Source: Bacteroidia bacterium (GTDB taxonomy: Bacteria; Bacteroidota; Bacteroidia; NS11-12g; UBA9320). Taken from it: 64,000 nt of DNA. Under the pieces are notes generated by a model, which saw only the letters and a program-made list of their open reading frames with translations, did no database searches and had not been told where the DNA came from. The stretch spans positions 91,168-155,167 of the forward strand of contig JADLGN010000015.1 of NCBI GenBank assembly GCA_020849295.1, read 5' to 3'. Of the stretch, positions 1-64,000 are shown in pieces. Numbering within the stretch: position 1 is the first letter of the stretch; every line of letters begins with the position of its first letter. The position numbers and the translations under genes were made by a program.

Positions 1-609
1 AAAGAGCAAGGATATAAAGCTTTCACAAAGTCATCTAAAGCATTAGTAAAAGTAATTCATAATGGATTTTATACTGATTTCTTTAAAGACTTGAATTATA
101 AAAGAAACAAAAATTTTGTTACGATAGCATCATACAACCGCGATGCTGTATTTTACCTTAAAGGTATTGATTTAATGGAGAAAGCAGCATTAAAGTTTAA
201 AAATACTTTGTTTACTGTAGTTGGAGTTTCGCAGAAATATATTAATAAAAATCGCCCGTCAAATTTGATATTCATTCCTTTTGTTTCGCATGAAAAACTT
301 AGGGAAATTCTTAATGAAAATTATTTTTATTGCCAACTTTCAGTAAGCGAAGGATTTCCTAATTCACTATGTGAAGCAATGCTATGCGGCTGTATTCCTT
401 TAGTGAGCAACGTTTGTTCAATGCCTGACATTATTGATAAAACCGGATTTGTAATTGAAAAGCGAGACGAAAATTTGTTTTTTAATTTAATTGAAAGAAC
501 ACTTGAACTTAAAAATTTAAATTCACTATCTCAAAATGCAAGAGAAAGAGTAGTTGAAAATTTTTCTTATGAAAATCGCAGAAAATCTTTACTCGATTTA
601 CTTAAATAA
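1..609 (+). CDS. Glycosyltransferase family 1 (GT-B fold), C-terminal part. Frame 1 is open from base 1, so the gene is 5'-truncated by the window edge.
   Basis: There is no stop codon in frame upstream of the annotated Met at 91. The EGFPNSLCEAMLCGCIPLVS motif matches the GT1 E-x7-E region. Confidence 0.6.
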   Translation, partial: KEQGYKAFTKSSKALVKVIHNGFYTDFFKDLNYKRNKNFVTIASYNRDAVFYLKGIDLMEKAALKFKNTLFTVVGVSQKYINKNRPSNLIFIPFVSHEKLREILNENYFYCQLSVSEGFPNSLCEAMLCGCIPLVSNVCSMPDIIDKTGFVIEKRDENLFFNLIERTLELKNLNSLSQNARERVVENFSYENRRKSLLDLLK

Positions 610-673
610 CAACAGAAATTATCTAATTTTGGAACAAAAATTGTAAAAAAAAATCATCAAAAAATAAAAAAAA

Positions 674-1708
674 ATGAAGATTATAAAAACTATTTTCGCA
701 ACACTTTTAATACTATTTGCAATGGAAATATCAGCTCAGAAAGAAGATGGACTTTATGCCAAAATAACTACTAACAGAGGTACAATACTTGTAAAATTTT
801 TTTATAAAGAGGCACCCCTCACAGTATGTAATTTTGTAGGATTAGCCGAAGGTAAAATAAAAAATTCTGCCAAAGCAGCAGGACAACCTTATTTTAATGG
901 ATTAAAATTTCATAGAGTAATAAGTAAAGCCAATGGCGATGCACAAGATTTTATGATACAGGGTGGTGATCCACTAGGTGTAGGAACCGGTGGTCCCGGT
1001 TATTCTTTTCCTGATGAGTTTGCTCCGGGTTTAAAACATGATGCACCAGGTTATCTTTCTATGGCAAATTCAGGACCTGCTACAAATGGAAGTCAATTTT
1101 TTATTACAATTGTTCCAACACCATGGTTAGATGGCAAACACGCCATTTTTGGGAAAGTATTAGAAGGTCAAAATATAGTTGATTCAACACTTCAAAATGA
1201 CATAATGCAAAAAGTTGAAATTATCAGAGTAGGCAACGATGCTAATAAGTTCGTTGCAGATCAGGATCATTTCAACCGTTTGCTAGAAGCATTAAAACAA
1301 AAAGAAATTGAAGCTAATGCAAATGCAGGTAAAGAATTTGGTGAATGGGTTAAGAAAAATTATCCTTCTGCAAAAGTAACTTCCAGCGGATTGTATTATG
1401 TAATTGAAAAAGAAGGCACAGGTGCACAAGCTTTGAATGGTAAAACCGTAAAAGTTCATTACCGCGGCATGTTTACTGATGGTGCAATTTTTGACGAGTC
1501 TTATAAACGTGGAGAGCCATTGCAATTTCAAATAGGAATAGGACAAGTTATTAAAGGATGGGATGAAGGGATTGCACTTATGAAAGCAGGGGCAAAATAT
1601 AAACTTCTTATTCCATATCAACTTGCTTATGGCGAAAAAGGCTATCCGGGAGCTATACCACCTAAAGCAAATCTTATATTTGACACAGAATTGATTTCTG
1701 TTGAATAA
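674..1708 (+). CDS. Secreted dual-domain peptidyl-prolyl cis-trans isomerase with an N-terminal cyclophilin-type domain and a C-terminal FKBP-type domain
   Basis: There is a signal peptide ([22 protein letters not shown]). The cyclophilin motifs are [13 protein letters not shown] and [17 protein letters not shown]. The FKBP motifs are [12 protein letters not shown].., [16 protein letters not shown] and [13 protein letters not shown]. Confidence 0.8.
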
Positions 1709-1788
1709 TTAAAGTAATGCTCGGTTTTCTTTCTGCATAGTTTATAGAAATACTAAATGAACTACGTTTGATTTTTTATTTAGAAAAA

Positions 1789-2784
1789 TTATCCAAAATT
1801 AATTTCTGTACTATCGCCAAGATTTAATGTAAGGGATAATCCGCGTAAACTTGCATCGTTTCCAATAATACTATTATCAAGATTTGCATTTTCAAGGTGT
1901 GAATGTGGGCCTATTATCGAATTTTTTATTATTGAATAATTCAATATTACATTATCTCCTATTGATACATTTGGTCCTATAATTGAGTTCGAAATTTCAG
2001 AATTTTTTCCAATAAAAACAGGCTCAATTAAAATGGTATTTGTATAATTTTTTGCCTCAGCTTTTATGTAATTATTACTTTTAAGTAAAATGGCATTAGT
2101 TTTAAGTAAAATATCTTTTTTACCACAATCAAACCAGGCTTCTACATTATAAGCATACATTTTTACTCCATTGTCTATCATTTTCATTAATGCATCTGTA
2201 AGTTGATATTCACCTCTCGAAATCACATTGTGTTCAATGTTATAGCTTAGTGCATTTAATAATTGTTTGGTTTCACAAATTTTATAAATTCCAACAAGTG
2301 CCTGATTGGATTTTGGAATATTAGGTTTTTCTACAAGCCGAGTTATCAATCCATTTTCATCTATTTCGGCTACACCAAAATCACGAGGATCGTTCACTCG
2401 TTTTACTCCAAGCAAGGTGTTTTCAGAATTTAATATTTTTTTTAAATCAGCTTGAACAATGGTATCGCCAAAAACTATAATTATTGGTTTTCCATCTTTT
2501 AGTAAGTCTTTAGCAAGCCAAATTGCCTGGCCTGTTCCCTTGCCATCTGGTTGAACAACAAAGTGCGATTTTACTCCAGGATAAACTTCTTTTATGTATT
2601 TTTCTATTTTATCACCTAAGTAACCAATTATAAATACATATTCGTTAATTCCTTCTTCTATCAAACTGTCAACAATATGTGCTAAAATTGGCTTGCCTGC
2701 TACTGGTATCAGAGATTTTGGCTGTGTATGAGTATGTGGTCTTAGTCTGCTTCCTATGCCGGCAACAGGTATAATTGCTTTCAT
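1789..2784 (-). CDS. Sugar-phosphate nucleotidyltransferase (G1P thymidylyl/uridylyl/guanylyltransferase-like) with a C-terminal left-handed beta-helix (hexapeptide repeats)
   Basis: The N-terminus MKAIIPVAGIGSRLRP..PK(S)LIPVAGKPIL is the nucleotidyl-transferase signature. The C-terminus carries [LIV]-G-x-x-x-x-[LIV] hexapeptide repeats (IIGPNVSIGDNVIL...). Confidence 0.7.
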   Translation of the reverse strand: MKAIIPVAGIGSRLRPHTHTQPKSLIPVAGKPILAHIVDSLIEEGINEYVFIIGYLGDKIEKYIKEVYPGVKSHFVVQPDGKGTGQAIWLAKDLLKDGKPIIIVFGDTIVQADLKKILNSENTLLGVKRVNDPRDFGVAEIDENGLITRLVEKPNIPKSNQALVGIYKICETKQLLNALSYNIEHNVISRGEYQLTDALMKMIDNGVKMYAYNVEAWFDCGKKDILLKTNAILLKSNNYIKAEAKNYTNTILIEPVFIGKNSEISNSIIGPNVSIGDNVILNYSIIKNSIIGPHSHLENANLDNSIIGNDASLRGLSLTLNLGDSTEINFG

Positions 2785-2844
2785 TTTAAGGTCAAAAATA
2801 ATTTAAACATTTTTTATTAGCAATTTTCAAAATGACATTAAATT

Positions 2845-2882
2845 AAAAAAGCCCGTAATTTTTAGTTTTTACGGGCTTTTTT
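2845..2882 (-). terminator. Rho-independent, bidirectional-looking terminator hairpin (stem gcccgtaa 2851-2858 pairs with ttacgggc 2869-2876), flanked by an A-run and a T-run. It lies 3' of the giant adhesin gene.
   Basis: An 8-bp perfect GC-containing stem with a 10-nt loop is followed by a T-run on the plus strand and an A-run on the other side. It sits 18 bp past the stop of the 2900..8413 gene. Confidence 0.6.
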
Positions 2883-2899
2883 AATAATATTTTAATTTA

Positions 2900-5800
2900 T
2901 TATTTACCTCTTATAAGTGTAACTGTTCCGCTTACAGGGTCATCTTTTCCTTTGCCTCCATTTAGTCCCTGATTTTTTACTTTATAATTGATAATGTAGA
3001 AATAGGTACCTTCTGGACATTCGGCTCCGGTATTTTTCACTTTTCCATTCCATCTGAAGTTTTGATCTTTGCTTTCAAAAACCTTTTCTCCCCAACGGTT
3101 GTAAATAATAATATCGAATTCTTCAAGACCAACTGCGTTTACCCTAAACTCGTCATTTACTCCATCTTTTGGCTCTGGTGTAAATACGTTGTATGGAATA
3201 AATTTAGAAACATACTTGTAGCAAACAGGTTTTACAATTGAATCTCTACAACCGATAGAGTTAATTGCAACAAGTTTAATGTTGTAACATCCTGTATCTG
3301 CCCACTCATAACATGGGTCTTGGTCAGATGAAAATCCGTCAGTCGGGAAGTTTTCAAATGTCCATTCGTATGTTGTTGCTCCAACTGATTTGTTTGTAAA
3401 ACAGAATTTTGGTTTATTGGTCGAATCAATATCAAAGTCTGCTTTAACATCAATAACATTAATTACTTTTTTCACTGTATCAAGACATTTGCGGAATTCT
3501 CCAACTGGTAAATCATAATCCGGTATTAATGTAAGCTTAAATTGTCCAGTCTTATTATAAGTGTGATTTGCAGAGTTTGAAGTTGTGCTTATTGTATCTC
3601 CATCACCAAATCTCCATATATATCTTGTATAAACAGTATCTGTATTAACAGTTGTTAAAGTTGCAGTTGAATTTACACATATTGTATCTTTAGGAGCAAT
3701 ACTGAATTGTGCCGGAGCCTTAGGTTTTACTCTAATAATTCTTTTAAGTTTAATTACCAAATCAGCACTTGTATCAGGATATATAGCAGAACAACGAATA
3801 GATGTTCCTTTTATATTATCATGTTGAGTTAAATAAACTTCGTAAATTCCTTCTTTTATATAGCGATGCCCAACCGATCTTCTTGCATTGTCTGACAAAA
3901 CTTTACCATCGCCAAAATTCCATTCCCATACAGGATTGAAAATAGGGTCAATACTTAAATTATTAAATATTACAGTATCGCCAACACAAACTACTGTGTC
4001 ACTTACAGGATTAAATTTAGGCTGTGGTCCGGCTATGAATAACTTCATACTTGTACTGTCTTCACAACCAAGTTTTGTTTTTACTTTCAGTCTTATTGTA
4101 AACCATCCGTTTTGAGTATAATCATGTGATGGATTTTTCAATTTACTCTTTTGTTTTCCATCACCAAAATCCCATGTGTATTCAATTATATTATCACATG
4201 GTACGCCTTTATCAGCTACACAAGGATCTATCATTACTGATGAATCAAGGAAAGAAACAATGTTTTTGCAGCCAAGAGTCGGGTTCAATATTTTAAAGGC
4301 TGCTTTTACACCTGTTACCCAAACTCTTTGTTTTGCAGTATCTCTACATCCTAAACTGTCTTTCATTGCAATTCTAATATTATATATTCCAGGATCATCA
4401 TAATGCCATCTGAAAGGCGGAACACCTATACCTGTAACATTAAATACATTAGCCGAAATTGAGTCATCGTGTTCGTTAAAATCAATTTTCTTTGTTTCTC
4501 GTTGTGCAAGATATCTTTTTGACTCTTCCCACCATGCCCTCGGATCAAGCCAAATAAAAGGATCTTCATAAGCGTAATATCTTATTTGCTCTTTGAGTTG
4601 AATTTCTGTATTACCATGACAAATTATTGAGTCAGAGAAAGTCCAAATCCAGTCAAATCCTACATCTACTTCTTTATTTTTTGGTTGAATACAGCCTTCG
4701 GTATTTCTCAATGTAAGTGATGGGAAATATCTGTTAGGACGTTTATATACATGGCGATATACATTTGGGGTAACTTTTTTATTACTGTATTTGTTAGGAT
4801 TTTTTTGCTTTAATGTATCAAATCCAATCATAGAACTATCGCGGAAGTGAAGTTTTTGGGAAATTATTGTAGAATCTTTCTTAGTATTATCAGTATATCT
4901 ATACCAAGTTGTCCCTCTTCGGAATGTAAGATTATCTCTGTATGGTGCAACTCCTAAAGTTATCAAATCTCCAAGCCCTGTAGTATCAATACATCCAAAA
5001 CCTGAGCCATTTCCAAAATATAATGGAATTTCGGTAGATGGAATTTCAGTCATTTCTAAACCTAAAGCCTTAAATGCTTTGCTTAAAGCATCACCGGCTC
5101 TTTCCATATTTAATCCTATTGACCATTTTCTTATTATTCCTGTAACAATTGTATCTAAAACATTATCTTTTACACCATCATAATTAATTCTTATAACATA
5201 ATTATATAGCCATTTATCATTTTTATTCCAAACTATATCTTTATCATTCCTTGTTGGACTTGGTCCTTTGTATGGTTTGTAATAAGAGAATCTTTCTTCA
5301 TAATAAGTACCTTCTTTATCATTCCAGTTCCATACAAGTTGTGTTACGCTGTCCATTATTGGATCTGTAAGCAGGAATGAAATAGTATCGCCAACACACA
5401 CGCGTTTCATATCGGCTTCTGGTTGAATTACTGTAAATCTTGAATCTAAATACAGATATCTGAAAGCGTTATGATACCAAGTAGTATCAATACATTCAAT
5501 ACTATCAAGAGGAGCTGCTTTATCTAACCAACGACCATTTCCTATTATTACTCCAACCGTTACCCAACCTGGGTTTTTATTTGTTAAGCTACCAGCGGTA
5601 TATGCCTGTACAAATTTAGTCGGATAAGCACCTGAAAGTTGATAACCCATGTGCCATGGTGGCATACCTGGCAATGGAGGAGGTAAAAATCCGCCATGTG
5701 TAACCCAATTATTTTTGCCACCGGCAGAGTCAAAATTAAATTTAAGCAATCTTTGGGTACAACCCGGTTTTGTTTCCCCTACATCAAACTCCATACCATA

Positions 5801-8413
5801 AGGTGGGCTTGGAGGAGCATAACATTTAATACCTTTAAACTTTAAACCTTTTCCATTTGGTGGTAACAAAGCTAGCGATACATTAGCTGTGGCTTTGCAA
5901 CGAAATGCATGAACTGTGTCTTCGTGGTATAATGTTACAGAATTACATTGTGCATTTTTTAAATAAAAATTTTCTCTGTGAAATGCTGAATCAATATATA
6001 TTCTTGAGCTTTGAATAAATGTATCTCTTCCCCCAATAATTGTATCTATATATACTGTGCTTTTTTGTGCAACAACTAATTTTCCTTTAGTTATAACTAC
6101 TTGTGCAATTGATATTGCAGAATCTCCTTTATTTAGCTGAAACTGATCACCTTTTTTAAGTGTTTTAGTTCCTGACGTAAGAAGATATTTGTTTCCTGTT
6201 GTAATATTTTTAACGAGTATAGATTTTGTAGTATAGAAAGTCCATTTTTCCTCGCTCAATGTTGGCGTATATGTAGCTAAACCTTTTAATTTTGAGGGGA
6301 CTTTCTTTATTCTGTAAAAGCCGTCCATTTTTTCTTTTGTACTTGGTTTTATAGTATCACCTGCATAAATAAATGTAGAATCTTTTGGAACAATTATAAG
6401 TGTATCGTCAGGCACTACAAGAGTATCTACAGGATAATAGTTTATTTTATAACAAAATCTACCGTTTTTACATAGTACTGTTTTTTGTGCCGCTGTAGAA
6501 TAAAACTGCGAATTGTTATAATATTTATAAATATCATCCCATGGTGTGTACCAATGAACAGGTAAGCTATCCATACTAAAGTTACAGTTTAATCCAACGT
6601 TTTTGTTTTTCTTTGTATCTGTTGTACATTTTGGTGCATAATTATCGCCAAAAGTCCATAATCTTATAACATGGTCTTTATGTCTTTGTGTTGGTGGGGG
6701 GAACTTTGAGTTAACTGCAGTTTGGTCGCCAGGCCATTTGAAAACATAATCTTTAACTTTAGTTATTATCACTGTATCTTTACCTGATATTACAGGATTT
6801 ACTACAGGTTTTTTTACCTTTTTACCATTTACAAAATAATAAATACTATCAGCAGTAAGTACAGATTGATAGAATGTTTCAAGTGTATCCTTTTCAAGAT
6901 AAATTCTTGACTTTAATCCCTGCATTACTTTATATGTACCATAAGGATCTATACTGTCTTGTTTTAGTGGAGGTTCATAATATCCAACTTTTCTACCGCT
7001 TAATAACGTAAAATATCTGTTTACGTTTGAACTGTCTTCAAATACAGGATACGGGTCATTATGATAGAATTTAGAATTATTTGGAAAATGGACAGAATCT
7101 CTAATTACACATTGATATTTTTCATCTTCTGGTACTCTGTTAAATGGAATTTCAATTGTAGATCCTGGACCTATTTTTAATATTGGGTTTGATGTACTTG
7201 TGGTTGTAGTAACATCACAAGGACCCACAATTATTCTTATTGAAGCCATCCATGGACCTAAGCCGTAGCTATGTGTTGGTGTCCAAGATTTGTCATCAAA
7301 GTTTGCAGGACCGCTTAGTGGGTCGCCAAAATTCCATAGAAACTTAGCATTTGCTATAGGTCCGTCTTCAAGACTGAATTTTACTTCTGATTCACTTACA
7401 CATGAAGAGTCTGGTTGTATTATTATTTTTGGCTTTAATGTAGAAACAGTAGCAGCCGCACTAAATTTGAATGTTTCGGTACAACCATATTTTGTTGTTA
7501 CTGTCAATGAACCATTATATACATAAGTACCACTTTTTTTACCTGTTGCATCGTATTCATGCACGAAAACACCATTGCCTGTTTTTCCTTTCCACCACTC
7601 TGTATTTGTTACAGAGTCGCCAATAATAATGTTACTTTTTCCTCCCGGATCGCCAAAATCCCATTTGAAAAAAGCTATTTCATTCAATTTTGTAAATGTA
7701 TCTGTCAGGTTTGTAACCGTAGCTGTTGTTTTATTACATTTATGTGGTCCTACAGATGTAAATTTAACACCAATTTTTGGGTAAACTCTTATTAATTTGG
7801 CATAAAATGTTTTAGTTATACATCCATTGTAGTCTTCAGCTTCTATAGTAAGGTCAAAAAATCCACCATTTGGGTCTATTACCGAATGGCATATTGTATC
7901 ACCGCCTTTTGGGTCATTTATTGTGTATAATGCTCCATCGCTGAAAAGGTATTTTATTGAAAGCAATTTACTCCCTTTGCTTGCTTTTGTACTGTCAATA
8001 AAACAAAACTTATTACCCATAAAACACTGAGCAAGCGGAGTAAGTGCTTTGGTTTTTACTTTAGGACTTTCTTTAATTAAAATCATAACAGTATCAGTAC
8101 ATGAAGTTCCTCCCGGGCCTGTACCTTTAAATGTTACAGTGTAAAGTCCTGCTGACGTATATGAGTGAACAGGATCGCGAAAAGCAGTTGTTGTACCAAC
8201 TCCGGTTTTGAAGCCATCTCCAAAATCCCACTCATAAGAATTTAATCCGGGGGCATTGGAGTAAAACTGAATTGGCGAATTTTCGCAATTTGAACTTTTG
8301 ATTTTGTCCCATTTGGGGTCGCAGCCTTGCGAAAAACCATTTTTTGTAATTACAGCAAACAACAGTATTAGTACTGCTTTTGCTAATGTTGAGAATGTAA
8401 ATTTGTGTCTCAT
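2900..8413 (-). CDS. Giant (1837 aa) secreted cell-surface protein with multiple PKD-like repeats and a T9SS type-B (gliding-motility-associated) C-terminal sorting domain. It is a SprB-like adhesin candidate.
   Basis: It has an N-terminal signal peptide. W-x-F-G-D-[GPN] motifs recur (WDFGDG, WDFGDP, WNFGDP, WTFGDN, WRFGDG...). The C-terminus IPYNVFTPEPKDGVNDEF..NRWGEKVF..WNGK matches the type-B CTD consensus (TIGR04131-like). Confidence 0.85.
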   Translation of the reverse strand: MRHKFTFSTLAKAVLILLFAVITKNGFSQGCDPKWDKIKSSNCENSPIQFYSNAPGLNSYEWDFGDGFKTGVGTTTAFRDPVHSYTSAGLYTVTFKGTGPGGTSCTDTVMILIKESPKVKTKALTPLAQCFMGNKFCFIDSTKASKGSKLLSIKYLFSDGALYTINDPKGGDTICHSVIDPNGGFFDLTIEAEDYNGCITKTFYAKLIRVYPKIGVKFTSVGPHKCNKTTATVTNLTDTFTKLNEIAFFKWDFGDPGGKSNIIIGDSVTNTEWWKGKTGNGVFVHEYDATGKKSGTYVYNGSLTVTTKYGCTETFKFSAAATVSTLKPKIIIQPDSSCVSESEVKFSLEDGPIANAKFLWNFGDPLSGPANFDDKSWTPTHSYGLGPWMASIRIIVGPCDVTTTTSTSNPILKIGPGSTIEIPFNRVPEDEKYQCVIRDSVHFPNNSKFYHNDPYPVFEDSSNVNRYFTLLSGRKVGYYEPPLKQDSIDPYGTYKVMQGLKSRIYLEKDTLETFYQSVLTADSIYYFVNGKKVKKPVVNPVISGKDTVIITKVKDYVFKWPGDQTAVNSKFPPPTQRHKDHVIRLWTFGDNYAPKCTTDTKKNKNVGLNCNFSMDSLPVHWYTPWDDIYKYYNNSQFYSTAAQKTVLCKNGRFCYKINYYPVDTLVVPDDTLIIVPKDSTFIYAGDTIKPSTKEKMDGFYRIKKVPSKLKGLATYTPTLSEEKWTFYTTKSILVKNITTGNKYLLTSGTKTLKKGDQFQLNKGDSAISIAQVVITKGKLVVAQKSTVYIDTIIGGRDTFIQSSRIYIDSAFHRENFYLKNAQCNSVTLYHEDTVHAFRCKATANVSLALLPPNGKGLKFKGIKCYAPPSPPYGMEFDVGETKPGCTQRLLKFNFDSAGGKNNWVTHGGFLPPPLPGMPPWHMGYQLSGAYPTKFVQAYTAGSLTNKNPGWVTVGVIIGNGRWLDKAAPLDSIECIDTTWYHNAFRYLYLDSRFTVIQPEADMKRVCVGDTISFLLTDPIMDSVTQLVWNWNDKEGTYYEERFSYYKPYKGPSPTRNDKDIVWNKNDKWLYNYVIRINYDGVKDNVLDTIVTGIIRKWSIGLNMERAGDALSKAFKALGLEMTEIPSTEIPLYFGNGSGFGCIDTTGLGDLITLGVAPYRDNLTFRRGTTWYRYTDNTKKDSTIISQKLHFRDSSMIGFDTLKQKNPNKYSNKKVTPNVYRHVYKRPNRYFPSLTLRNTEGCIQPKNKEVDVGFDWIWTFSDSIICHGNTEIQLKEQIRYYAYEDPFIWLDPRAWWEESKRYLAQRETKKIDFNEHDDSISANVFNVTGIGVPPFRWHYDDPGIYNIRIAMKDSLGCRDTAKQRVWVTGVKAAFKILNPTLGCKNIVSFLDSSVMIDPCVADKGVPCDNIIEYTWDFGDGKQKSKLKNPSHDYTQNGWFTIRLKVKTKLGCEDSTSMKLFIAGPQPKFNPVSDTVVCVGDTVIFNNLSIDPIFNPVWEWNFGDGKVLSDNARRSVGHRYIKEGIYEVYLTQHDNIKGTSIRCSAIYPDTSADLVIKLKRIIRVKPKAPAQFSIAPKDTICVNSTATLTTVNTDTVYTRYIWRFGDGDTISTTSNSANHTYNKTGQFKLTLIPDYDLPVGEFRKCLDTVKKVINVIDVKADFDIDSTNKPKFCFTNKSVGATTYEWTFENFPTDGFSSDQDPCYEWADTGCYNIKLVAINSIGCRDSIVKPVCYKYVSKFIPYNVFTPEPKDGVNDEFRVNAVGLEEFDIIIYNRWGEKVFESKDQNFRWNGKVKNTGAECPEGTYFYIINYKVKNQGLNGGKGKDDPVSGTVTLIRGK

Positions 8414-8496
8414 AATCTTTTTTATTTTTTTAAAAAAGGACTTTTTGTAATAAGTCCGCTATTTTAATATTTAATATTTTAACTTTCAATATTCTT

Positions 8497-9381
8497 TTAA
8501 AATAAATTTAATAATCCTGTTTCAGTTTTTTTAAACCCTGAAATTAATTCATAAATTATTTTGTATGTATAAGCACCTCTTGGGCACATTTCGCCAGTGT
8601 TCTTGTTTTTGCCATTCCAGCAAGTATTTTTATCGTTTGTTTCAAAAATTATTCTGCGATTATTGTCAAAAATTTGAAGTACAAACTTGGTTTCATTTTC
8701 AATTATTATTCTGTAACAATCGTTGTATCCATCAACATCATAAGGTGTAAAAGCATTAGGAATCACTATGTTTTCAGAAGAATATTTACTGTCATTAGTT
8801 GATGTATTATTTTCTTCTTCAGGTTTACTATCATTGTTTTGTATAGTTTCTTTATGATTTTCTATTTTGTTTTTTTGCTCATTAACTATTTTATCATCTT
8901 TATGTTTAGGTTTTTCTGTGTTATTTTTTATTGAAGAATCAACTTTGCTCAGATTATTTTTAGGATTTTCAGATTTATAAATTGAATCTGTGTTTACAGT
9001 TTTTGGGAGTTCAATTGTGGTTCTTAAATTATCAGTAACTGAATTTTCTTTTTCATTGTTTTCAGTTACTGTTGGTTCATTATTGTTTGTTTTTTGTTCA
9101 ACAATATTTATTTTTTTATCTTTATCGGTTGAAGCAAATTCATCTTTATTATTTTTTAAAGCTTCGTAAGTGCCCCAAATTACTGCTCCCGATATTATAA
9201 CTGCAGAAATATATTTTAATGATAATATTTTAAGTAATGTAATTTTTGAAGTAACAGCAGAATATGCTCCAATAGAAGATCCAACTGTTTCCCAAACTCC
9301 GGGAGGCACTGGAATTTGTGCCCCTTCAAGCGATTGCTTGAGCAGAGTGTCGAATTCGTTGAAATTATTATTGTTTTCCAC
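8497..9381 (-). CDS. Membrane protein in anti-sigma position: short cytoplasmic N-terminus, one TM helix, an N/K/E-rich low-complexity region and a T9SS type-B C-terminal domain
   Basis: It lies 9 bp downstream of the ECF sigma gene on the same strand. The TM segment is ISAVIISGAVIWGTY. The C-terminus IPNAFTPYDVDGYNDCYRI...WNGKNKNTGE matches the type-B CTD. Confidence 0.6.
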   Translation of the reverse strand: MENNNNFNEFDTLLKQSLEGAQIPVPPGVWETVGSSIGAYSAVTSKITLLKILSLKYISAVIISGAVIWGTYEALKNNKDEFASTDKDKKINIVEQKTNNNEPTVTENNEKENSVTDNLRTTIELPKTVNTDSIYKSENPKNNLSKVDSSIKNNTEKPKHKDDKIVNEQKNKIENHKETIQNNDSKPEEENNTSTNDSKYSSENIVIPNAFTPYDVDGYNDCYRIIIENETKFVLQIFDNNRRIIFETNDKNTCWNGKNKNTGEMCPRGAYTYKIIYELISGFKKTETGLLNLF

Positions 9382-9390
9382 TGTATTATT

Positions 9391-9954
9391 TTAAAATTTA
9401 TCTTTCAGCATTTTTTGTAAAACTTGCCTTGCTTTAAAAAGCTGCGATTTTGAAGTATTCTCACTTATACCGAGCATTTGTGCAATTTCCTTATGATTGT
9501 ATCCTTCTATAATAAACAAATTTATAACTGTTCGGTATCCTTGTGGCAGTTTTTGTATCAATTCTATAATTTTTCGTGAATCAATACTTGTGATGTGAAA
9601 AGTATCTGATTGCAGTTCATAAGTTTCATCTACATTTACAATATCAGGTTGCCTGTTTTCTTTTCTGATATATTCAAGTGCATGATTGATAAAAATTCTT
9701 TTTAACCAACCTTCAAAAGAACCCTCAAATTTGAACTCACCAAGTTTTGTAAAAACTTTAATAAAACCTTCCTGCAACAAATCTTTTGCTTGTTCTGCAT
9801 TGCCTGAATACCGCATACAGATGGCATACATTGTTGGGGCAAATTTGTCAAATAACGCTTTTTGTGACTTTTGATTTTTTGCAAGGCAACCCTCAATTAG
9901 TATTTTGTTACTTTTATCGGATTGTTGCATATTATTTTTTATTATGTCACTCAA
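9391..9954 (-). CDS. RNA polymerase sigma-70 factor, ECF subfamily
   Basis: A region-2-like segment (LLQEGFIKVF) and a region-4 HTH (EGYNHKEIAQMLGISENTSKSQLFKARQVLQ) are present. The length is 187 aa. Confidence 0.85.
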   Translation of the reverse strand: MSDIIKNNMQQSDKSNKILIEGCLAKNQKSQKALFDKFAPTMYAICMRYSGNAEQAKDLLQEGFIKVFTKLGEFKFEGSFEGWLKRIFINHALEYIRKENRQPDIVNVDETYELQSDTFHITSIDSRKIIELIQKLPQGYRTVINLFIIEGYNHKEIAQMLGISENTSKSQLFKARQVLQKMLKDKF

Positions 9955-9999
9955 CTATGATGTTATTTGTTCAATTCTGGTTGTATGTATTTGAAAAAA

Positions 10000-10500
10000 T
10001 TATTCGGATATTTTCTTTACTCCATATTTTTTTACAAAATATTCGCTAAGCATTTCGGCATAATAGCCTGTACATTCTAAGGCATCTACTACATCATGTT
10101 GATTAATATTGTCAGCCAATTGCTTATATTTTACAGCAAGAACACTGTCTTTCAAGTTAATAATTAAACTTGCTTTGTACAAATGAAAATTAATATGAAG
10201 GAGTTCTTCATAAAACTTAAATTTATTTTCATCATTAGGCAATTTTGTAATAGGTGCTATTACCTGAAATGTTGTATTGTTGTTTTGTTCTACTGTGTAA
10301 TTCCAATCTGTATTGTGTTCAGGAGTCCAAAGGTCAATAAACAAACAAATTGGTCCTCTGAAAATTTGCCACTGTCCGGGTTCTTCGCCACGTATTTCAG
10401 CAGCTTTTACTCCTAATGTTTCTATTGATGATTCAACTATATCTATATATTGTTTTAACATTTTGTTGGTTTTTTTAAAAATTTTTTGCAAAGATAACAA
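10000..10500 (-). CDS. Hypothetical cytoplasmic protein, possibly YbjN-like. The true start is probably the internal Met (MLKQYID).
   Basis: The ORF is about 150 aa after start correction, and it has no signal peptide. No family is assigned. Confidence 0.35.
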   Translation of the reverse strand: MLSLQKIFKKTNKMLKQYIDIVESSIETLGVKAAEIRGEEPGQWQIFRGPICLFIDLWTPEHNTDWNYTVEQNNNTTFQVIAPITKLPNDENKFKFYEELLHINFHLYKASLIINLKDSVLAVKYKQLADNINQHDVVDALECTGYYAEMLSEYFVKKYGVKKISE

Positions 10501-10609
10501 GTTGTTACAGCTTATTTTTTAATTTAAAAGTTTTGATTTTTGTTATATTAATAAAAGATTTTTATACAATAATTTTTTAAACATCTACTGTAAAAAAATC
10601 TGTATGCAA

Positions 10610-12631
10610 TTAGTTTTTTATTATAGTTTTTGAATATATTTTACCATTGCTATCAAAATAAAAAAGATAAATACCTTTTTTTAAATTTTCGCTTGTTATT
10701 TCAGTATTTGTATTAGGCAATATACTTTTTGATAATATAGTTTTACCGCAAATGTCAAGTACTTTTAAATCTGATTTTACAGGTGAATAAATTTGAATTT
10801 TTTCGCAAAACGGATTAGGATAAATTTTTATTTTTTTTTCTAAGTTTTCTTTTACCAAAGTAGTTTTTGCTGCAAAGCAAAATGAATCACTATTTTGTTT
10901 TTTTTCATTGTATCCACTTGCATTAAACCTGTAGCAACCACCGCTAATTATATTTATACTATCGCTGTATTTGTATTTCTGAAACAAAAATTTATTGCTA
11001 AAATTTTCTGTAATATTTTGCCAACGATTAGTTTTTTTATTATATATCTCAAGATTTATCGAGTTTACATTTACTTGCAAGTCACTTTCATATTCAAAGT
11101 AAAATTTACTGTTTTCATTTTGCTTTTTGTTAATAGTATATTTTAAAATAAAAACGTCATCAGATGTGTTCAATGCTCTTAAAGTATCAAAATTATAACG
11201 GTAATATGAAGTTAAATTTTCAGTAATATTTGTTTTTGGAATACCAATAGAAGGGTATTGGCGCATCTGTTGCCACCATTCTGGTTTTGTATTGCTATAA
11301 AAGCTTGCCGGCAATATTATATTATTAAAAGATGCAGTATCAATTTTAGTCCTGTAATTAAAAAGTATTGTATTTCCTTTACCGCTATAGTTACATAAAT
11401 TTCCTACAATTTCATTTGCAATAAAATGAGTATTATCTCCGGCTGCTTCATTCATAAAAACTCCCCAAAGTGTAGCTCGGTTTCTAAAGAATAAATTATT
11501 TGGACCATTAATTCCATGAGAATTGTCAATTACTATATTTCCTACCTGATTTTGTTCAATAAGGTTTGCAAAGGGATAATTGCCATGCAATACTATTTCT
11601 CCGGCTGAGTTTGAAGGTAATAAAGCTTCTGTCCAATATGGATTTTTTGAGTAATTCCCTATGATAATATTTCCATTTGCTCCGCTTTGCAATAGAATAC
11701 TATGTCTTAAATTTTCGAAAATATTGTTTTCAATTCTGCATGATGTTGAAGTATTGCTCAATTCAGTTCCATAAGCTTTGCCACCTCCTCCATAATCTAA
11801 TCCATGATGAATATAGCAATCTCTTACCAAACAATTGTAGCTTTTTGAGAAAGTAATATGCGACATATTTGTATTTATGCTTTCTACGCCTTTTACTTCA
11901 CAATTTGCAGCATATTGAAAGTTGAAATTATTTGTTTGACTGCTTGTTTTATCTTTGCGTTCGATACTGAAAAATCTGAAATTGACATTGTTTATGGGGA
12001 TTATTTTTCTATATCTTACATTGTTTTTTACCTTAAAATCATGTTTAAAATCTCCATATATAAAAACATAATTATTTTCAATTGATTTTACTTTTATTAT
12101 TTGTCCGATTGACTGCATTGCCCAGTCAGAAGTAGCAAAATTTTCAGCATCTATCAATATTTCATAGTATGCTTTATTTTCAAAAACATTTGAATTGCAA
12201 ATGAAATTTTCTGATCTCGCCTGTAAGTCTGATTTTAATTGAATAAAATTATTTTTTTGAGTACTTCTTATTTCAAACAAATTTCCTATTCCTCCATTAT
12301 CAAATATCAATTTAGTTTTATCAGCTCCTTTACCTTCTATTGATACATTTGATTTTAGAAATATTGTTTTTGAAAATTTATAAATTCCTTCGCTTAAAAT
12401 TATTACAGTTTGGCTATCTATATAGCTTTTGTCTATAATTGATTGTAAAAGTATTGAATTGTCGTACTTTCCACTATTATCAAATCCTATGGTTTTCGAT
12501 AAAATTATTTTTTTTGGTAATTCGGATAATGAATTTTCAGAAATATTCCATTTGTATATAATACTGTCAGGGATTTGGCTTTTTAAGCAGACAGTGAAAA
12601 AGATGAATAATATTTGAAAAAATATTTTCAT
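10610..12631 (-). CDS. Secreted right-handed parallel beta-helix (pectin-lyase-fold) protein with a T9SS type-A C-terminal sorting domain
   Basis: It has a signal peptide. The beta-helix repeat block is NIIIGNYS..GEIVLHGN..NIVIDNSHGI. The C-terminus KIYPNPFCEKIQIY...KGIYLFYF..SKTIIKN has the type-A (Por_Secre_tail) pattern. Confidence 0.75.
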   Translation of the reverse strand: MKIFFQILFIFFTVCLKSQIPDSIIYKWNISENSLSELPKKIILSKTIGFDNSGKYDNSILLQSIIDKSYIDSQTVIILSEGIYKFSKTIFLKSNVSIEGKGADKTKLIFDNGGIGNLFEIRSTQKNNFIQLKSDLQARSENFICNSNVFENKAYYEILIDAENFATSDWAMQSIGQIIKVKSIENNYVFIYGDFKHDFKVKNNVRYRKIIPINNVNFRFFSIERKDKTSSQTNNFNFQYAANCEVKGVESINTNMSHITFSKSYNCLVRDCYIHHGLDYGGGGKAYGTELSNTSTSCRIENNIFENLRHSILLQSGANGNIIIGNYSKNPYWTEALLPSNSAGEIVLHGNYPFANLIEQNQVGNIVIDNSHGINGPNNLFFRNRATLWGVFMNEAAGDNTHFIANEIVGNLCNYSGKGNTILFNYRTKIDTASFNNIILPASFYSNTKPEWWQQMRQYPSIGIPKTNITENLTSYYRYNFDTLRALNTSDDVFILKYTINKKQNENSKFYFEYESDLQVNVNSINLEIYNKKTNRWQNITENFSNKFLFQKYKYSDSINIISGGCYRFNASGYNEKKQNSDSFCFAAKTTLVKENLEKKIKIYPNPFCEKIQIYSPVKSDLKVLDICGKTILSKSILPNTNTEITSENLKKGIYLFYFDSNGKIYSKTIIKN

Positions 12632-12669
12632 ATTGTAATAAAATTAGCTTTAGCACAACAAACATAATA

Positions 12670-13380
12670 TTATTTTCCAATAATAAAAATACAAGGAATT
12701 TTATTTAAATCAATTTTTTTGTTTTTCCAGTTTGCAATATTCATTCTACTTATAATCTGATTTGGCGAAGTTATTCCTGCCGCCACAAACAGAACAGTTT
12801 CGTTTTTTAAATTTTTTATGAGTAGTTCGAGTAACTGATTGTTTCTATACGGTGTCTCCATAAATATTTGAGTTATTCCGTTTGTTAACATTTCGTTTTC
12901 TAAAGTTTTTACTTTTTTAATTCTCAATGATGTATCTAAAGGCAAATATCCGTTGAATTTAAAATTCTGTCCACCAAGTCCACTTGCCATTAATGCCAAA
13001 AAAATACTCGAATTTCCTCCAAATGGTACAACTTTAATATTTTTTTTATGTGCAAATTCAACAGCAAAAGCACCAGGATCGGCTACACACGGAATTCCTG
13101 CATCACTTATCAATCCTATGTTTGAGCCTGAAATACAATTTTTGAAAATATCATTATAGTCAACTTCTTTTAGATTGTGTTCATTGTAAATATGAAATAT
13201 AAAATTGTCTTGTTTTAATGGATGTTCGATTGACTTTAAAAAAGCTCTTGCTTTTTTTTCTGACTCAACAATAAATTCATTTATCGTATAAATAATTTTT
13301 AATTGATTTAGTGGCAAATCATCTTTGCTACCTGCATAAAGATAATTTGGTATCAGATATAACTTCCCTTTATAGTGCAT
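12670..13380 (-). CDS. SAM-dependent methyltransferase of the tetrapyrrole-methylase family (RsmI-like)
   Basis: The motifs LISDAGIPCVADPG and VVPFGGNSSIFLALMASGL are present. They correspond to the RsmI DAGxPxxSDPG and VVPxPGxSAxxxALxxSGL motifs. Confidence 0.6.
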   Translation of the reverse strand: MHYKGKLYLIPNYLYAGSKDDLPLNQLKIIYTINEFIVESEKKARAFLKSIEHPLKQDNFIFHIYNEHNLKEVDYNDIFKNCISGSNIGLISDAGIPCVADPGAFAVEFAHKKNIKVVPFGGNSSIFLALMASGLGGQNFKFNGYLPLDTSLRIKKVKTLENEMLTNGITQIFMETPYRNNQLLELLIKNLKNETVLFVAAGITSPNQIISRMNIANWKNKKIDLNKIPCIFIIGK

Positions 13381-13460
13381 TTAAAGCAACAATGATAATC
13401 AGTAATTATAAATTTTCAACGAATAAATTTTAAAAGTAATTTTGACACTTTGTTTATTGA

Positions 13461-15509
13461 ATGAAAAAATTAATAATACCACCCCAAGCCATTAGAAAAC
13501 CAAAACAATTAGAAATACACGGAGATGTAAGAATTGACGAATACTACTGGCTGAATGAAAGAGAAAATTCGGAAGTAATAAAGTATTTGAAAGATGAAAA
13601 TATTTATACTGAAAAAGTACTAAAACATACCGAAGCATTTCAACAAAAACTTTTTGAAGAAATGAAAGGCAGAATTAAAAAAACTGATGAATCTGTACCA
13701 TATAAATACAATGGATACTGGTATTATACAAGGTATGAAGAAAACAAAGAGTATCCAATATATTGTCGTAAGAAAGATACACTTGATAATGAAGAAAAAA
13801 TTATACTCGATGTAAATATACTAGCCGCAGGTAAACAATATATTGATGTTTCAGGGCTTTCGGTAAGTGAAGATAATAAAATTCTCGCTTATGGAACAGA
13901 CACATTAAGCAGAAGAATTTATACAATTTATTTCAAAAACCTGCAAACTGATGAAATATTGCCTGATTCAATTGAAAATACAACTGGTAGCTGTAGCTGG
14001 GCAAACGACAGTAAGCATGTTTTTTATACAGAAAAAGATACAGTAACTCTGCGTTCATGTAAAATTTATATTAAGAAATTAGGCGAAAAACAATCAAAAC
14101 TAATCTATGAAGAAACTGACAATACTTTTAATACCTATGTTTATAAAAGCAAGTCGAAAAAATATATAATAATTGGTTGCGACAGTACGTTGACAAACGA
14201 ATACAGAATTCTTAATGCCGATAATCCAAAAGGGAAATTTAAAATTTTTAGTAAACGAAAAAAGAATATTGAATATGGAATAGCACATTACGATGACAAG
14301 TTTTATATTATTACAAATTATAAAGCCCGAAATTTCAGGTTAATGCTTACTGAAGAAAGTAAAACTAATATAAAAAACTGGAAGGAAGTTATTCCAAATA
14401 GAAATGAAACAATGCTTGAAGGGATTGAGATTTTCAAAGATTATATGGTGTTGGATGAACGTACAAATGGACTAACTCAATTAAGAATAATAAACAATAA
14501 AGATAAAAATGAACATTATCTTGATTTTGGCGAACCGGTATATAGTGCCGGAATTTCTATAAATCCGGAGTTTGATAGTTATGTTTTGCGTTATGGCTAT
14601 ACTTCACTTACAACTCCAAACAGCACTTTTGAATATAATATGCAAAGCAAAACTAAAAAATTGCTTAAACAGCAGGAAATTGTAGGAGGCTATAACCCCG
14701 AAGAATATAAAACAGAAAGAATTTTTGCTACAGCTAAAGATAAAACCCAAATACCTGTTTCTATTGTTTATAAAAAATCATTAAAAAAAAATACAGGAAA
14801 TCCACTGCTTTTATATGGTTATGGCTCTTATGGTGCCAGTATGGATGTATATTTTAGTTCTGTTAGACTGAGTTTGTTAGACAGGGGATTTGTTTTTGCA
14901 ATTGCACATATAAGGGGAGGGCAGGAAATGGGAAGAAAATGGTATGAAAATGGCAAATTATTAAGGAAGAAAAATACATTTACCGATTTTATAGCATGTG
15001 CAAATACGTTACTAAAACTTGGATTTACAAACAACAAAAACTTATATGCAATGGGAGGAAGTGCCGGAGGATTGCTAATGGGTGCAGTAATAAATCTTAA
15101 ACCTAATTTGTGGAATGGTGTTGTAGCTCAGGTACCATTTGTTGATGTGGTAACAACAATGCTTGACGAAAGTATCCCACTTACTACCGGAGAATATGAC
15201 GAATGGGGCAATCCTAATAATATTAAATATTATAATTACATTAAATCATATAGTCCTTATGATAATATAAAACCGGCAAAATATCCGTCAATGCTAGTCA
15301 CTACCGGATTGCACGACAGTCAGGTTCAATATTGGGAGCCTGCAAAATGGGTTGCCAGATTGAGAGAAAACAATATCGGTACAAATAAAATACTATTGTT
15401 TACTAATATGGATACGGGTCATGGCGGAGCATCCGGTAGATTTGAAAGGCTAAAAGAAATTGCTCTCGAATACGCTTTTTTACTTAATCTTGAAGGAATA
15501 AAAATTTAA
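13461..15509 (+). CDS. ptrB: Oligopeptidase B (S9A prolyl-oligopeptidase family serine protease)
   Basis: The N-terminal beta-propeller region carries EYYWLNEREN..YLKDENIYTE. The C-terminal alpha/beta-hydrolase domain carries GGSAGGLLMG with catalytic Ser, plus D and H contexts. The length is 682 aa. Confidence 0.8.
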   Translation: MKKLIIPPQAIRKPKQLEIHGDVRIDEYYWLNERENSEVIKYLKDENIYTEKVLKHTEAFQQKLFEEMKGRIKKTDESVPYKYNGYWYYTRYEENKEYPIYCRKKDTLDNEEKIILDVNILAAGKQYIDVSGLSVSEDNKILAYGTDTLSRRIYTIYFKNLQTDEILPDSIENTTGSCSWANDSKHVFYTEKDTVTLRSCKIYIKKLGEKQSKLIYEETDNTFNTYVYKSKSKKYIIIGCDSTLTNEYRILNADNPKGKFKIFSKRKKNIEYGIAHYDDKFYIITNYKARNFRLMLTEESKTNIKNWKEVIPNRNETMLEGIEIFKDYMVLDERTNGLTQLRIINNKDKNEHYLDFGEPVYSAGISINPEFDSYVLRYGYTSLTTPNSTFEYNMQSKTKKLLKQQEIVGGYNPEEYKTERIFATAKDKTQIPVSIVYKKSLKKNTGNPLLLYGYGSYGASMDVYFSSVRLSLLDRGFVFAIAHIRGGQEMGRKWYENGKLLRKKNTFTDFIACANTLLKLGFTNNKNLYAMGGSAGGLLMGAVINLKPNLWNGVVAQVPFVDVVTTMLDESIPLTTGEYDEWGNPNNIKYYNYIKSYSPYDNIKPAKYPSMLVTTGLHDSQVQYWEPAKWVARLRENNIGTNKILLFTNMDTGHGGASGRFERLKEIALEYAFLLNLEGIKI

Positions 15510-15525
15510 AAAAACTTCAATTTTA

Positions 15526-16176
15526 TTACTCAAATTTGCTAACCGCATCTTTGTGTCGGAGCATTTTTATTAATTGAATAAAAGCTGTAATTGCAAAAAT
15601 ACTCCCTATAGCCCAATTGATATATTGTTGGCTGTTGTCTATTTTTTGAACAAGTAGTTTTCCTCCAAATATAAAAACACAATTACCTGCCAAAGTTCCA
15701 AGCCCAATTCCTGTAATATATAGATTGTATTGACTTTTTACAGGCTCAAGAATTTTTTTTGAAAATAAAACTGTACTCCAGCCAAACCAAAAAGGAATTT
15801 GAACCGGATTAATTGCACACATCATCATACCAAGTATAAAGCGGTGCATATTGTTAAGTAAAATTGCATTTTTTGAATTTTCACCGTTAAGTGCAGCATA
15901 AAAACTCCCCGAAGCAAGGGCAATAATTATAGTAAGTGTAATCCACTCCATAGCCATCATTATTTTTTTTTGCTTCCTTATCCAGTCTATACCAACTAAA
16001 GATATTCTAACATAAATCATTTCTACAAGCAAAGAACCCAAAGAAAAATAAATTGCATTTTGCACATTTTCCTGTATTCCTATTTGCATAGCAGCCACAT
16101 TTAATGTGCCTAATGGAAGACTTCCTAGAAAACTAACAAGCAGACCCCATAAAAATACATTAATTAATTTTTGCAT
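15526..16176 (-). CDS. LysE/RhtB-type small-solute exporter family membrane protein
   Basis: It is a polytopic membrane protein with the N-terminal LPLGTLN motif (resembling LysE PGPxN), and it is about 210 aa. Confidence 0.5.
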   Translation of the reverse strand: MQKLINVFLWGLLVSFLGSLPLGTLNVAAMQIGIQENVQNAIYFSLGSLLVEMIYVRISLVGIDWIRKQKKIMMAMEWITLTIIIALASGSFYAALNGENSKNAILLNNMHRFILGMMMCAINPVQIPFWFGWSTVLFSKKILEPVKSQYNLYITGIGLGTLAGNCVFIFGGKLLVQKIDNSQQYINWAIGSIFAITAFIQLIKMLRHKDAVSKFE

Positions 16177-16179
16177 TAT

Positions 16180-17229
16180 TTATATAAGTTGTTTGTCTAT
16201 TTCTTTTAATTTTTTAAAACTTTTGTTGAAATCATTCAAAAACCTATATCCTTTGATAAATGACCATTTAGGAACTCCTTGTTTTTTATTGTACTTACAT
16301 ATTTCAAAAAGCAATTTCCAGTGTTTTAATATTTCGCGGTATGCTCCAATAAGGGTATAACCAGTATCGTAAAAGTGATTTGGTTCTGCGCCACATCCGT
16401 TGTATTCAAGAATTTTAAAATTTTTACCTTCTTTCAAACTTTCAACATCGCTGCAAAGTATATCGTACCTCCCATAAAACAAATCATTTGCTGCAATACT
16501 TATTTTATCATAAAAATCTGTAAGCTCAGTGTCAATGTGGTTTTTTAAATCAATAAAATGTGCACCACGATTGTGGTTGGCTGCATGGCTTAACATATAT
16601 TTGGTTTTATCAGGAATTATTTTATCCCAATTATTAGAATGTTTTATTTTTAATTCTTCAATTTTATCAGCCGCTTTATGATGATTTGCCACAAGTTGCG
16701 AAAGTGTATGTATTCCATCACCTATTACGTTTAGAGGTACTTTGTGCAGAAATCCCGTAATTATACCCTTATTTTCCCATGGTTTTCTGATATAAAATAT
16801 ACTTACTTCGGTTTGGTATTCTACTTTTTGTTGTATGAGATAATCTACCGGTATGATATTATGATATTTTGCTAACTGATTTTCATTTTCAATAATTCTA
16901 AATAGTACACCTTGTTTGCCCACATCAGGTTTTACTATAAAAGGATATTTTATATTGTTATTTTTAATGTTTTCAATTATTGAGTTGAAATTTTGCCTTG
17001 CTTTTACAAGTATGGTTTCGGGGTATAAATTTTTAGATAGTAAATTGTATATATCAGATTTTTTTTCACCATCTAATCCCCCAAATTCAATTTTTGGGTT
17101 ACTATAAGCAAAAAACCAAAAAGAACGCAATCTTATACAATACCAAATCCATACAAAAATGATAGGAGAATATAATATTTTAAAATTCCAACTTTCCCAA
17201 TTTGTAATAGATTTATAAATGTTTTTCAA
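16180..17229 (-). CDS. Putative ATP-grasp-fold protein with an N-terminal membrane anchor
   Basis: An FIVKPDVGKQG-type ATP-grasp lysine loop is present, with a DxN-like region and an N-terminal TM helix. The family is not firmly assigned. Confidence 0.4.
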   Translation of the reverse strand: MKNIYKSITNWESWNFKILYSPIIFVWIWYCIRLRSFWFFAYSNPKIEFGGLDGEKKSDIYNLLSKNLYPETILVKARQNFNSIIENIKNNNIKYPFIVKPDVGKQGVLFRIIENENQLAKYHNIIPVDYLIQQKVEYQTEVSIFYIRKPWENKGIITGFLHKVPLNVIGDGIHTLSQLVANHHKAADKIEELKIKHSNNWDKIIPDKTKYMLSHAANHNRGAHFIDLKNHIDTELTDFYDKISIAANDLFYGRYDILCSDVESLKEGKNFKILEYNGCGAEPNHFYDTGYTLIGAYREILKHWKLLFEICKYNKKQGVPKWSFIKGYRFLNDFNKSFKKLKEIDKQLI

Positions 17230-17240
17230 AAATTAATTGT

Positions 17241-18206
17241 TTATTTTTTTTCTGACTTTGCTTTTTTTCTAAAATATCTTTTGAACAAAATAGAATGTTT
17301 TAATGCTTCCATATTTTCACTAAAACTTTTCGAACCCTCTTTCAGATTTACAAGAGATTCGTTCAAATCATTAACAAGTGTAGTATCCATAAGCAAAGTA
17401 CCAACATTTCCTTCGCCGCGCTTTATTTTATCTGTAATATAATTTAAATCACCGCTTATAAGAGCAGTATTATCAGTAAGTGCATTTACTTTTACAATAG
17501 TTTGATTTAGTTTTCCCGAAAATGATGTGTCCATAATCAATGACCCCACTGAGCCTTTGCCGGCTTTAATGTCTTGTACAATTTTTCCAATATTTCCTGT
17601 GATTATGGCTGTACGTTCGCCTGTAAGTTTAATGTTTACTACAGCATTTTTTATTTCATTTATCAATTCTCTATCATTCAGTAAATCCCAAATCGCATTA
17701 CTGTTGTTTATCTTATTTGTAATTTGCTTTAAATCTTCGGTTATTTTTTTTGTATTGTATGAAGTACTTGTTAATGTTTTAATCATATCGTCAATATCCA
17801 TAGGCTTTTTTGTATCAAGTATGTCGCCATCTGATACAGTTTCGCTTTTTATTTTTGATGTAACAATATTTATTAGCTTATTTCCCATAAGTCCATCAGT
17901 ACCTATGCTTGCTATTGATTTTTTCTTAATATGTTTTTTAACCTTTTTATCAATAAGCATAGTAATTTTTACTGTTGTGTCATTTATTATATCAATATTT
18001 TCAACTGTACCTACATCAATTCCGGCAAATCTCACATTGTGCCCGGTCATTAGTCCATTTACATCCTTAAATTCAGCGTAAATTCTGAAATTAGAACCAA
18101 AAAGATTTTGTTTTGCACCAATTATATACATAGAAACTATGAGTGCCAATGTGCCAATTACCACAAATAATCCCAAGCTTACGTTTCTTATAAATGTATT
18201 GTCCAC
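17241..18206 (-). CDS. mlaD: MlaD/MCE-domain substrate-binding protein
   Basis: An N-terminal TM is followed by the MCE domain (FKDVNGLMTGHNVRFAGIDVGTV). The gene is adjacent to the MlaF/MlaE-like genes. Confidence 0.75.
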   Translation of the reverse strand: MDNTFIRNVSLGLFVVIGTLALIVSMYIIGAKQNLFGSNFRIYAEFKDVNGLMTGHNVRFAGIDVGTVENIDIINDTTVKITMLIDKKVKKHIKKKSIASIGTDGLMGNKLINIVTSKIKSETVSDGDILDTKKPMDIDDMIKTLTSTSYNTKKITEDLKQITNKINNSNAIWDLLNDRELINEIKNAVVNIKLTGERTAIITGNIGKIVQDIKAGKGSVGSLIMDTSFSGKLNQTIVKVNALTDNTALISGDLNYITDKIKRGEGNVGTLLMDTTLVNDLNESLVNLKEGSKSFSENMEALKHSILFKRYFRKKAKSEKK

Positions 18207-18212
18207 TTTTAT

Positions 18213-18953
18213 TTAATTAAAAAAACTTAATACACGTTGGTCTTTTGATTCTTTAAGAGATAAATAAGTACCTTCGGCATAATTTGTTCCTTCAATAAGC
18301 ATCACTATTCTGTCTGCTACAATTTTCACGCAATTTATATCATGCGAAATTAATACAGAAGAAGTTTTATATTTATCCTGAATTTCCACCATCAAATTAC
18401 TTATCTCTCTCGAAGTAATTGGATCAAGTCCCGTTGTTGGTTCATCATACAAAATTATTTTTGGTTTTAAAATAAGTGTACGAGCAAGAGCAATTCTCTT
18501 TTTCATACCGCCCGATAGCTCAGATGGCATCATGTTGGCAGTTTCGGGTAGTTTTACATTATCCAATGCTTCACTTACCAGTAAATTTATTTCTGTTTCA
18601 CTCAAATGTCTTTTATGCCTTCTTAAAGGAAACAGTAGATTTTCTTTTACAGTCATTGAATCATACAAGGCATTACTTTGAAATAAAAATCCTACCTGAG
18701 CCCTTATTTTATCAAGTTCTTCAATATTTAATGTTGAAATATCTTTGTTTAAAACAAAAATTTCACCTTTTTCAAATTTTATCAAACCAATAATACATTT
18801 TATCAAAACAGATTTTCCGGAGCCAGATTTACCTAATACAGCTACACTTTCACCTTCATTCAAATCAAAATTAAAATTCTTTAACACATTATTTGTTCCA
18901 AATGATTTGTAAAGATTTTTTATAGTAATTACTGAATTTTTTACCGCAGTCAT
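18213..18953 (-). CDS. mlaF: ABC transporter ATP-binding protein (MlaF-like)
   Basis: Walker A is GKSGSGKS, the ABC signature is LSGGMKKRIALAR, and the Walker B motif is ILYDEPT. Confidence 0.85.
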   Translation of the reverse strand: MTAVKNSVITIKNLYKSFGTNNVLKNFNFDLNEGESVAVLGKSGSGKSVLIKCIIGLIKFEKGEIFVLNKDISTLNIEELDKIRAQVGFLFQSNALYDSMTVKENLLFPLRRHKRHLSETEINLLVSEALDNVKLPETANMMPSELSGGMKKRIALARTLILKPKIILYDEPTTGLDPITSREISNLMVEIQDKYKTSSVLISHDINCVKIVADRIVMLIEGTNYAEGTYLSLKESKDQRVLSFFN

Positions 18954-18961
18954 TCTTTAAT

Positions 18962-19750
18962 TTATGTTAATCCTAATAAATCTGTAATCTGTACTGCAAT
19001 AAGGTCTATGATAAAAACAAGCAGAGATGAAATTACAACCGATGAGTTTGCAGAAAGCCCTACTCCCTCAGTCCCTTTTTGTGAATTATATCCTTTATAG
19101 CAACCTACAATTCCTATAGCAAAACCAAAAAAGAAAGTTTTTAAAAGTGATGGAATTATATCTGCATAAACGAGCACATCAAAAACCTGACTCCAAAACA
19201 AATTCCAACTTACCACACCTCTTAAATTTGTACCTAAATATGCACCATATAGCGAAATTCCGTCAGCTAAAACAGTAAGAACAGGAATCATAAGTGTTGT
19301 GGCAAGAACTCTTGTTACAACAAGATATTTAAAAGGATTAGTTCCTGATACCTCCATTGCGTCAATTTGTTCGGTAACTTTCATCGAGCCAAGTTCTGCA
19401 CCTATCCCCGAACCAATTTTTCCGGCACAAATCAATGCTGTAATTACAGGTACTATTTCGCGAACAAGAGAAACAGAAACCATTTTGGGCAACCACGCTT
19501 CAGCACCAAATTCTACAAGAGTAGGTCTTGATTGAATTGTAATAACCAAACCCATTATTAATGCTGTTACTGCTACAAGTGGTAATGATTTATTGCCTAT
19601 ATAATAACATTGCCTTGCAAATTCATTGTACTCAAACGGGCGATTGAAAATTAATTTAAAAAACCTTAAAGCGAATTTAGTTATTTCGCCGGCTTCGTTT
19701 AGAACATTGTAAAGTGGTTTTAAGATTTTACCTCTGTCTTTTTTCATCAA
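18962..19750 (-). CDS. mlaE: ABC transporter permease (MlaE family)
   Basis: The MlaE signature QIDAMEVSGTNPFKYLVVTRVLA is present. It is a polytopic membrane protein. Confidence 0.8.
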   Translation of the reverse strand: MMKKDRGKILKPLYNVLNEAGEITKFALRFFKLIFNRPFEYNEFARQCYYIGNKSLPLVAVTALIMGLVITIQSRPTLVEFGAEAWLPKMVSVSLVREIVPVITALICAGKIGSGIGAELGSMKVTEQIDAMEVSGTNPFKYLVVTRVLATTLMIPVLTVLADGISLYGAYLGTNLRGVVSWNLFWSQVFDVLVYADIIPSLLKTFFFGFAIGIVGCYKGYNSQKGTEGVGLSANSSVVISSLLVFIIDLIAVQITDLLGLT

Positions 19751-19855
19751 AATTTATAAAATAAAATTTTCAACGAAGTAAACTATTTTCTTTGTTTAAA
19801 AGTAATGCAATTTTTTAAATTTAATTAAATATAAATTTGTGCTGATTTTAAGAAA

Positions 19856-21340
19856 TTGAGTTATCTAAAAAAACTTGCATCACAAACTGTAATTTATGGG
19901 CTAAGTACAATAGCAGGCAGGTTTATCAATTTTTTGCTTGTTCCGCTTTATACTGCATGTTTCAATCCACAACAATATGGTATTGTTACAGATTTGTATG
20001 CTATTTCAGCATTTTTCAATATACTTTTGGTATATGGCATGGAAACTGCTTTTTTTAATTTTACCAGATTAAATGAATATAAATACTCTTCAGTTTTTTC
20101 TACTGCTCTCAATAGTTTGTTGATTTCAACACTCACTTTTTTAATAATTGGGAGTGTTTTTCAAAATCAAATTTCGTTTTTTTTGGGTTATGAAAATCAT
20201 AGTTTTTATATCTTATGTTTTATATGGATTTTGGGAATTGACGCATTGTGCACTTTGCCATTTGCATTACTTAGGCAGCAAGAAAAAGCATTAAAATTTT
20301 CTATAATAAAGTTAGTAAATATTGGTAGTAATGTAATGTTCAATTTATATTTTTTAGTTTTTGCTCCACAACTAATTTCAAAAGGTATTAATACTCCATT
20401 TTATTATAAAGATATTGGAGTGGGCTATATTTTTATTTCAAATCTTGCAGCAAGTATTATTACTGCAATTTTGCTTTTGCCTGAATTTATAAAATATGGA
20501 ATTAAAGTAGAAAAAAGTTTAAGAACAGAAATGTTAAAATACGCTTGGCCTCTTATATTTATAGGATTAGCCGGTATGGCAAACGAAACTTTTGACAGAG
20601 CAATTCTTAAATATTTAACACCACAAAACGACAAACTTTATGAAGTTGGGGTTTATGGTGCATTTTATAAGCTAAGCATGATAATGACAATTTTTGTACA
20701 GGCTTTTAGATATGCAGCCGAGCCGTTTTTTTTTAATAGGCATAAAAATGAAGATTCAAAAGTAGTATATGCAAGAGTACTCGATTATTTTGTTATTACA
20801 TGCTGTTTTATTTTTATCATTACTATGTTATTTGTACAAGATATTTCTTCAGTTATAATAAGAAAAACAGAATATTTTACACATCCTGACGGAATGACTA
20901 TTGTCCCAATATTATTAATGGCTAATCTTTTTCTTGGTATTTATTACAGCATTAGTGTTTGGTATAGGCTTACAGACAATACCCGAAAAGGTTCATTAAT
21001 ATCAATAGTTGCAGCTATTTTTACGGTTGTATTAAATATTATTTTTATACCAATTTATGGTTTTGTTGCTGCAGCCTGGGTTACTTTAGCTGTATATATT
21101 TTCCTTGCTGTTGTAAATTATATAATTGGTCAGAAATACTTTAAAGTTCCTTACAACTTACCAAAAATTTTTCTGTTTCTATTTATTTCGCTTGTTACAT
21201 ATTATTTTGCTGAAAGTATAAAATCAAAAATTCAGATTAATCATTACTTGTTTAATTTTATAATAATAATTGTGTTTTCAATTTTGATATATATTACAGA
21301 ATTTAAGTTTTATAAAAATTATTATGCCAATAGAAATTAA
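19856..21340 (+). CDS. Polysaccharide biosynthesis protein / oligosaccharide flippase (MOP superfamily, Wzx-like)
   Basis: It has about 12 predicted TM helices. The N-terminus KKLASQTVIYGLSTIAGRFINFLLVPLYT is typical of the family. Confidence 0.65.
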   Translation: MSYLKKLASQTVIYGLSTIAGRFINFLLVPLYTACFNPQQYGIVTDLYAISAFFNILLVYGMETAFFNFTRLNEYKYSSVFSTALNSLLISTLTFLIIGSVFQNQISFFLGYENHSFYILCFIWILGIDALCTLPFALLRQQEKALKFSIIKLVNIGSNVMFNLYFLVFAPQLISKGINTPFYYKDIGVGYIFISNLAASIITAILLLPEFIKYGIKVEKSLRTEMLKYAWPLIFIGLAGMANETFDRAILKYLTPQNDKLYEVGVYGAFYKLSMIMTIFVQAFRYAAEPFFFNRHKNEDSKVVYARVLDYFVITCCFIFIITMLFVQDISSVIIRKTEYFTHPDGMTIVPILLMANLFLGIYYSISVWYRLTDNTRKGSLISIVAAIFTVVLNIIFIPIYGFVAAAWVTLAVYIFLAVVNYIIGQKYFKVPYNLPKIFLFLFISLVTYYFAESIKSKIQINHYLFNFIIIIVFSILIYITEFKFYKNYYANRN

Positions 21341-21761
21341 AATTATAAATCGTTCAAAAAATCTCCTGCCTCAATATCAAACAGAACATGCTGCAGGAGT
21401 TGATCTAAGTGCAGATATTGATGAAAATATTGAAATAAAACCACTCGAAAGAAAATTGATAGGTACAGGATTATATATAGAAATACCAGAAGGATACGAA
21501 GCTCAAATAAGGCCGCGAAGCGGACTTGCTGCTAAAAGCGGAATTACTGTAATTAACACTCCCGGAACTATTGACTCTGATTACAGAGGAGAAATAAAAG
21601 TTTGCCTTGTAAATATTTCAAATGATATATACATAGTAAAACAGGGCGACCGTATAGCTCAAATGATTTTTGCCAGATTCGAAAAGGCAGATTTTATAGT
21701 AACTGAAAAATTATCAGAAACTACAAGAGGTGAAGGCGGATACGGGCATACAGGTATATGA
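21324..21761 (+). CDS. dut: dUTP diphosphatase
   Basis: dUTPase motifs are present: AAGVDL, RPRSGLAAKSG, GTIDSDYRGEI and QMIF. Confidence 0.9.
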   Translation: MPIEIKIINRSKNLLPQYQTEHAAGVDLSADIDENIEIKPLERKLIGTGLYIEIPEGYEAQIRPRSGLAAKSGITVINTPGTIDSDYRGEIKVCLVNISNDIYIVKQGDRIAQMIFARFEKADFIVTEKLSETTRGEGGYGHTGI

Positions 21762-21852
21762 TTTTTTTATAATTGTTTTACTTTTCAACTGTTACTTTCG
21801 ATAAAACTATAAATAAAACTTTGTGTTAAATTTGAAGATTAATATTTAACTA

Positions 21853-22389
21853 TTGAAAATAAAGAGAAAAATAGCAGATATGTACCTTCACTCGATGGCT
21901 CGAGCTAATAAACATACGCGTAAAATAACCTCTTTTAATAAAATAAAAACAATTGGAATTTTATATCAAGCCGATACAATTGAAGAAATAAATATTATTA
22001 AAAAAGCAGCAGCAAAACTAAATTCACTTGGCAAAGAAGTCTATCTACTTGGATTTTCTAAACAAAAAAAACTACCTGAAGGAGTAATACCGCATACCAA
22101 AGATGATTTCTTTTTACGCAAAGATTTAATGTGGCATGGCATACCAAAACTTGACCGAATAAATCGTTTTGCAAATGAAGAATTTGATTTTTTATTAAAT
22201 GCTTATAACCCCGAAATATTATCATTGCTGGGAATATCGGCTTTGAGCAAAGCAAAATGTCGTATTGGGATTTACAACAAAAAATACACAAATTGTTTTG
22301 ATTTTATAATTAGTGAAAAAGAAACCAAACAAACTCAAGAGTTAATAGATGCATTTATTTTATATTTATACAAATTGAAAAATGATTAA
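21853..22389 (+). CDS. Hypothetical protein
   Basis: The ORF is 178 aa with no recognisable motif. It overlaps the dapA start by 8 bp. Confidence 0.4.
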   Translation: MKIKRKIADMYLHSMARANKHTRKITSFNKIKTIGILYQADTIEEINIIKKAAAKLNSLGKEVYLLGFSKQKKLPEGVIPHTKDDFFLRKDLMWHGIPKLDRINRFANEEFDFLLNAYNPEILSLLGISALSKAKCRIGIYNKKYTNCFDFIISEKETKQTQELIDAFILYLYKLKND

Positions 22390-23260
22390 TACACAATATA
22401 AAGGATTGGGAGTAGCTATGGTTACTCCGTTTAAAAATGATTACTCGGTAGATTATGATGCACTTGCAAATCTTACCGAATTTTTGATTAAAGGAAATGT
22501 AAATTACCTTGTGGTGCTTGGTACTACAGGCGAAACAGCTACATTGTCAAAAGAAGAAAAAAAACTTATTTACAATAAAATAAAAGAAGTAAATGCAGGA
22601 CGAGTACCCTTAGTGGCTGGTATAGGAGGTAATAACACTTATGAAGTAATTGAAACACTTAAAGGTTTTGATTTTTCGGGATATGATGCTGTACTTAGTG
22701 TAAGCCCATATTACAATAAACCAAATCAGGAAGGAATATTTCAACATTATAAAGCAATTGCACAAATCTCACCAAAGCCCATTATAATTTATAATGTCCC
22801 CGGACGTACAGGTAGTAATATTACAGCAAATACACAAATAAGAATAGCAGAGATTTCAAATATTATAGGTACAAAAGAAGCATCTGGTAATTTTTCGCAG
22901 GTTATGGAGATAATTTTAAAACGTCCCGAAAACTTTATGGTAATAAGTGGCGATGATGCATTTACTTATCCTTTTATGACTCTTGGTATGGAAGGAGTAA
23001 TTTCTGTAATTGGAAATGCATTTCCCTCTGATTTTTCAAAAATGGTAAACTTATGTCTTAATGCAGATTGGCTTGAAGCTCGAAAAATACATTACAGAAT
23101 GCTTTCACTTATGGAAACAATATTTGAAGATGGCAGCCCAGGCGGAATAAAAGTATTACTAAATTATCTTGGAATTTGCGGAACAACCGTTAGGCTTCCA
23201 CTTGCTAACGTAAACAAATCTACCGAAGACAAACTTATAAATCTGATTAAAAACTATTAA
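22382..23260 (+). CDS. dapA: 4-hydroxy-tetrahydrodipicolinate synthase
   Basis: The motifs GVAMVTPF..VVLGTTGE..TLS.EE are present, and the Schiff-base lysine lies in the IIIYNVPGRTG context. Confidence 0.9.
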   Translation: MINTQYKGLGVAMVTPFKNDYSVDYDALANLTEFLIKGNVNYLVVLGTTGETATLSKEEKKLIYNKIKEVNAGRVPLVAGIGGNNTYEVIETLKGFDFSGYDAVLSVSPYYNKPNQEGIFQHYKAIAQISPKPIIIYNVPGRTGSNITANTQIRIAEISNIIGTKEASGNFSQVMEIILKRPENFMVISGDDAFTYPFMTLGMEGVISVIGNAFPSDFSKMVNLCLNADWLEARKIHYRMLSLMETIFEDGSPGGIKVLLNYLGICGTTVRLPLANVNKSTEDKLINLIKNY

Positions 23261-23370
23261 ACAGATTTTTATTTGACAAATACATTAATTAAACTATAAT
23301 TAATTTACGTTAAGTTTGTAATCCTTTTGGCACATCAATTGTTTTAATAAAAAGTTATAATTTAATAGAG

Positions 23371-25470
23371 ATGGTAGATCCACAAAATACTAAAGAAGAG
23401 AAACCAAAAATTGTTTTTAAACGCAATCAAAGTTCAGGAGATAACAAATCAAGCCCTGATAATAATCCATTTAACAAAAACAAAAAGCCGTCATCTCCAA
23501 AATTCAGTTTTTACTGGATTTATGGCATATTGGCAGCTATATTTTTATTTTTTTCATATTATTCAGGAAATTCAGCCAAAACCGTTACTACCAAAGAACT
23601 AAAGCAAATGTTGTCAAAAGGAGATGTAAGCAAAGTTATAGTTGTTAATAGGTCAAAAGCTGAAATTTTTTTAACTGATTCGGCTAAATTAAAATCAGAA
23701 TACAAAAAAGACATTGACAAGGGAAGCGTATTTGAAGATGCCAAAGCTCCAAATTACTTATTAGAAGACATTGGTGATTTTGAAACTTTTAGCCGATTAG
23801 TAGAAAAAGCACAAGAAAATATACCTGATAACGAAAAAGTAAGTATTGACCCACAAATAAGGAGTAATTATCTGCAAGAATTTATGCCATGGATTATAAT
23901 GCTTTCAATATTTGGTATTTTTTGGTTTATTATGATGAGAAGAGTTGGGGGAGGAGGTTCAGGCGGAGGTCAGATTTTTAATATAGGCAGAAGCAAAGCT
24001 CAGCTTTTTGATAAGGATACTAAAGTTAATATAACATTTAAAGATGTAGCTGGACTTGAAGAAGCAAAAACAGAAATTATGGAAATTGTGGATTTTCTAA
24101 AAAATCCTAAAAAATATACCGAATTAGGTGGTAAAATACCCAAAGGTGCATTATTAATTGGACCTCCTGGTACAGGAAAAACTCTTATGGCAAAGGCAGT
24201 AGCAGGAGAAGCAAATGTTCCTTTTTTCTCGTTGTCAGGTTCTGATTTTGTAGAAATGTTTGTTGGTGTAGGAGCAAGTCGCGTTAGAGATTTATTCAGA
24301 CAAGCAAAAGAAAAAGCACCATGTATTATTTTTATTGACGAAATAGATGCAATAGGAAGAGCAAGAGGTAAAGGAGCAATTCAGGGTGGAAATGATGAGA
24401 GAGAAAGTACATTAAATCAATTACTGACTGAAATGGATGGTTTTCAAACAGATTCAGGAGTAATAATATTGGCTGCTACAAACCGCCCAGACATTCTCGA
24501 TTCGGCTTTATTAAGACCGGGTAGATTTGACAGGCAAATAGCAATAGATAAACCTGATTTGATTGGACGTGAAGAAATATTCAAAGTACATTTAAAAGGT
24601 TTAAAACTAAGTAAGGATATAGATCCTAAAAAACTTTCATCACAAACTCCCGGATTTGCAGGAGCTGAAATAGCAAACGTATGTAATGAAGCAGCTCTGA
24701 TTGCTGCCAGAAACAACAAAACCGAAATTACAATGAAAGATTTTGAAGCAGCTATAGATAGAGTAATTGGCGGACTTGAAAAGAAAAACAAACTAATTTC
24801 GCCTGAAGAAAAAAAGATAGTTGCCTATCATGAATCAGGTCATGCTATTGTTGGCTGGTTTCTTGAACATGCCGACCCACTTGTAAAAGTTTCAATTGTG
24901 CCACGCGGAATTGCCGCACTCGGATATGCACAATACCTTCCCAAAGAACAATTTCTTTACAGAACCGAGCAGTTGATAGACATGATGTGTATGACACTTG
25001 GCGGAAGGGCAGCCGAAGATGTGTTTTTTGGTAAAATTTCTACAGGAGCACAAAACGATCTCGAAAAAGTAACAAAAATGGCTTATGCAATGGTTACTAT
25101 CTATGGTATGAACGAAAGAGTTGGTCATGTTTCATTCAGAGATGATGCCGGCGAATATGGCTTATTAGGTAAGCCCTACTCAGAAGAAACATCAAAAATG
25201 ATAGACGAAGAAGTTCGCAAGTTGATTAATGACGCATATAACAGAACAAAAAATTTGATTAACGAACAAAAAGATAATCTTGAAAAATTGGCTCATGAAC
25301 TGTTAAACAAAGAAATTTTGTTTCAACAAGACTTGGAGGTTTTATTAGGTAAACGTCCATTTGATACCAAAACCACTTTACAGGAATATATGGAATCATC
25401 GCCTGTAAGCGAAAATAGTGATAATGAAAAACAAATTTTAAATGAAGAAGAGGTAGTTGAAAAAAGTTAG
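23371..25470 (+). CDS. ftsH: ATP-dependent zinc metalloprotease FtsH
   Basis: The AAA Walker A motif is GPPGTGKT, the SRH region is present, and the zinc site is HESGHAIVG. There are two N-terminal TM helices. Confidence 0.9.
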
Positions 25471-25563
25471 ATAATAATTAATCGTAATAAATATATTTTT
25501 TAACCATTTTTAATTCTAAAAGTAAAATAAAATAATCAATAAATTCGTACTGATTTTAATACA

Positions 25564-27645
25564 ATGAATATAAAAAAAGCATTATTAGTTCTAATACCAG
25601 TTACGCTTATAGCTACTGGATTTTATTTTAAAAATCAGGAAGCAGGAAAAAGTTTCTTATTACCTTCAATTTTAAAAAATCTTGAATTATACCATTTCAG
25701 TCCGCAAACGATTGATGATAATTTTTCAAAGAAAGTTTTTGATGAGTTTATAAGCGTTTTAGATGCAAACAAACGTTTTTTTACTAAAGATGATATTGAT
25801 AAACTATCTATATATAAAACGAAAATTGATGATTTTGCCAAATCAGGTGAAGATGAATTTTATGATAAAACAATGGAAATTTACGAATCAAGAATTAATC
25901 AATACCAATTATGGTACAGAGAAATTCTGAGTAAACCATTTGAATTTAACACTAATGAGGTTTTTAATTTTGATGATAAGCAACCATGGGCTAAAAATGA
26001 AGTTGAGCTTAAAGATAGATTAAGAAAATATTTAAAATACAATGTAATGTCAAATCTTGCTACAAATCTTGAAATTCAGGAAAATGCAATTCAAAATAAA
26101 GACACAACAATAAAGACCTACTCTTATGATACATTAGAAACCAGAGCAAGAAAAATTGTATTAAAAAATCAGGATGATTTTGTTGCAAGATGGAAAAAAA
26201 TACAGGAAAGTGAAAAAGTAAGTTATTATATTAATTCTGTTACCGCAGTGTTTGATCCTCATACAAACTATTTTCCTCCGGCAGACAAAGAAAATTTTGA
26301 CATAAATATTTCAGGAAGACTAGAAGGAATTGGAGCATCATTGCAGGAAAAAGACGGATATATAAAAGTAGTAAGGATAGTGCCTGGTAGCCCTTCGGCA
26401 TTACAAGGCGAACTTAAAGAAGGAGATATAATTCTTAAAGTAGCACAAGGTGCAAAAGAACCGGTAGATGTAGTAAATATGCCAATGGATGATGCAATAA
26501 AAATGATTCGCGGACCCAAAGGCACCGAAGTAAGACTAACTGTAAAAAAGCCCGATGGTTCTACTAAAGTTATAAAAATAATAAGAGATGTGGTTATATT
26601 AGAAGAAACATTTGCCAAATCAGTAATTTTAGAAGATAATGACCATAAAAAAACAGGTTATATTTATTTGCCTTCTTTTTATACAGATTTGAACGGAGGT
26701 GAAGGCAGAACATGCTGGACAGATGTGAGAAATGAAATAAGAAAGCTAAAAAATAACGGTGCCGAACGCATTGTGTTTGACTTAAGAAATAATGGCGGTG
26801 GATCATTGCAAGATGTTGTGTATATGTCAGGATTATTTATAGAAAATGGTCCAATTGTTCAAGTTAAAACAAGAGATGAAGCCCCAGATATGTTAGAAGA
26901 TTACGACCCATCAGTAGAGTGGGATGGACCGCTTGTAATTATGGTAAATGAGTTTAGTGCATCAGCAAGTGAAATTCTGGCTGCAGCCATGCAAGATTAT
27001 AAACGAGCTGTAATAGTAGGAAGTAAGCAAACTTACGGAAAAGGTACAGTACAGCGATTTGTTGACTTAAATGATAAAATTAGAAGCAAACAGGCATCAG
27101 AGTTTGGCTCTTTAAAAATTACAATACAGAAATTTTACAGAATTAATGGAGGAACAACGCAAATAAAAGGAGTAGAGTCAGATATTAAATTGCCTGATAA
27201 TTTTACCTATTTACAAAGCGGAGAAATAGAACAAGATTATCCTCTGGCATGGGATAAAATTAGTCCGGCAAAATATTTTACAAATAGTAAATACCTATCA
27301 AATCTTTCAACCGTAAAATCGCGCTCTGCTTCAAGAGTAAAAGATAATGAAATATTTACTTTGATTGATGAAAATGCTAAACGCATTAAAAAAGAAGATG
27401 ATAAAAAAAGCATAGTTTTGAATCTGAAACTTTTCATGATAGAAGAAAAGCTGAAAAAAGAACAAAGCAAAAAACTTGATAATTCATTTAAAGAAATAAA
27501 AGATTTGATGATTTCATCATTGATAGAAGATAGAGTTGGACTTGACAAAGACAAGGGAAAAATGGACAGAGCAAACGATTGGTATAAAACTCTAAAGAAA
27601 GATATATATCTGTATGAAGCTTTACAGATTGCTGAAGATTTATAG
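25564..27645 (+). CDS. Carboxy-terminal processing (tail-specific) protease, S41 family
   Basis: It has a PDZ region and the S41 catalytic block DLRNNGGGSLQDVV..ASASEI. The length is 693 aa. Confidence 0.85.
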   Translation: MNIKKALLVLIPVTLIATGFYFKNQEAGKSFLLPSILKNLELYHFSPQTIDDNFSKKVFDEFISVLDANKRFFTKDDIDKLSIYKTKIDDFAKSGEDEFYDKTMEIYESRINQYQLWYREILSKPFEFNTNEVFNFDDKQPWAKNEVELKDRLRKYLKYNVMSNLATNLEIQENAIQNKDTTIKTYSYDTLETRARKIVLKNQDDFVARWKKIQESEKVSYYINSVTAVFDPHTNYFPPADKENFDINISGRLEGIGASLQEKDGYIKVVRIVPGSPSALQGELKEGDIILKVAQGAKEPVDVVNMPMDDAIKMIRGPKGTEVRLTVKKPDGSTKVIKIIRDVVILEETFAKSVILEDNDHKKTGYIYLPSFYTDLNGGEGRTCWTDVRNEIRKLKNNGAERIVFDLRNNGGGSLQDVVYMSGLFIENGPIVQVKTRDEAPDMLEDYDPSVEWDGPLVIMVNEFSASASEILAAAMQDYKRAVIVGSKQTYGKGTVQRFVDLNDKIRSKQASEFGSLKITIQKFYRINGGTTQIKGVESDIKLPDNFTYLQSGEIEQDYPLAWDKISPAKYFTNSKYLSNLSTVKSRSASRVKDNEIFTLIDENAKRIKKEDDKKSIVLNLKLFMIEEKLKKEQSKKLDNSFKEIKDLMISSLIEDRVGLDKDKGKMDRANDWYKTLKKDIYLYEALQIAEDL

Positions 27646-27647
27646 AA

Positions 27648-28778
27648 TTATTGAAACAAATCTTTCATACGACTGAAAAATCCTTTTTCATTATTTTCGC
27701 TTGGAGGAGTAAAATTTTCAGAAGACTCAAGTTTTTTAAGAATTTCTTTTTCTTCATTACTTAGTTTTTTAGGTGTAAAAATATTTATTTGTACAAGTTG
27801 GTCGCCACGTCCGTATCCATTTATATCTGGAATACCTTTGTTTCTTAATCTCAACATTTTTCCGGCTTGTGTACCAGTATCTATTTTTACTTTTACTTTA
27901 CTGTCAATAGTTGGTATTTCTACTTCTCCACCCATTGCAGCAGTAGGAAAACTTATGAATAAATCATAAAGAATATTGTTTCCATCTCTTTTGAAATCTT
28001 TATGCTGAATTTCTTCAATTAAAACTATTAAATCTCCACTTTCACCGCCCATTGGAGATTGATTGCCTTGTCCATGAACAGATAATTGCATACCATTTTG
28101 AACACCTGCAGGAATTTTAATTGAAGTGGTTACTTCTTCATTTAATAATCCGTTGCTATCTGTACCCGCTGGTCGGTTTTCTATTTTTTTCCCTAATCCG
28201 TTGCATGTATGGCAAGTGCTTGAAGTTTGCATTGGTCCTAGAAAAGTATTAGTAACTTTATTTACCATTCCACTTCCTTTACATGTATCGCAAATATTAA
28301 ATTTTACACCAGGGGCAGCTACTTTCTTGGTATATTTAACCTTCTTTTCAACACCATTACATATTTCTTCAAGATTTAGTTTTAACTTTATTCTGATATT
28401 AGAACCTTGAGGGGCACGGTTTCTGTTTCTTCCGCCGCCATTGCCACCAAAAAAACTTTCAAAAGGATTATTATTTCCAAAAATATCTCCAAACTGGCTG
28501 AAAATATCTTCCATATTCATTCCGCCAAAACCTCCTTGACCGCCTGCACCTTTTACTCCATCGTGTCCAAACCTGTCGTAAGCACTTCTTTTTTCCGAAT
28601 TACTTAATACTTCATAAGCCTGTGCTGCTTCTTTAAAATGTTCTTCAGCTTCTTTGTTCCCTGGATTTTTGTCAGGGTGATATTTTATTGCAAGTTTTCT
28701 GTAAGCTTTTTTCAGTTCTTCGTCAGTAGCGTTTTTGGCTACACCTAATATTTCATAATAATCACGCTTTTTACTCAT
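27648..28778 (-). CDS. dnaJ: Molecular chaperone DnaJ
   Basis: The J-domain is YYEILGV..HPDKN, followed by a G/F-rich region and four CxxCxG zinc-finger repeats. Confidence 0.9.
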
Positions 28779-28781
28779 TTT

Positions 28782-29354
28782 CTATTCTCCTACTATTACT
28801 TTAGCAAAACGTATTACTTTATCTTTCAGTTTATACCCTTTTTCTATTACATCTACAATTTTGCCTTTCATTTTTGGGTTAGTTGCAGGTATTTTGGTTA
28901 TTGCATCGTGCAATTCATCATTAAATGTTTCTCCAATTGAATTAAATTCTTTTAGCCCTTGTTGTTCTAAAACATTTTTTAATTTATTAAATATAATAAA
29001 TAAACCTTCGTCAGCAGAATTTTTTTCTTTGTTTTCAATTAATGTTTTTTCTGCTCTTTCAATATCGTCAATTATCGGCAACAAAGATTTTAGAATTTCT
29101 TGCCCGGCATTATTTATTATTTCAATTTTTTCTTTAGTAACACGTCTTCTGTAGTTATCAAATTCACTGTAAAGACGCAGATATTTGTCTTTTAACTCTT
29201 CAATTTCATTTTTAAGTGTATCATCATTTTTTGATTGAGTTTCTGAGTTTTCAGCATTTAGTTCACTATTAACTATTGTACTATCTTTTATTTCTGCTTC
29301 CTCTTTGTTTTGCGACATTTTATCTTTCATCAACTTTCTGAATATTTTTTGCAT
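28782..29354 (-). CDS. grpE: Nucleotide exchange factor GrpE
   Basis: The GrpE C-terminal block is present. The gene sits immediately upstream of dnaJ on the same strand. Confidence 0.85.
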   Translation of the reverse strand: MQKIFRKLMKDKMSQNKEEAEIKDSTIVNSELNAENSETQSKNDDTLKNEIEELKDKYLRLYSEFDNYRRRVTKEKIEIINNAGQEILKSLLPIIDDIERAEKTLIENKEKNSADEGLFIIFNKLKNVLEQQGLKEFNSIGETFNDELHDAITKIPATNPKMKGKIVDVIEKGYKLKDKVIRFAKVIVGE

Positions 29355-29410
29355 TTCCTCAAAAATTTTGCCAACATAAAGTGTGTGACAATTTGGCTGC
29401 GAAATTAACT

Positions 29411-29944
29411 CTATTTAAAGAGAATTTTTTCAAGTTCGGTTTCTATGTTAGAACCACTTATGTCATTAGAAATTATTATACCGTTAGGGTCTATTAAAAA
29501 TCCGGCCGGCAAAGCTGATATACCATAATTTGTAACTGACGGACAACCCCATTTTTTTAAACTACTCACGTGGTTTGCCCAAATAAGTTTATCATTTTTT
29601 ATTGCTTTTTGCCAAACTTCTTTATCAGTATCAAGCGAAACAGAGAAAAATACTATAGTTTTTGAGTTTAACAGTTTTTTGTCCTTAAATTTATGAAAGG
29701 CTCTTACAAGATTTTGATTTTCTTTGCGACAAGCTACACACCATGAAGCCCAAAAATCAACCACAACATATTGTCCTTTGAAAGAATCAAGAGAAATAAT
29801 TTGATTTGAGTTGTTTGGCAATGAAATGTCGGGGGCTTTGTCGCCAACTTTTAATTTAGGTATATTATAATTTTTGTTGACAAATGAAAAAGCAAAAAAA
29901 CAAGCCAGTGTTATTAATATAAATTTATTTTTTTTGAATAACAT
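29411..29944 (-). CDS. Thioredoxin-fold thiol:disulfide oxidoreductase (TlpA/redoxin-like), exported
   Basis: There is a signal peptide, and the WCxxC active site reads VVVDFWASWCVACRKE. Confidence 0.7.
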   Translation of the reverse strand: MLFKKNKFILITLACFFAFSFVNKNYNIPKLKVGDKAPDISLPNNSNQIISLDSFKGQYVVVDFWASWCVACRKENQNLVRAFHKFKDKKLLNSKTIVFFSVSLDTDKEVWQKAIKNDKLIWANHVSSLKKWGCPSVTNYGISALPAGFLIDPNGIIISNDISGSNIETELEKILFK

Positions 29945-29979
29945 ATAAATAATTAAGCAATCATTAATCCAAAAAATAA

Positions 29980-31290
29980 TTAATTGACGCGTTCAATATC
30001 TGCACCAAGTGCGTTAAGTCTTTTTTCAATATTCTGATAGCCTCTGTCTATTTGCTCAATATTATTAATAATACTTGTACCTTGTGCAGAAAGTGCAGCA
30101 ATTAATAAAGAAACACCGGCTCTTATATCTGGCGAAGTCATTTTAATTCCACGCAAAGGCAACCTGCGATTTAATCCCATAACTGTTGCTCGATGAGGGT
30201 CGCAAAGAATTATTTGAGCCCCCATATCAATAAGGTTATCTACAAAAAATAAGCGGCTTTCAAACATTTTTTGATGTATAAGAATATTGCCTTTGGCTTG
30301 AGTTGCCATTACAAGAATTACACTAAGCAAGTCAGGAGTAAGCCCAGGCCAAGGTGCATCGGCTACAGTAAGCATACTACCATCAATAAATGACTCAATT
30401 TCGTAGTGTTTTTGTGATGGTATAAAAATATTGTCGTCTTTTATAAGAAAACTTAATCCTAATTTTTCAAAAGTTAATGGAATTATACCTAAATGCTGAA
30501 CTCCGGCTCCTTTTATGGTAATTTCTGATTCGGTAAGTGCAGCCAAAGCCATAAAACTTCCTACTTCTATCATATCCGGCAGTAAAGTATGGCTGCAGCC
30601 ATTCAATTTTTCTACACCTTCAATGAAAATAAGATTAGAACTAATTCCGTTTATTTTAGCACCCATATTGTTCAGCATTTTGCACAATTGCTGTATATAA
30701 GGTTCGCATGCGGCGTTGTATATAGTTGTTGTACCTTCAGCCAAAGTAGCAGCCATTATAAGATTTGCAGTACCTGTTACTGATGCTTCTTCAAGTAAAA
30801 TATAATTACCTTTAAGTTTTCCGGATTTTACTTTATAGAAATTTTCATCTTTAAGAAATTCGAATTTTGCACCAAGTTTTTCAAATCCTGTAAAATGCGT
30901 GTCGAGCCTTCTTCTGCCTATTTTATCACCTCCTGGGCTTGGAATATATCCTTTGCCGAAGCGTGTAAGTAAAGGACCAATTATCATTATTGAGCCGCGC
31001 AAGCTACCGCCTTTTTTTCTGAATTCTTTGCTATTCATGTAGTTTAAGTCAATTTCATCAGCCTTAAAGGTCCAAGTACCTTCAATATTTGATTTGTTGA
31101 CTTTTACTCCTAAATCTCTAAGAAGATCTATGAGTTTATTTACATCTAAAATATCGGGGATATTGCTTATTGTTACCTCATCAGAAGTAAGTAAAACAGC
31201 AGATAACACCTGCAAAGCTTCATTTTTTGCACCTTGTGGAACAAGTTCGCCTTTTAGTTTTATTCCGCCATTTATTTTAAATAAACCCAT
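29980..31290 (-). CDS. murA: UDP-N-acetylglucosamine 1-carboxyvinyltransferase
   Basis: The N-terminus MGLFKINGG..L.GE..VQGAKNEAL is the EPT family signature. The length is 436 aa. Confidence 0.9.
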   Translation of the reverse strand: MGLFKINGGIKLKGELVPQGAKNEALQVLSAVLLTSDEVTISNIPDILDVNKLIDLLRDLGVKVNKSNIEGTWTFKADEIDLNYMNSKEFRKKGGSLRGSIMIIGPLLTRFGKGYIPSPGGDKIGRRRLDTHFTGFEKLGAKFEFLKDENFYKVKSGKLKGNYILLEEASVTGTANLIMAATLAEGTTTIYNAACEPYIQQLCKMLNNMGAKINGISSNLIFIEGVEKLNGCSHTLLPDMIEVGSFMALAALTESEITIKGAGVQHLGIIPLTFEKLGLSFLIKDDNIFIPSQKHYEIESFIDGSMLTVADAPWPGLTPDLLSVILVMATQAKGNILIHQKMFESRLFFVDNLIDMGAQIILCDPHRATVMGLNRRLPLRGIKMTSPDIRAGVSLLIAALSAQGTSIINNIEQIDRGYQNIEKRLNALGADIERVN

Positions 31291-31293
31291 TAA

Positions 31294-31932
31294 TTAAAAT
31301 CTGTTTTTATTGCGGTTGTTTTTATTTTTAAACTTTTTATTGTTTTGCTTAAAAAAGGTTTTATTCTTTTTATAATCTTTTTCAAAATGAATGTTAAGAT
31401 TTTCGGATTGAAGATGAAGCTTATCTTTTGATAAAATCTTTAAATGTTCGGTAATAACATCTGGTGTAAGATATTCATTATTCCAGTTTCGTGAGGAGTT
31501 TGACATAAATGATGCAATCATATTTATGAAACTTTGTTTTATTTCATCATTTTCAATTTTGGTAGCTCTGTCAACCATGTATTGAAGATTTCTTCCATAA
31601 AATCTAAATTTTATTCGAATATTATTATATGGTATAATTTCTGGTTTTTGGTTGATTAGTTCATGTTCAGGTTTAGGAAATGGACCATCAATATCAAGTT
31701 TATAATTTGATATTATATGTATTTGATCCCATAGTTTTTGCTGATAATTATCTAATTCTTTAATTGAAGGATTTAGATTAACCATAACGTTCATCAAGCT
31801 TACTGCAAGTTTTGAGCGTTGTTCTCTATCATTAATCAATGAGATTTTATCAACCATTTTCTGAAAACATCTTCCATATTCACTCAAATGCAAATGAGGT
31901 CTTGTTGTATTATATTCAAGTATATTTTGCAT
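31294..31932 (-). CDS. DUF4290-like hypothetical protein (the conserved upstream partner of murA in Bacteroidota)
   Basis: It lies 4 bp upstream of murA on the same strand. The N-terminus MQNILEYNTTRPHLHLSEYGR resembles DUF4290. Confidence 0.5.
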   Translation of the reverse strand: MQNILEYNTTRPHLHLSEYGRCFQKMVDKISLINDREQRSKLAVSLMNVMVNLNPSIKELDNYQQKLWDQIHIISNYKLDIDGPFPKPEHELINQKPEIIPYNNIRIKFRFYGRNLQYMVDRATKIENDEIKQSFINMIASFMSNSSRNWNNEYLTPDVITEHLKILSKDKLHLQSENLNIHFEKDYKKNKTFFKQNNKKFKNKNNRNKNRF

Positions 31933-32134
31933 GGCTTCAAATTTAAAAAAAATATTTGAAGTAAAGAATTTATCTTATTTGCTATAATGAAAATTGAATA
32001 TGACAGATTAAATTATAAAAATATTCATTTTGAAATTCAGTGAATTAAAATAATTTTTACATAAATGATTGTATATAGTTTGGCGATATTAAATTTTTCA
32101 TACATTTGAAATATCTAATTAACACTTATTTTAT

Positions 32135-35100
32135 ATGAAAAAGTATTACATATTATTATTAGGATTATTGCTCATTGGATGGGCGATACCTGCAGCAGCA
32201 CAAAACCGGACTATTACCGGTAAAGTAACATCAGCTACCGACAAAGAACCAATTCCCGGTGTCTCGGTAGTTGTAAGAGGTACCACAATTGGTACAACTA
32301 CAGACATTAATGGTAAGTACTCAGTTACTGTTTCTTCTTCAAAATCTGTACTAATTTTTTCCTACATTTCAATGAAAACAGTAGAAATTGCTATTGGTAG
32401 CAATACTACAATTGATTTGTCTATGGAAGATGACGGAAAAGGATTAGATGAAGTAGTAGTAACAGCAGTCGCATTAGAAAAATCAGCAAAATCACTTGGT
32501 TACTCTACCCAAAAAGTAAATGGGAAAGAGGTTTCTGAATCAGGTGAGCAAAACGTAATTCAGGGTTTATCAGGAAAAGCAGCCGGAGTTTTTGTTCAAG
32601 GTACAAGCGGTACACCTGGGGCTTCAAGTAAAATCTTGCTTCGCGGTAATGTAACATTTGAAGGAAACAATCAGCCACTTATTGTAATTGACGGGTTGCC
32701 TATTGACAACAGCACATCAAATACAGTAGCGTCTGATTATCCTTTCAACATGAATCTTCAGGGAGTTAATAACTCAAACAGAGGAATTGATATAAATCCT
32801 GACGACATTGAGTCTATCAATATTTTGAAAGGTCCGGCCGCTGCCGCACTTTATGGAGCTCAGGCAGCTAGTGGTGCTATTATTATTACTACCAAAAAAG
32901 CCAGAGCAAAAGGAAAGGGCAAAGGTTTTGGAGTTGTATATTCTACAAGTATTGAACTTCAAAAAGTAAATAAACTTCCTGAATTACAAACCAAATATGG
33001 TCAAGGAAACGGTGGCGGAGCTTTATTAAAAAGCAAACTTACCGGAAAATTAGACTCTGTTGTTGAACAAGGTAAATACAGTCCATCTGCTGTAAATAGC
33101 TGGGGTCCAATTATACCTACTGACAAGGCTTATGATAATATGGAAGAATTCTTTAAACGTGGAGAAGTTTATAATAACAGCATTACATTAAATGCATTTA
33201 ATGAAAAATCTTCACTGCGTTTGTCTATGGCAAATTTGAAACAAAGCGGTATTATTCCAAATTCAGATTATAAGAGAAATACTATAACTGTAAATGCAGA
33301 CCATAAAATAAGCGATAAGTTTAGTTTTGGAACAGCTTTCAGTTATGTAAATTCAGGAGGTACTTTAGTTCAAAACGGAAGTAATCTTGCAGGTGTTATG
33401 CTCGGTCTTACCCGTACTCCCACAGATTATAGACTTGACGACCCAACAAGTACAGGCGAAAATGGCTGGACAAATGCGGATGGTTCACAAAGACAGTGGT
33501 ATCCATTATATGATAATCCACACTGGAGTGTAAGAAACAATCCTTATACTACTGATGTAAACCGTATGTATGGAAATATTAATTTCAAAGCAACTCCATT
33601 TACATTTATGGACTTAACATATCGTCTTGGAACAGATGTATATACTGACAAACGTGTTTCAATATTTTCTATTGGCTCAAACCAACCTGACAATGCACCA
33701 GGTGGTGAAATCAATCAGAACATTCAAACATACAGATATGTTTATCAAGATGTTATTGCTACTTTCAAAAGAAGTCTTACTGATGATATAGTTGGAAGCT
33801 TGGCATTGGGAAGCAATTTACAATATGAAAGAAGTGAAGACCAGTTTTTAAGAGGAAGAGACCTTACAATTCCAAATTATTATAATCTGGCAAATGCATC
33901 AAATTTGTATGCAAACGGTTCTTATGGAATACTTAAAAAATCAGGTATTTTCGGTGATTTGAATCTTAGTTATAAAGAGTATTTGTTTTTAAATGTTACC
34001 GGACGTCAGGACAGATGGTCATCATTTAATAAAACTATTCTATACCCTTCTACTTCACTTGCATTTATTTTTTCAGATTTCGTAAAGCAAAAATGGCTTA
34101 CATTTGGTAAATTACGTATTGCTTATGCAAAAGCAGGAAAAGGACCAGGAGCATATCGTACACAAAATTACTATGCAAAACCAAGCTTTACTGATGGATT
34201 TACTTCAGGACTTGGATTTCCATATTTATCACAAAACGGATTTGGAATTAGTAACACTTTAAATGATCCAAATATTAAACCTGAAACTACTTCATCAACA
34301 GAAATAGGACTTGATATTAGATTTTTTGAATCAAGATTGAGATTTGATATAACATCTTACAATCAACAATCAAAAAACATCATTCTTTCATTACCAATTG
34401 CTCCATCTTCAGGATTTAGAGCACTTTATACAAATTCTGGTGAAATGGAAAATAAAGGTATCGAAATTGTGGCAACAGGCAACCCATATAAAAACAAAAA
34501 TTTTAATTGGGATATAAGTTTGAACTTTAACAGAAATAAAAATAAAGTTAAAAAACTTGGTAATGGTGTTGAAGAGTTAGCCCCAGAAGCTGCTTTCAGT
34601 TCAAATCAAGCTTATGCAATTGTTGGAGAGCCATTTGGTGTATTATATGGTACAAAATGGTTGAGAAATGACCAAGGTCAGCTTTTAATAAAATCAAATG
34701 GTTTGCCGGCGGTTGACCCACAAAAAGGCAACATAGGAAGTCCATATCCAGACTGGATGATGGGCTTAAGAAATACTTTTACATATAAAGGAGTAAGACT
34801 TACAGGCTTATTAGATATTAGAGAAGGTGGAGTTATATGGAACGGTACTTATGCACGATTAAACAGAATGGGCAGAACACAGGAATCAGCAGAACAAAGA
34901 AATGGATACTACATTATTAAAGGTGTAAAACAAAGCGACGGCACTGATAACGATATACCGGTATCTGCATCTGCTTATTGGCAAACATATCAAGGCGACG
35001 GAGGTTCTTATGCGTCAGAAAATGCTATGCAAGATGCATCTTGGGTTAGATTGAGAGAAATTGGTATTTCTTACAATTTGAAGGTAAAACAAATTGAAAA

Positions 35101-35278
35101 ATACATTAAATCAATTGATTTAGGAATAGTAGGTAAAAATTTATGGCTAAGTACAGAATACAAAGGTGTTGATCCTGAGACAAGTTTGACAGGTGCAGGT
35201 TCTAACATCGGAGGATTTGATTACTTTAACAATCCGGGTTTGAAATCTTGGATTTTCAGTCTTAAAGCAAACTTTTAA
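32135..35278 (+). CDS. SusC/RagA-family TonB-dependent outer-membrane transporter
   Basis: There is a signal peptide and a carboxypeptidase-regulatory-like N-terminal domain (TITGKVTS..PIPGVSVVVRGTT..TDINGKYS). A TonB plug region and a 1047-aa barrel follow. The protein ends in a C-terminal F. Confidence 0.9.
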   Translation: MKKYYILLLGLLLIGWAIPAAAQNRTITGKVTSATDKEPIPGVSVVVRGTTIGTTTDINGKYSVTVSSSKSVLIFSYISMKTVEIAIGSNTTIDLSMEDDGKGLDEVVVTAVALEKSAKSLGYSTQKVNGKEVSESGEQNVIQGLSGKAAGVFVQGTSGTPGASSKILLRGNVTFEGNNQPLIVIDGLPIDNSTSNTVASDYPFNMNLQGVNNSNRGIDINPDDIESINILKGPAAAALYGAQAASGAIIITTKKARAKGKGKGFGVVYSTSIELQKVNKLPELQTKYGQGNGGGALLKSKLTGKLDSVVEQGKYSPSAVNSWGPIIPTDKAYDNMEEFFKRGEVYNNSITLNAFNEKSSLRLSMANLKQSGIIPNSDYKRNTITVNADHKISDKFSFGTAFSYVNSGGTLVQNGSNLAGVMLGLTRTPTDYRLDDPTSTGENGWTNADGSQRQWYPLYDNPHWSVRNNPYTTDVNRMYGNINFKATPFTFMDLTYRLGTDVYTDKRVSIFSIGSNQPDNAPGGEINQNIQTYRYVYQDVIATFKRSLTDDIVGSLALGSNLQYERSEDQFLRGRDLTIPNYYNLANASNLYANGSYGILKKSGIFGDLNLSYKEYLFLNVTGRQDRWSSFNKTILYPSTSLAFIFSDFVKQKWLTFGKLRIAYAKAGKGPGAYRTQNYYAKPSFTDGFTSGLGFPYLSQNGFGISNTLNDPNIKPETTSSTEIGLDIRFFESRLRFDITSYNQQSKNIILSLPIAPSSGFRALYTNSGEMENKGIEIVATGNPYKNKNFNWDISLNFNRNKNKVKKLGNGVEELAPEAAFSSNQAYAIVGEPFGVLYGTKWLRNDQGQLLIKSNGLPAVDPQKGNIGSPYPDWMMGLRNTFTYKGVRLTGLLDIREGGVIWNGTYARLNRMGRTQESAEQRNGYYIIKGVKQSDGTDNDIPVSASAYWQTYQGDGGSYASENAMQDASWVRLREIGISYNLKVKQIEKYIKSIDLGIVGKNLWLSTEYKGVDPETSLTGAGSNIGGFDYFNNPGLKSWIFSLKANF

Positions 35279-35297
35279 TTAATAGGAGGACAAAATC

Positions 35298-36710
35298 ATG
35301 AAAAAATTATTTATAATATTAACATTATCATTACTTGTAATAACTCAAGGATGTAAAAAATTTACGGATGGAGATAAAATTTCTCCAAATTCTCCAAGTA
35401 CAGTAACTCCTGCTTTATTGCTATCAAATTGTGAGTTGGCATTATTTGCTGCTTATGGAGGAAATCTGGCAAGAACTACTTCTATTTTTACTCAGCAAAG
35501 TTCTGGTAATACTGACCAGGCTTTTATTTATGAAAAATACGGTATGGTAGAAGGAGATTATGATAACGAGTGGCAAACACTTTATTCAAGCGGTTTGATT
35601 AATACCAAAAAACTTATTTCAAGAGCAGGTACAGCAAATCCACGCTATACTGGAATAGCAAAGGTATTACAGGTTATGATGATTGGTGCAGCTACTGATC
35701 TTTGGGGAGATGTACCATATAGCCAGGCTTGCAAAGGCGATGATATGACAGAAGCATCTTTAAAACCTGCTTACGACAAGCAAGAAGATGTTATCAAAGC
35801 TATGCAAGCATTGCTTACTGAAGCAATTGCTGAATTAGGACAGGCTGATGATAAAAATATTATTCTGCCCGGAGCAGACGATTATATTTTTGGAGGCGAC
35901 AAAGATAAGTGGATAAGAACAGCATGGATGCTAAAAGCACGTTATGAAATGAGACTTAGCAAAAAAAGTTCTACAGCATCACAAAATACACTTACTGCCC
36001 TTACAGCAGCTTATGCAGCAGGCTTAGCAAGTAGTGATGATGATTGCAATTTGATTTTTGGGACTAATGCAAATGAGTATAATCAATGGTATGCATTCTG
36101 CAAAGTAGAAAGAGAAGGATATATAAGAATGGGTGCAAAACTTGTAAATATGATGAAAGCTATAAATGACCCACGTTTGCCAATGTACTGCGCTTTGAGC
36201 GATACAACAGAATATTTGGGAACTCCTGCAGGTGAAGCAGAAATGATACCTTATGCAGGCAAAGTATCAACAATAGGCACATATTATGCATCTCCAAATT
36301 CTGTTTTACCAATGATTACTTTTGTAGAGGCAAAGTTTCTTGAAGCAGAAGCTAAATTAGGTACTGATAAAGACGGAGCAGCAAAAGCATACAATGCTGC
36401 CGTTATTGAACACATAACAAAGGTAACAGGAACAGCCCCCGATGCAGCTTATGTAACTGCAAATGCTTCTGAAAATGCAGGCAGTATAACTCTTGAAAAA
36501 ATTATTAATCAAAAATATATTGCATTATTTACCCAGATAGAAGCATATAATGACTGGCGCCGTACAGGTTTCCCAACAATAACTAAAGCTACCGGTGCTA
36601 CTTCTGATATTCCTCGCAGATTGCCTAATGTACTTGAAGAAAGACAGTATAATCCTAATGCAACCATAGTTTCTGACATGTCAGTTCCTGTATGGTGGGA
36701 TAAAAACTAA
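35298..36710 (+). CDS. SusD/RagB-family nutrient-binding outer-membrane lipoprotein
   Basis: It has a lipoprotein signal (LVITQGCKK). It lies 20 bp after the SusC-like gene, is about 470 aa, and is TPR-like helical. Confidence 0.8.
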   Translation: MKKLFIILTLSLLVITQGCKKFTDGDKISPNSPSTVTPALLLSNCELALFAAYGGNLARTTSIFTQQSSGNTDQAFIYEKYGMVEGDYDNEWQTLYSSGLINTKKLISRAGTANPRYTGIAKVLQVMMIGAATDLWGDVPYSQACKGDDMTEASLKPAYDKQEDVIKAMQALLTEAIAELGQADDKNIILPGADDYIFGGDKDKWIRTAWMLKARYEMRLSKKSSTASQNTLTALTAAYAAGLASSDDDCNLIFGTNANEYNQWYAFCKVEREGYIRMGAKLVNMMKAINDPRLPMYCALSDTTEYLGTPAGEAEMIPYAGKVSTIGTYYASPNSVLPMITFVEAKFLEAEAKLGTDKDGAAKAYNAAVIEHITKVTGTAPDAAYVTANASENAGSITLEKIINQKYIALFTQIEAYNDWRRTGFPTITKATGATSDIPRRLPNVLEERQYNPNATIVSDMSVPVWWDKN

Positions 36711-36729
36711 TTTCTTGTTTATTAAGAAC

Positions 36730-36766
36730 AAAATCCCCAAAGGTTTTCTTTTGGGGATTTTTTTTT
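36730..36766 (+). terminator. Rho-independent terminator downstream of the SusD-like gene (stem aaaatccccaaa paired with tttggggatttt, followed by a T-run)
   Basis: A GC-cored 12-bp stem with a short loop is followed by TTTTTTTTT. Confidence 0.6.
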
Positions 36767-36801
36767 ATAACAATTCTTTTTTTTACTAAATTGCACATAA
36801 T

Positions 36802-38625
36802 ATGAAAACAATATTTTTTTCAAAATTTTATATCACAGTATTAGTCTTTATTATAATGTCAATATCAAGTTGCAACAATACAAATAACAAAAATTTCAAA
36901 AATGAAGTACAAAAATTTCTAGATGCATATAATTTAGAGTTTCAAAAATTACTAACTGCAAACAACGAAGCACAATGGAAACTTAATACAATGATAATAG
37001 AAGGTGATACAGTAACTTCAAAAAAGGCAAGTGATGCTGCAGAAAAATATGCTGATTTTACCGGGAGCAAAGCAAATATTGAAAAAGCAACAAATTTTTT
37101 AAAATCAAAAGATAAATTAGATGCAATTCAGATAAAACAATTAGAAACCATACTCTTTCTTGCTGGAGCTAATCCTGAAACAGTAAAAGATATTGTAAAG
37201 AAAAAAATAAAAGCAGAAACTGACCAAGTTGGTTTGCTTTATGGGTTTAAATATGTGATAAACGGTAAAGAAGTTACAACTAATAATATTGATGAAATAT
37301 TAAGAATATCAAATAAACTTGATGATAGACTTACAGCATGGACTACAAGCAAAGAAGTTGGCAAAACACTTAAAAACGGACTCGAAAATTTAAGAAATTT
37401 AAGAAATCAATCTGTTCAACCTCTTGGGTATAAAGATTTTTTTGCTTATCAAGCCTCCGAGTATGGTATGACAAGTGAAGAAATTATGCAAAGTTGCAAT
37501 GATATGATAAATGAAGTATGGCCATTATATCGCGAATTGCATACATGGGCACGATACGAACTTGCAGCCAAATACAAACAAGAAGTGCCTGAATATTTGC
37601 CAGCTCATTGGCTTCCAAACAGGTGGGGTCAAGACTGGACAGCAATGATAAATTCATCAGGAATAAACTTAGATGAAAAACTTAAAGAAAAAAATGCCGA
37701 ATGGATAGTTAAACAAGGAGAAGAATTTTATAAAAGTCTTGGATTTAGTCCTCTTCCTGCTTCATTTTATGAAAAATCAAGTTTATACCCTTTGCCTGCT
37801 GACGCTAAGTATAAAAAAAATAATCATGCAAGTGCATGGCATATTGATAACGATAAAGACGTTAGAAGTTTAATGAGTGTAGAACCAAATACTGATTGGT
37901 GGGGTACTGTTTTGCATGAGTTAGGACACATCTATTATTATATATCTTATTCAAACAAAGACGTACCTTTAATTTTAAGAGGAGGAGCAAACCGCGCTTA
38001 TCATGAAGCAATGGGAAGTCTTATTGGTTTGGCAGCATTACAAAAACCATTCTTGCAAAATTTTGGGTTGATTGATAAAAATGCAAAATCTAACGATACT
38101 ATTAATATGCTCAAAGAATCGCTTGATTTTATAGTTCATATTCCTTGGGGAGCAGGAGTAATGACTGCATTTGAACACGATATTTATTCAAAAAATATTT
38201 CTATAAATCAGTTTAACAAAACATGGTGGGATTATGTAAAAAAATATCAAGGAATAGTTCCACCAAATGAAAGAGGTGAAGAATATTGCGATGCAGCTAC
38301 CAAAACTCATATAAATGACGATGCTGCACAGTATTACGACTACTCTATGAGTAATGTATTACTTTTTCAGTTTCATGATTATATTTCTAACAAAATTTTA
38401 AAACAAGACCCACATAACACAAATTACTGGGGGAGTAAAGAAACAGGAAAATTTTTACAAAATATTATGTATTCAGGTGCAAGTGTTGACTGGCGTGAAC
38501 ATCTAAAAAAGAATCTGGGTTCTGATATGAGTGCAAAACCTATGATAGATTATTTTGAGCCGCTTTTAGTTTATTTGAAAAGAGTAAATAAAGGCAGAAA
38601 ATATACTTTGCCCAATAAGTTATAA
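36802..38625 (+). CDS. M2-family (angiotensin-converting-enzyme-like) peptidyl-dipeptidase, lipoprotein
   Basis: It has a lipoprotein signal (ISSCNN). The zinc motif TVLHELGHIYYYISY resembles the ACE motif HHEMGHIQY. A downstream E lies in the EAMGSL context. Confidence 0.65.
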   Translation: MKTIFFSKFYITVLVFIIMSISSCNNTNNKNFKNEVQKFLDAYNLEFQKLLTANNEAQWKLNTMIIEGDTVTSKKASDAAEKYADFTGSKANIEKATNFLKSKDKLDAIQIKQLETILFLAGANPETVKDIVKKKIKAETDQVGLLYGFKYVINGKEVTTNNIDEILRISNKLDDRLTAWTTSKEVGKTLKNGLENLRNLRNQSVQPLGYKDFFAYQASEYGMTSEEIMQSCNDMINEVWPLYRELHTWARYELAAKYKQEVPEYLPAHWLPNRWGQDWTAMINSSGINLDEKLKEKNAEWIVKQGEEFYKSLGFSPLPASFYEKSSLYPLPADAKYKKNNHASAWHIDNDKDVRSLMSVEPNTDWWGTVLHELGHIYYYISYSNKDVPLILRGGANRAYHEAMGSLIGLAALQKPFLQNFGLIDKNAKSNDTINMLKESLDFIVHIPWGAGVMTAFEHDIYSKNISINQFNKTWWDYVKKYQGIVPPNERGEEYCDAATKTHINDDAAQYYDYSMSNVLLFQFHDYISNKILKQDPHNTNYWGSKETGKFLQNIMYSGASVDWREHLKKNLGSDMSAKPMIDYFEPLLVYLKRVNKGRKYTLPNKL

Positions 38626-38823
38626 TTACATTTTGGTTTTATTTGAATCAATATTTTTTCTTTGTCTTTTCCGTAAAAAATACATAAATACAGCAACCAC
38701 AAATACAAGCCCGAATAACTGAAAATGTTGGCTTGATATACCTTTTTGATTATATCCAACTATCATTTCTACAATTGAAATGGCTGCAATTGCAAGCCAC
38801 ATTATTTCTATAAATCTTCTCAT
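38626..38823 (-). CDS. Small two-TM membrane protein (hypothetical)
   Basis: The 65-aa product has two hydrophobic helices and a basic C-terminus. Only ORF-level evidence supports it. Confidence 0.3.
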   Translation of the reverse strand: MRRFIEIMWLAIAAISIVEMIVGYNQKGISSQHFQLFGLVFVVAVFMYFLRKRQRKNIDSNKTKM

Positions 38824-38824
38824 T

Positions 38825-39379
38825 TTATTTTACTGTAATTCTACCTCTGAGTTTTTTGATTCTGTATCTTGTAAAATTTTGATTAGATTCAAGACCATCA
38901 CCATATAGTATTTCATCAGGGGTTTTTATTTTTACAAATTTATCTGTATAAATTTTTTCAGTTTGTTGATTCCATATAAGTTTTTCGGTTTCTAATTCTT
39001 CGCCTCTAATATTCAAAACCCTTACATTGTTTTTTATAATCACAATCTTTTTATTTTCGTAGCTAATTGCATATTCTGAAGTTAGCGAACTTTCAATCTT
39101 TCCATTTTTATTATAAAAAAATGCTTTTACACCTTTCTTCATTTCAGAGTATGGTTCAGTTTTTCCGGTATAATGTTCAATGACAGTTGAGTAAATTTTT
39201 GCTTTTAATAATCCGGAATCTGTATAATTTATCATAACTTCTTTCGCTTTTTCAACTCCGGGTTCAAGTTTCATTTTACTTATTTTATTCAACTTTTCGT
39301 TTTCATTTTTACAAGAAGCAAATAAAATTATTATAATTACCGATGTAAAAAGTTTATGATAATGCATGAACTTCATCAA
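38825..39379 (-). CDS. LptC-like periplasmic lipoprotein (DUF1239/OstA-N-like)
   Basis: It has a lipoprotein signal (LFASCKN). The position downstream of coaX and a conserved OMP matches the Bacteroidota lptC neighbourhood. Confidence 0.45.
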   Translation of the reverse strand: MMKFMHYHKLFTSVIIIILFASCKNENEKLNKISKMKLEPGVEKAKEVMINYTDSGLLKAKIYSTVIEHYTGKTEPYSEMKKGVKAFFYNKNGKIESSLTSEYAISYENKKIVIIKNNVRVLNIRGEELETEKLIWNQQTEKIYTDKFVKIKTPDEILYGDGLESNQNFTRYRIKKLRGRITVK

Positions 39380-40707
39380 TTGTATAATCTTTTGTTAAAC
39401 CATTTATCAGCCAAGTTTAAACCAAGAGTAAATCTAAAATAATTTTCTTCTATAAGATTGTTTTGAGTTGTACCTTTTTTTACAAATTCACCTGATAAGA
39501 AAATACGTGAGGTTACTATTGTTCTGCTTCCGTCAATGTGCTTATGAACTTGTGTAAATGGAAGACCTAAGCCAATACATAATGCTGTTTCTCTAATATT
39601 TTTTTCTTTAATATTTATGAATCCGTTACTTTGATAATAGCCTATACTATATCTAATACTTTTAAAGTAATTTTTTATTTTTTCTGTTTTTACAGATTTA
39701 TCATAAAAGGATTTTGGACATACGAAAAATCCTAAAGAAAAACTATTTTCATCTGTAAATTGATTATTGTTTCCAAAAACATTTTTATACTTACTCCAAA
39801 AATTTTTGAAATATGCGCCACTTGCTTGCCATTTTTCGCCTTTGCCAATAGTATATGACACATTTATAGAGTTTGGAAGTGAAACATTTGTTTTTTTTTC
39901 TTTTTCAAGCAAAATTGTATCCCATTCTATTTCTGAGCCTGTATATAACTCAGTAAAAGTATAAACTAAGCGGTTTTGTTCACCTTTTAATTTTGTAAAA
40001 CCTGTATATGAAATTCCTAAAACATGATTAAATCCTGAATCTCTCGAGATATGAAATTGTAAACCCAAATCTAGTCTGTTTCCTCGTAAATACAAATTTC
40101 TATTATCTGAAAGACTTGTCATTATCCTGTTTCCTGGGTATCTGCGTTTTTGAGTTTCATCTACTTGCCCAAAAATATAAGAATAATTAAAACCTGCACT
40201 TGCATATTTAAAAATAGAAGTTCCCCAACCTAAACAAAATCTTGACAAACCTCCCCTTCCGGTATATTCATTTTTTATACTTATGCCCGCAGAATCTTTT
40301 GAGTTGATTATATTATACCCTACATCAGAAAATGGCAAAAGTGCAAATCCAACTCCGCTTTTAAGTTTTTTTACAGGTGCAGCAAGCGATATATAATTGA
40401 ACCCGGCATTACTAAAATCACTATTTATTGTATTTGTTTTAAATTTTCCTATATCAACAAAAGCTGATGCATTAAAAACAGTAACTTTTAAAGCAGATAA
40501 AGATGAAGGATTTTTTAGTGAATAATTGCTCTGAAATCTATATGATGAACCATTTCTACCAATTGATACATTGTCAGCAAAACCATCATAATGCAATATT
40601 CCAACACCATATAGAGAATATGGCGAACGTGTATTTTGTTGTGAAAAAGCATTTAAATACAAAATTGTAAATGCAGATATTAGGCAAAATCTCAATTTAT
40701 TTAACAT
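39376..40707 (-). CDS. Hypothetical outer-membrane beta-barrel protein (the conserved coaX neighbour)
   Basis: It has a signal peptide. It is rich in alternating aromatic and hydrophilic strands, with many G/S/N/Y residues. The length is 443 aa. Confidence 0.4.
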   Translation of the reverse strand: MLNKLRFCLISAFTILYLNAFSQQNTRSPYSLYGVGILHYDGFADNVSIGRNGSSYRFQSNYSLKNPSSLSALKVTVFNASAFVDIGKFKTNTINSDFSNAGFNYISLAAPVKKLKSGVGFALLPFSDVGYNIINSKDSAGISIKNEYTGRGGLSRFCLGWGTSIFKYASAGFNYSYIFGQVDETQKRRYPGNRIMTSLSDNRNLYLRGNRLDLGLQFHISRDSGFNHVLGISYTGFTKLKGEQNRLVYTFTELYTGSEIEWDTILLEKEKKTNVSLPNSINVSYTIGKGEKWQASGAYFKNFWSKYKNVFGNNNQFTDENSFSLGFFVCPKSFYDKSVKTEKIKNYFKSIRYSIGYYQSNGFINIKEKNIRETALCIGLGLPFTQVHKHIDGSRTIVTSRIFLSGEFVKKGTTQNNLIEENYFRFTLGLNLADKWFNKRLYN

Positions 40708-41413
40708 TATATTTTAATATGTGGTAAAGCCCCTTTAGTACCAAATCAGGGTCTGCAAATATCATATCTTTAATTTTATCTGCAAAATACATCATATCGC
40801 CTCCGGTAAATATTATTTTTAGGTTATCGTAATTGTTTTTGTATTCCTTTATTAATCCGTTTATCTCTGAAAAAGTACCAAACATAACACCATTTTTTAT
40901 AGCGTCTGATGTATTTGTACCACAAAATGAATAAATCTTGTCTTTTCTTTCAAAGGGTAATTTTTGTGTAAAACGGTTTAGTGCCTGAAATTTCATTTCT
41001 ATTCCCGGAGAAATACTACCACCTATATACTCATTATTTTTATTAATAAAATCATATTTAATACAAGTACCAATATCTATTACAAGAATATTTTCATCTT
41101 TGAAAACTGACCATGCACCAATAACAGCGGCAAGTCTGTCGTTTCCTAATGTTTCGGGAGTTTGGTATTTGTTTTTAATTGGAATTGGAGTATTATTATT
41201 CAGTATTATCATACTTTTAATATACTGATTCAACGATTTTATATCACTATTAGTTACATCTGAAATAATTACTGGAACATCAATTTTGAATTCTTTTATA
41301 AAATTTGTTAAATCTTTAAAATTTTCAAAATCGAGTTTATTTTGGATTTTGCCATCATTAAAAATAGCTGTTTTAATTCTTGTATTACCTATATCAATTG
41401 CTGCCCCGTTCAA
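40697..41413 (-). CDS. coaX: Type III pantothenate kinase
   Basis: The N-terminus AIDIGNTRIK and the GGSISPG..FTGG motifs of the CoaX/Bvg accessory-factor family are present. Confidence 0.85.
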   Translation of the reverse strand: MNGAAIDIGNTRIKTAIFNDGKIQNKLDFENFKDLTNFIKEFKIDVPVIISDVTNSDIKSLNQYIKSMIILNNNTPIPIKNKYQTPETLGNDRLAAVIGAWSVFKDENILVIDIGTCIKYDFINKNNEYIGGSISPGIEMKFQALNRFTQKLPFERKDKIYSFCGTNTSDAIKNGVMFGTFSEINGLIKEYKNNYDNLKIIFTGGDMMYFADKIKDMIFADPDLVLKGLYHILKYNVK

Positions 41414-42158
41414 ATTCTATTTCTTTATTATTAAAATTAATTATTTCGTTATTTACATCTACAATTAACTGTCCGCTATTATTTATACCTTTTATAATAC
41501 CGCTAAATTTATTTCCATTTCTGCGAAAATACTTTTTTATATTTATACCATACAGATGAGATTCATAGTTGTCTTTAATTTCTTTTTTTTCTAAGTCCTT
41601 ATATTTTGTCATACTTATATTAAATGTATCTAGAAATAAAGCTGCTATTTCATCAATATTAAAATAGTTTTTGCTTAAAGTAAATAGCGAACAAGTATTA
41701 TTTAAGTAATACGGAAATTCTTCTTCATTTACATTTAAACCTATACCAATTATTAAATTTTTTATTTTTTCGCCACTTATGTTCGACTCAATTAATATTC
41801 CTGCAATTTTACTCTCATTTACCAAAATATCATTTGGCCATTTTATTTCAATTTTTTCGTTCTTTAAATAAATTTTTAGAATATCGTACAAGGCAATAGA
41901 TACAATCATATTAATGTAAAATAGAGATGTAACATTAATATTAATATCTTTACAAATAACCGAAAGAAGCATATTTTTATCTTTGCCCGAATACCAAGTA
42001 TTTTGAGATTGACCTCTTCCGCCACTTTGAAAACCAGCAATAATTACATCTCCATGATTTGCTTTATCAGATTTCAAAAGTTGGTTTGCAAAAGAATTTG
42101 TTGAATCAAGTTCATTAAATTTATGAATAGTAAAGTTTTCAAAAAATTTATAAGCCAT
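41394..42158 (-). CDS. birA: Biotin--[acetyl-CoA-carboxylase] ligase
   Basis: The motif GFQSGGRGQSQNTWYS resembles the biotin-protein-ligase GRGRxGRxW box. Confidence 0.8.
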   Translation of the reverse strand: MAYKFFENFTIHKFNELDSTNSFANQLLKSDKANHGDVIIAGFQSGGRGQSQNTWYSGKDKNMLLSVICKDININVTSLFYINMIVSIALYDILKIYLKNEKIEIKWPNDILVNESKIAGILIESNISGEKIKNLIIGIGLNVNEEEFPYYLNNTCSLFTLSKNYFNIDEIAALFLDTFNISMTKYKDLEKKEIKDNYESHLYGINIKKYFRRNGNKFSGIIKGINNSGQLIVDVNNEIINFNNKEIEFERGSN

Positions 42159-42212
42159 AATTGAATTTTTTCCGATTTTTGCGGTTACAAAATTAAAAAA
42201 TAAAAATACTGA

Positions 42213-42584
42213 ATGTTGAAAAAAGCCGTATCAGGCAATAAATTAGCTGACATCGTTATAAAAGGGATGCAGGAAAAAAAAGCAAAAAGCATAGTAAAAA
42301 TTGACTTACGAAAACTAAAAATTTCCATTACTGATTACTTTGTTATATGTCATGCAGAATCATCAAAACAAATTGATGCAATAGCAGACTCAGTAGAAGA
42401 AGAAGTGAGAAAAACTACCGGAATAAAGCCTTATAGCCGCGAAGGTTTTATGAATGCAGAATGGATAATTATAGATTATAGTGATGTGATAGTTCATATT
42501 TTTAATAGAGAAAAAAGATATTATTATAATCTTGAAGATCTATGGGACGATGGCACTATTAAAAACTATAAAGATATAGAATAA
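42213..42584 (+). CDS. rsfS: Ribosome silencing factor RsfS (Iojap)
   Basis: Motifs are YFVICHAESSKQIDAIADSV and WIIIDYSDVIVHIF. The length is 123 aa. Confidence 0.85.
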   Translation: MLKKAVSGNKLADIVIKGMQEKKAKSIVKIDLRKLKISITDYFVICHAESSKQIDAIADSVEEEVRKTTGIKPYSREGFMNAEWIIIDYSDVIVHIFNREKRYYYNLEDLWDDGTIKNYKDIE

Positions 42585-42687
42585 TTTTTTTTAATAACTA
42601 AAACCTTAATTTCTAAATATAATAAGCACAGTAAAGTTCAACTGTTTAAGCATGATTTTTATCATTACAAAAAAGGGCAAACAAAAA

Positions 42688-42719
42688 TAATTTTGCCAAA
42701 TAACTTATTTTAAAATAAG
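42688..42719 (+). promoter_or_regulatory. Candidate promoter/operator region of the reductase cluster. It contains a Bacteroidota-type -7 box TAATTTTG (42688-42695) and a perfect 16-bp palindrome CTTATTTTAAAATAAG (42704-42719) between that box and the first ATG (42751).
   Basis: The -7 box matches TAnnTTTG. The palindrome is perfect but lies in AT-rich DNA, so a chance occurrence is possible. Confidence 0.3.
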
Positions 42720-42750
42720 ATTTTTTAATAGAAAATTATAAGAAATAATA

Positions 42751-43914
42751 ATGAACAACATAGAGGAAATATTGTCATGGTGCGAAAAAACAGCTTTCGA
42801 CCTTAACTTTAATCATGCAAAACAATGGAAAAACAATGACAGTAAAAGGGTAATAGTAGGATATCTGCCAATTTATGTACCTCGTGAAATTATCCACGCT
42901 TCAAATGGTATAGCAGTAGGAATAATGGGCACGGGCGATCGTAAGCAAATTATAAAAGGTGACGCATATTATCAGTCGTATATATGCCATTTGCCAAGAG
43001 GAATCATTGAGTTAGCATTAGATAATAATTTAGAAGGTTTTGATGGTTTTCTATTTCCGGCAATTTGCGATTGTGTAAGAAATCTTTCAGGAATGTTCAA
43101 ATTATCAAAAAAAGGAAAATTTCAAAGATATTTTGATTATGCTCAAAACTTTGACCCATTTATTGGAGGCACTTTTTATAAACACGAAATGGAAAAAGTG
43201 CTGGACGATATATATAATGTAAATGGTATAAAGGCAACAAAAGAAAATTTAAACAATGCAATAAAATTATATAATATAAATCGCAGATTGATAGAAGAAA
43301 TATATGATATCAGACAAAAATATCCTTGGAGATTATCTGCTGTTGATACTTATCACTTACTTCGAGCAGGTATTTGCATTACTGTAGAAGAACACAATGA
43401 AATACTGCATAAAATACTTAATGTAATAAGAAATGAAAGAGGCGAAGCTATGGATAATATAAGGGTAGTAGTTTCTGGTTCATTTTGCGAACAACCGCCT
43501 GTAGGACTGATTAAGTCTATTGAAATGGCGGGTTGTTATATTGTTGATGATGACTTTATGCTTGGATCACGCTGGATACAAGGTGATATTGCCGATAATA
43601 CTGACGACCCACTTGGAGCAATTACTGATGCATATCTAAATCAAAGCACATTTTCATCATGCTATTACGATGTTGGAAATCCAAAAGGAAAAAGACTTGT
43701 AGAACTTGTAAAAAGGAGAGAAGCAGATGGTGTAATATTTTCGGCAGCAAGTTTTTGCGATCCGGCATTGTTAGACAGACCAGAAATGCAGAAAGAATGT
43801 GATGTTGCAGGCGTACCTCATATAAATTTCCAATATCACGAAAACACAGGACAGTTCAAAGTAATAAAAGAACAGGCAGGAACATTTTCTGATTCAATAA
43901 AACTTTGGGCATAA
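42751..43914 (+). CDS. 2-hydroxyacyl-CoA dehydratase / benzoyl-CoA reductase BcrC(gamma)-like iron-sulfur subunit (HGD-D family)
   Basis: The N-terminus RVIVGYLPIYVPREIIHASNG matches the family VGY.C.Y.P.E.I.AAG block. Conserved cysteines are AICDC, SGSFCEQ and ASFCDP. Confidence 0.75.
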   Translation: MNNIEEILSWCEKTAFDLNFNHAKQWKNNDSKRVIVGYLPIYVPREIIHASNGIAVGIMGTGDRKQIIKGDAYYQSYICHLPRGIIELALDNNLEGFDGFLFPAICDCVRNLSGMFKLSKKGKFQRYFDYAQNFDPFIGGTFYKHEMEKVLDDIYNVNGIKATKENLNNAIKLYNINRRLIEEIYDIRQKYPWRLSAVDTYHLLRAGICITVEEHNEILHKILNVIRNERGEAMDNIRVVVSGSFCEQPPVGLIKSIEMAGCYIVDDDFMLGSRWIQGDIADNTDDPLGAITDAYLNQSTFSSCYYDVGNPKGKRLVELVKRREADGVIFSAASFCDPALLDRPEMQKECDVAGVPHINFQYHENTGQFKVIKEQAGTFSDSIKLWA

Positions 43915-43954
43915 AATAAAGTAGTAGAAAAAATTAATTTTTAAAAAAAAAGCT

Positions 43955-45256
43955 ATGGCAAATCCAAAAGATGCAGTAAAAGAAAAGAGCATGATTATTC
44001 AAAAAGAAATGCTCGCAAAGCAATTTAACGACCTAAGTAAAGCAAGAGAAACAGGCAAAAAAGTATGTTATACATTCGTTCCGGGGAATTTAATAGAACT
44101 GATATTATCATTTGATATGCTTCCGGTATATCCTGAAATTAATGCATTACAATCGGGTATGAGAAAAAAATCAGCAGGATATATAAAAGATGCTGAGAAA
44201 ATGGGACATTCAGAAGATGTTTGCACTTATGTAAAATGCGATATTGGAATGATGCTAAACGGCAACATTGGACCTACAGGCGAAAAATTGCCAGACCCCG
44301 ATTTATTGCTTTTAAGTTACACAGGTTGTTTTACTTTTCTAAAATGGTTTGAAAACTTAAACCGTTTATATCCAAATGCTGAAATAGCAATGCTTCACAC
44401 TCCGTATCAAGAAGACGGACAAATTACTCAGGAGCAAATTGAATATATGATAAAGCAGCTAAAAGAAGATGTAATACCAAAATTTGAAAAAGTAACAGGT
44501 AAGAAATTTGATGAAGCAAAATTAAAAAAATTGTTAGATAACTCTGTGCAAGCAGAAGATTACTGGGTAAAAATTCTTCAACTTGCAAAAAATAAACCTT
44601 CGCCTATTGATGCATATTTTGCAGGAGTATATTATATGGGACCTATAAATACAGCCTTTAGAGGAAGTGAAGAGTGTCTTGAATATTACAAAGAACTATA
44701 TAAAGAAGTAAAAGAAAGAGCAGATCAAAAACTACTACCTGTAACACCGGAGGGAGAAATGAAACATGAAAGATTCAGACTAGTAGTAGAAGGACCACCA
44801 AATTGGACAAATTTCCGTGAATTTTGGAAAATATTTTATGATATGGGTGCTGTAATTGTAGCATCTACTTATACCAAGGTTGGTGGAGTTTATGATTTGG
44901 GCTATAGGCAAAATCCTGAGAAACCACTTGAAAGCCTTGCTACATATTGCATGGGATGCTATACAAATTTGAATTTACCGCAAAGGGTAGATTTAATTGA
45001 AAAATATGTAAAAGAATATCAGGCAGACGGATTTTTGATAAACTCAATAAAATCTTGTAATTCATTTTCGGCAGGGCAACTTATGATAATGCGTGAAATT
45101 GAACAAAGAACAGGAGTTCCGGTAGGATTTATTGAAAGCGACCTTGTTGACCCACGATATTTTTCTTATGCAAATATCAAAAACAGGCTCGAATCGTACT
45201 TCCAAATGCTTGAGCAACGTAAAATTATTTTATCACAAGAATCATTAACAGTTTAA
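43955..45256 (+). CDS. 2-hydroxyacyl-CoA dehydratase / BcrB(beta)-like subunit (HgdA-type)
   Basis: The motifs KKVCYTFVPGNLIELI and DVCTYVKCDIG are present. The protein is colinear with the paralogue at 49728..50948 (shared AIVASTY and ..IE[SG]DL.D.R blocks). Confidence 0.75.
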   Translation: MANPKDAVKEKSMIIQKEMLAKQFNDLSKARETGKKVCYTFVPGNLIELILSFDMLPVYPEINALQSGMRKKSAGYIKDAEKMGHSEDVCTYVKCDIGMMLNGNIGPTGEKLPDPDLLLLSYTGCFTFLKWFENLNRLYPNAEIAMLHTPYQEDGQITQEQIEYMIKQLKEDVIPKFEKVTGKKFDEAKLKKLLDNSVQAEDYWVKILQLAKNKPSPIDAYFAGVYYMGPINTAFRGSEECLEYYKELYKEVKERADQKLLPVTPEGEMKHERFRLVVEGPPNWTNFREFWKIFYDMGAVIVASTYTKVGGVYDLGYRQNPEKPLESLATYCMGCYTNLNLPQRVDLIEKYVKEYQADGFLINSIKSCNSFSAGQLMIMREIEQRTGVPVGFIESDLVDPRYFSYANIKNRLESYFQMLEQRKIILSQESLTV

Positions 45257-45261
45257 ATAAA

Positions 45262-46686
45262 ATGAGCAAATATTATCTTGGAGTTGACCTTGGCTCCACA
45301 ACATCAAAGTCAGTAATAATAAATGAACAAGACGAGATAATTGGAAGAGGAATTACAAATACTCGTGCAAATTACTCAGTAGCCGCTGATATAGCAAGGG
45401 ATGAAGCAACCTACAATGCAAGATTTTCAATATTAAAGAAAAATCTGGAAGACGAAATAGCTTCAAAGCCTGAATACAAAAAATATATTTCTGATTTAGA
45501 AAGCGTATTTCAATATGAGCAATTCAAAATAAAATTAGATAAACTTGGGGATGAGTTGGTAAAAACATGTAATAATTTTTTTAAAGATGATACTCAAAGA
45601 AATGAAATTTTAGTACATCTTAGAAATATTCGCAAAGCCTTTAAACCAAAGATTAAACATGATTATTTATATAATAATCTTGGAGAAAAAAATCAATTTT
45701 TCAGAGATATAGTTTCCGAAAAATATAATGAAGAAGTGAACAAACTCGAAATGGCATTATTCGAGCCATTAATGACGGTATGGGACAAAAGTATTTCGCC
45801 GGCAGAAAATGAAAGAATAAAATTTGATTTTAAAGAACTTGTTCATAAAGCAATGGAAGAATTAAAAGACAAATACAAGAATTTACCTGATACTGCAGCC
45901 GAAGGAGAGAGTATAAACTTTGACGCAGAGATGAATTTGCTTAAGGGAAATTTCGATCAGGTATCAGAAACTCTTCGTTCACACATTGACCATATTGCCG
46001 AACTTGAATTTCATATTGAAAACATGACAGGAACAGGCTATGGAAGAGCATTATTGCCATTTCCACAAGAATGTATCCGCTCAGAAATTTTGTGTCATGC
46101 ATTTGGAGCACATGCTGTTTTCCCTGATACAAGAACAGTTTTAGACATTGGAGGTCAGGATACAAAGGCAATTCAGGTAGATAAATACGGGCTTGTTACA
46201 TCATTTCAGATGAATGACCGCTGTGCGGCAGGCTGTGGAAGATATTTGGGATACATTGCAGATGAAATGAGCATTTCATTAAATGAATTAGGACCAATGG
46301 CAATGGAAGCACAAAAAGAAGTTAGTATTTGTTCTACATGTACAGTATTTGCCGGAGCAGAATTAAGAGAACTTACAAATCTTGGCGAAAAAAGAGAAGA
46401 TATTTTGGGAGGTTTACACAAAGCAATTATTATGCGTGCCATGTCGCTTATTGCACGTTCAGGAGGAGTCTTTAATGAATTTACATTTACCGGAGGAGTT
46501 GCAAGAAATCCGGCTGTTATAAAATATCTTACACAGCTTGTAAGAGATAATTACGGAAGCGATATAAAAATAAATATTCATACCGATTCTATATTTATGG
46601 GAGCCTTGGGAGGTGCAATGTTTGCCAGAAGAAATATTAATGTTGATTTGCCAAATGCCAAAAAAACACAAGAAGTAACACAATAA
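45262..46686 (+). CDS. BadF/BadG/BcrA/BcrD-type ATPase, large form (BcrA/alpha-like), with an internal K/E-rich helical insertion of about 200 aa
   Basis: Phosphate-1 is YYLGVDLGSTTSKSVII. Later blocks are TGTGYGR and DIGGQDTKAI. The cluster-ligand region is NDRCAAGCGRYLGY...ICSTCTVFAGAE. Confidence 0.75.
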   Translation: MSKYYLGVDLGSTTSKSVIINEQDEIIGRGITNTRANYSVAADIARDEATYNARFSILKKNLEDEIASKPEYKKYISDLESVFQYEQFKIKLDKLGDELVKTCNNFFKDDTQRNEILVHLRNIRKAFKPKIKHDYLYNNLGEKNQFFRDIVSEKYNEEVNKLEMALFEPLMTVWDKSISPAENERIKFDFKELVHKAMEELKDKYKNLPDTAAEGESINFDAEMNLLKGNFDQVSETLRSHIDHIAELEFHIENMTGTGYGRALLPFPQECIRSEILCHAFGAHAVFPDTRTVLDIGGQDTKAIQVDKYGLVTSFQMNDRCAAGCGRYLGYIADEMSISLNELGPMAMEAQKEVSICSTCTVFAGAELRELTNLGEKREDILGGLHKAIIMRAMSLIARSGGVFNEFTFTGGVARNPAVIKYLTQLVRDNYGSDIKINIHTDSIFMGALGGAMFARRNINVDLPNAKKTQEVTQ

Positions 46687-46701
46687 ATTAAAAAAAAAAT
46701 C

Positions 46702-47538
46702 ATGGAAAATTTTTATACTATGGGTATTGACGTAGGTTCTAATTTTATAAAATTAGTACTTATGGACTATTCAGATAATCCAAAATTATTAGATAAACAT
46801 ACTGAAAAAATAAGGAAACGCGACCCATCACAAGTTGCTGAAGAAATGACTCAAAATATGCTTGCCAAGCATAAATTGAAATATGAGGATATAGCTTATT
46901 TTGCTTCTACCGGAGAAGGAGATCTTGTAAAAAGAAAAAGAGGTCATTTTTATGGAATGACAACACATGCCAAAGGAGCACATTTTTTATATTCTGATGC
47001 AATAACTGTGGTAGATATGGGTGCACTTTATGTAAGAGCAATTAAAATATCTGATGATGCAAGAGTATATGATTATAAAATGACCGGACAATGTGCCTCA
47101 GGTTCGGGGCAGTTTGTTGAAAATATTTCACGATATCTAGGTCTGTCAATTGAAGAAGTTGGCGATGTTTCAATGCAATCAAAAAATCCAGAAGTTTCTT
47201 CAGGAATTTGTGCCGTACTTGCCGAAACTGACGTAATTAATATGGTTTCAAGAGGTATATCAACACCTGATATAATAAAGGGAATTCATATTTCAATTGC
47301 CAACAGAATACTTAAACTATTGAGTTCCCTTAAAGCAGAATCGCCTATAGTAGTTACAGGAGGAATGGCATTAAACAAAGGAATGATAGAAGCACTTGAA
47401 GAACAATTGCAGGAAATGGGAAAATCTTTCCAGATTAAATCTCATCCAGATGCAATATATGCAGGTGCTATAGGAGCAGCACTTTGGGGAGGATACAGAC
47501 ATATTAAGCTAAAAGAAAAGCAAGCAGTTCTTGCATAA
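46702..47538 (+). CDS. BadF/BadG/BcrA/BcrD-type ATPase, small form (BcrD/delta- or HgdC-like activase)
   Basis: Motifs are MGIDVGSNFIKLVLMD, TGQCASGSGQFVE, SSGICAVLAETD and VVTGGMALN. The length is 278 aa. Confidence 0.8.
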   Translation: MENFYTMGIDVGSNFIKLVLMDYSDNPKLLDKHTEKIRKRDPSQVAEEMTQNMLAKHKLKYEDIAYFASTGEGDLVKRKRGHFYGMTTHAKGAHFLYSDAITVVDMGALYVRAIKISDDARVYDYKMTGQCASGSGQFVENISRYLGLSIEEVGDVSMQSKNPEVSSGICAVLAETDVINMVSRGISTPDIIKGIHISIANRILKLLSSLKAESPIVVTGGMALNKGMIEALEEQLQEMGKSFQIKSHPDAIYAGAIGAALWGGYRHIKLKEKQAVLA

Positions 47539-47599
47539 GCAATTGTTTTTATTTCATAATTAAAACAAAATTTATGAAATAATAATTTTTGATAGGATA

Positions 47600-49723
47600 A
47601 TGAGCGTACAAAATCAAACAATGAGTATTGAAACAAAAAAACATGAGTTGGATACTCTTTTTAAACCTAAATCAATAGCAATAATTGGAGCATCATCCAA
47701 AGAGCTTTCAATAGGAAATGTTATTATTAAAAATCTTGTTCATTTTAATTATACAGGGAAAATTTACCCAATAAACCCAAAAGAACCTGAAATAAGAGGA
47801 ATAAAAGCATATTCTACAATCTTTGAAGTCCCTGATGATATTGACCTAGCACACGTAATAATACCAAGCAAATTTGTGCCACAGATAATTGAGGATTGTG
47901 GAAAAAAGGGAATAAAATCAGTAATTATCAATTCTGCCGGTTTTAGCGAAATGGGTGATGAAGGTATGGCTTTACAAGAAGCATTTCTACAAAATGCAAA
48001 AAAATACGGAGTTAGAATTTTCGGACCAAATTGTCAGGGAATAATTAATTGCGACCCTGAGTATAATGCATATTGCGATTTTACATTTACATTTCCTAAT
48101 CCGGGCAGCATATCAATTGTAGCACTAAGCGGTGGTGTTGGTGCATTTATAATGCAAAGCCTTTTCGACCTTAATATAGGGATGAGAATGTATGCTTCTA
48201 ATGGTAATGCTTGCGATATTTCTATTTCTGAAGTTATAAAATACTACGGACAAGATGATGGAACTAAAGCAATTATTTTATATACCGAAGGTTTTCATAA
48301 ACCATTAGAATTTTTAAATACTGCAAAACTTGTTGCAAGAAAAAAACCAATTCTTGCAATGAAATCAGGAAGGACAGAAGCAGGAGCAAAAGCAGCAGCT
48401 TCACATACAGGAGCACTTGCAGGTATTGATATTTCTACTGAGTTAATATTTGAAAAAACAGGTGTGTTGTCATTCACAAATGAAGAAGAAATGTGTCAGG
48501 CAGCAATGGCTTTCTCTACACAACCAATTCCAAAGGGCAATAAAGTAGGTATAATTACAAATACAGGCGGACCTGCAGTAATTGCAACAGACGAACTAGT
48601 TAATTCAGGACTTGAGATTCCAGCTATATCAGCAAAAGCAGAAGAAATATTAAAAAATACATTGTTGCCTGAAGCCACAATAGGCAATCCGATTGATGTA
48701 GTTGCTACCGGCGGTGGAGTACATTTTAGAAGTGCACTTGATGTGCTGATGAATGAAAGTCAAATAGACAGTATTTTTATAAATTTTGTAACAGCACCAT
48801 TTACAGATACTGATGAGGTAGCAAGAAATATAGTAGAAGTAAATCAACTTAAGAAGAAACCAATAATTTGTAATTTTATGACAAATATGAGTTTTGAAAG
48901 ATTTCAAAAAACTGCCAAAATACTTCAGGATGGCGGTGTGCCATGTTATAGTTTTCCTACTACTGCAGCTAAAGCTCTTGGAGCATTATACAAATTTCAT
49001 AAAATTCAAAATAGAGAAATTGGCTTCCCTCAGCTTTTTAGGGATATAGACAAAAATACAGTTAAAGAAATTATTGAAAATTCAGCTATTAATGAATTTA
49101 TGTCTTCCGAGAAAGTTTTTAGTATTCTTAAAGCATACAATATTCCTATAGCAGACTGGGGAATAGCATCAAATATAGATACTGCCCATGAAATAGCATC
49201 AAAAATTTCATACCCAGTAGTAGTAAAAGCAGAGGCATCAGATATAATACACAAAAGCGATAAAGGAGGTGTGGCAGTAAATATTAAAAACCAAGCAGAA
49301 TTGATATCGACTATTGAAAATATGAAGAACAATTTTGATAATTCTGCTTTGAAATTTCTTATACAAAAATTTGAACCGGGAGGAAAAGAATTAATAATTG
49401 GAGTTACATCAAATGGAGATTTAGGGCATTTAATAATGTTTGGAATGGGAGGCATTTATGTAGAAATATTAAAAGATGTTGTTTTCAAATTAAGCCCCGT
49501 AACGCAAGTTGAAGCCGAAGAAATGCTATCAACAATTAAATCGTCAAAATTATTAGATGGAGTAAGAGGTCAACAAGGAATTGATAAAAAAAGAGTTATT
49601 GAAATAATTGAAAGGATATCTCAATTGGTAACAGATTTTCCTCAAATAAAAGAAATGGATTTAAATCCTGTAATGGCATTTTCAGATAGAGCTATTGCAG
49701 TTGATGCAAGAATTAAATTATAA
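47600..49723 (+). CDS. ADP-forming (NDP-forming) acyl-CoA synthetase with fused alpha and beta domains (CoA-binding + succinyl-CoA-synthetase-like + ATP-grasp)
   Basis: The N-terminal CoA-binding Rossmann region is SIAIIGASSKELSIGN. The CoA-ligase/flavodoxin-like middle contains a phosphohistidine loop (GAKAAASHTGALAG). The C-terminal ATP-grasp has YPVVVKAEASDIIHKSDKGGV. The length is 707 aa. Confidence 0.8.
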   Translation: MSVQNQTMSIETKKHELDTLFKPKSIAIIGASSKELSIGNVIIKNLVHFNYTGKIYPINPKEPEIRGIKAYSTIFEVPDDIDLAHVIIPSKFVPQIIEDCGKKGIKSVIINSAGFSEMGDEGMALQEAFLQNAKKYGVRIFGPNCQGIINCDPEYNAYCDFTFTFPNPGSISIVALSGGVGAFIMQSLFDLNIGMRMYASNGNACDISISEVIKYYGQDDGTKAIILYTEGFHKPLEFLNTAKLVARKKPILAMKSGRTEAGAKAAASHTGALAGIDISTELIFEKTGVLSFTNEEEMCQAAMAFSTQPIPKGNKVGIITNTGGPAVIATDELVNSGLEIPAISAKAEEILKNTLLPEATIGNPIDVVATGGGVHFRSALDVLMNESQIDSIFINFVTAPFTDTDEVARNIVEVNQLKKKPIICNFMTNMSFERFQKTAKILQDGGVPCYSFPTTAAKALGALYKFHKIQNREIGFPQLFRDIDKNTVKEIIENSAINEFMSSEKVFSILKAYNIPIADWGIASNIDTAHEIASKISYPVVVKAEASDIIHKSDKGGVAVNIKNQAELISTIENMKNNFDNSALKFLIQKFEPGGKELIIGVTSNGDLGHLIMFGMGGIYVEILKDVVFKLSPVTQVEAEEMLSTIKSSKLLDGVRGQQGIDKKRVIEIIERISQLVTDFPQIKEMDLNPVMAFSDRAIAVDARIKL

Positions 49724-49727
49724 AGAA

Positions 49728-50948
49728 ATGTATAAAATACAAAGTACAAAGGTGATGAAGGAAATAATGGGAAATTATTTCCTAGGTATGAAAGATAAAT
49801 CAAAAAAAATAGCATGGTGTACAAGCGTAGGACCAGCCGAACTTTTGCGTTCGTTTGGTTTTGAAGTACATTTTCCTGAAAATCATGGAGCATTGCTTGG
49901 TGCTACACGTACAGCAGGAGATTTAATACCCGAATCAGCAAAATTCGGTTATTCAAATGATATATGTTCTTATCTTACAGCCGATATAGGTTCATATCTG
50001 AAAAGTGAAACGCCACTTAAAGAACATTATGGTCTTGAAGGACCGCCCAAGCCCGATTTGATTGTTTATAACACAAACCAATGTAGAGAAGTACAGGATT
50101 GGTTTACATATTTTGGAAGAGAACTTAATGTGCCTGTTATCGGAATTTATCCACCAAGACATCTTGATGAAGTTACGGATGAAATAATAGAAGATGTTGC
50201 TACACAATTCAGAAAAATGATTCCGATATGCGAAGAAGTAAGCGGACAAAAATTTGATAATGATAAATTCAAAGCAACATTAAAACTAAGCAAAGAAGCA
50301 ACTGACTTATGGAAAAAAGTTCTTTATACTGCTACAAATACTCCGGCACCAATAAGCTTTTTTGATGCAACTATCCACATGGGACCTATAGTAGTTTTAC
50401 GCGGTACACAGCAAGCAAAAGACTATTATATTACATTGCTTAAAGAAATGGAAGAAAATGTAGAGAAAGGAATAGGATTTCTTGAAAAAGAAAAATGCCG
50501 ATTGTATTGGGATGGAATGCCAATTTGGGGCAAGTTGCGTTCATTATCTGACTTATTTGTTCAAAACAATACAGCAATAGTAGCTTCAACATATTGCAAT
50601 AGCTGGGTTTTTGATGCATTTGACGAAGAAAACCCATTTGAATCATCAGCTAAAGCATATACTGAAATTTTTATTAATAGAAGCGAAGAAGCTAAACAAA
50701 GACTTTTAACCGAGTTAATAGAAAAATTTAGGATAGATGGTGTGATTTTTCACGATGCTAAAACATGTGCAAACAATTCTAACTCAAGATTTGGAATGCC
50801 GCAAAGACTTACAGAATCAATAGGAATACCAACATTAATAATAGAAGGCGACCTATGTGATTTGAGATTTTATTCAGAAGGGCAAAGTATTACCAAAATT
50901 GAAACTTTTATTGAGCAAATTGAGAGTACAAAAATTTTAAGTAATTAA
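49728..50948 (+). CDS. Second BcrB/HgdA-type subunit, paralogous to 43955..45256. The ORF-track start at 49695 overlaps the upstream stop by 29 bp, so the ATG at 49728 (or 49755) is more likely the true start.
   Basis: KKIAWCTSVGPAELLRSFG and DICSYLTADIG align position-for-position with the 43955 protein. The blocks AIVASTY and TLIIEGDLCDLR are conserved. Confidence 0.7.
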   Translation: MYKIQSTKVMKEIMGNYFLGMKDKSKKIAWCTSVGPAELLRSFGFEVHFPENHGALLGATRTAGDLIPESAKFGYSNDICSYLTADIGSYLKSETPLKEHYGLEGPPKPDLIVYNTNQCREVQDWFTYFGRELNVPVIGIYPPRHLDEVTDEIIEDVATQFRKMIPICEEVSGQKFDNDKFKATLKLSKEATDLWKKVLYTATNTPAPISFFDATIHMGPIVVLRGTQQAKDYYITLLKEMEENVEKGIGFLEKEKCRLYWDGMPIWGKLRSLSDLFVQNNTAIVASTYCNSWVFDAFDEENPFESSAKAYTEIFINRSEEAKQRLLTELIEKFRIDGVIFHDAKTCANNSNSRFGMPQRLTESIGIPTLIIEGDLCDLRFYSEGQSITKIETFIEQIESTKILSN

Positions 50949-50960
50949 TATAATAAAGGT

Positions 50961-51416
50961 ATGGATACTGAAAACAAAAGTAAAGTTTATAAACTCACAG
51001 ACGGAAGTGAGGTAGATTCAAATCAAGTTGAAAAACTAATTCAGGACACATGCCATTACGTAAAATATGTTGTTATTAACCAAAATGATAAAAACGAAAA
51101 TGTAGCTTTTATTTTTCCCGATAAAAACCTTTACAACAATCCCGATTATCTTTTGGCACCTAATGACAATGAAGGTTGTTTTTGCCCACGAAACCTTGAT
51201 GAGCTTGGAAGATGTCTTACAGGGTGTATGAAAAAGGTTAATTTGAGTTTTGAAAATATTGAAGATAAATTTTCAAATGCAGTGATTTTATCAGGAGAAA
51301 ACGAAATAGAAAACGAAGTAGAAAAGTATAAGAATATTTTAAAAAATTCATTGGGGAATGAAATTTCAGATGATGAAGTATATTATATCAAAAACTTAAA
51401 GGAAAAAAAGAAGTAA
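50961..51416 (+). CDS. Hypothetical small cysteine-containing protein (C-x-C...C...C in EGCFCPRNLDELGRCLTGC)
   Basis: The 151-aa ORF is tightly packed between cluster genes (12 bp and 6 bp gaps). It has no signal peptide, and no family is recognised. Confidence 0.4.
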   Translation: MDTENKSKVYKLTDGSEVDSNQVEKLIQDTCHYVKYVVINQNDKNENVAFIFPDKNLYNNPDYLLAPNDNEGCFCPRNLDELGRCLTGCMKKVNLSFENIEDKFSNAVILSGENEIENEVEKYKNILKNSLGNEISDDEVYYIKNLKEKKK

Positions 51417-51422
51417 AAATTA

Positions 51423-53273
51423 ATGAAAAAATCATCAAAATTAAAAGTTGGTATTGTAGGAATAGGTCCGGTTGGGATGATAATGGCTGTAAAACTAAAT
51501 GAGGCAGGTTGTGAAGTGGCACTTTGCGATAAAGATGAATTTAAAGTAAAAAAAGTAAGAGAAAACGGAATAGTACTTGAAAATATTTATAATTCAACTA
51601 CAAAGTTTGAACATATTTACAATTCTGTAACAGAGATGAGAAAACTTGATTTGGATTATCTTGTTTTTGCATTAAAATCATATCAAACACTTGGAGCAGC
51701 AAAAGAAGCAGAAATTCTCAATTCTGAAAAACTTACAGTAATTGCAGCTCAAAACGGTATAGATACAGAACAAATACTTGCATCAGTTTTCGGTGAAAAT
51801 AAAACACTGAGAATGGTTATAAATTATGCAGGAAATCTTACATCGCCCAATACAGTTAAAGTAACTTTTTTTACCCCACCCAACTATATAGGTTCTATAG
51901 ACGACAGCATAACCGAACAATCAAAAATATTTACATCATTACTTAATGAAGTAAATTTTGAAACAGTTAATCTCAATTCGTTTGAAATACTAAAACGTAC
52001 TTGGGAGAAAACTATTTTGAATGCATCGTTAAGTCCACTGTGTGGGGTAGGAAGACTAACTATGGCAGAAGCAATGTCTGACCCTGAAACAGTTGAACTA
52101 GTTGAGCAAATTATAAATGAGGGAATAGAAGTAGCAGAAAGAGAAAAAATACGTTTCTCAGACGATTTTTATCGAAAATGCCTGCAATATTTAAAAAAAG
52201 GTGGAGAGCATTTCCCATCATTAGCAATAGATTTAATTAATAACCGCCAGACAGAAATTGATTATTTCAACGGAAAAATTGTAGAATATGGGAAAAAACA
52301 TTATGTAAAAACCTCATTGAATTTAGCATTTACAAACATGGTAAAAGCTATGACTAATAAAAACGTAATGAACAGGTCAATTGCTTCAGATGCAGTTTTA
52401 AACAAGAAAATAGTAAGTAAAGGTTTAATAGAAAAAAATAATTCCTCATTATATTATAAAGAGCAAAATTGTTTTCTGGGGATTGACCTTGGCTCAGCAT
52501 ATACCAAGTTTACAGTTATAAATGCAAAAGGGAAACCCGTATTCAGGTACTTTGTTCACACAATGAACAAAGACAGAAATGCTATGAAAAATGTAATTCA
52601 GGCTATATATTCAACATTTAATATTAAATACAGTTGCGCTACAGGTTATGGCAGAAAACACTTTACTGATACAGATATTATTAAAACCGAAATAAACTGT
52701 GCAGCTGCAGGAGTTGCAGAATATCACGATGGTGAAAAAAACATAATAGATATCGGTGGCGAAGATATAAAGGTTATACATTGTAATAATGATAATCAGG
52801 TTGCAAATTTTTACATGAATGATAAGTGTGCTGCCGGTACAGGTGCATTTTTACAGGAAATATCAGAAAGAGCAGAAATTAAAATTGAAGATATGAGCAG
52901 CCTTGCTTCACATTCTGATTTCGACAAAGAATTAAACAGCTTTTGTACTGTTTTTGCAAAAACTGAAATTATGAATTGGGTTTTTGACGGAATGCCAATG
53001 CAAGATATTGCAAGAGGTATTTATATATCAATAGCCAATAAAGTAGCAAAAATGAGATTAATACCGGGTTTGCCAATTATTATGATTGGTGGTGTAATTG
53101 CGCATCATCCTTATATGAGTACAATACTAAGCCAGAAATTTAATAAGGATATTAAAACCATTGAACACCCTCAGTTTGTTGTGTCACTTGGTGCTGCTAT
53201 AATTGCAAAACAAACATGGGCAAACGCAAATGAAAAAATTGATTTAAATAAAGAGATTAAACTACCAGCATAA
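51423..53273 (+). CDS. Fusion protein: an N-terminal ketopantoate-reductase-like (ApbA/PanE family) NAD(P)-binding 2-oxoacid reductase domain joined to a C-terminal BadF/BcrA/HgdC-type ATPase (activase) domain
   Basis: N-terminus: KVGIVGIGPVGMIMAVKLNEAGCEVALCD (Rossmann GxGxxG). The ApbA-like middle and C-terminal helical domain carry SLAIDLINNRQTEIDYFNG (ApbA E/N substrate block). C-terminal half from about aa 345: CFLGIDLGSAYTKFTVI, DIGGEDIKVI, DKCAAGTGAFLQEISE, NSFCTVFAKTEI. Confidence 0.7.
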   Translation: MKKSSKLKVGIVGIGPVGMIMAVKLNEAGCEVALCDKDEFKVKKVRENGIVLENIYNSTTKFEHIYNSVTEMRKLDLDYLVFALKSYQTLGAAKEAEILNSEKLTVIAAQNGIDTEQILASVFGENKTLRMVINYAGNLTSPNTVKVTFFTPPNYIGSIDDSITEQSKIFTSLLNEVNFETVNLNSFEILKRTWEKTILNASLSPLCGVGRLTMAEAMSDPETVELVEQIINEGIEVAEREKIRFSDDFYRKCLQYLKKGGEHFPSLAIDLINNRQTEIDYFNGKIVEYGKKHYVKTSLNLAFTNMVKAMTNKNVMNRSIASDAVLNKKIVSKGLIEKNNSSLYYKEQNCFLGIDLGSAYTKFTVINAKGKPVFRYFVHTMNKDRNAMKNVIQAIYSTFNIKYSCATGYGRKHFTDTDIIKTEINCAAAGVAEYHDGEKNIIDIGGEDIKVIHCNNDNQVANFYMNDKCAAGTGAFLQEISERAEIKIEDMSSLASHSDFDKELNSFCTVFAKTEIMNWVFDGMPMQDIARGIYISIANKVAKMRLIPGLPIIMIGGVIAHHPYMSTILSQKFNKDIKTIEHPQFVVSLGAAIIAKQTWANANEKIDLNKEIKLPA

Positions 53274-53280
53274 AAATATA

Positions 53281-54543
53281 ATGAGAGCATTTCACGACAA
53301 AGAAAAAGGTATAGGTATAATATTCGATGATATTTATTTTGTTAACGGAGCAAGAACTCCGTTTGGAAAATATTGCGGAACACTTGCAAATGTATCGCCT
53401 ACAGATTTAGGAATTTTTGCCAGTAAAGCAGCAATTAATAAAAGTAATATTTCAGCAGATAAAATTGACCAGGCAGTTATGGCAAATATTGGTCAGTCTT
53501 CAGGCGATGCATATTTTTTCCCTCGTCATGTTTCATTATTTGCAGGATTGCCGGTTACTGTACCTGCACTTATGGTTCAAAGAATATGTGCATCCGGATT
53601 TGAAACTATAATTACTTCTGCCGAGCAGATTACACTTGGCAAAGCCGATTCAACACTATGCTGCGGTGCAGAAAGTATGTCACTTTCACCAACCGTAAGT
53701 TTTGGCAACAGAATGGGTTATATGCTTGGTCGCCCTGTTTTTAAAGATATGCTTTGGGAAGCTTTAGACGATACCGCAGCAGGTTATCCAATGGGTTTTA
53801 CAGCAGAAAATATTGCAGTAAAGCACAATATTAGCAGGCAACAGTGTGACGAATATGCTCTAATATCTTTTAACAGAGCTATTGCAGCAAGAAACAAAGG
53901 ATTTTTTAATGAAGAAATTACACCTATCAATTCTACGGTATTTGAAGCAGATGGTTTAAAATCACGAAAAGTTAAACTAACTGGAGGAGTAAAAGATTTT
54001 AATATTGACGAACAAATAAGAGAAACCACATTAGAATCATTGTCAAAATTGCCAAATGTATTTAAAGAAGTAGGAGTACTGTCAGCTGGTAATTGCAGTG
54101 GCATTGTTGATGGAGCAGCAGCAGCAGTTGTAGCATCTGATAGTTTTGTAAAATCAAATAATTTAAAACCCCTTGCAAAAGTGGTAGCCGCTGCAACAAG
54201 TGCAATAGACCCTAAAGTAATGGGGCTGGGTCCGGTACCTGCTATTAAATATTTATTGGAAATTACAGGTTTAAAAATTGATGATATCGGATTGTTTGAG
54301 ATTAATGAAGCATTTTCATCACAGGTAATAGGCTGCGAAATAGAATTAGGACTTGATAGGAATAAACTTAATGTAAATGGTGGTGCAATTGCTATCGGAC
54401 ATCCGCTTGCAGCAAGCGGCTTAAGACTTTCGCTAACACTTATTAGAGAAATGAATCAAAAAAATATAAAATACGGAATTGCTTCTGCTTGTATAGGTGG
54501 CGGACAAGGTACAGCAATTCTTTTTGAAAATTTAAATAATTAA
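53281..54543 (+). CDS. Acetyl-CoA C-acyltransferase (thiolase)
   Basis: NGARTPFGKY with the active-site Cys in RICASGFETI, the motifs NEAFSSQV and GHPLAASG, and the C-terminal CIGGGQGTA are present. Confidence 0.9.
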   Translation: MRAFHDKEKGIGIIFDDIYFVNGARTPFGKYCGTLANVSPTDLGIFASKAAINKSNISADKIDQAVMANIGQSSGDAYFFPRHVSLFAGLPVTVPALMVQRICASGFETIITSAEQITLGKADSTLCCGAESMSLSPTVSFGNRMGYMLGRPVFKDMLWEALDDTAAGYPMGFTAENIAVKHNISRQQCDEYALISFNRAIAARNKGFFNEEITPINSTVFEADGLKSRKVKLTGGVKDFNIDEQIRETTLESLSKLPNVFKEVGVLSAGNCSGIVDGAAAAVVASDSFVKSNNLKPLAKVVAAATSAIDPKVMGLGPVPAIKYLLEITGLKIDDIGLFEINEAFSSQVIGCEIELGLDRNKLNVNGGAIAIGHPLAASGLRLSLTLIREMNQKNIKYGIASACIGGGQGTAILFENLNN

Positions 54544-54547
54544 AAAA

Positions 54548-54727
54548 ATGGAAATCACAGATAAAATTTTAAATCAATTTGCAAAATCTGGCAAAGCACT
54601 AAAAGGTGGCGAAATAGCCGATCTTACAGGTATTGATAAAAAACTAGTAGATAAAACCTTAAAGAAATTGATGAGTGAAGATAAAATATATTCGCCTGTA
54701 AGGTGCTATTACGATTTAAAAAAATAA
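54548..54727 (+). CDS. Unannotated 59-aa ORF (below the 60-aa cutoff of the ORF track) with winged-helix/HTH-like sequence: MEITDKILNQFAKSGKALKGGEIADLTGIDKKLVDKTLKKLMSEDKIYSPVRCYYDLKK
   Basis: Its ATG lies 4 bp after the thiolase stop, and its stop lies 3 bp before the next ATG, which is operon-tight packing. An HTH-like segment (GEIADLTGIDKKLVDKTLKKL) is followed by a beta-hairpin-like tail. Confidence 0.45.
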   Translation: MEITDKILNQFAKSGKALKGGEIADLTGIDKKLVDKTLKKLMSEDKIYSPVRCYYDLKK

Positions 54728-54730
54728 TAA

Positions 54731-55789
54731 ATGCAAAATACTAAAATGTATAAATGGGAAATGATAGAAACTGACAAAGATTTTGTCAGAAAAGAATGTG
54801 ATATTCCTGAAATTGAAGAAAATGAAGCAATAGTAAAAGTTGCAGGATGTGGTGTGTGTCATACAGATTTAAGTTTTTGGCATTTTGGAGTACAAACCAA
54901 AAAATCTTTACCCCTTACTTTAGGACACGAAATAAGCGGAACAGTTGTAGTAGGAGATAGTAGTATTATTGGAAAAAATGTAATTATACCTGCTGTATTG
55001 CCTTGTGGCAACTGCGAATTGTGTAATAATGGAAGAAGTAATATTTGTCGCAATCAACTTATGCCCGGTAATGATTTTGACGGAGGATTTGCATCTCATA
55101 TCAAAGTACCATCAAAATATTTGTGTGAAGTAGATAATGAAATATTGAAAAAATACCCATTAGAAACACTTTCTGTAATTGCTGATGCTATTTCTACACC
55201 TTATCAGGTTGTAAAAAAATCAGAATTGAAAGAAGGAGATTTTGCTATTGTGATTGGAGTGGGCGGTGTAGGAATTTACGGGGCACAAATAGCAAAAATA
55301 TTTGGAGCAAAAGTTCTTGCAATGGATATTAGTGATGAAAAACTAAATGTTGCAAAAGAAAATGGAACAGATGCAGTTTTGAACATAAAAGGAATGGATA
55401 TAAAAACTGTAAAAGAAAATGTTAAAAATATTGCTAAAGAACTTAATGCACCAAAAAATAGTTGGAAAATTTATGAAATATCGGGAACCAAAGCAGGCCA
55501 AGAACTCGCTTTTAATCTTATAACTTTTGCTTCTACATTATCAGTTGTAGGTTTTACAATGGATAAAGTAGATGTAAGACTTAGTAATCTTATGGCATTT
55601 GATGCAAAATTGATTGGCACTTGGGGATGTAAGCCAGAACTATACCCTGAAGTTGTTAAATTGGTATCAGACGGTAAATTAAAAATTGAACCTTTTATTC
55701 AAACATTTCCCTTGTCTCAAATTAATGAAGTATTTAAAAACACATTAGAACATAAATATTCAAAGCGCTCAGTACTTATTCCCGATTAA
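54731..55789 (+). CDS. Zinc-dependent medium-chain dehydrogenase/reductase (ADH_N + Rossmann), a candidate beta-hydroxyacyl-CoA / 6-hydroxycyclohexenoyl-CoA-type dehydrogenase (Had-like)
   Basis: Catalytic Zn ligands are present (GCGVCHTDL, GHE in TLGHEISG). Structural Zn cysteines are CGNCELCNNGRSNIC. The Rossmann motif is VIGVGGVGIYG. Confidence 0.85.
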   Translation: MQNTKMYKWEMIETDKDFVRKECDIPEIEENEAIVKVAGCGVCHTDLSFWHFGVQTKKSLPLTLGHEISGTVVVGDSSIIGKNVIIPAVLPCGNCELCNNGRSNICRNQLMPGNDFDGGFASHIKVPSKYLCEVDNEILKKYPLETLSVIADAISTPYQVVKKSELKEGDFAIVIGVGGVGIYGAQIAKIFGAKVLAMDISDEKLNVAKENGTDAVLNIKGMDIKTVKENVKNIAKELNAPKNSWKIYEISGTKAGQELAFNLITFASTLSVVGFTMDKVDVRLSNLMAFDAKLIGTWGCKPELYPEVVKLVSDGKLKIEPFIQTFPLSQINEVFKNTLEHKYSKRSVLIPD

Positions 55790-55799
55790 TAAAAAAAAT

Positions 55800-56882
55800 A
55801 TGCTTAAAAACCACAATATAACAGAAGTTTCTTATAAAGAAATACTATTCGAAAAAAGACCATGTCTAGATAAAAACGGACAGGCAATAGATGGATTATA
55901 CAACTCATGGATTTGCTTAAATAATCCAAAACAATACAACTCCTACACAACACAAGCTGTAAAAGAAATTATTCTTGCTTTTGGCGAAGCTTCAAACGAT
56001 CGCAGTATAGTTGCAGTTGTTTTTACGGCGGTAGAAGATAAAGCATTTTGTACAGGAGGCAATACAAAAGAATATGCAGAGTATTACTCTGGCAATCCGC
56101 AAGAATACAGCCAGTATATGCGACTATTTAATGACATGGTAAGTGCAATATTAAAATGCGAAAAACCTGTAATTTGCAGAGTAAACGGCATGAGAATAGG
56201 AGGAGGACAGGAAATAGGTATGGCTTGCGATTATACTATATCAAGTGATTTGGCTAGATTTGGTCAGGCAGGACCAAAACATGGTAGTGCAGCAATAGGC
56301 GGTGCTACAGATTTTCTTCATCTATATGTAGGTATAGAAAGAGCAATGATGTCATTAACACTTTGTGAACCTTGGACTGCTCATCAGGCATACAATTTTG
56401 GAATGATAACTGATATTGTACCTGCTCTTAAGCTTGACGGTAAATTTATACCCAACCCATTGGTAGTTTTAGATAAACAAACAGATGAGTTTGGAAAAAT
56501 AGTTTTTGGTACAATGAAAAAAGGTGATGAATTGAAAGCCGGAAAAGAAATAATGGAAAAATCGGAAATAGATTTATCAGAACTTGACAAAGCTGTAAAT
56601 AATCTTATTGCAAAACTTCTTTATACGTTCCCTAATTGTTTATCAAAAACTCTTACAGAAGTAAGAAAGAAAAAACTTGAGCATTGGGATAAAAATAAAG
56701 AAAGCAGCCGCGAATGGCTTGCTCTAAATATGATGACTGAAGCAAAAGCAGGGTTTAGAGCATTTAATTTTGGGCCAAAAGACAACAGAGAAGTTGATTT
56801 TATACTTTTAAGGCAACTTCTTGCCGAGGGTCATGAATGGAATGAAGAACTTCATCAAAAAATTTCACCTCAATATAAATAA
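55800..56882 (+). CDS. Crotonase-fold (enoyl-CoA hydratase/isomerase superfamily) protein, long form of 360 aa. It is a candidate ring-cleaving 6-oxocyclohexenoyl-CoA hydrolase (Oah/BamA-like).
   Basis: The oxyanion-hole blocks are AFCTGGNTKEY and ICRVNGMRIGGGQEIGMACDYTISS. Its length matches the approximately 370-380 aa Oah class rather than 260-aa hydratases. Confidence 0.7.
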   Translation: MLKNHNITEVSYKEILFEKRPCLDKNGQAIDGLYNSWICLNNPKQYNSYTTQAVKEIILAFGEASNDRSIVAVVFTAVEDKAFCTGGNTKEYAEYYSGNPQEYSQYMRLFNDMVSAILKCEKPVICRVNGMRIGGGQEIGMACDYTISSDLARFGQAGPKHGSAAIGGATDFLHLYVGIERAMMSLTLCEPWTAHQAYNFGMITDIVPALKLDGKFIPNPLVVLDKQTDEFGKIVFGTMKKGDELKAGKEIMEKSEIDLSELDKAVNNLIAKLLYTFPNCLSKTLTEVRKKKLEHWDKNKESSREWLALNMMTEAKAGFRAFNFGPKDNREVDFILLRQLLAEGHEWNEELHQKISPQYK

Positions 56883-57655
56883 TGGAAAAAATAAAAGTTA
56901 ATTATTTGTATGAAAATACTGTAGTTCAAATTGTGATGGACGATGGTAAAGGTAATATTTTGGATTCTGTAATGATGAAAGAACTAACAAACTTACTTGA
57001 TAGTTTTAAAACAAATAATAATCTGAAATTAATAATTTTTGAAGGAGCAGGCAAACACTATTCGTTTGGTGCAAGTGTAGAAGAGCATAAAAAAGACGAA
57101 GCTGCTCAAATGCTTAAATCATTTCATAACTTATTTTATTTGTTAATAGAATTGTCAATTCCAACCTTATCAAAAGTTAGTGGACAGTGCCTTGGAGGAG
57201 GAATGGAACTTGCCATTATGTGCAATTTTATTTATGCTGATAATACAGCAAAATTAGGACAACCCGAAATTGTTCTCGGAGTTTTTCCACCCCCTGCTTC
57301 ACTTATTTTACCTCAAAAAATTGGTCAAGCTCAAGCTGATGAATTATTATTGACAGGTAAATCAATAAACGCACAACAAGCAAAATCAATAAATTTAATT
57401 AATGAAATTTTTGAAAGCAAAGAAGAACTTCAAAATGGGTTAAACTCATTTATTGAAAATCAAATTTTACCAAAAAGTGCTTCATCACTACGTTTTGCAG
57501 TAAAAGCAGCAAGAAAAACTTTTAATAAAATATTGCTTGAAAATCTCCCTCAATTAGAAGAAATGTATGTTTCACAATTGATGAACACCAATGATGCTAA
57601 TGAAGGTATAAATTCTTTTCTCGAAAAACGCAAACCTGTTTGGGTTGGATCGTAG
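56882..57655 (+). CDS. Enoyl-CoA hydratase (crotonase family, canonical about 260 aa); Dch-like candidate
   Basis: IIFEGAGKHYSFGASVEEH and SKVSGQCLGGGMELAIMCNFIYA match the crotonase A-x-x-G-x-D and GGG-x-E motifs. The start overlaps the upstream stop by 1 bp. Confidence 0.8.
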   Translation: MEKIKVNYLYENTVVQIVMDDGKGNILDSVMMKELTNLLDSFKTNNNLKLIIFEGAGKHYSFGASVEEHKKDEAAQMLKSFHNLFYLLIELSIPTLSKVSGQCLGGGMELAIMCNFIYADNTAKLGQPEIVLGVFPPPASLILPQKIGQAQADELLLTGKSINAQQAKSINLINEIFESKEELQNGLNSFIENQILPKSASSLRFAVKAARKTFNKILLENLPQLEEMYVSQLMNTNDANEGINSFLEKRKPVWVGS

Positions 57656-57719
57656 TTTACTATATTTGACTTTTACAATATAAGGTTTATAATTTTATAG
57701 ATATAAAGAATACATCAAA

Positions 57720-58295
57720 TTACTTATTCCCTTTTTTCAATATATCTTTATAATAAGGGTTATCTTCTTTCATTTCCATTCGCAATTCATCGCACAAGTA
57801 CCAGTATTCGCCAAGTTTTAGTGCTACAAATTTTATGGTAAATTCTTTTTTTGATTTGCTGCAATAAAGTGAGATATATGAAAAATTTACACCTTTTTCA
57901 TCTTTGCCTTCACGGGTTTTTATTTCATTAAGGTTACATGTTTTAAATTTTATTCCATTTTTTCTTGCGTATATTTTCATTGCTTTATATTGCTTTCGCA
58001 ATCTGTATGAAATATAATTATGTTTAATTTTAAGAATTTGCGGGTTGTTTTTTAATTCAAGCGAATCAAAAGTTATTTTAAGAGATTCTAAGCTAGGTAA
58101 AAGACTGTAAAATTGTTCGTCAGTTTTTTGTTTTAATGCTTGCCAAACAGTGTCAGCAAGATTTTCGGGGCTTGAAGTTTTCCATTTCTTTTCATTAGTA
58201 TTAATTGAATCAGTTTGTTCTGTCTGAGCAATACAAAAATTTGACACTATAATAAATGTAAAAAAGAAAAAAGGTTTTCTAAATTTAAAATTCAT
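57720..58295 (-). CDS. Hypothetical exported protein. The start was adjusted to the internal Met (MNFKFRK) to avoid a 34-bp overlap with the upstream gene.
   Basis: A signal-peptide-like N-terminus is present (FFFFTFIIVSNFCIAQT). No family is assigned. Confidence 0.4.
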   Translation of the reverse strand: MNFKFRKPFFFFTFIIVSNFCIAQTEQTDSINTNEKKWKTSSPENLADTVWQALKQKTDEQFYSLLPSLESLKITFDSLELKNNPQILKIKHNYISYRLRKQYKAMKIYARKNGIKFKTCNLNEIKTREGKDEKGVNFSYISLYCSKSKKEFTIKFVALKLGEYWYLCDELRMEMKEDNPYYKDILKKGNK

Positions 58296-60391
58296 TAGTA
58301 GGAACCACTTCGTTTTCTTATAAACCATTCAAGCGAAATAAAAAAAAGGATTAAAAAAAACATCCATTTTTGATTTATCAAATCGCGATATTCTTTTTTG
58401 CTAAATATTACTGACTTTAATGATTCGTTGTTTTTAATATTTTTTATAAAGTATTCAAGTTCATCTAATTTTAAAAATTTACCATTTGTAGTATTTGCTA
58501 AGTTTTTAAGCAATTCATGATTAGCTTTAGTTTCATTGTATTCTACTTGAATTGGTTTTACTATAAAACTACCTTTTACTGTTTCATTATTTCCGTTCTG
58601 TACTTTTGCAAGGTAAGTATATTTGCCTGGTGAGTATATTCCGGCATCAAGTTTATATGCATTTTCTGTTCGGCTGAAATTATAAGAATAATTTTTACCT
58701 TTTTCGTTTGTAATTATCATTGATATATCAGTTTTATTTACCAATTCAAATGTTTCATTGTAATATTCTGCATTAATTATAATATTTTCATCTTCATTGT
58801 ACGAATTTTCGCTTGTATAAACTCGAAGCCTTCTTTTGTCATTATGTGCAGTTAAGTATTGTATCATTTTACTCAAAATAGAATTTGACACATCATGATT
58901 GCCATTTTTATCGTAATCAATAAGTCGCCACCGCCATATTCCTTCTCCGGTTATAAAACCATATCGTTTGTTTTCATTGTTGCTAAAACAAATTAGAGGC
59001 TGGTCGGTTTTTACGCTGCCTATTTGCTGAAAAATAAAAATATCTGATTTATCAGTTATGTTAAAATTGCCAAAAGATACTGCCAGAGGAGGAAAATAAG
59101 GTATTGTTGATTTTGTTTCGTCAGAATTTTCAAATAAATTAAATTCACTGTTTACAATAGCTGTACTTTGATTGTATCCATTGCCGGTAATACTGAAATT
59201 TAAACCTGTTTTTAAAGTATTAAACAAATTTAAATTTGATTGTCTGCCAAATACAAAAAGAATAGGAATATTGCTGTTTTTTATATTTTCGGCAAATTTC
59301 AGATTACTTCCGTTTGAAGGTATCTGATGTAGGATTATCATATCGTATTTTGCAATATTATCGCTTGAAATATTTCCGCTGAAATCTATCTCTGCCTGAT
59401 AGTTTTTATTTGATTCAATTGCTTGCTTAATAGCTGATATATCAGGATGAGGACTAAGGGCAGAAATTAAAATTTTTTGTCTTGCATCAATTATTTCTAC
59501 AAAAAAATCTTTGCGGTTGTTTGAATAAGTTATTTCATCCTTAAGATTTGATACAACAGCCACAAGATGCATAATACCCGGTTTTTGAGCTTCAATATTT
59601 AAATTAAAGGTATTAAGTTCACTATTCTTTGAAGGTGTAAACGAATTTTCATATATTTTTTTATCTTCATTATATACTGTAATAGTATATGATTGCGAAA
59701 CACATTTGTCAGACTTTATATCTATTTGTGCAGGAAATGAATTGTTAAGATATGCAATAGAATTAGTTCTGATATTTGAAATTTTTAAATCTTTTCGGGT
59801 AGATGTATCGCCCAATCCAACTGCAAAAATGGGGTATTTTAAATTTTTTATTGTGTAAATAGGGCTGTTTCCCTTATTGTAAATACCATCAGATAGTAAA
59901 ATTACACCACCTGAGTTACTTTCAGAATAAACATTTAGAATTTCATCAAAAAATGCTGAAATATCAGTTTGTTTATCTTTAAAATCTGGCTTAGTGTTTA
60001 TTTTAGTTTCTTTGCCAAAAAGATACTTGTGTACTTTTACTTTATCACCTGCAATATTTTCTATAGTGTTAAAAATTTCATTAATTTTATTCTTATAAGT
60101 TATGGAATCTTTTGTATTTACAATTGAAATTGAATTATCAATACCCAAAATCAGAAATGGTTTTTGAGTTTCATTTGACACAAATTTTAACAAAGGATTT
60201 AATAGCAAAAATGCAATTATACTTACTGACAAAAACCTTAAAAGCGAAAGAGTGAAAGTTATAAAACTTTGGTATTTTCCTGCAGATATACCATGCCCTT
60301 TTCTATAAAGAATATAAGAAGATAAGCCTCCTGCAGTCAAACAAAATATAATAAACCAAAGTGGATACTCGGTGAAAAATTGAACCGACAT
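58295..60391 (-). CDS. von Willebrand factor A (VWA) domain membrane protein (BatA-like, extended form)
   Basis: It has two N-terminal TM helices, a MIDAS motif (GIDNSIS, DxSxS), and a C-terminal TM helix with a basic tail. The length is 698 aa. Confidence 0.5.
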   Translation of the reverse strand: MSVQFFTEYPLWFIIFCLTAGGLSSYILYRKGHGISAGKYQSFITFTLSLLRFLSVSIIAFLLLNPLLKFVSNETQKPFLILGIDNSISIVNTKDSITYKNKINEIFNTIENIAGDKVKVHKYLFGKETKINTKPDFKDKQTDISAFFDEILNVYSESNSGGVILLSDGIYNKGNSPIYTIKNLKYPIFAVGLGDTSTRKDLKISNIRTNSIAYLNNSFPAQIDIKSDKCVSQSYTITVYNEDKKIYENSFTPSKNSELNTFNLNIEAQKPGIMHLVAVVSNLKDEITYSNNRKDFFVEIIDARQKILISALSPHPDISAIKQAIESNKNYQAEIDFSGNISSDNIAKYDMIILHQIPSNGSNLKFAENIKNSNIPILFVFGRQSNLNLFNTLKTGLNFSITGNGYNQSTAIVNSEFNLFENSDETKSTIPYFPPLAVSFGNFNITDKSDIFIFQQIGSVKTDQPLICFSNNENKRYGFITGEGIWRWRLIDYDKNGNHDVSNSILSKMIQYLTAHNDKRRLRVYTSENSYNEDENIIINAEYYNETFELVNKTDISMIITNEKGKNYSYNFSRTENAYKLDAGIYSPGKYTYLAKVQNGNNETVKGSFIVKPIQVEYNETKANHELLKNLANTTNGKFLKLDELEYFIKNIKNNESLKSVIFSKKEYRDLINQKWMFFLILFFISLEWFIRKRSGSY

Positions 60392-60491
60392 TTTTTAAAA
60401 ATACAAAAATAGCTAATTGTAAATTCAAAAAAAGATAGTTTGAAAATTAAAAAAAAATATACATATTTGTTTTTATTAATTTTTAAAGAAT

Positions 60492-62744
60492 ATGAAAAAA
60501 TCTATACTTAAAATTTATTTACTCTCAATTGTTTTAATATTAATTGTAAATAAAAGTTATTGTCAGGGAGTTCCCGAAATTTTGTATTACAAATTTAACG
60601 ATACCGGAGTATCGGTAAAAAACTATGCATCATCACCGCCTACAGGTACATCTACTGCAACTATTAATGGAGCTTTGAAACAAGGCTCAAAAGGGGTATG
60701 CAATAGCAAAACCTTGGTTGGCTCAGGTGGTTCGAGCAGTTCAGACTATGTTGATACAAAATGGATACCTAAATTAACAGGCTCATGGACAATTGCATTT
60801 TGGTGTAAAAATCTCGACAGTTCAACAACCTTGTATTATTTGTTTGGCGAAGTTACAGCATCGAGTTTTCGTTGTTTTTCGGGCGGAGTAGCCGGTGCAG
60901 GCAATCTTTTATTAAGAGGTCCGGTTACAGATGTTTTATTAACCGGAGGTGCATCAAAAAATGCTAATTTTAATACTTTTGTGTATGATTCTGTAGCGGG
61001 TTATATTTATGCTTACAAAAATGGTTCATTAATTAACTCTGTAGCCCAAAGTGCTATTACTATATCAGGTACCGGAAATTTTAAAGTTGGTGGTTATTCT
61101 ACATCTACAGGTCTGAATAAAGATGGTTTGATAGATGAATTCAAGTTTTTTAAGAAAGCATTAAGCTCAAAAGAAGTGTCAGCCTTGATGTATTCAAGCG
61201 CTACTTATGGTACTTTAACCCAAAAATCATTATGTAGTTATACTGGTCCAAGCGGAAAGCACACATGGAACAGAACAGGTACATACAAAGACACAATTGC
61301 TAATTCCAATGGTTGTGATAGTATTATCACAATAAACCTAACTATCACAGGAAATACAACATCTACCATTTCACCTACAGCGTGCAATTTTTACCTTAGC
61401 CCAAGTAAAAAATATTATTGGCTTAAATCTGGCACATATAGTGATTTTATTAAGAATAAATCTAATGGTTGCGATAGTTTAATTACAATTAATTTAACCA
61501 TTATAAAAAGTTCGGAAGTAAACTTTAAAGTTGAGACTTGTAATTCATATAAAAGCCCAAGTGGAAAATACACATGGACACAAACAGGGAAATATATTGA
61601 TACCATTAAAAATAAGGTAGGATGCGACAGTATTATGAATTTTGACTTAACAATTAATAATGATCAAACAAGTACAATAAACATTACCACTTGCGATTTT
61701 TATACAAGCCCAAGTGGAAAATCAACATGGACAAGTTCGGGAAAATATACAGATGTTATACCAACAAGCAAAGGCTGCGATAGCATAATAACAATTAATC
61801 TAACAGTAAATAAGCAGATAGTTAAAAATATTACTGTTAAAGAATGTAATACCTATAAAAGCCCGAGTAAAAAATATATTTGGACAAAAACAGGTACTTA
61901 TAATGATACTTTAAAACGCAAAACAGGTTGCGACAGTATTTTGATTATCGATTTAACAATAAACTATACAAAATATGTAAATATTGCTCCTCAAAGTTGC
62001 GGAAATTATAAAAGCCCAAGCGGTAAATATATTTGGAACAAAACCGGAAATTATATAGATACTATAAAAACAAAAGCAGGTTGTGATAGTATTATTGGAA
62101 TAGATTTAAAAATAAATGATAAAACAACTTCATCTTTTTCAAAAACAACATGTATAGAATATTACAGCCCAAGCGGAAAATATAAATGGACCAAATCAGG
62201 CAAATATTACGACACAATAGCAAATAAGAATGGATGTGATAGTATAATTACGTTTAATCTTACAATTATAGAAGTAAATATTGATGTATCTCAAACAGGC
62301 AATGTTTTAACTTCATTAGCAAACGGTGCCCAATACCAATGGTTAAATTGTGCTACAAACTATTCGCCAATTACAGGTGAAACCGGACAAACATTTACTG
62401 CAAAACAAATAGGAAACTATGCAGTACAGGTAAAAGAATATAATTGTACCGACACTTCAATTTGTTATATTGTATCTAACATTGGCAGTGTAAAAACTCA
62501 AGCAACAAATCACATATATGTTTATCCGAATCCAACATCAGGCGAATTTATTGTAAATACGGCATATCCTATTAATGATGCTACTATCAAGATTTATTCA
62601 GTATCAGGAGAATTTATTTATATGAAACAAAACTGCTTTGGATTGAAAAATACAATTGATATTTCACAGTTTTCAAATGGTATATATTACATAGAAATAA
62701 ATGAAAAGAACAACAAAATTCATCAGAAGATTGTGAAGTTTTGA
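60492..62744 (+). CDS. Secreted LamG/concanavalin-A-like lectin-fold protein with seven tandem approximately 51-aa two-cysteine repeats and a T9SS type-A C-terminal sorting domain
   Basis: It has a signal peptide, and a LamG-like N-terminal third (WTIAFWCK..FGEV..LIDEFKFF). The repeats run from residue 248 to 604. The C-terminus YVYPNPTSGEFIV...NGIYYIEI..KIVKF has the type-A pattern. Confidence 0.75.
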   Translation: MKKSILKIYLLSIVLILIVNKSYCQGVPEILYYKFNDTGVSVKNYASSPPTGTSTATINGALKQGSKGVCNSKTLVGSGGSSSSDYVDTKWIPKLTGSWTIAFWCKNLDSSTTLYYLFGEVTASSFRCFSGGVAGAGNLLLRGPVTDVLLTGGASKNANFNTFVYDSVAGYIYAYKNGSLINSVAQSAITISGTGNFKVGGYSTSTGLNKDGLIDEFKFFKKALSSKEVSALMYSSATYGTLTQKSLCSYTGPSGKHTWNRTGTYKDTIANSNGCDSIITINLTITGNTTSTISPTACNFYLSPSKKYYWLKSGTYSDFIKNKSNGCDSLITINLTIIKSSEVNFKVETCNSYKSPSGKYTWTQTGKYIDTIKNKVGCDSIMNFDLTINNDQTSTINITTCDFYTSPSGKSTWTSSGKYTDVIPTSKGCDSIITINLTVNKQIVKNITVKECNTYKSPSKKYIWTKTGTYNDTLKRKTGCDSILIIDLTINYTKYVNIAPQSCGNYKSPSGKYIWNKTGNYIDTIKTKAGCDSIIGIDLKINDKTTSSFSKTTCIEYYSPSGKYKWTKSGKYYDTIANKNGCDSIITFNLTIIEVNIDVSQTGNVLTSLANGAQYQWLNCATNYSPITGETGQTFTAKQIGNYAVQVKEYNCTDTSICYIVSNIGSVKTQATNHIYVYPNPTSGEFIVNTAYPINDATIKIYSVSGEFIYMKQNCFGLKNTIDISQFSNGIYYIEINEKNNKIHQKIVKF
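61233..62303 (+). repeat. Seven in-frame tandem repeats of about 150-156 bp (50-52 aa) inside the 60492..62744 CDS, with the consensus C-x-x-Y-x-S-P-S-G-K-Y-x-W-T-K-(T/S)-G-x-Y-x-D-T-I-x-N-K-x-G-C-D-S-I-I-x-I-x-L-T-I-N
   Basis: I counted the repeats directly in the translation. Each starts at a Cys (residues 248, 298, 350, 401, 452, 503, 554) and carries an internal GCDS. Confidence 0.75.
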
Positions 62745-62989
62745 TATAGATAATAATTTAATAAAATAAAATCTTCATAAGGAATTTAAGCTAATAAATG
62801 TAGGTAATACAGTAAGAAATATTTTATTGTCTTATATTTTCTATATACATTCAGTTTTTTTATTTGAAACTTCTGCATATAAATTTCACTCATATAAAAT
62901 TTTACATACAGCAAAACTTTTTTTTAAATATTAAAACTTAAAGGAGTTTTGATACTAATTTCGAAAATTAGAAATAATAAGTATTAAAT

Positions 62990-64000
62990 ATGAAACCAGA
63001 AAGCTTAATGATGTCTTACGGTTACAAGCCTCACTTATCAGAAGGAGCTATAAAATGCCCAATTTTTCAAACTTCGACCTTTGTTTTTAAAAGTGCAGAA
63101 GAGGGAAAATCATTTTTTGAAATTGCTTATGGGCTACGCCAAAAAAATGAAAAAGAAGAACTTGGTTTAATATATAGTAGGATAAACAATCCTGATCTTG
63201 AAATATTGGAAAACAGACTTACACTTTGGGATGGTGCAGAACAATGTGCTGTTTTCGAAAGCGGAATGTCTGCAATTACAACAGTACTTTTAGAATTTTT
63301 AAAGCCCGGCGACCTTTTACTTACTAGCAGCCCGCTTTATGGTGGCAGCGATCATTTTATTAAAAAAATTCTCCCTAAATTTGGTATTGAAGTAGTAAGT
63401 TTTACCGTTGGACAAACAAGGCAGGAAATTATAGAATCAGTTATTAAAACAGGAAAGTCAGAAAAACTTGCATTAGTATATCTTGAAACACCGGCAAACC
63501 CAACAAACGACCTTATTGATATATCACTTGGCAAAGAAATAGCCGACTATTTTACCAAAAATGATAAAAAAGTGTATGTAGCTGTTGATAATACTTATAT
63601 GGGACCATTATGGCAACATCCATTAAAACATGGGGCAGACCTAGTTTTATATTCAGCTACAAAATATATAGGAGGGCATAGTGATGTAATTGCGGGTGCA
63701 TGTCTTGGCAATAATGAACTGATAAATAGAGTAAAAGTTTTAAGAACTTTTCTTGGAAATATGGCTGGTCCTTGGACTGGTTGGCTTCTTCTCAGAAGCC
63801 TTGAAACCTTAAAGGCAAGAATGGACATTCAGGCATTTAATGCAAAACGTGTTGCAGATTTTTTAAATAATCATAATAAAATAGAAAGAGTATATTATCT
63901 TGGAAATTTTACCGAAAAGGATGGTGAGCAATTCAAAATAAAGCAAAAACAATGTTTGGCAGATGGAGCAATGATTTCTTTTGATGTGAAAGGTACAGAA
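62990..64000 (+). CDS. PLP-dependent Cys/Met-metabolism enzyme (methionine gamma-lyase / cystathionine gamma-synthase / O-acylhomoserine sulfhydrylase family), 3'-truncated by the window end. It is absent from the ORF track because no stop codon is reached.
   Basis: The frame is open for 337 codons from the ATG at 62990. The PLP-lysine block is YSATKYIGGHSDVIAGA. The motifs SGMSAI and DNTYMGP are present. Confidence 0.75.
   Translation, partial: MKPESLMMSYGYKPHLSEGAIKCPIFQTSTFVFKSAEEGKSFFEIAYGLRQKNEKEELGLIYSRINNPDLEILENRLTLWDGAEQCAVFESGMSAITTVLLEFLKPGDLLLTSSPLYGGSDHFIKKILPKFGIEVVSFTVGQTRQEIIESVIKTGKSEKLALVYLETPANPTNDLIDISLGKEIADYFTKNDKKVYVAVDNTYMGPLWQHPLKHGADLVLYSATKYIGGHSDVIAGACLGNNELINRVKVLRTFLGNMAGPWTGWLLLRSLETLKARMDIQAFNAKRVADFLNNHNKIERVYYLGNFTEKDGEQFKIKQKQCLADGAMISFDVKGTE

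What the first reader, a model, noticed from the sequence alone, without database searches (positions are those of the whole stretch)
43955..50948. Two colinear paralogues of the beta-type (HgdA/BcrB-like) subunit: three HGD-D-family proteins and three ATPases in one cluster
The 433-aa protein (43955) and the 417-aa protein (49728) align along their full length. Shared blocks include KK[VI].[YW].....P..L......[FM], D[VI]C[TS]Y...DIG, AIVASTY and G[VI]P...IE[SG]DL.D.R. They are therefore duplicates, whereas the 387-aa protein (42751) is a different HGD-D type. The cluster also has three activase-type ATPase domains (45262, 46702 and the C-terminal half of 51423). The stoichiometry fits neither a simple 2+1 dehydratase nor a simple 2+2 BCR. 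One reading is a four-subunit reductase plus an alternative beta subunit with a dedicated fused activase, for example to switch substrate. Another is two distinct radical enzymes, a reductase and a dehydratase, acting consecutively.
Basis: seen in the sequence. Interest (0 to 1): 0.8.

Follow-up and report, generated by a model that had tools for sequence, protein, structure and literature searches.

The report
Lone radical dehydratase in benzoyl-CoA operon
A Bacteroidota operon for anaerobic breakdown of aromatic rings holds a complete four-subunit benzoyl-CoA reductase and also a separate, undescribed one-subunit radical enzyme of the 2-hydroxyacyl-CoA dehydratase type, whose ATP-driven activator is fused to a 2-oxoacid reductase; the same module sits beside all three known kinds of benzoyl-CoA reductase in many uncultured bacteria.

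Summary
The 433-aa protein (43955-45256) and the 406-aa protein (ATG 49728-50948) align end to end (29% identity, E 5e-54). The window has exactly three HGD-D genes and three activase domains. They are ancient paralogues, not recent duplicates, and neither is decaying.

The first four genes are a Thauera-type class I benzoyl-CoA reductase, BcrCBAD. The third HGD-D protein ("HADa") is closest to the catalytic alpha subunit of 2-hydroxyisocaproyl-CoA dehydratase (TM 0.87-0.89). It keeps the three cluster cysteines and the glutamate, and no beta partner is encoded in any locus examined.

HADa belongs to a separate module: CoA ligase, HADa, and a PanE-type 2-oxoacid reductase fused to a HadI-like activase. 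In 80 species genomes, 54 of 57 informative loci place this module directly after bcrCBAD. Other lineages place it beside Bzd-type or class II tungsten reductases, or apart from any reductase. In a Myxococcota genome PanE is fused to HADa itself. The "alternative BCR subunit" reading therefore fails, and "two distinct radical enzymes" is supported.

The mechanism is inferred: 2-oxoacid, then (R)-2-hydroxyacid, then CoA ester, then enoyl-CoA. The substrate is unproven. My leading guess (about 0.35) is aryl-lactyl-CoA feeding benzoyl-CoA. I found no published description.

The parts
42751..43914 (+). BcrC: gamma-type HGD-D subunit of class I benzoyl-CoA reductase
   Evidence: PF06050. TIGR02263 scores 452.8 bits against a cut-off of 421.
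43955..45256 (+). BcrB: catalytic HGD-D subunit of the reductase, and the first of the two paralogues
   Evidence: TIGR02260 scores 674.5 bits against a cut-off of 486.6. Cluster ligand Cys90, Cys125 and Cys368 are invariant in 48 orthologues.
45262..46686 (+). BcrA: long ATPase subunit of the reductase
   Evidence: PF01869 across residues 6-455. TIGR02259 is the best match at 438.5 bits, below its cut-off of 578.
46702..47538 (+). BcrD: short ATPase subunit of the reductase
   Evidence: TIGR02261 scores 320.6 bits against a cut-off of 312.9.
47600..49723 (+). ADP-forming acyl-CoA synthetase (ACD, 707 aa): the CoA ligase of the second module
   Evidence: CoA_binding, Succ_CoA_lig and ATP-grasp_5 domains. 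A ligase lies directly upstream of HADa in 67 of 69 informative loci: ACD in 31 and a 580-aa AMP-forming ligase in 36. A ligase also accompanies distant HADa relatives in loci with no reductase.
49728..50948 (+). HADa: lone alpha-type HGD-D protein (406 aa), the second paralogue and the inferred catalytic subunit of a single-subunit 2-hydroxyacyl-CoA dehydratase-type enzyme
   Evidence: PF06050. HadB model 224.9 bits against BcrB model 156.8, both below their cut-offs. PDB best sequence match is HadB, 5.8e-51. AF2 model matches HadB alpha with TM 0.87-0.89. Cys80, Cys119, Cys347 and Glu51 are conserved.
50961..51416 (+). 151-aa ORF: stand-alone copy of the Cys-rich C-terminal domain of the AMP-forming ligase found in sister clusters
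   Evidence: 40% identity, E 1e-33, to residues 418-573 of the 580-aa ligase of L003. Intact in 30 loci, all of them ACD-type, with five Cys and one His at least 90% conserved. No Pfam or NCBIfam hit.
51423..52412 (+). PanE/ApbA-type NAD(P)H 2-oxoacid reductase domain (N-terminal half of the 616-aa fusion)
   Evidence: ApbA plus ApbA_C. TIGR00745 scores 161.6 bits against a cut-off of 141. Closest solved relatives are Enterococcus enzymes 2ew2 and 3wfi (67-83 bits); E. coli ketopantoate reductase scores only 30 bits. The alignment to 2ew2 keeps Asn (QNG), Lys (WEK), Ser and Glu (TEID); that these are the catalytic residues is from my own knowledge of E. coli ketopantoate reductase.
52443..53273 (+). 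Activase (archerase) domain, the third ATPase (C-terminal half of the fusion)
   Evidence: PF01869 across residues 352-595. TIGR00241 scores 171 bits against a cut-off of 125. Best PDB matches are HadI 4eht (134 bits) and HgdC 1hux (122 bits). Both Cys motifs, DKCAAGTG and FCTVFA, are present; their role as ligands of the bridging cluster is from my knowledge of HgdC.
53281..54543 (+). Thiolase
   Evidence: Thiolase_N and Thiolase_C. TIGR01930 scores 397 bits.
54731..55789 (+). Had: 6-hydroxycyclohex-1-ene-1-carbonyl-CoA dehydrogenase
   Evidence: TIGR03201 scores 461.2 bits against a cut-off of 338.7.
55800..56882 (+). Oah: 6-oxocyclohex-1-ene-1-carbonyl-CoA hydrolase
   Evidence: TIGR03200 scores 588.7 bits against a cut-off of 464.5.
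56882..57655 (+). Dch-like enoyl-CoA hydratase (cyclohexa-1,5-diene-1-carbonyl-CoA hydratase)
   Evidence: TIGR03189 is the best hit at 221.4 bits, below its cut-off of 292.5.

Best explanation
The cluster is one tightly packed 12-gene operon (42751-57655) that encodes two separate ATP-primed iron-sulfur radical systems.

(1) BcrCBAD is a complete Thauera-type class I benzoyl-CoA reductase. Had, Oah and Dch carry out the ring opening that follows it.

(2) A self-contained module consists of a CoA ligase (here ADP-forming), the lone alpha-type HGD-D protein HADa, and a fusion of a PanE-type 2-oxoacid reductase with a HadI/HgdC-like activase.

What is shown. HADa is an intact alpha-type protein under strong conservation, with three Cys for an open-site [4Fe-4S] cluster plus the conserved Glu. 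It has no beta partner in any of the roughly 100 loci seen. It travels with ligase, PanE and activase whichever reductase is nearby.

What is inferred. HADa works as a homodimer, as the double-cubane proteins of this superfamily do. The activase dimer injects one low-potential electron at the cost of ATP. The module then runs the classical route: 2-oxoacid to (R)-2-hydroxyacid (PanE), then to 2-hydroxyacyl-CoA (a ligase in place of the usual CoA-transferase), then to enoyl-CoA (ketyl-radical dehydration). The product stays a CoA ester and goes on to beta-oxidation by a FadB-like enzyme and the thiolase.

What is a guess, at about 0.35. The substrate is an aryl-lactyl-CoA (phenyllactyl- or 4-hydroxyphenyllactyl-CoA) made from arylpyruvates. 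Cinnamoyl-CoA would then be shortened to benzoyl-CoA plus acetyl-CoA and handed to the reductase.
For: Reductase identity: equivalog scores.

HADa is alpha-type and closest to a dehydratase. HadB outscores BcrB (224.9 against 156.8 bits). PDB sequence matches are HadB 5.8e-51, MbdO 1.7e-34, BzdO 2.8e-22 and DCCP 6e-7. Fold matches are HadB alpha TM 0.87-0.89, MbdO 0.84, BzdO 0.80-0.82, DCCP 0.72-0.74 and the beta/gamma subunits 0.66-0.72. The three Cys aligned with BzdO ligands C95, C128 and C380, and the aligned Glu, are conserved in nearly all of 54 compared sequences.

Not decaying. The best 120 hits are all at least 68% identical. At least 543 stretches in species-representative genomes encode a relative. 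160 of 406 positions are invariant across 15 diverse orthologues.

Lone subunit. No other HGD-D gene is in the window. None is in the Bacteroidota loci apart from the reductase's own pair, BcrC/BcrB or BzdN/BzdO. None is in L145, L148, L150 or L151.

Module cohesion. 67 of 69 loci have a ligase upstream, 65 of 68 have PanE and 64 of 68 have an activase downstream. PanE is fused to the activase here and split elsewhere. In a Myxococcota MAG it is fused to the HGD-D protein itself (P0122, 53% identical, all ligands kept).

Independence from BcrC and BcrAD. The module lies behind bamBCDEFGHI in L096. It lies in the operon divergent from bamB-H in L151/L152, where HADa is 52% identical. It lies behind bzdNOPQ in L071 and L087.

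Direction. An AMP-forming ligase fills the ligase slot in 36 loci. The PanE domain resembles the Enterococcus enzymes 2ew2 and 3wfi. From my own knowledge, 3wfi is a D-mandelate / D-2-hydroxyacid dehydrogenase that prefers bulky 2-oxoacids. The activase is closest to dehydratase activators.

Aryl guess. The module's ligase is the only ligase in the operon. A FadB-like gene and a thiolase flank the module. A HisC / aromatic-aminotransferase-like gene sits between two PanE genes in L087. A 4-hydroxybenzoyl-CoA-reductase-like molybdenum enzyme directly follows the fusion and activase in L145 (TIGR03194 733 bits, the best model). That enzyme or its maturation genes also flank at least 25 Bacteroidota loci.
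Against: There is no biochemical evidence, and every relative comes from an uncultured genome.

HADa is about equally distant (28-30% identity) from HadB, BcrB and MbdO. Sequence alone therefore cannot exclude a reductase or dehydroxylase chemistry.

All characterised 2-hydroxyacyl-CoA dehydratases are alpha-beta heterodimers that use a CoA-transferase. Homodimer formation is assumed, not tested. A beta partner encoded elsewhere in the genome cannot be ruled out.

Fusing a reductase to the activase or to HADa joins enzymes of non-consecutive steps, unless PanE acts on a CoA ester.

Against the aryl substrate. In variant clusters the module is followed by caprolactamase/oxoprolinase-like, TrpB-like, RidA, acyl-CoA dehydrogenase and B12-mutase genes. 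Those fit C3-C5 aliphatic acids at least as well, yet HADa there is 66-80% identical to the window's. The window itself lacks the FadB-like gene. L071 and L087 lack a third activase.
Confidence: 0.6

Rival explanations
1. HADa is an alternative catalytic subunit of the class I reductase. It would pair with BcrC and be energised by BcrAD or by the fused activase, to switch substrate.
For: It lies in the same operon as bcrCBAD in 54 of 57 informative loci. It is a full-length homologue of BcrB. L071 and L087 have HADa but no third activase, next to BzdNOPQ.
Against: Orthologues with their own activase lie beside class II tungsten reductase genes, with no BcrC or BcrAD gene in the about 21-22 kb of sequence held for those loci (L096; L151/L152). 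Close relatives lie in loci with no reductase at all (L145, L148, L150). HADa scores and folds closer to HadB than to BcrB, MbdO or BzdO. Its activase is HadI/HgdC-like.
Confidence: 0.05
2. The module handles a C5 dicarboxylate. HADa would be a (R)-2-hydroxyglutaryl-CoA dehydratase or glutaconyl-CoA hydratase. It would link 2-oxoglutarate or glutamate to glutaconyl-/glutaryl-CoA, the intermediate of the lower benzoyl-CoA pathway. If it ran in reverse it could even deliver 2-oxoglutarate to a 2-oxoacid:ferredoxin oxidoreductase that re-reduces the reductase's ferredoxin.
For: From established knowledge of the pathway, glutaryl- and glutaconyl-CoA are common to all benzoyl-CoA routes, whichever reductase is used. 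That would explain linkage to all three reductase types. The variant clusters carry an acyl-CoA dehydrogenase that scores 277 bits on the non-decarboxylating glutaryl-CoA dehydrogenase model, oxoprolinase-family genes and an acyl-CoA mutase. 2-Oxoacid:ferredoxin oxidoreductase genes flank several loci. ADP-forming synthetases are reversible.
Against: An AMP-forming ligase in 36 loci and an NAD(P)H-dependent PanE-type reductase both argue against the reverse direction. In the forward direction it is not obvious why glutamate catabolism should sit inside a benzoyl-CoA operon. This reading does not explain the 4-hydroxybenzoyl-CoA-reductase-like partner in L145. The same dehydrogenase scores slightly higher (304 bits) on the acryloyl-CoA reductase model.
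Confidence: 0.17
3. The module is a short-chain acrylate-type pathway: pyruvate or 2-oxobutyrate, then D-lactate or 2-hydroxybutyrate, then the CoA ester, then acryloyl- or crotonyl-CoA. It would serve as an electron sink or a side route that is merely co-located with aromatic catabolism.
For: One NCBI record names an orthologue 'lactoyl-CoA dehydratase subunit alpha'. The variant clusters have TrpB-like PLP enzyme plus RidA genes, which are makers of 2-oxoacids. They also have an acyl-CoA dehydrogenase best matched by acryloyl-CoA reductase AcrC (304 bits) and a methylmalonyl-type mutase.
Against: This gives no reason for such persistent linkage to three different reductase systems. The PanE domain is closest to the Enterococcus enzymes 2ew2 and 3wfi; from my own knowledge, 3wfi prefers bulky 2-oxoacids. 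The NCBI name is an automatic annotation.
Confidence: 0.1
4. HADa is not a dehydratase at all. It would be a homodimeric ATP-driven reductase or dehydroxylase, DCCP-like or BCR-like, acting on a benzoyl-CoA-pathway compound or cooperating with the 4-hydroxybenzoyl-CoA-reductase-like molybdenum enzyme.
For: It is as similar to BcrB and MbdO as to HadB (28-30% identity). The only known one-gene, homodimeric members of the superfamily with their own ATPase are the double-cubane reductases. Extra Cys31 and Cys290 are conserved in the near clade and sit at strand ends facing the inter-domain cleft. Cys290 aligns with a DCCP cluster ligand. The operon partner in L145 is a molybdenum enzyme.
Against: The DCCP seven-Cys motif is absent, and only the three universal ligands persist outside the near clade. 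The double_cubane model scores 63 bits against a cut-off of 350. Fold and sequence are nearest to HadB. The activase is nearest to dehydratase activators. A hydride-transferring PanE domain fits the hydroxyacid route.
Confidence: 0.08

Closest known systems
(R)-2-hydroxyisocaproyl-CoA dehydratase HadBC with activator HadI and the ldhA/hadA genes (Clostridioides difficile; PDB 3o3m, 4eht)
   Same: HADa is closest to HadB in both sequence and fold (E 5.8e-51; TM 0.87-0.89). It has the same three-Cys open-site cluster motif and the same Glu. The activase domain is closest to HadI. The operon logic matches: 2-oxoacid reductase, CoA activation, dehydratase and activator.
   Different: No HadC-type beta subunit is encoded. 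CoA activation is by an ADP- or AMP-forming ligase, not a CoA-transferase. The reductase is PanE-type and is fused to the activase (or, elsewhere, to HADa). The module is embedded in benzoyl-CoA operons of Bacteroidota rather than in Clostridial amino-acid fermentation loci. Identity to HadB is only 27-28%, and the HadB equivalog model scores 225 bits against a cut-off of 750.
Phenyllactate dehydratase FldABC with initiator FldI (Clostridium sporogenes)
   Same: It has the chemistry I propose as the most likely: phenyllactyl-CoA to cinnamoyl-CoA by a ketyl-radical HGD-D enzyme primed by an ATP-dependent activator. This rests on established knowledge, cited in PMC13416013.
   Different: Fld is a heterotrimer that includes a CoA-transferase, and it releases cinnamate for reduction (the reductive Stickland branch). 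Here the product would stay a CoA ester and be oxidised to benzoyl-CoA. No Fld sequence was compared directly.
Class I benzoyl-CoA reductases (BcrCBAD of Thauera; BzdNOPQ, PDB 8s02; MbdONPQ, PDB 9g87)
   Same: The same superfamily and the same ATP-driven electron injection. HADa aligns end to end with BcrB and with the catalytic subunits MbdO and BzdO, and it shares their three cluster ligands.
   Different: There is no gamma subunit carrying the [8Fe-9S] cluster and no heterodimeric ATPase pair. BcrB and BzdO equivalog models score far below their cut-offs (157 against 487 bits; 84 against 449 bits). HADa occurs without any class I reductase genes.
Double-cubane cluster proteins with their reductases (DCCP/DCCP-R of Carboxydothermus, PDB 6eno and 7yyl; YjiM/YjiL of E. 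coli)
   Same: They are the only known precedent in this superfamily for a single HGD-D-type gene (a homodimer) working with its own dedicated ATPase.
   Different: HADa lacks the seven-Cys motif. The NF040772 model scores 63 bits against a cut-off of 350. TM is only 0.72-0.74. HADa belongs to the catalytic alpha / BcrB branch that binds CoA esters.

Membership tests
2-hydroxyacyl-CoA dehydratases (HgdAB/HadBC/FldBC/LcdAB type) | Catalytic subunit with the HGD-D fold of the alpha type | tested here: met
   PF06050 scores 214 bits. The best PDB sequence and fold match is HadB alpha.
2-hydroxyacyl-CoA dehydratases (HgdAB/HadBC/FldBC/LcdAB type) | [4Fe-4S] cluster held by three Cys with a free iron site, plus the conserved active-site Glu | tested here: met
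   Cys80, Cys119 and Cys347 align with the BzdO ligands C95, C128 and C380, and with the HadB Cys. Glu51 lies in the shared PE motif. All are invariant in 79 orthologues. The cofactor itself cannot be tested here.
2-hydroxyacyl-CoA dehydratases (HgdAB/HadBC/FldBC/LcdAB type) | Heterodimer of homologous alpha and beta subunits encoded side by side | tested here: not met
   No second HGD-D gene beside HADa in the window, nor within the sequence held for the 88 loci clustered or for L145, L147, L148, L150 and L151, most of which reach up to 10 kb on each side. The only other HGD-D genes are the reductase's own pair. Whole genomes could not be searched.
2-hydroxyacyl-CoA dehydratases (HgdAB/HadBC/FldBC/LcdAB type) | Dedicated ATP-dependent activator with two Cys for a bridging [4Fe-4S] cluster | tested here: met
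   Residues 352-595 of the 616-aa protein score 171 bits on TIGR00241 against a cut-off of 125. The best PDB matches are HadI and HgdC, and both Cys motifs are present.
2-hydroxyacyl-CoA dehydratases (HgdAB/HadBC/FldBC/LcdAB type) | Companion (R)-2-hydroxyacid dehydrogenase and CoA-transferase in the locus | tested here: inconclusive
   A PanE-type 2-oxoacid reductase is present and is fused to the activase. There is no CoA-transferase; a CoA ligase takes its place.
2-hydroxyacyl-CoA dehydratases (HgdAB/HadBC/FldBC/LcdAB type) | Reversible dehydration of a 2-hydroxyacyl-CoA with only catalytic need for ATP and reductant | not testable with these tools
   This needs an anaerobic enzyme assay.
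Class I benzoyl-CoA reductase, catalytic subunit (BcrB/BadE/BzdO) | Passes the curated equivalog model | tested here: not met
   HADa scores 156.8 bits on TIGR02260 (cut-off 486.6) and 84 bits on TIGR03191 (cut-off 448.6). The neighbouring 433-aa protein scores 674.5 bits.
Class I benzoyl-CoA reductase, catalytic subunit (BcrB/BadE/BzdO) | Always accompanied by a gamma-type partner (BcrC/BzdN) and two ATPase subunits | tested here: not met
   HADa orthologues occur next to class II bam genes, or next to no reductase genes, with one activase and no BcrC-type gene.
Class I benzoyl-CoA reductase (the BcrCBAD set at 42751-47538) | Four subunits C, B, A and D in one operon, with pathway genes had, oah and dch | tested here: met
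   TIGR02263, TIGR02260 and TIGR02261 are above their cut-offs. TIGR02259 is the best hit for BcrA but below its cut-off. TIGR03201 and TIGR03200 are above their cut-offs. TIGR03189 is the best hit for Dch but below its cut-off.
Double-cubane cluster proteins (DCCP/YjiM) | Seven-Cys motif CX19CX18-19CX29CX166-170CX32-34CX32C that binds [8Fe-9S] | tested here: not met
   The spacing of the HADa Cys (31, 80, 119, 168, 290, 347, 377) does not fit. Only three Cys persist in relatives below about 43% identity. NF040772 scores 63 bits against a cut-off of 350.
Double-cubane cluster proteins (DCCP/YjiM) | Single HGD-D-type gene (homodimer) plus its own ATPase | tested here: inconclusive
   The gene arrangement matches (one HGD-D gene plus one activase). 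The oligomeric state cannot be tested here.

The most novel reading that the evidence does not exclude
The lone HADa enzyme, with its PanE-fused activase and its ligase, is the missing 'alpha-eliminating' step of an undescribed anaerobic route. Aryl-C3 acids from phenylalanine or tyrosine (arylpyruvate, then aryl-lactate, then aryl-lactyl-CoA, then cinnamoyl- or coumaroyl-CoA) would be beta-oxidised to benzoyl- or 4-hydroxybenzoyl-CoA and passed to whichever benzoyl-CoA reductase the organism has. HADa would also be the first homodimeric, beta-less member of the 2-hydroxyacyl-CoA dehydratase branch.
Probability: 0.3. Interest if true: 0.78.

Novelty: new variant of a known kind. Interest (0 to 1): 0.62.

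Why it matters
[quoted passage not shown] Every characterised dehydratase of this kind is an alpha-beta heterodimer from amino-acid-fermenting Firmicutes or Fusobacteria.

This finding defines a conserved one-subunit form. Its activator is fused to a hydride-transfer reductase, and it uses a ligase instead of a CoA-transferase. At least 543 stretches in the collection of species-representative genomes encode a relative, almost all from uncultured Bacteroidota of lakes, groundwater, sludge and ocean. The module is genetically tied to all three known types of benzoyl-CoA reductase.

If the dehydratase reading is right, it shows that the beta subunit is dispensable. It also points to an unrecognised feeder or side branch of the central anaerobic aromatic pathway in a phylum not usually counted among anaerobic aromatic degraders. 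The enzyme is small, and expression of two or three genes should make it directly testable.

It also warns annotators that 'three HGD-D genes plus three ATPases' is not an unusual reductase stoichiometry but two separate enzymes.

Tried and rejected
(1) The 151-aa ORF as a hidden small or beta subunit. Rejected: it is the C-terminal domain of an AMP-forming ligase and is absent from AMP-ligase-type clusters as a separate gene.

(2) A decaying duplicate. Rejected on conservation and intact ligands.

(3) A double-cubane site formed by the four extra invariant Cys of HADa. Cys168 and Cys377 are confined to the Bacteroidota clade, Cys31 and Cys290 to relatives of at least 43% identity, and the spacing does not fit the DCCP motif. 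I kept this only as an unexplained detail.

(4) Profile alignment of HADa to BcrC, meant to map the distal-cluster ligand positions. It was too weak to use (10% probability).

(5) The ligase as the operon's benzoate-CoA ligase. Judged unlikely because ligases of both kinds accompany HADa relatives where no reductase is present. It is not excluded.

(6) Sigma-70 promoter and terminator scans. Not above shuffled controls and not suited to Bacteroidota. Rfam found nothing in the window.

(7) Literature searches for a prior description. Six searches found none. One of them was wasted on an ambiguous term. A 2026 paper on a benzene degrader only hypothesises a phenyllactyl-CoA dehydratase step with a 'yet unassigned dehydratase'.

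I worked around it with a homologue search.

(9) Whole-genome checks for a distant beta gene, and multimer structure prediction, were not possible with these tools.

Full report
**What is in the window.** The window comes from a low-GC (about 31%) member of the Bacteroidota. It has SusC/RagA and T9SS sorting-domain genes. Twelve genes on the + strand run from 42751 to 57655. The gaps between them are 61 nt or less, apart from one of 187 nt, and one pair overlaps by a single base. Pfam and NCBIfam give the following order.
- BcrC (387 aa), TIGR02263 452.8 bits, above its cut-off.
- BcrB (433 aa), TIGR02260 674.5 bits, above.
- BcrA (474 aa), TIGR02259 438.5 bits, the best hit but below its cut-off.
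- BcrD (278 aa), TIGR02261 320.6 bits, above.
- An ADP-forming acyl-CoA synthetase (707 aa).
- A third HGD-D protein, here called HADa.
- A 151-aa ORF.
- A 616-aa fusion of a PanE/ApbA reductase with an acyl-CoA-dehydratase activase.
- A thiolase.
- Had, TIGR03201, above its cut-off.
- Oah, TIGR03200, above its cut-off.
- A Dch-like hydratase, TIGR03189, the best hit but below its cut-off.

**Checking the observation.** BcrB and HADa align over their whole length with 29% identity, E 5e-54. The profile-profile alignment gives 100% probability over 395 columns. BcrC matches either one over only about 70 residues. The true start of HADa is the ATG at 49728, giving 406 aa. '417 aa' is the ORF from an upstream TTG. 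A tblastn of all these proteins against the window finds exactly three HGD-D genes and three activase domains.

**Neither paralogue is decaying.** HADa keeps Cys80, Cys119 and Cys347. These align with the [4Fe-4S] ligands Cys95, Cys128 and Cys380 of BzdO and with the HadB cysteines. It also keeps Glu51 in the shared P-E motif. BcrB keeps the equivalent Cys90, Cys125 and Cys368. The 120 best database hits to HADa are at least 68% identical, and the records that carry an organism name are almost all Bacteroidota MAGs. At least 543 stretches in the species-representative genome collection encode a relative. 160 of 406 positions are invariant among 15 spread orthologues.

**What HADa resembles.** It scores higher on the HadB model (224.9 bits) than on the BcrB model (156.8) or the BzdO model (84). 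All three scores are far below their cut-offs. Against solved structures the sequence order is HadB (5.8e-51), MbdO (1.7e-34), BzdO (2.8e-22) and DCCP (6e-7). An AlphaFold2 model (pLDDT 79, pTM 0.83) gives the same order by fold.

| Structure | TM score |
|---|---|
| HadB alpha | 0.87-0.89 |
| MbdO | 0.84 |
| BzdO | 0.80-0.82 |
| DCCP | 0.72-0.74 |
| Beta/gamma subunits HadC, MbdN, BzdN | 0.66-0.72 |

HADa is therefore an alpha-type, CoA-ester-binding catalytic subunit. It is marginally nearer to the dehydratases, but at 28-30% identity it is about equally far from HadB, BcrB and MbdO.

**The rest of the module.**
- The activase half of the 616-aa protein is closest to the homodimeric dehydratase activators HadI (134 bits) and HgdC (122 bits). 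It has both Cys motifs of that family, DKCAAGTG and FCTVFA.
- The PanE half passes TIGR00745. It is much closer to the Enterococcus enzymes 2ew2 and 3wfi (67-83 bits) than to E. coli ketopantoate reductase (30 bits). From my own knowledge, 3wfi is D-mandelate dehydrogenase, a D-2-hydroxyacid dehydrogenase for bulky 2-oxoacids. The alignment to 2ew2 keeps Asn, Lys, Ser and Glu; that these are the catalytic residues is from my knowledge of E. coli ketopantoate reductase.
- The 151-aa ORF is not a hidden subunit. It is homologous (40% identity, E 1e-33) to the last 160 residues of a 580-aa AMP-forming ligase found in sister clusters.

**Comparative genomics.** I fetched 80 species-representative loci around HADa orthologues that are 66-91% identical. 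I mapped the window's proteins onto them and clustered all their ORFs.
- BcrCBAD genes lie upstream on the same strand in 54 of the 57 loci with at least 8 kb of upstream sequence.
- A CoA ligase lies directly upstream of HADa in 67 of 69 loci. It is the ADP-forming type in 31 and the AMP-forming type in 36.
- PanE lies downstream in 65 of 68 loci and the activase in 64 of 68. The two are usually fused and sometimes split.
- After the module come either Thl-Had-Oah-Dch and a FadB-like gene, as in the window, or a FadB-like gene followed by caprolactamase/oxoprolinase-like, TrpB-like, RidA, acyl-CoA-dehydrogenase and B12-mutase genes.
- Frequent flanking genes are an SDR, XdhC and MocA-like maturation genes, a 4-hydroxybenzoyl-CoA-reductase-like molybdenum enzyme, 2-oxoacid:ferredoxin oxidoreductases and a hemerythrin-like gene.
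- In none of these loci is there a beta/gamma-type HGD-D gene other than the reductase's own BcrC or BzdN.

**The decisive contexts.** Two of the three loci without upstream BcrCBAD (L071 and L087) instead carry BzdN, BzdO and BzdQ, all above their equivalog cut-offs, followed by ACD and HADa.

In L096, a 1.5-Mb contig, HADa is 76% identical to the window's. The order there is thiolase, BamB (tungsten AOR family), BamC, BamD (CCG), BamE (double HdrA), BamF (MvhD), BamG, BamH, BamI, ACD, HADa, PanE, activase. This is a class II, ATP-independent reductase cluster, and no Bcr-type gene lies in the 20.8 kb held.

In L151 and L152 the genes bamB to bamH lie on one strand, and an operon divergent from bamB runs the other way. 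Its order is ACD, PanE, Had, Oah, Dch, HADa (52% identical, E 2e-165), activase, thiolase, FadB-like, molybdenum enzyme.

More distant relatives were reached through the representative search, which found 1757 representatives at E<1e-3. These relatives keep the module without any reductase gene within reach of the contigs. L148 has HGD-D, activase and ACD. L150 has PanE, an acyl-CoA dehydrogenase, HGD-D, activase and an AMP-forming ligase. In a Myxococcota MAG, PanE is fused directly to the HGD-D protein (P0122, 728 aa, 53% identical, all ligands kept). That fusion is followed by an activase and a three-subunit molybdenum enzyme whose best model is 4-hydroxybenzoyl-CoA reductase alpha (733 bits, below its cut-off).

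**What follows from this.** HADa works where there is no BcrC or BcrAD, and it brings its own activase. The second reading, two distinct radical enzymes, is right in outline. The stoichiometry is 2+2 (the reductase) plus 1+1 (HADa and activase), with a ligase and a PanE reductase belonging to the second system.

Because no beta gene accompanies HADa anywhere, I infer a homodimer. The only precedent in the superfamily is the double-cubane protein DCCP with its ATPase. HADa is not a DCCP, however. The seven-Cys motif is absent, and the NF040772 model scores 63 bits against a cut-off of 350.

**Mechanism (inferred).** The module has all four functions of the classical (R)-2-hydroxyacid route: a 2-oxoacid reductase, CoA activation, a dehydratase and an activator. 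Two features favour the direction from acid to CoA ester to enoyl-CoA. One is the AMP-forming ligase that fills the ligase slot in 36 loci. The other is the NAD(P)H-dependent PanE-type reductase. A ligase instead of a CoA-transferase makes sense if the enoyl-CoA is not released but is oxidised further, and a FadB-like gene and a thiolase are always nearby.

The substrate is not established. I rank aryl-lactyl-CoA first, at about 0.35, for these reasons.
- The module's ligase is the only ligase in the operon.
- The product, cinnamoyl-CoA, would yield benzoyl-CoA after one beta-oxidation round. That would explain linkage to any type of reductase.
- A HisC / aromatic-aminotransferase-like gene lies between two PanE genes in L087.
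- A 4-hydroxybenzoyl-CoA-reductase-like enzyme is a recurrent partner.

A C5 dicarboxylate role (2-hydroxyglutaryl-CoA / glutaconyl-CoA, joining the lower pathway) comes next at about 0.17. A short-chain acrylate-type role follows at about 0.1. Both fit the variant clusters better. A non-dehydratase reductase chemistry remains possible at about 0.08.

**Comparison with what is known, and novelty.** Six literature searches found no description of this module. The structural papers on BzdNO (PMC11971306) and on DCCP (PMC7317905) define the reference features I used. A 2026 paper on a benzene degrader (PMC13416013) hypothesises a route from phenylpyruvate through phenyllactyl-CoA and cinnamoyl-CoA to benzoyl-CoA, with a 'yet unassigned dehydratase'. 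This shows that the step is an open question.

I classify the finding as a new variant of a known kind: a beta-less, ligase-coupled, PanE-fused form of the 2-hydroxyacyl-CoA dehydratase system. It is not a member of the HadBC family in the strict sense, because the heterodimer criterion was tested and not met. The evidence is genomic only.

**Unexplained details.** HADa has four more conserved Cys. Cys31 and Cys290 are conserved down to about 43% identity, while Cys168 and Cys377 are confined to the Bacteroidota clade. Cys31, Cys290 and Cys377 sit just after beta strands. The only low-confidence loops of the model are those carrying Cys290, Cys347 and Cys377. Separately, the Cys-rich ligase C-terminal domain survives as its own ORF wherever the ADP-forming synthetase has replaced the AMP-forming ligase.

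Noticed in passing
window 50961-51416 (+): The 151-aa ORF is a stand-alone copy of the Cys-rich C-terminal domain of the 580-aa AMP-forming ligase. It is intact in 30 loci, all of them clusters where an ADP-forming synthetase has replaced that ligase. C31, H32, Y33, the GCFCPR motif (C73, C75), C85 and C89 are at least 90% conserved. This suggests a metal-binding domain with a function of its own. It has no Pfam or NCBIfam hit.
   Followed up: partly
L104:395-5200 (metagenome contig Ga0172368_10001678): Class I bcrC and bcrB genes lie divergently next to class II bamB on one contig, so both reductase classes may sit side by side in one genome.
   Followed up: no
P0128 (603 aa) and P0141 (768 aa; L146:4477-6783): These are PanE::HGD-D fusion proteins whose HGD-D part has lost all three cluster cysteines (Ser/Gly/Ser or Thr). 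They may be a cluster-less, non-catalytic derivative of the lone subunit.
   Followed up: partly
window 43955-45256 (BcrB): The Bacteroidota BcrB orthologues carry two more invariant Cys (C95, C332) and a third, C335, kept in 92% of them, besides the three expected cluster ligands. Their role is unknown.
   Followed up: no
window 49728-50948 (HADa residues 31, 168, 290, 377): Four extra conserved Cys. In the AF2 model the only segments with pLDDT below 50 are 289-294, 345-350 and 376-383. Those are the loops carrying C290, C347 and C377, each directly after a beta strand. C290 aligns with a cluster ligand of DCCP.
   Followed up: partly
L003-L005, L050, L056, L065, L074 and others: In about 10 loci a saccharopine-dehydrogenase-like gene is inserted between bcrA and bcrD, and a T9SS-tail protein between bcrD and the ligase. 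A hemerythrin-like gene lies beside bcrC (usually just upstream) in 22 loci.
   Followed up: no
L087:11234-14271 and L071: Next to Bzd-type reductase genes, HADa is followed by PanE, a HisC-like aminotransferase (TIGR01141 304 bits; third-best PDB match is a putative phenylalanine aminotransferase, 4r2n) and a second PanE. No third activase lies within reach.
   Followed up: partly
L145:10001-18157 (Myxococcota MAG BAAHET010000005.1): A compact operon: PanE::HGD-D fusion, activase, a 4-hydroxybenzoyl-CoA-reductase-like molybdenum enzyme (gamma, beta, alpha), XdhC and a MocA-like gene. There is no ligase or reductase nearby. The beta subunit is 291 aa, and only its first ~120 residues match the 321-position 4-HBCR beta model, so it probably lacks the extra [4Fe-4S] loop that I recall from 4-HBCR.
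   Followed up: partly
window 1-64000: No Rfam family reaches its gathering score anywhere in the window. Sigma-70-type promoter and intrinsic-terminator scans across the operon are not above shuffled controls.
   Followed up: yes

What the first reader, a model, noticed from the sequence alone, without database searches (positions are those of the whole stretch)
47600..49723. Fused ADP-forming acyl-CoA synthetase embedded between the reductase genes
A 707-aa single-chain NDP-forming acyl-CoA synthetase (CoA-binding Rossmann, CoA-ligase, ATP-grasp) sits between the delta-like ATPase and the second beta-type subunit. Aromatic acid pathways normally use AMP-forming ligases. ADP-forming enzymes run reversibly and in fermenters conserve ATP from acyl-CoA (acetyl-CoA, or aryl-acetyl-CoA in archaeal ACD II). 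Its position suggests either ATP-neutral activation of the substrate acid or substrate-level phosphorylation from the pathway end product. That matters because the reductase itself would consume ATP. The His in GAKAAASHTGALAG is the expected phosphohistidine.
Basis: partly seen in the sequence, partly recalled or inferred. Interest (0 to 1): 0.6.

Follow-up and report, generated by a model that had tools for sequence, protein, structure and literature searches.

The report
ADP-forming CoA ligase paired with dehydratase
The gene is a real ADP-forming acyl-CoA synthetase, but across three bacterial phyla its constant partner is a phenyllactate-dehydratase-like enzyme rather than the ring reductase, so it most likely activates an aromatic 2-hydroxy acid on an uncharacterised, ATP-saving route to benzoyl-CoA.

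Summary
Window 47600..49723 (+) encodes a 707-aa single-chain NDP-forming acyl-CoA synthetase (ACD) with all domains and both catalytic histidines (H269, H551). It lies between bcrD and a HadB-like gene in a tightly packed 13-gene benzoyl-CoA operon of an uncultured Bacteroidota.

It is not a housekeeping acetate enzyme. No NCBIfam equivalog cut-off is reached, and the best solved relative is only 32% identical. In an NJ tree it falls in a separate clade.

That clade's most constant neighbour is not the reductase. In non-redundant loci with at least 4 kb on both sides:
- a single HGD-D subunit (hgdX) is nearby in 44/47;
- its activase in 41/47;
- a PanE-type 2-oxoacid reductase in 40/47;
- a thiolase in 32/47;
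- a benzoyl-CoA reductase in only 27/47;
- ACDs below 40% identity have none of these (0/23).

The same module occurs in cultured Desulfonema magnum. Desulfococcus multivorans has a look-alike phenylpyruvate/phenylacetate-induced cluster with an AMP-forming ligase in the ACD's position.

Best reading (about 0.45): an ADP-forming 2-hydroxyacid (aryl-lactate)-CoA ligase that feeds the dehydratase, then cinnamoyl-CoA, benzoyl-CoA and the reductase. Rivals are a benzoate-type entry ligase and ATP-yielding thioester cleavage. All functional assignments are inferred; nothing has been assayed.

The parts
47600..49723 (+). ACD: single-chain NDP(ADP)-forming acyl-CoA synthetase, 707 aa, the finding itself. 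Phosphohistidine H269 is at nt 48404-48406 and the ATP-grasp His H551 at nt 49250-49252.
   Evidence: Pfam domains. PDB alignments. AF2 model and Foldseek. His conservation 123/125.
49728..50948 (+). hgdX: a single HadB-like HGD-D subunit (406 aa from the ATG; the mechanical ORF starts at TTG 49695). Putative homomeric 2-hydroxyacyl-CoA (aryl-lactyl-CoA) dehydratase.
   Evidence: PF06050, 214 bits. HadB model 224.9 bits, above BcrB at 156.8. PDB HadB 3o3m_A, 176.8 bits. Three Cys aligned with Cys of HadB and MbdO. Near the ACD in 44/47 well-flanked loci.
50961..51416 (+). u151: conserved 151-aa protein of unknown family with five conserved Cys. Possibly derived from the C-terminal subdomain of an AMP-forming ligase.
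   Evidence: No Pfam or NCBIfam hit. 24 orthologues share the motif GCFCPR..L.ELG.CL.GC. hhalign against AMP-ligase C-termini gives P=0.003. The AF2 single-sequence model is poor.
51423..53273 (+). PanE::activase fusion (616 aa). N-terminal ketopantoate-reductase-family 2-oxoacid reductase (aa 8-312) and C-terminal BcrAD_BadFG activase (aa 352-595).
   Evidence: Pfam ApbA, ApbA_C and BcrAD_BadFG. TIGR00241 at 171 bits against 125.4, TIGR00745 at 161.6 against 141.35. PDB HadI 4eht and HgdC 1hux are the best hits for the activase part. The two halves are separate genes in other phyla.
53281..54543 (+). Thiolase (420 aa). Candidate for thiolysis of benzoylacetyl-CoA and/or 3-oxopimelyl-CoA.
   Evidence: TIGR01930, 397 bits against 240.55. 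Co-occurs with the ACD in 32/47 loci.
54548..54727 (+). 59-aa winged-helix-like small ORF that fills the thl-had gap.
   Evidence: The orthologue in L001 carries weak GntR/HTH_5 hits.
42751..43914 (+). bcrC, class I (Thauera-type) benzoyl-CoA reductase subunit C.
   Evidence: TIGR02263, 452.8 bits against 421.15.
43955..45256 (+). bcrB.
   Evidence: TIGR02260, 674.5 bits against 486.55.
45262..46686 (+). bcrA-like ATPase (474 aa).
   Evidence: TIGR02259, 438.5 bits, below the cut-off of 578. Pfam BcrAD_BadFG, 221 bits.
46702..47538 (+). bcrD.
   Evidence: TIGR02261, 320.6 bits against 312.85.
54731..55789 (+). [quoted passage not shown]
   Evidence: TIGR03201, 461.2 bits against 338.65.
55800..56882 (+). 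oah, 6-oxocyclohex-1-ene-1-carbonyl-CoA hydrolase.
   Evidence: TIGR03200, 588.7 bits against 464.45.
56882..57655 (+). dch-like enoyl-CoA hydratase.
   Evidence: TIGR03189, 221.4 bits, below the cut-off of 292.5.

Best explanation
The ORF encodes a catalytically complete ADP-forming acyl-CoA synthetase. It belongs to a distinct clade of that superfamily and works as the CoA ligase of a four-part module: a PanE-type 2-oxoacid reductase, the ACD, the single-subunit HadB-like radical dehydratase hgdX, and hgdX's ATP-dependent activase.

Proposed sequence of reactions:
1. An aromatic 2-oxo acid (phenylpyruvate or 4-hydroxyphenylpyruvate, from Phe/Tyr) is reduced to the 2-hydroxy acid by the PanE domain.
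2. The ACD converts ATP + CoA + aryl-lactate into aryl-lactyl-CoA + ADP + Pi. The phosphoryl group passes from ATP to H551, then to phospho-H269 on the swinging loop, then to an acyl-phosphate, which CoA attacks.
3. The activated hgdX dehydrates the thioester to cinnamoyl-CoA (or 4-coumaroyl-CoA).
4. A hydratase, a dehydrogenase and the operon's thiolase shorten it to benzoyl-CoA + acetyl-CoA.
5. BcrCBAD, Dch, Had and Oah, encoded in the same operon, dearomatise and open the ring.

In this scheme the ACD replaces the CoA-transferase of the fermentative Had/Fld/Hgd systems; no conserved CoA-transferase is seen next to the module. It also occupies the position held by the AMP-forming ligase FadD4 in Desulfococcus multivorans, and it costs one ATP equivalent instead of two.

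What is shown: enzyme class, catalytic residues, clade membership and gene linkage. What is inferred: substrate, direction, and the dehydratase activity of hgdX.
For: **Enzyme class.** See the observation check.

**Not a known specificity.** The best NCBIfam equivalogs all fall below their cut-offs: 4-hydroxybutyrate-CoA ligase 542.6 against 1300, AcCoA-syn-alpha 472.7 against 567.15, archaeal acetate-CoA ligase 464.4 against 1200.

**A separate clade.** In an NJ tree of 125 sequences, every ACD that is 40-100% identical to the query forms one clade, apart from the Nmar_0206 group and the generic ACDs. Thirty-seven clade-specific positions were found, including the insertion Y158-C159, A175 (Ser in all others), G179, T322, A369/T370 and N395-T398. 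These flank S177, E230 and D366. By the alignment, those three correspond to S411, E462 and D602', which PMC13018889 names as interacting with the phosphohistidine in the acyl/CoA site. This is consistent with an altered acyl pocket.

**Linkage** (non-redundant loci with at least 4 kb on both sides). For ACDs at least 40% identical: hgdX 44/47, activase 41/47, PanE 40/47, thiolase 32/47, BCR 27/47. For ACDs below 40% identical: 0/23 for every one of these. The reciprocal test agrees: 5 of 5 loci fetched through hgdX homologues carry the ACD directly after hgdX. These include cultured Desulfonema magnum CP061800, where ACT-PanE-activase-hgdX-ACD stands alone.

**Robust to rearrangement.** The set survives changes in gene order and fusion or fission across Bacteroidia, Ignavibacteria, Desulfobacterota and Sedimentisphaerales.

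**Shared history.** Within Bacteroidia, ACD divergence tracks hgdX (rho 0.48), thl (0.69) and oah (0.77), but not bcrCBAD (rho about 0).

**Link to aromatic substrates.**
[quoted passage not shown] Proteins of this cluster are formed specifically with phenylacetate and phenylpyruvate, and the strain grows on phenyllactate (PMC5109826).
- Metagenomic loci have the same order with the ACD in FadD4's position.
- IorAB, PaaK-like ligases, aminotransferases and 4-hydroxybenzoyl-CoA-reductase-like Mo enzymes recur nearby.

**Only ligase in view.** No AMP-binding-signature ORF occurs in 35 Bacteroidia-type loci totalling 651 kb, including the whole window.

**Operon packing.** The ACD stop and the hgdX ATG are 4 nt apart.
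Against: - There is no biochemical evidence for any member of the clade. The substrate rests on neighbourhood alone.
- All characterised 2-hydroxyacyl-CoA dehydratases are alpha-beta heterodimers (own knowledge). hgdX has no beta partner, so its activity is itself unproven.
- Three well-flanked loci lack hgdX (L055, L072, L087). In L055 the ACD closes a Bzd-type reductase operon, the position where Azoarcus has benzoate-CoA ligase (own knowledge).
- The Desulfobacterota operons carry one or two further AMP-forming ligases, so which ligase serves the dehydratase there is open.
- The window has no dedicated cinnamoyl-CoA hydratase or dehydrogenase beyond Dch and Had, and no aminotransferase.
- Homology of the D. 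multivorans proteins to hgdX and PanE was inferred from annotation, size and order, not from sequence.
- The tree is NJ without bootstrap support.
- Two of the 47 loci were fetched through hgdX; without them the count is 42/45.
Confidence: 0.45

Rival explanations
1. Entry ligase for a simple aromatic acid. The ACD would be an ADP-forming benzoate (or 4-hydroxybenzoate, or cinnamate) CoA ligase that feeds the reductase directly, and hgdX, PanE and the activase would do something else.
For: It is the only recognisable acid-CoA ligase in the window and in 651 kb of Bacteroidia-type loci. All 19 well-flanked loci of the close clade carry BCR. In L055 the ACD ends a Bzd-type operon that has no hgdX. 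4-Hydroxybenzoyl-CoA-reductase-like genes are frequent neighbours. An NDP-forming ligase for aromatic acids is already known: FCS1 feruloyl-CoA synthetase (PMC6388921).
Against: Across the family, BCR is nearby in only 27/47 loci, against 44/47 for hgdX. In D. magnum and other Desulfobacterota the ACD sits in an ACT-PanE-activase-hgdX-ACD unit with no BCR within 8-10 kb. D. multivorans, which has the look-alike cluster, has a separate AMP-forming BclA. ACD divergence is uncorrelated with bcrCBAD.
Confidence: 0.25
2. Substrate-level phosphorylation. The enzyme would run towards acid + ATP, using acetyl-CoA released by the thiolase, or arylacetyl-CoA as archaeal ACD II does, to recover ATP spent by the reductase.
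For: ACD reactions are reversible, and archaeal ACDs work in this direction (own knowledge). A thiolase is a frequent neighbour (32/47). IorAB lies next to the module in several loci. OFOR homologues are often found near ADP-forming ligases (PMC13285125).
Against: No acetate-CoA ligase equivalog cut-off is reached. The clade is separate from generic ACDs and has changed residues around the acyl site. The module occurs in Desulfobacteraceae, which oxidise substrates completely to CO2 (PMC11887813 abstract). The Bacteroidia operons have no Ior. This reading does not explain the near-obligate link to hgdX.
Confidence: 0.12
3. A reversed hydroxyglutarate route downstream of ring cleavage. Glutaryl-CoA would go to glutaconyl-CoA, then by hgdX-catalysed hydration to 2-hydroxyglutaryl-CoA, then by the ACD (yielding ATP) to 2-hydroxyglutarate, then by PanE to 2-oxoglutarate. 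The 2-oxoglutarate could re-reduce ferredoxin for the reductase.
For: The module holds exactly the enzyme types of the hydroxyglutarate pathway. A thiolase is linked. OFOR genes lie near some loci.
Against: No glutaryl-CoA dehydrogenase was noticed in the modules, although this was not searched systematically. The module also occurs without BCR or the lower-pathway genes. The ACT, Ior, PaaK and aminotransferase neighbours, and the D. multivorans induction by phenylpyruvate, point to aromatic 2-oxo acids. Oxidation of 2-hydroxyglutarate with NAD(P)+ is unfavourable (own knowledge).
Confidence: 0.05
4. A housekeeping acetyl-CoA synthetase (ADP-forming) that merely happens to lie in the operon.
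For: Database names are 'acetate--CoA ligase family protein'.
Against: The position is conserved in every locus of 24 species representatives that is long enough to show it. The protein belongs to a separate clade. It is 4 nt from the next gene. Generic ACDs show none of these neighbours (0/23).
Confidence: 0.02

Closest known systems
[quoted passage not shown]
   Same: Single chain with the same subdomain order. It is the best sequence match (441 bits) and the best structural match (TM 0.82/0.92). Both catalytic His align (H256 to H269, H535 to H551). It works in the acid-activating direction and on a hydroxy acid.
   Different: Only 32% identity. The equivalog model scores 542.6 against a cut-off of 1300. 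It falls in a different clade. It is an archaeal CO2-fixation enzyme with no dehydratase neighbour.
Archaeal ACD I / ACD II and Ca. Korarchaeum ACD1 (PDB 4XYL series; PH0766, 2CSU)
   Same: Same superfamily and same mechanism, with a swinging phosphohistidine loop and a second His in the ATP-grasp domain. ACD II accepts aryl acetates (own knowledge).
   Different: [quoted passage not shown] TIGR02717 is below its cut-off.
FCS1 (and FerA of Sphingobium SYK-6), NDP-forming feruloyl-CoA synthetases
   Same: Identical three-domain architecture (CoA_binding_2, Succ_CoA_lig, ATP-grasp_5) with the conserved His (PMC6388921). They show that this superfamily can activate aromatic acids in bacterial catabolism.
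   Different: They belong to aerobic lignin-monomer pathways of Sphingomonadales. Their sequence relationship to this clade could not be tested because no sequences were available. They act with a hydratase/lyase, not a radical dehydratase (own knowledge).
2-Hydroxyacyl-CoA dehydratase systems HadA/HadBC/HadI, FldA/FldBC/FldI (+FldH) and Hgd
   Same: The same pathway logic: a 2-oxoacid reductase, CoA activation, a [4Fe-4S] HGD-D dehydratase and an ATP-dependent activase. hgdX is closest to HadB, and the activase domain to HadI and HgdC.
   Different: Here CoA activation is by an ADP-forming ligase instead of a CoA-transferase. The dehydratase has a single subunit type instead of alpha-beta. 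The reductase is of the PanE family, not the D-2-hydroxyacid dehydrogenase family. The product appears to be oxidised to benzoyl-CoA rather than reduced and excreted.
Desulfococcus multivorans phenylacetate/phenylpyruvate cluster Dmul_24830-24900 (PMC5109826)
   Same: Same order: IorAB, ACT, a PanE-sized 'phenylpyruvate reductase', an activator, a single 'R-phenyllactate dehydratase alpha', then ligases, with a TRAP transporter and a 396-aa thiolase nearby. Induction is substrate-specific.
   Different: An AMP-forming ligase (FadD4, 518 aa) occupies the place of the ACD. The authors left the route to benzoyl-CoA unresolved. Homology to the window's genes is inferred from annotation and size, not sequence.
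DddX (PDB 7CM9) and PatZ (9IT0)
   Same: Single-chain members of the ACD superfamily in bacteria. They show that the scaffold has been recruited for non-acetate chemistry.
   Different: 24-27% identity. DddX also cleaves its CoA ester, and PatZ carries a GNAT domain. Neither feature is present here.

Membership tests
NDP-forming acyl-CoA synthetase (ACD) superfamily | CoA-binding Rossmann domain, CoA-ligase flavodoxin domains and an ATP-grasp domain | tested here: met
   Four Pfam domains above their gathering scores. AF2 model matches 8wzu_A at TM 0.82/0.92.
NDP-forming acyl-CoA synthetase (ACD) superfamily | Phosphohistidine on the swinging loop (His-alpha) | tested here: met
   H269 aligns with Nmar_0206 H256. 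Conserved in 123/125 sequences.
NDP-forming acyl-CoA synthetase (ACD) superfamily | Second catalytic His in the ATP-grasp domain (His-beta) | tested here: met
   H551 aligns with Nmar_0206 H535. Conserved in 123/125 sequences.
NDP-forming acyl-CoA synthetase (ACD) superfamily | Products are ADP + Pi, through an acyl-phosphate intermediate | not testable with these tools
   Requires an enzyme assay.
Acetate-CoA ligase (ADP-forming), housekeeping ACD | Reaches the curated equivalog score | tested here: not met
   TIGR02717 scores 472.7 against 567.15. NF045494 scores 464.4 against 1200.
Acetate-CoA ligase (ADP-forming), housekeeping ACD | Clusters with generic ACDs that occur outside specialised gene clusters | tested here: not met
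   Separate clade in the NJ tree. Generic ACDs below 40% identity have none of the neighbours (0/23).
4-Hydroxybutyrate-CoA ligase (ADP-forming) | Reaches the equivalog score of NF045493 | tested here: not met
   542.6 against 1300.
NDP-forming feruloyl-CoA synthetase (FerA/FCS1) | Sequence clustering with FerA/FCS1 | not tested
   No FerA or FCS1 sequence was available. Only the shared architecture is known.
2-Hydroxyacyl-CoA dehydratase system (Had/Fld/Hgd type), for the module | HGD-D component with the conserved cluster-binding Cys | tested here: met
   PF06050, 214 bits. C80, C119 and C346 align with Cys of HadB and MbdO. That these are the cluster ligands is own knowledge.
2-Hydroxyacyl-CoA dehydratase system (Had/Fld/Hgd type), for the module | Heterodimeric alpha + beta dehydratase | tested here: not met
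   Only one HGD-D gene belongs to the module in any phylum.
2-Hydroxyacyl-CoA dehydratase system (Had/Fld/Hgd type), for the module | Dedicated ATP-dependent activase | tested here: met
   TIGR00241, 171 bits against 125.4. PDB HadI and HgdC are the best hits.
2-Hydroxyacyl-CoA dehydratase system (Had/Fld/Hgd type), for the module | CoA-transferase supplies the 2-hydroxyacyl-CoA | tested here: not met
   No CoA-transferase is conserved in the module; the ACD (or an AMP ligase in D. multivorans) is there instead. CoA-transferase-family genes appear only sporadically: an acetyl-CoA hydrolase/transferase in L059 and CoA_trans genes about 9 kb upstream in L137.
Class I benzoyl-CoA reductase, Thauera type (the neighbours) | Four subunits reach the equivalog scores | tested here: inconclusive
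   BcrC, BcrB and BcrD are above their cut-offs. BcrA scores 438.5 against 578.

The most novel reading that the evidence does not exclude
The clade would be the first ADP-forming 2-hydroxyacid (aryl-lactate)-CoA ligase. Together with a homomeric HadB-like radical dehydratase, its activase and a PanE-type reductase, it would form an undescribed, ATP-economical peripheral route from aromatic 2-oxo and 2-hydroxy acids to cinnamoyl-CoA and benzoyl-CoA. With IorAB running in reverse, the route could also start from arylacetates. It would be spread over Bacteroidota, Desulfobacterota and Planctomycetota. It could explain how sulfate reducers that lack the Pad enzymes turn phenylacetate and phenylpyruvate into benzoyl-CoA.
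Probability: 0.35. Interest if true: 0.75.

Novelty: new variant of a known kind. Interest (0 to 1): 0.6.

Why it matters
If this reading is right, the finding matters in four ways.
1. [quoted passage not shown]
2. It gives a concrete, testable proposal for a step left open in anaerobic aromatic catabolism. PMC5109826 states that the route from phenylacetyl-CoA or phenylpyruvate to benzoyl-CoA in Desulfococcus is unclear.
3. It shows how organisms that must pay ATP for ring reduction save one ATP equivalent at the activation step.
4. It assigns anaerobic aromatic amino-acid or phenylpropanoid degradation to widespread uncultured freshwater, groundwater and peat Bacteroidota.

A cultured host, Desulfonema magnum, makes the proposal experimentally accessible.

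Tried and rejected
- **Acyl-pocket comparison from the literature.** The ACD1 structure paper (PMC4747732) and the FerA paper (PMC124110) are not held. The Nmar_0206, Nmar_1309 and DddX papers name only a few site residues. Only residues next in sequence to known site residues could be compared.
- **Phylogeny against all characterised ACDs.** Only sequences recoverable from PDB alignments (Nmar_0206, DddX) could be added. FerA, PauA and ACD II were unavailable.
- **Promoter and terminator scans, and the Bacteroidetes -7 motif TAnnTTTG.** Counts were not above chance (86 against 81±10; 9 against 8±3; 110 against 121±11). They give no evidence for or against an internal promoter.
- **u151.** There are no family hits. 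The hmmsearch against AMP ligases and ACT proteins was insignificant and hhalign only suggestive. The AF2 single-sequence model was too poor for a fold search (pLDDT 44).
- **Literature searches** for an ADP-forming ligase in a benzoyl-CoA reductase cluster, or one paired with a 2-hydroxyacyl-CoA dehydratase, found nothing relevant.
- **Direct sequence comparison with the D. multivorans proteins** was not possible.
- **The housekeeping-ACD reading** was considered and rejected on synteny and clade membership.


Full report
**1. The observation**

The window has about 31% G+C. It carries SusC/SusD, T9SS-sorted proteins and BamG, so it comes from a Bacteroidota.

On the + strand, 13 genes run from 42751 to 57655 with almost no spacing: bcrC, bcrB, bcrA, bcrD, the ACD (47600..49723), hgdX, u151, PanE::activase, a thiolase, a 59-aa HTH-like ORF, had, oah and dch.

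The ACD is 707 aa. It has CoA_binding_2, Succ_CoA_lig, Ligase_CoA_2 and ATP-grasp_5 domains. An AlphaFold2 model built on 60 homologues has pLDDT 88.8 and pTM 0.87. [quoted passage not shown] The next matches are DddX, PatZ, PH0766 and Ca. Korarchaeum ACD1.

H269, in GAKAAASHTGALAG, aligns with the swinging-loop phosphohistidine H256 of Nmar_0206. H551, in IIHKSDKGGV, aligns with its ATP-site H535. Each is present in 123 of 125 aligned relatives.

**2. It is not a known specificity**

No NCBIfam equivalog cut-off is reached:

| Model | Score (bits) | Cut-off (bits) |
|---|---|---|
| 4-hydroxybutyrate-CoA ligase | 542.6 | 1300 |
| AcCoA-syn-alpha | 472.7 | 567.15 |
| archaeal acetate-CoA ligase | 464.4 | 1200 |
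| 3-hydroxypropionate-CoA ligase | 441.4 | 1300 |

More than 100 close homologues (68-85% identity) exist; every one that carries a source name is from a Bacteroidota metagenome bin. Among GTDB species representatives there is a sharp gap. Twenty-four Bacteroidota MAGs have homologues at 60-82% identity; everything else is at or below 36% apart from two short partial matches.

**3. Synteny**

Every one of those Bacteroidota loci that is long enough shows bcrCBAD-ACD-hgdX-u151-PanE::activase, usually followed by thl-had-oah-dch. The exception is the divergent L028.

L028 (ACD 60% identical) has a Bzd-type reductase instead; BzdN, BzdO and BzdQ are above their equivalog cut-offs. After it come ACD, hgdX, PanE, a class I/II aminotransferase, a second PanE, then OFOR and Mo-enzyme genes.

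A search with the L028 protein revealed a large sister group of 692-aa proteins in Ignavibacteria, Kapabacteria and a Sedimentisphaerales bin. Their contexts differ:
- L053 (Ignavibacterium sp.): activase, hgdX, ACD, PanE, a 4-hydroxybenzoyl-CoA-reductase-like Mo enzyme, had, oah, dch.
- L054 (Sedimentisphaerales): a Mo enzyme, hgdX, activase and ACD, with no reductase within 10 kb.
- L055 (Kapabacteria): a Bzd-like operon ending in the ACD, with no hgdX.

**4. Quantifying the linkage**

A metagenome scan added 80 loci whose ACDs are 35-87% identical to the query. All loci were annotated by tblastn with a reference set and made non-redundant at 95% identity. Only loci with at least 4 kb on both sides of the ACD were counted.

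| Neighbour | ACD at least 40% identical | ACD below 40% identical |
|---|---|---|
| hgdX | 44/47 | 0/23 |
| activase | 41/47 | 0/23 |
| PanE | 40/47 | 0/23 |
| thiolase | 32/47 | 0/23 |
| BCR (either type) | 27/47 | 0/23 |

Two of the 47 loci had been fetched through hgdX; without them the hgdX count is 42/45.

An NJ tree places all hgdX-linked ACDs in one clade, apart from the Nmar_0206 group and the generic ACDs (no bootstrap).

The reciprocal test agrees. Five loci fetched through hgdX homologues all have the ACD immediately after hgdX, in the operon DctPQM-ACT-PanE-activase-hgdX-ACD-AMP ligase-thiolase. One of the five is cultured Desulfonema magnum, where ACT-PanE-activase-hgdX-ACD stands alone.

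Gene order is shuffled in other lineages, for example bcrCBAD-ACD-PanE-had-oah-dch-hgdX-activase-thl. PanE and the activase are fused only in Bacteroidia. The gene set nevertheless stays together.

Within Bacteroidia, ACD divergence from the query correlates with that of hgdX (rho 0.48), thl (0.69) and oah (0.77). It does not correlate with bcrCBAD (rho about 0), which falls into two discrete identity classes. This is a crude measure, because all identities are to one reference and the loci are related.

**5. What the module is**

- hgdX is closest to HadB among solved structures (176.8 bits, against 122.6 for MbdO and 82.4 for BzdO). It keeps three Cys that align with Cys in both HadB and MbdO.
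- The activase domain is closest to HadI and HgdC.
- The PanE domain belongs to the ketopantoate-reductase family of 2-oxoacid reductases.

A reductase, an activase and a dehydratase are three of the four parts of a Buckel-type 2-hydroxyacyl-CoA dehydratase pathway. The missing part is the enzyme that makes the 2-hydroxyacyl-CoA. No CoA-transferase is conserved in the module, and the ACD is always there.

**6. The link to aromatic substrates**

[quoted passage not shown] It reports that proteins encoded in the two adjacent clusters are formed specifically with phenylacetate and phenylpyruvate, and that the strain grows on phenyllactate. It states that the conversion to benzoyl-CoA is unclear (PMC5109826).

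The metagenomic Desulfobacterota-type loci have the same order and gene sizes, with the 692-aa ACD in the position of FadD4. IorAB and PaaK-like ligases sit directly upstream in several of them.

Aminotransferases (L005, L028, L075, L112) and 4-hydroxybenzoyl-CoA-reductase-like Mo enzymes (best model TIGR03194, 951 bits against 994.55) are recurrent neighbours. That would fit Tyr-derived 4-hydroxy analogues.

**7. Mechanism proposed**

An arylpyruvate is reduced by PanE to an aryl-lactate. The ACD activates it through ATP, phospho-His551, phospho-His269 and an acyl-phosphate that is attacked by CoA, releasing ADP + Pi. hgdX, activated by one-electron transfer from the activase, eliminates water to give cinnamoyl-CoA. 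Hydration, oxidation and thiolysis give benzoyl-CoA and acetyl-CoA. BcrCBAD, Dch, Had and Oah then dearomatise and open the ring.

A ligase is expected here rather than a transferase. The CoA ester is carried on into complete degradation, so no acyl-CoA product is left to act as CoA donor (inference). An ADP-forming ligase costs one ATP equivalent less than an AMP-forming one. That is relevant where class I reductase already hydrolyses ATP (established knowledge).

Clade-specific residues flank S177, E230 and D366: the Y158-C159 insertion, A175 in place of the otherwise invariant Ser, G179, T322, A369/T370 and N395-T398. By the alignment these three correspond to S411, E462 and D602', which the Nmar_1309 paper describes as interacting with the phosphohistidine in the acyl/CoA site. 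This fits an altered acyl pocket but does not identify the substrate.

**8. Rivals**

- **Benzoate-type entry ligase.** This keeps real weight. In the window and in 651 kb of Bacteroidia-type loci, no AMP-binding-signature ORF is present. All close-clade loci have BCR. L055 shows the ACD with a Bzd operon and no hgdX. NDP-forming aromatic-acid ligases are known (FCS1).
- **ATP-yielding cleavage of acetyl- or arylacetyl-CoA.** This is possible in principle, but it explains neither the link to hgdX nor the module's presence in complete-oxidising sulfate reducers.
- **Reversed hydroxyglutarate route.** This is chemically neat but has the least support.

**9. Transcription**

Consensus scans are uninformative. 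The 61-nt gap before the ACD and the 4-nt gap after it, together with the conserved order, argue for co-transcription. That remains an inference.

**10. Verdict**

The ORF is a genuine, pathway-embedded ADP-forming acyl-CoA synthetase of an uncharacterised clade. Its constant partner is a phenyllactate-dehydratase-like module, not the reductase. The specific substrate and the ATP-conservation option do not follow from the evidence.

Noticed in passing
window 50961..51416 (+): u151 is a 151-aa protein with no family hit. It is conserved after hgdX in Bacteroidia only, except in L005, L029 and L106, where it lies before the ACD. It has five conserved Cys in TCHYV ... GCFCPR..L.ELG.CL.GC. Its N-terminal part aligns weakly, in the right register, with the start of the C-terminal subdomain of AMP-forming ligases (hhalign P=0.003). 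It may derive from the AMP ligase that lies in the same operon as the dehydratase gene in Desulfobacterota (directly after it in D. multivorans).
   Followed up: partly
window 51423..53273 (+): A PanE-type 2-oxoacid reductase is fused to a dehydratase activase in one 616-aa protein. In Ignavibacteria, Desulfobacterota and Sedimentisphaerales the two are separate adjacent genes. This is a Rosetta-stone style link between the reductase and the radical enzyme.
   Followed up: partly
window 49695..49727: The mechanical ORF for hgdX starts at a TTG that overlaps the ACD by 29 nt. The orthologous genes called in L001 and L004 are 406 aa and start shortly after the ACD stop, which matches the ATG at 49728, 4 nt after the ACD stop. 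That spacing suggests translational coupling.
   Followed up: yes
window 54548..54727 (+): A conserved 59-aa ORF fills the only sizeable gap in the operon, between thl and had. It is about 60% identical to a 59-aa ORF in L001 that has weak GntR/HTH_5 hits. It may be a small regulator.
   Followed up: partly
window 42751..47538 against loci L001-L030: The bcrCBAD block occurs in two discrete identity classes relative to the window (about 60-72% and about 70-95%). These classes are uncorrelated with the divergence of the ACD-hgdX-thl-oah block. The reductase genes appear to have been exchanged independently, so the operon is mosaic.
   Followed up: partly
window 45262..46686 (+): BcrA is 474 aa and scores below its equivalog cut-off (438.5 against 578). 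The 271-position Pfam ATPase profile is spread over residues 6-455, which implies a large insertion.
   Followed up: no
window 49030..49455 (-): A 141-aa antisense ORF lies entirely inside the ACD gene. It is probably not a gene.
   Followed up: no
window 32135..38625, 13461..15509 and 25564..27645: SusC/SusD followed by an M2 (angiotensin-converting-enzyme-like) peptidase, plus a prolyl oligopeptidase and an S41 protease, suggest a peptide-scavenging lifestyle. That would supply aromatic amino acids.
   Followed up: no
window 2900..8413 (-), 8497..9381 (-), 10610..12631 (-), 60492..62744 (+): Several large T9SS-sorted proteins are present: an 1837-aa PKD-repeat protein with CHU_C, and others with Por_Secre_tail. 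They are unrelated to the finding.
   Followed up: no
L053 13279..16982; L054 2852..6584; L001, L005, L028 flanks: Xanthine-dehydrogenase-family Mo enzymes recur next to the module. Their best model is 4-hydroxybenzoyl-CoA reductase alpha, just under its cut-off (951 against 994.55). In L053 the gamma and alpha subunits are fused.
   Followed up: partly
L054 12130..19761: In a Sedimentisphaerales bin the hgdX-activase-ACD trio lies beside a glycyl-radical enzyme with its activating enzyme, a CitMHS transporter and a PaaK-like ligase. No benzoyl-CoA reductase is within 10 kb.
   Followed up: no
L077 979..3132 and 9962..12100: Two ACD paralogues lie in one locus. One is 34% identical to the query (generic type) and the other 59% (hgdX-linked).
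   Followed up: no

What the first reader, a model, noticed from the sequence alone, without database searches (positions are those of the whole stretch)
51423..53273. Apparently novel fusion of a ketopantoate-reductase-like NAD(P) 2-oxoacid reductase domain to a radical-enzyme activase ATPase domain
The first approximately 330 residues have the ApbA/PanE architecture: an N-terminal GxGxxG Rossmann domain, VGIVGIGPVGMIMAVKL, and a helical C-terminal domain carrying the conserved E/N substrate block. The last approximately 270 residues are a complete BadF/BcrA/HgdC-type ATPase with both cluster cysteines (DKCAAGTG, NSFCTV). ApbA-family members include D-2-hydroxyacid dehydrogenases that make the 2-hydroxy acids consumed by 2-hydroxyacyl-CoA dehydratases. 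The fusion could therefore couple substrate formation to activase function. Alternatively the NAD(P) domain could gate or deliver electrons to the ATPase cluster. I know of no such domain combination.
Basis: partly seen in the sequence, partly recalled or inferred. Interest (0 to 1): 0.85.

Follow-up and report, generated by a model that had tools for sequence, protein, structure and literature searches.

The report
Dehydrogenase fused to radical-enzyme activase
This is a real, widely conserved gene in uncultured Bacteroidota that joins a 2-oxoacid reductase to the ATP-driven activator of a neighbouring radical dehydratase; it probably helps feed aromatic amino acids into the oxygen-free benzoyl-CoA breakdown pathway, and databases mislabel it as a vitamin B5 enzyme.

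Summary
ORF 51423-53273 (+, 616 aa) carries ApbA + ApbA_C (residues 9-310), a ~40-residue linker, and a complete HgdC/HadI-type activase (352-595) with both cluster cysteines. It is not a frameshift. More than 120 full-length homologues were found, and it occurs in at least 80 species-level genomes, all MAGs of Bacteroidota and allies. An independently fused short-linker form occurs in Marinimicrobia.

In related genomes the two halves are adjacent, separate genes in the same order, so this is a fusion of operon neighbours. The linker is modelled as flexible. No flavin or electron-gating device is apparent.

The gene always sits in one conserved cluster: bcrCBAD, acyl-CoA ligase, a single HadB-like protein, the fusion, thiolase, had, oah, dch.

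Best reading: the N-half makes an (R)-2-hydroxy acid, the ligase makes its CoA ester, and the HadB-like enzyme, switched on by the C-half, dehydrates it to an enoyl-CoA. The substrate is most plausibly arylpyruvate from Phe/Tyr, giving benzoyl-CoA after beta-oxidation. The substrate is inferred, not shown.

The architecture is present in databases, annotated as "2-dehydropantoate 2-reductase", but I found no paper describing it. It is a new variant of a known kind, of moderate interest.

The parts
51423..53273 (+). Fusion gene (616 aa): KPR-family D-2-hydroxyacid dehydrogenase domain + HgdC/HadI-type activase domain; identical to MCC6721377.1
51447..51896 (+). Rossmann NAD(P)-binding domain (residues 9-158). 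G13-x-G15-P-x-G18 is invariant. Asp36 at the end of beta-2 aligns with the Asp of the 2ew2/8wl1 proteins, which suggests NADH.
51987..52352 (+). Helical ApbA_C domain (residues 189-310). Invariant Lys196, Asn200, Ser266, Glu278 and Asp280, together with Asn111 in the N-domain, match the catalytic/substrate residues of ketopantoate reductases and D-mandelate dehydrogenases.
52353..52475 (+). Inter-domain linker (residues 311-351). It has a low-confidence stretch at 312-322, then a helix at 320-334. The motif NKKIxxKGLVxK is conserved only in the main Bacteroidota clade. It is 32 columns shorter in the Marinimicrobia fusion.
52476..53207 (+). Activase (archerase) domain, residues 352-595. It has the ASKHA ATP motifs GIDLGS (352-357), DIGGED (443-448) and IGGV (555-558), and the cluster ligands Cys469 and Cys508.
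49695..50948 (+). Single HGD-D family protein (417 aa), the presumed partner of the activase. It is closest to HadB, the alpha subunit of 2-hydroxyisocaproyl-CoA dehydratase (3o3m_A, E 4e-51), then to MbdO. It has seven near-invariant Cys. No beta-subunit gene is present.
50961..51416 (+). 151-aa ORF: a free-standing homologue of the C-terminal domain of the AMP-forming ligase that occupies the ligase slot in other genomes. It has a conserved Cys pattern and is found only with the ADP-forming ligase.
47600..49723 (+). ADP-forming (NDP-forming) acyl-CoA ligase, fused alpha/beta, 707 aa. It is the presumed CoA activation step. In other genomes an AMP-forming ligase takes its place.
53281..54543 (+). 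Thiolase (acetyl-CoA C-acyltransferase), immediately downstream of the fusion.
42751..47538 (+). bcrC, bcrB, bcrA, bcrD: Thauera-type class I benzoyl-CoA reductase.
   Evidence: BcrC, BcrB and BcrD score above the NCBIfam equivalog cut-offs; BcrA scores below
54731..57655 (+). had (6-hydroxycyclohex-1-ene-1-carbonyl-CoA dehydrogenase), oah (6-oxocyclohex-1-ene-1-carbonyl-CoA hydrolase) and dch (dienoyl-CoA hydratase-like).

Best explanation
The gene encodes a genuine bifunctional protein made by fusing two neighbouring operon genes.

The N-terminal half is a catalytically intact ketopantoate-reductase-family enzyme. It reduces a 2-oxo acid to the (R)/D-2-hydroxy acid. In this protein the cofactor is probably NADH.

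The C-terminal half is an HgdC/HadI-type activase. By analogy with solved relatives it is expected to be a homodimer sharing one [4Fe-4S] cluster. It would use ATP hydrolysis to inject one low-potential electron into the HadB-like protein encoded just upstream.

Together with the ligase these genes form a four-step module: 2-oxo acid, then (R)-2-hydroxy acid (N-half), then 2-hydroxyacyl-CoA (ligase), then (E)-2-enoyl-CoA (HadB-like enzyme, switched on by the C-half).

The module is embedded in a complete benzoyl-CoA pathway cluster. In relatives it is accompanied by a FadB-like hydratase/dehydrogenase, thiolase(s), a HisC-type aminotransferase and a 4-hydroxybenzoyl-CoA-reductase-like enzyme. 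The most likely substrates are therefore phenylpyruvate and 4-hydroxyphenylpyruvate from Phe and Tyr. These would give cinnamoyl-/4-coumaroyl-CoA, which beta-oxidation converts to (4-hydroxy)benzoyl-CoA plus acetyl-CoA.

The two halves most likely act independently on a flexible tether. The fusion would secure co-expression or co-localisation rather than create a new mechanism.

What is shown: domain identities, intact active-site residues, authenticity, conservation, gene context, and the existence of split forms. What is inferred: the enzymatic activities, dehydratase rather than reductase chemistry, and the aromatic substrate.

My confidence is about 0.7 for the generic module and about 0.45 for the aromatic substrate.
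For: Domains and cut-offs.

Active-site conservation across 21 fused proteins down to 37% identity. In the KPR half: G13/G15/G18, K85, N111, K196, N200, S266, E278, D280. In the activase half: D355, G357, D443-E447, C469, C508, G556-G557.

Closest solved relatives:
- N-half: 2ew2 and the D-mandelate dehydrogenases 3wfi/5x20/8wl1, by sequence and by fold (TM-score up to 0.86-0.90 on the target).
- C-half: HadI 4eht (6e-38) and HgdC 1hux.
- Upstream protein: HadB 3o3m_A (4e-51).

Context in 80 species genomes:
- HadB-like gene within 700 bp upstream in 66 of 71 loci.
- Complete bcrCBAD in 47 of 51 loci.
- A ligase in 62 of 64 loci.
- had + oah in 50 of 59 loci.
- Thiolase in 44 of 59 loci.

Split KPR and activase genes in the same order and the same cluster: L006, L007, L089, L090. 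Overlapping stop/start in L089.

At least two independent fusions, in the Bacteroidota clade and in Marinimicrobia.

Hints at an aromatic amino-acid substrate:
- HisC-family aminotransferase next to the fusion in L004, L031, L036.
- 4-hydroxybenzoyl-CoA reductase-like enzyme in L007, L088, L089, L091 and six GTDB loci.
- FadB-like gene directly after the fusion in many loci.
- Peptidases and a SusCD-peptidase M2 locus in the window.

Structure model: both domains are confident, the linker is not, and pTM is 0.58.

Established knowledge: every characterised 2-hydroxyacyl-CoA dehydratase pathway combines a D-2-hydroxyacid dehydrogenase, a CoA-activation step, the dehydratase and an ATP-dependent activator, and acts on (R)-2-hydroxyacyl-CoA (PMC11971306, introduction).
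Against: - No biochemical data exist for any member.
- Canonical dehydratases are alpha/beta heterodimers. Here there is only one HGD-D gene, and it also resembles the BCR active-site subunits MbdO and BcrB. Reductase chemistry is therefore not excluded.
- Known dehydratase pathways use a CoA-transferase, not an ATP-dependent ligase.
- The single ligase in the cluster could instead be the benzoate-CoA ligase, which would leave the module without a CoA-activation step.
- The window itself has no FadB-like gene and no aminotransferase next to the cluster. An aminotransferase is adjacent in only 3 of 80 loci.
- FadB-like and thiolase genes are also needed for the lower benzoyl-CoA pathway, so they do not point specifically to cinnamoyl-CoA.
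- Recurrent independent fusion hints at some advantage of physical linkage that my 'independent halves' view does not explain.
Confidence: 0.6

Rival explanations
1. The HadB/BcrB-like protein plus the activase domain form an ATP-dependent reductase, like class I BCR or the double-cubane cluster protein system. It would act stoichiometrically on an aromatic or unsaturated CoA ester. The KPR domain would then reduce a keto group in that pathway.
For: The HGD-D protein also scores against BcrB (157 bits) and MbdO (1.8e-34). It shares extra conserved Cys with them: C42 with BcrB and MbdO, C179 with MbdO. It has seven invariant Cys, which recalls the seven-Cys double-cubane proteins; those are homodimers served by a homodimeric activase (PMC7317905). 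It lies inside a BCR cluster in every locus.
Against: It scores best against the dehydratase alpha subunit HadB (225 vs 157 vs 63 bits; 177 vs 122 bits). The activase half is closest to dehydratase activators. The cluster already has a complete bcrCBAD. KPR-family enzymes act on free 2-oxo acids, and all residues for that chemistry are invariant. A 2-oxoacid reductase has an obvious role in a dehydratase pathway and none in a ring reductase.
Confidence: 0.15
2. It is the same dehydratase-type module but acts on a non-aromatic 2-oxo acid. Examples are 2-oxoglutarate to (R)-2-hydroxyglutaryl-CoA to glutaconyl-CoA, linking to the glutaryl-/glutaconyl-CoA end of the benzoyl-CoA pathway in either direction, or 2-oxoisocaproate from leucine.
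For: HadB and HadI (isocaproate system) and HgdC (glutarate system) are the closest solved relatives. Glutaconyl-CoA is an intermediate of the lower benzoyl-CoA pathway in strict anaerobes (PMC13416013, section 4.2.4). korAB (2-oxoacid:ferredoxin oxidoreductase) is often in the cluster. The ADP-forming ligase is closest to hydroxy-acid CoA ligases.
Against: No glutaconyl-CoA decarboxylase or glutaryl-CoA dehydrogenase was seen in any cluster examined. The closest solved relatives of the KPR half act on an aromatic 2-oxo acid. AMP-forming and ADP-forming ligases are interchangeable in the slot, which argues for the direction acid to CoA ester rather than for a reverse, ATP-yielding route. The strict association with aromatic-ring genes, including 4-HBCR-like enzymes, would be unexplained.
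Confidence: 0.15
3. One reading: the NAD(P) domain gates the activase or supplies electrons to its [4Fe-4S] cluster, so the fusion creates a new coupled device.
For: The fusion arose at least twice. In the main clade the linker carries a conserved motif and a predicted helix, so some advantage of physical linkage is possible.
Against: Split-gene versions work in the same cluster in related organisms. The Marinimicrobia fusion has almost no linker and P0124 has a different one. No flavin or extra Fe-S motif is present to turn a hydride into single electrons. From established knowledge, activases of this family are reduced by ferredoxin or flavodoxin at potentials below the NAD(P)H couple. The inter-domain geometry is not confidently predicted (pTM 0.58).
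Confidence: 0.07
4. The database annotation is right: the N-half is the housekeeping ketopantoate reductase (PanE) of pantothenate synthesis, fused by chance to an activase.
For: TIGR00745 apbA_panE scores above its cut-off. All public copies are named 2-dehydropantoate 2-reductase. A type III pantothenate kinase gene lies about 10 kb upstream.
Against: TIGR00745 is a subfamily model. Every PanE equivalog model scores far below its cut-off, for example 106.5 vs 500 and 103.7 vs 252. The gene position inside the aromatic cluster, next to the HadB-like gene, is conserved in 80 species and in the split-gene forms. The closest structures are D-mandelate dehydrogenases.
Confidence: 0.03

Closest known systems
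Activators of 2-hydroxyacyl-CoA dehydratases (HadI of Clostridioides difficile, 4eht; HgdC of Acidaminococcus fermentans, 1hux)
   Same: The C-half matches over its full length (E 6e-38 and 2e-34). It has the same ASKHA ATP motifs and the same two cluster cysteines (Cys469 and Cys508 correspond to HgdC Cys127 and Cys166). It lies next to an HGD-D family partner gene.
   Different: It is fused to an N-terminal 340-residue dehydrogenase. The partner is a single HadB-like protein, not an alpha/beta pair. The host is FCB-group bacteria rather than Clostridia, and the setting is a benzoyl-CoA reductase cluster.
D-mandelate dehydrogenases of the ketopantoate reductase family (Enterococcus 3wfi/3wfj/5x20; Lactobacillus brevis 8wl1) and the E. 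faecalis protein 2ew2
   Same: They are the best sequence and fold matches of the N-half (E 2e-22 to 1e-17; about 25% identity). The Lys/Asn/Glu active-site residues are the same, and there is an Asp at the end of beta-2 as in these proteins. D-mandelate dehydrogenase is an NADH enzyme.
   Different: Identity is only about 25%, so the substrate cannot be transferred. Those enzymes are stand-alone proteins with no link to radical dehydratases.
Clostridial 2-hydroxyacyl-CoA dehydratase pathways (Fld phenyllactate, Had 2-hydroxyisocaproate, Hgd 2-hydroxyglutarate)
   Same: The logical set of functions is the same: 2-oxoacid reductase giving the (R)-hydroxy acid, CoA activation, an HGD-D family dehydratase, and an ATP-dependent activator.
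   Different: The reductase comes from the KPR family rather than the D-isomer-specific 2-hydroxyacid dehydrogenase family. An ATP-dependent ligase (ADP- or AMP-forming) replaces the CoA-transferase. There is one dehydratase gene instead of two, with seven conserved Cys. The product is presumably oxidised onward to benzoyl-CoA rather than reduced as in Stickland fermentation.
Known activase ('archerase') fusions: long proteins joining activase domains to HGD-D catalytic domains
   Same: The activase domain sits in a multidomain polypeptide. Such proteins of 600-1500 aa are the commonest distant hits of the C-half, and they are described in PMC7317905.
   Different: Those fusions join the activase to its electron-accepting partner. 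Here it is joined to a different enzyme of the same pathway, and the partner remains a separate gene.
Thauera-type class I benzoyl-CoA reductase clusters (bcrCBAD, dch, had, oah, korAB)
   Same: The surrounding genes match the equivalog models for BcrC, BcrB, BcrD, Had and Oah. korAB is present in many relatives.
   Different: As far as I know, described clusters of Thauera, Rhodopseudomonas and Aromatoleum have no KPR/HadB-like/activase module. The fusion's activase half is not a BcrA or BcrD (88 vs 578 bits and 65 vs 313 bits).

Membership tests
Ketopantoate reductase / ApbA-PanE superfamily (PF02558 + PF08546) | N-terminal Rossmann domain with GxGxxG followed by the helical ApbA_C domain | tested here: met
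   Pfam 76.2 and 101.2 bits against cut-offs of about 22. The model superposes on KPR and D-ManDH structures with TM-score up to 0.90 on the target.
Ketopantoate reductase / ApbA-PanE superfamily (PF02558 + PF08546) | Catalytic Lys and Glu plus substrate-binding Asn/Ser (E. coli PanE Lys176, Glu256, Asn98; numbering from memory) | tested here: met
   K196, E278, N111, N200 and S266 are invariant in 21 sequences down to 37% identity. They align with the WxK...N and TEID..NG blocks of 2ew2 and 8wl1.
PanE proper (2-dehydropantoate 2-reductase, equivalog level) | Score above the NCBIfam equivalog cut-off; role in pantothenate synthesis | tested here: not met
   All equivalog models score far below cut-off (106.5 vs 500; 103.7 vs 252; 80.6 vs 360). 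The genomic context is aromatic catabolism.
HgdC/HadI-type activase (BcrAD_BadFG, TIGR00241) | Complete ASKHA ATPase core with phosphate-1, phosphate-2 and adenosine motifs | tested here: met
   PF01869 is matched over positions 1-271 of 271. TIGR00241 scores 171 bits against a cut-off of 125. GIDLGS, DIGGED and IGGV are invariant.
HgdC/HadI-type activase (BcrAD_BadFG, TIGR00241) | Two cysteines per monomer that bind the [4Fe-4S] cluster bridging the homodimer | tested here: met
   C469 and C508 are invariant and align with HgdC C127 and C166. Cluster binding and dimerisation themselves cannot be tested here.
HgdC/HadI-type activase (BcrAD_BadFG, TIGR00241) | Encoded next to an HGD-D family electron-acceptor protein | tested here: met
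   An HGD-D gene lies within 700 bp upstream in 66 of 71 loci.
Class I benzoyl-CoA reductase ATPase subunits (BcrA/BcrD, BzdQ/P) | Equivalog-level match; part of the heterotetramer | tested here: not met
   BcrA 88.3 vs 578 bits, BcrD 64.8 vs 312.85, BzdQ 93.9 vs 380. Separate bona fide bcrA and bcrD genes lie upstream.
2-hydroxyacyl-CoA dehydratase system (HAD) | Heterodimeric alpha/beta dehydratase, i.e. two HGD-D genes | tested here: not met
   There is only one HGD-D gene in the module in every locus examined. It is alpha-like (HadB 225 bits vs HadC 23 bits).
2-hydroxyacyl-CoA dehydratase system (HAD) | CoA-transferase supplying the 2-hydroxyacyl-CoA | tested here: not met
   No CoA-transferase was found in any cluster. 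An ADP-forming (24 loci) or AMP-forming (38 loci) ligase occupies the slot.
2-hydroxyacyl-CoA dehydratase system (HAD) | Catalytic (sub-stoichiometric) activation and dehydration of an (R)-2-hydroxyacyl-CoA | not testable with these tools
   This requires anoxic enzymology.

The most novel reading that the evidence does not exclude
FCB-group bacteria (Bacteroidota, Ignavibacteria/Chlorobiota relatives, Marinimicrobia) of oxygen-poor waters and sediments have an undescribed, redox-neutral route from Phe/Tyr to (4-hydroxy)benzoyl-CoA. The route runs arylpyruvate, (R)-aryllactate, aryllactyl-CoA, cinnamoyl-/coumaroyl-CoA, then beta-oxidation. It would be built around a new single-subunit, seven-cysteine member of the BCR/HAD radical-enzyme family. 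Its activase has repeatedly become fused to the pathway's KPR-type dehydrogenase. A free-standing, Cys-rich ligase C-domain (the 151-aa ORF) may act as an accessory subunit.
Probability: 0.35. Interest if true: 0.7.

Novelty: new variant of a known kind. Interest (0 to 1): 0.5.

Why it matters
If the reading is right, it matters in four ways.

1. It corrects a systematic mis-annotation. Hundreds of database entries are called ketopantoate reductase but are bifunctional dehydrogenase-activases.

2. It gives the first example I could find of an 'archerase' fused to an enzyme other than its electron acceptor.

3. It points to a single-polypeptide, seven-Cys relative of the 2-hydroxyacyl-CoA dehydratase and benzoyl-CoA reductase catalytic subunits. 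That would be a simpler model for ketyl-radical enzymology.

4. It suggests that abundant, uncultured protein-degrading Bacteroidota and Marinimicrobia in anoxic lake water, groundwater, sediments and wastewater can mineralise aromatic amino acids through an ATP-dependent benzoyl-CoA pathway, by a route not described for the classical denitrifying or phototrophic model organisms.

Tried and rejected
- Frameshift or assembly artefact: rejected.
- tRNA scan of the window: none found.
- Sigma-70 promoter and intrinsic terminator scan of 41.5-58.5 kb: counts equal the shuffled expectation, so it gives no information on operon boundaries.
- Six literature searches combining benzoyl-CoA reductase, Bacteroidetes, ketopantoate reductase, activator, fusion, Pfam accessions and phenyllactyl-CoA: no description of this architecture or cluster. 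One 2026 paper only hypothesises a phenyllactyl-CoA to cinnamoyl-CoA to benzoyl-CoA route in another organism.
- Locus L059, where the fusion lacks the upstream genes: its neighbours were uninformative.
- L005, the 38%-identical fusion in a ribosomal/NifU context: it gave no functional clue.
- PDB searches with both ligase types: they did not identify a substrate class with any confidence.
- The structure model: it did not give a confident inter-domain arrangement (pTM 0.58). The tool returns no coordinates, so I could not test whether the extra Cys of the HadB-like protein cluster in space.
- I considered the ADP-forming ligase as an ATP-yielding acetyl-CoA synthetase. I rejected this because an AMP-forming ligase replaces it in the same slot.
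Full report
**Observation.** The window contains a single uninterrupted ORF at 51423-53273 on the + strand (ATG start, 616 aa). Pfam finds ApbA (residues 9-158), ApbA_C (189-310) and a full-length BcrAD_BadFG ATPase domain (352-595, profile positions 1-271 of 271). E-values range from 1e-21 to 1e-37. NCBIfam places the N-half in the apbA_panE subfamily (161.6 bits, cut-off 141) and the C-half in 'acyl-CoA dehydratase activase' TIGR00241 (171 bits, cut-off 125). The description is accurate.

**Authenticity.** The protein is identical to NCBI MCC6721377.1, 'MAG: 2-dehydropantoate 2-reductase [Bacteroidia bacterium]', on a 182-kb contig. The word-indexed search returned more than 120 clusters of full-length proteins (598-634 aa, 66-98% identity). 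All carry the same three Pfam domains and come from independent assemblies at NCBI, JGI, ENA and Logan. A scan of one genome per GTDB species returned 80 loci with the uninterrupted gene, and the cap on returned loci was reached. They are all MAGs: Flavobacteriales (Vicingaceae, Crocinitomicaceae, Parvicellaceae), Chitinophagales (Saprospiraceae, Lewinellaceae, Chitinophagaceae), Cytophagales, Sphingobacteriales, one Ignavibacteria, one Chlorobiota, and one bin labelled Competibacteraceae. A sequencing or assembly frameshift is excluded.

**Anatomy of the N-half.** In an alignment of 21 fused proteins down to 37% identity, the following residues are invariant: the dinucleotide fingerprint G13-x-G15-P-x-G18, K85, Q110-N111-G112, W194, K196, N200, S266, T277-E278-I279-D280 and N283-G284. 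These include the Lys, Glu and Asn residues that align with the conserved WxK...N and TEID..NG blocks of solved family members. The domain is therefore under selection as an enzyme. In this protein the residue at the end of beta-2 is Asp36. It aligns with the Asp of 2ew2 and 8wl1, which suggests NADH. Other family members have Arg-Asn there, so cofactor preference may vary.

**Anatomy of the C-half.** The ATP motifs are invariant: G353-x-D355-L-G357, D443-I-G-G-E447 and G556-G557-V558. So are C469 and C508. Counting along the HMMER alignment, these two cysteines correspond to Cys127 and Cys166 of HgdC.

**Linker and structure model.** Between the halves lie about 40 residues. An AlphaFold2 model built from the 21-sequence alignment has mean pLDDT 83.4. 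It has pLDDT below 50 at residues 312-322, a helix at 320-334, and pTM of only 0.58. This means two well-folded domains with no confidently fixed mutual orientation. Foldseek against the PDB matches each half separately. The N-half matches D-mandelate dehydrogenases and ketopantoate reductases. The C-half matches HadI, HgdC, MbdQ and the activase of the double-cubane cluster protein. No entry covers both halves.

**Context in the window.** All of the following genes lie on the + strand with short gaps:
- bcrC, bcrB, bcrA, bcrD (42751-47538)
- an ADP-forming acyl-CoA ligase (47600-49723)
- one HGD-D family protein (49695-50948)
- a 151-aa ORF (50961-51416)
- the fusion (51423-53273)
- a thiolase (53281-54543)
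- had, oah and a dch-like hydratase (54731-57655)

BcrC, BcrB, BcrD, Had and Oah exceed their NCBIfam equivalog cut-offs. This is a Thauera-type class I benzoyl-CoA reductase pathway. T9SS-sorted proteins and a SusC/SusD pair confirm a Bacteroidota host.

**Context in relatives.** I searched the 80 species loci with tblastn using the window's proteins and those of a 68%-identical relative. The results were:
- HGD-D gene within 700 bp upstream, on the same strand, in 66 of 71 loci with enough flank; two more have one gene in between.
- Complete bcrCBAD in 47 of 51 loci.
- A ligase in 62 of 64 loci: 24 ADP-forming and 38 AMP-forming.
- had + oah in 50 of 59 loci.
- Thiolase in 44 of 59 loci.
- A FadB-like hydratase/dehydrogenase in 38 of 59 loci, often directly after the fusion.
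- korAB frequently present.

An aminotransferase of the HisC family follows the fusion in L004, L036 and L031. A molybdoenzyme whose best NCBIfam match is 4-hydroxybenzoyl-CoA reductase (798 bits, against 544 for XdhA, but below the equivalog cut-off) is in or beside the cluster in L007, L088, L089, L091 and six GTDB loci.

**Split genes and repeated fusion.** A full HMMER search of 1.84 billion cluster representatives found only three representative clusters of the fused architecture at 50% clustering. It also found stand-alone N-half-like (49%, 44% and 41% identity) and C-half-like (53%) proteins. Their loci show the same cluster with two separate adjacent genes in the same order:
- L006: ligase, HGD-D, KPR (326 aa), activase (254 aa).
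- L007: the same four genes followed by thiolase, had, oah, dch, a FadB-like gene and a 4-HBCR-like gene.
- L089: marine Flavobacteriales; stop and start codons overlap.
- L090: with bcrCBAD and a MarR gene.

A rough neighbour-joining tree puts the main Bacteroidota fusions in one clade, with split forms just outside. A 569-aa fusion with almost no linker comes from Candidatus Marinimicrobia (MBT5777556.1 and others) and groups with a split form. A 38%-identical fusion with yet another linker is the most divergent. The fusion therefore arose at least twice from neighbouring genes.

**The partner protein.** The 417-aa HGD-D protein is closest to HadB, the substrate-binding alpha subunit of 2-hydroxyisocaproyl-CoA dehydratase (NCBIfam 225 bits; PDB 3o3m_A, E 4e-51). 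It is next closest to the BCR active-site subunits (BcrB 157 bits; MbdO 1.8e-34), and only distantly related to the double-cubane protein. No second (beta, BcrC-like) gene accompanies it in any locus. Across 72 homologues it has seven near-invariant cysteines: C42, C91, C130, C179, C301, C358 and C388. Three of them (C91, C130, C358) are shared with HadB, MbdO, BzdO and BcrB. C42 is shared with BcrB and MbdO, and C179 with MbdO. C301 and C388 are unique to this family. This remains unexplained. The extra cysteines might bind a second cluster that stands in for the missing subunit.

**Mechanism proposed.** Every characterised 2-hydroxyacyl-CoA dehydratase pathway uses four functions: a D-2-hydroxyacid dehydrogenase, a CoA-activation step, the dehydratase, and an ATP-dependent activator. 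The activator injects one electron that is then recycled over many turnovers (PMC11971306). The four adjacent genes here supply exactly these functions, with two substitutions. A KPR-family reductase replaces the usual dehydrogenase family. Its closest solved relatives are D-mandelate dehydrogenases, so the D/(R) stereochemistry needed by such dehydratases is expected. An ATP-dependent ligase replaces the CoA-transferase, which makes sense if the product stays a CoA ester.

Which 2-oxo acid is used is an inference. The invariable embedding in an aromatic-ring cluster, the beta-oxidation genes, the occasional HisC-type aminotransferase, the 4-HBCR-like enzymes, the aromatic substrate of the closest KPR relatives, and the peptidase-rich host all point to phenylpyruvate and 4-hydroxyphenylpyruvate. 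The proposed route is arylpyruvate, (R)-aryllactate, aryllactyl-CoA, cinnamoyl-/coumaroyl-CoA, 3-hydroxy- then 3-oxo-arylpropionyl-CoA, and finally (4-hydroxy)benzoyl-CoA plus acetyl-CoA. That sequence is redox-neutral: one NADH is consumed and one is produced. A 2026 paper considers the same chemistry hypothetically for a benzene degrader (PMC13416013). I found no paper showing it, or describing this gene architecture.

**Why fused?** The split forms show that the two activities do not need to be on one chain. KPR domains carry no flavin, so hydride-to-single-electron delivery to the cluster is chemically implausible. I therefore regard the halves as independent catalysts on a tether. Recurrent fusion still suggests some benefit. 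Possibilities include fixed stoichiometry, assembly near the dehydratase, or stabilisation of the cluster-bridged dimer. I could not test any of these.

**Comparison with what is known, and novelty.** The parts belong to known families (see the membership table). The system works like a clostridial 2-hydroxyacyl-CoA dehydratase pathway, but it fails two defining features of that family: it lacks an alpha/beta heterodimer and it lacks a CoA-transferase. It also sits in a different metabolic setting and phylum. Published activase fusions are to the catalytic HGD-D partner (PMC7317905), not to a dehydrogenase. The architecture exists in databases under a misleading name. I rate it a new variant of a known kind. 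It is of moderate interest for the fusion itself, and of higher interest if the aromatic amino-acid route and the single-subunit seven-Cys enzyme are confirmed.

Noticed in passing
window 50961-51416 (+); also L008-L087: The 151-aa ORF has no Pfam hit. It is homologous to the C-terminal domain of the AMP-forming ligase of related clusters (36% identity, E 4e-28), starting exactly at the ANL hinge (…SRKDRIFKL). It keeps a conserved Cys pattern (C-H-Y … GCFCPR … LGxCLxGC). It accompanies 23 of 24 ADP-forming-ligase clusters and none of 38 AMP-forming ones. The ligase C-domain therefore survived as a separate gene after the ligase was replaced, which implies a role beyond adenylate chemistry.
   Followed up: partly
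window 49695-50948 (+): The single HadB/BcrB-like protein has seven near-invariant cysteines in 72 homologues. Only three of them are the conserved cluster ligands of HadB. No beta-subunit gene is present in any locus. It may be a single-polypeptide, two-cluster member of the BCR/HAD family.
   Followed up: partly
window 47600-49723 (+) versus L001 7039-8796 and 38 other loci: The ligase slot between bcrD and the HGD-D gene is filled by either an ADP-forming (NDP-forming, fused alpha/beta) or an AMP-forming (ANL) acyl-CoA ligase. This is a non-homologous replacement at a fixed position.
   Followed up: partly
L088 320-2029 (Candidatus Marinimicrobia; MBT5777556.1 family): An independently fused KPR-activase of 569 aa with almost no linker lies next to had/oah/dch, a thiolase and a 4-hydroxybenzoyl-CoA-reductase-like enzyme. 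This suggests benzoyl-CoA-type metabolism in marine SAR406 relatives.
   Followed up: partly
L007 17237-20804; L089 12116-15779; L091 12110-14938; L018, L021, L032, L064, L070, L087: Xanthine-dehydrogenase-family molybdoenzymes occur in or beside the cluster. Their best match is 4-hydroxybenzoyl-CoA reductase (alpha subunit 798 bits, below the 995-bit equivalog cut-off), often with the Fe-S subunit fused to the Mo subunit.
   Followed up: partly
L001 14025-14438; L007 5063-5581 (-); L089 15779-16264: Bacteriohemerythrin genes lie inside or next to several of these clusters of oxygen-sensitive enzymes. They may have an O2-sensing or O2-scavenging role.
   Followed up: no
window 32135-38625 (+): A SusC-like TonB-dependent receptor and a SusD-like lipoprotein are followed by a peptidase M2 (angiotensin-converting-enzyme-like). 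This looks like a PUL-type locus for peptides rather than polysaccharides. A prolyl oligopeptidase (13461-15509) and a tail-specific protease (25564-27645) are also in the window.
   Followed up: no
window 45262-46686 (+): BcrA is 474 aa and scores below the BcrA equivalog cut-off (438.5 vs 578 bits), while BcrB, BcrC and BcrD pass theirs. The ATPase alpha subunit of this Bacteroidota BCR is the most divergent part.
   Followed up: no
window 58295-60391 (-), 39376-40707 (-), 57720-58328 (-): ORFs of 698, 443 and 202 aa have no Pfam or NCBIfam match at the thresholds used.
   Followed up: no
L059 10001-13115; L061: In two Bacteroidota MAGs the fusion and the thiolase occur as an isolated pair, without the HGD-D, ligase or bcr genes nearby. 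The partner genes may lie elsewhere or may have been lost.
   Followed up: partly
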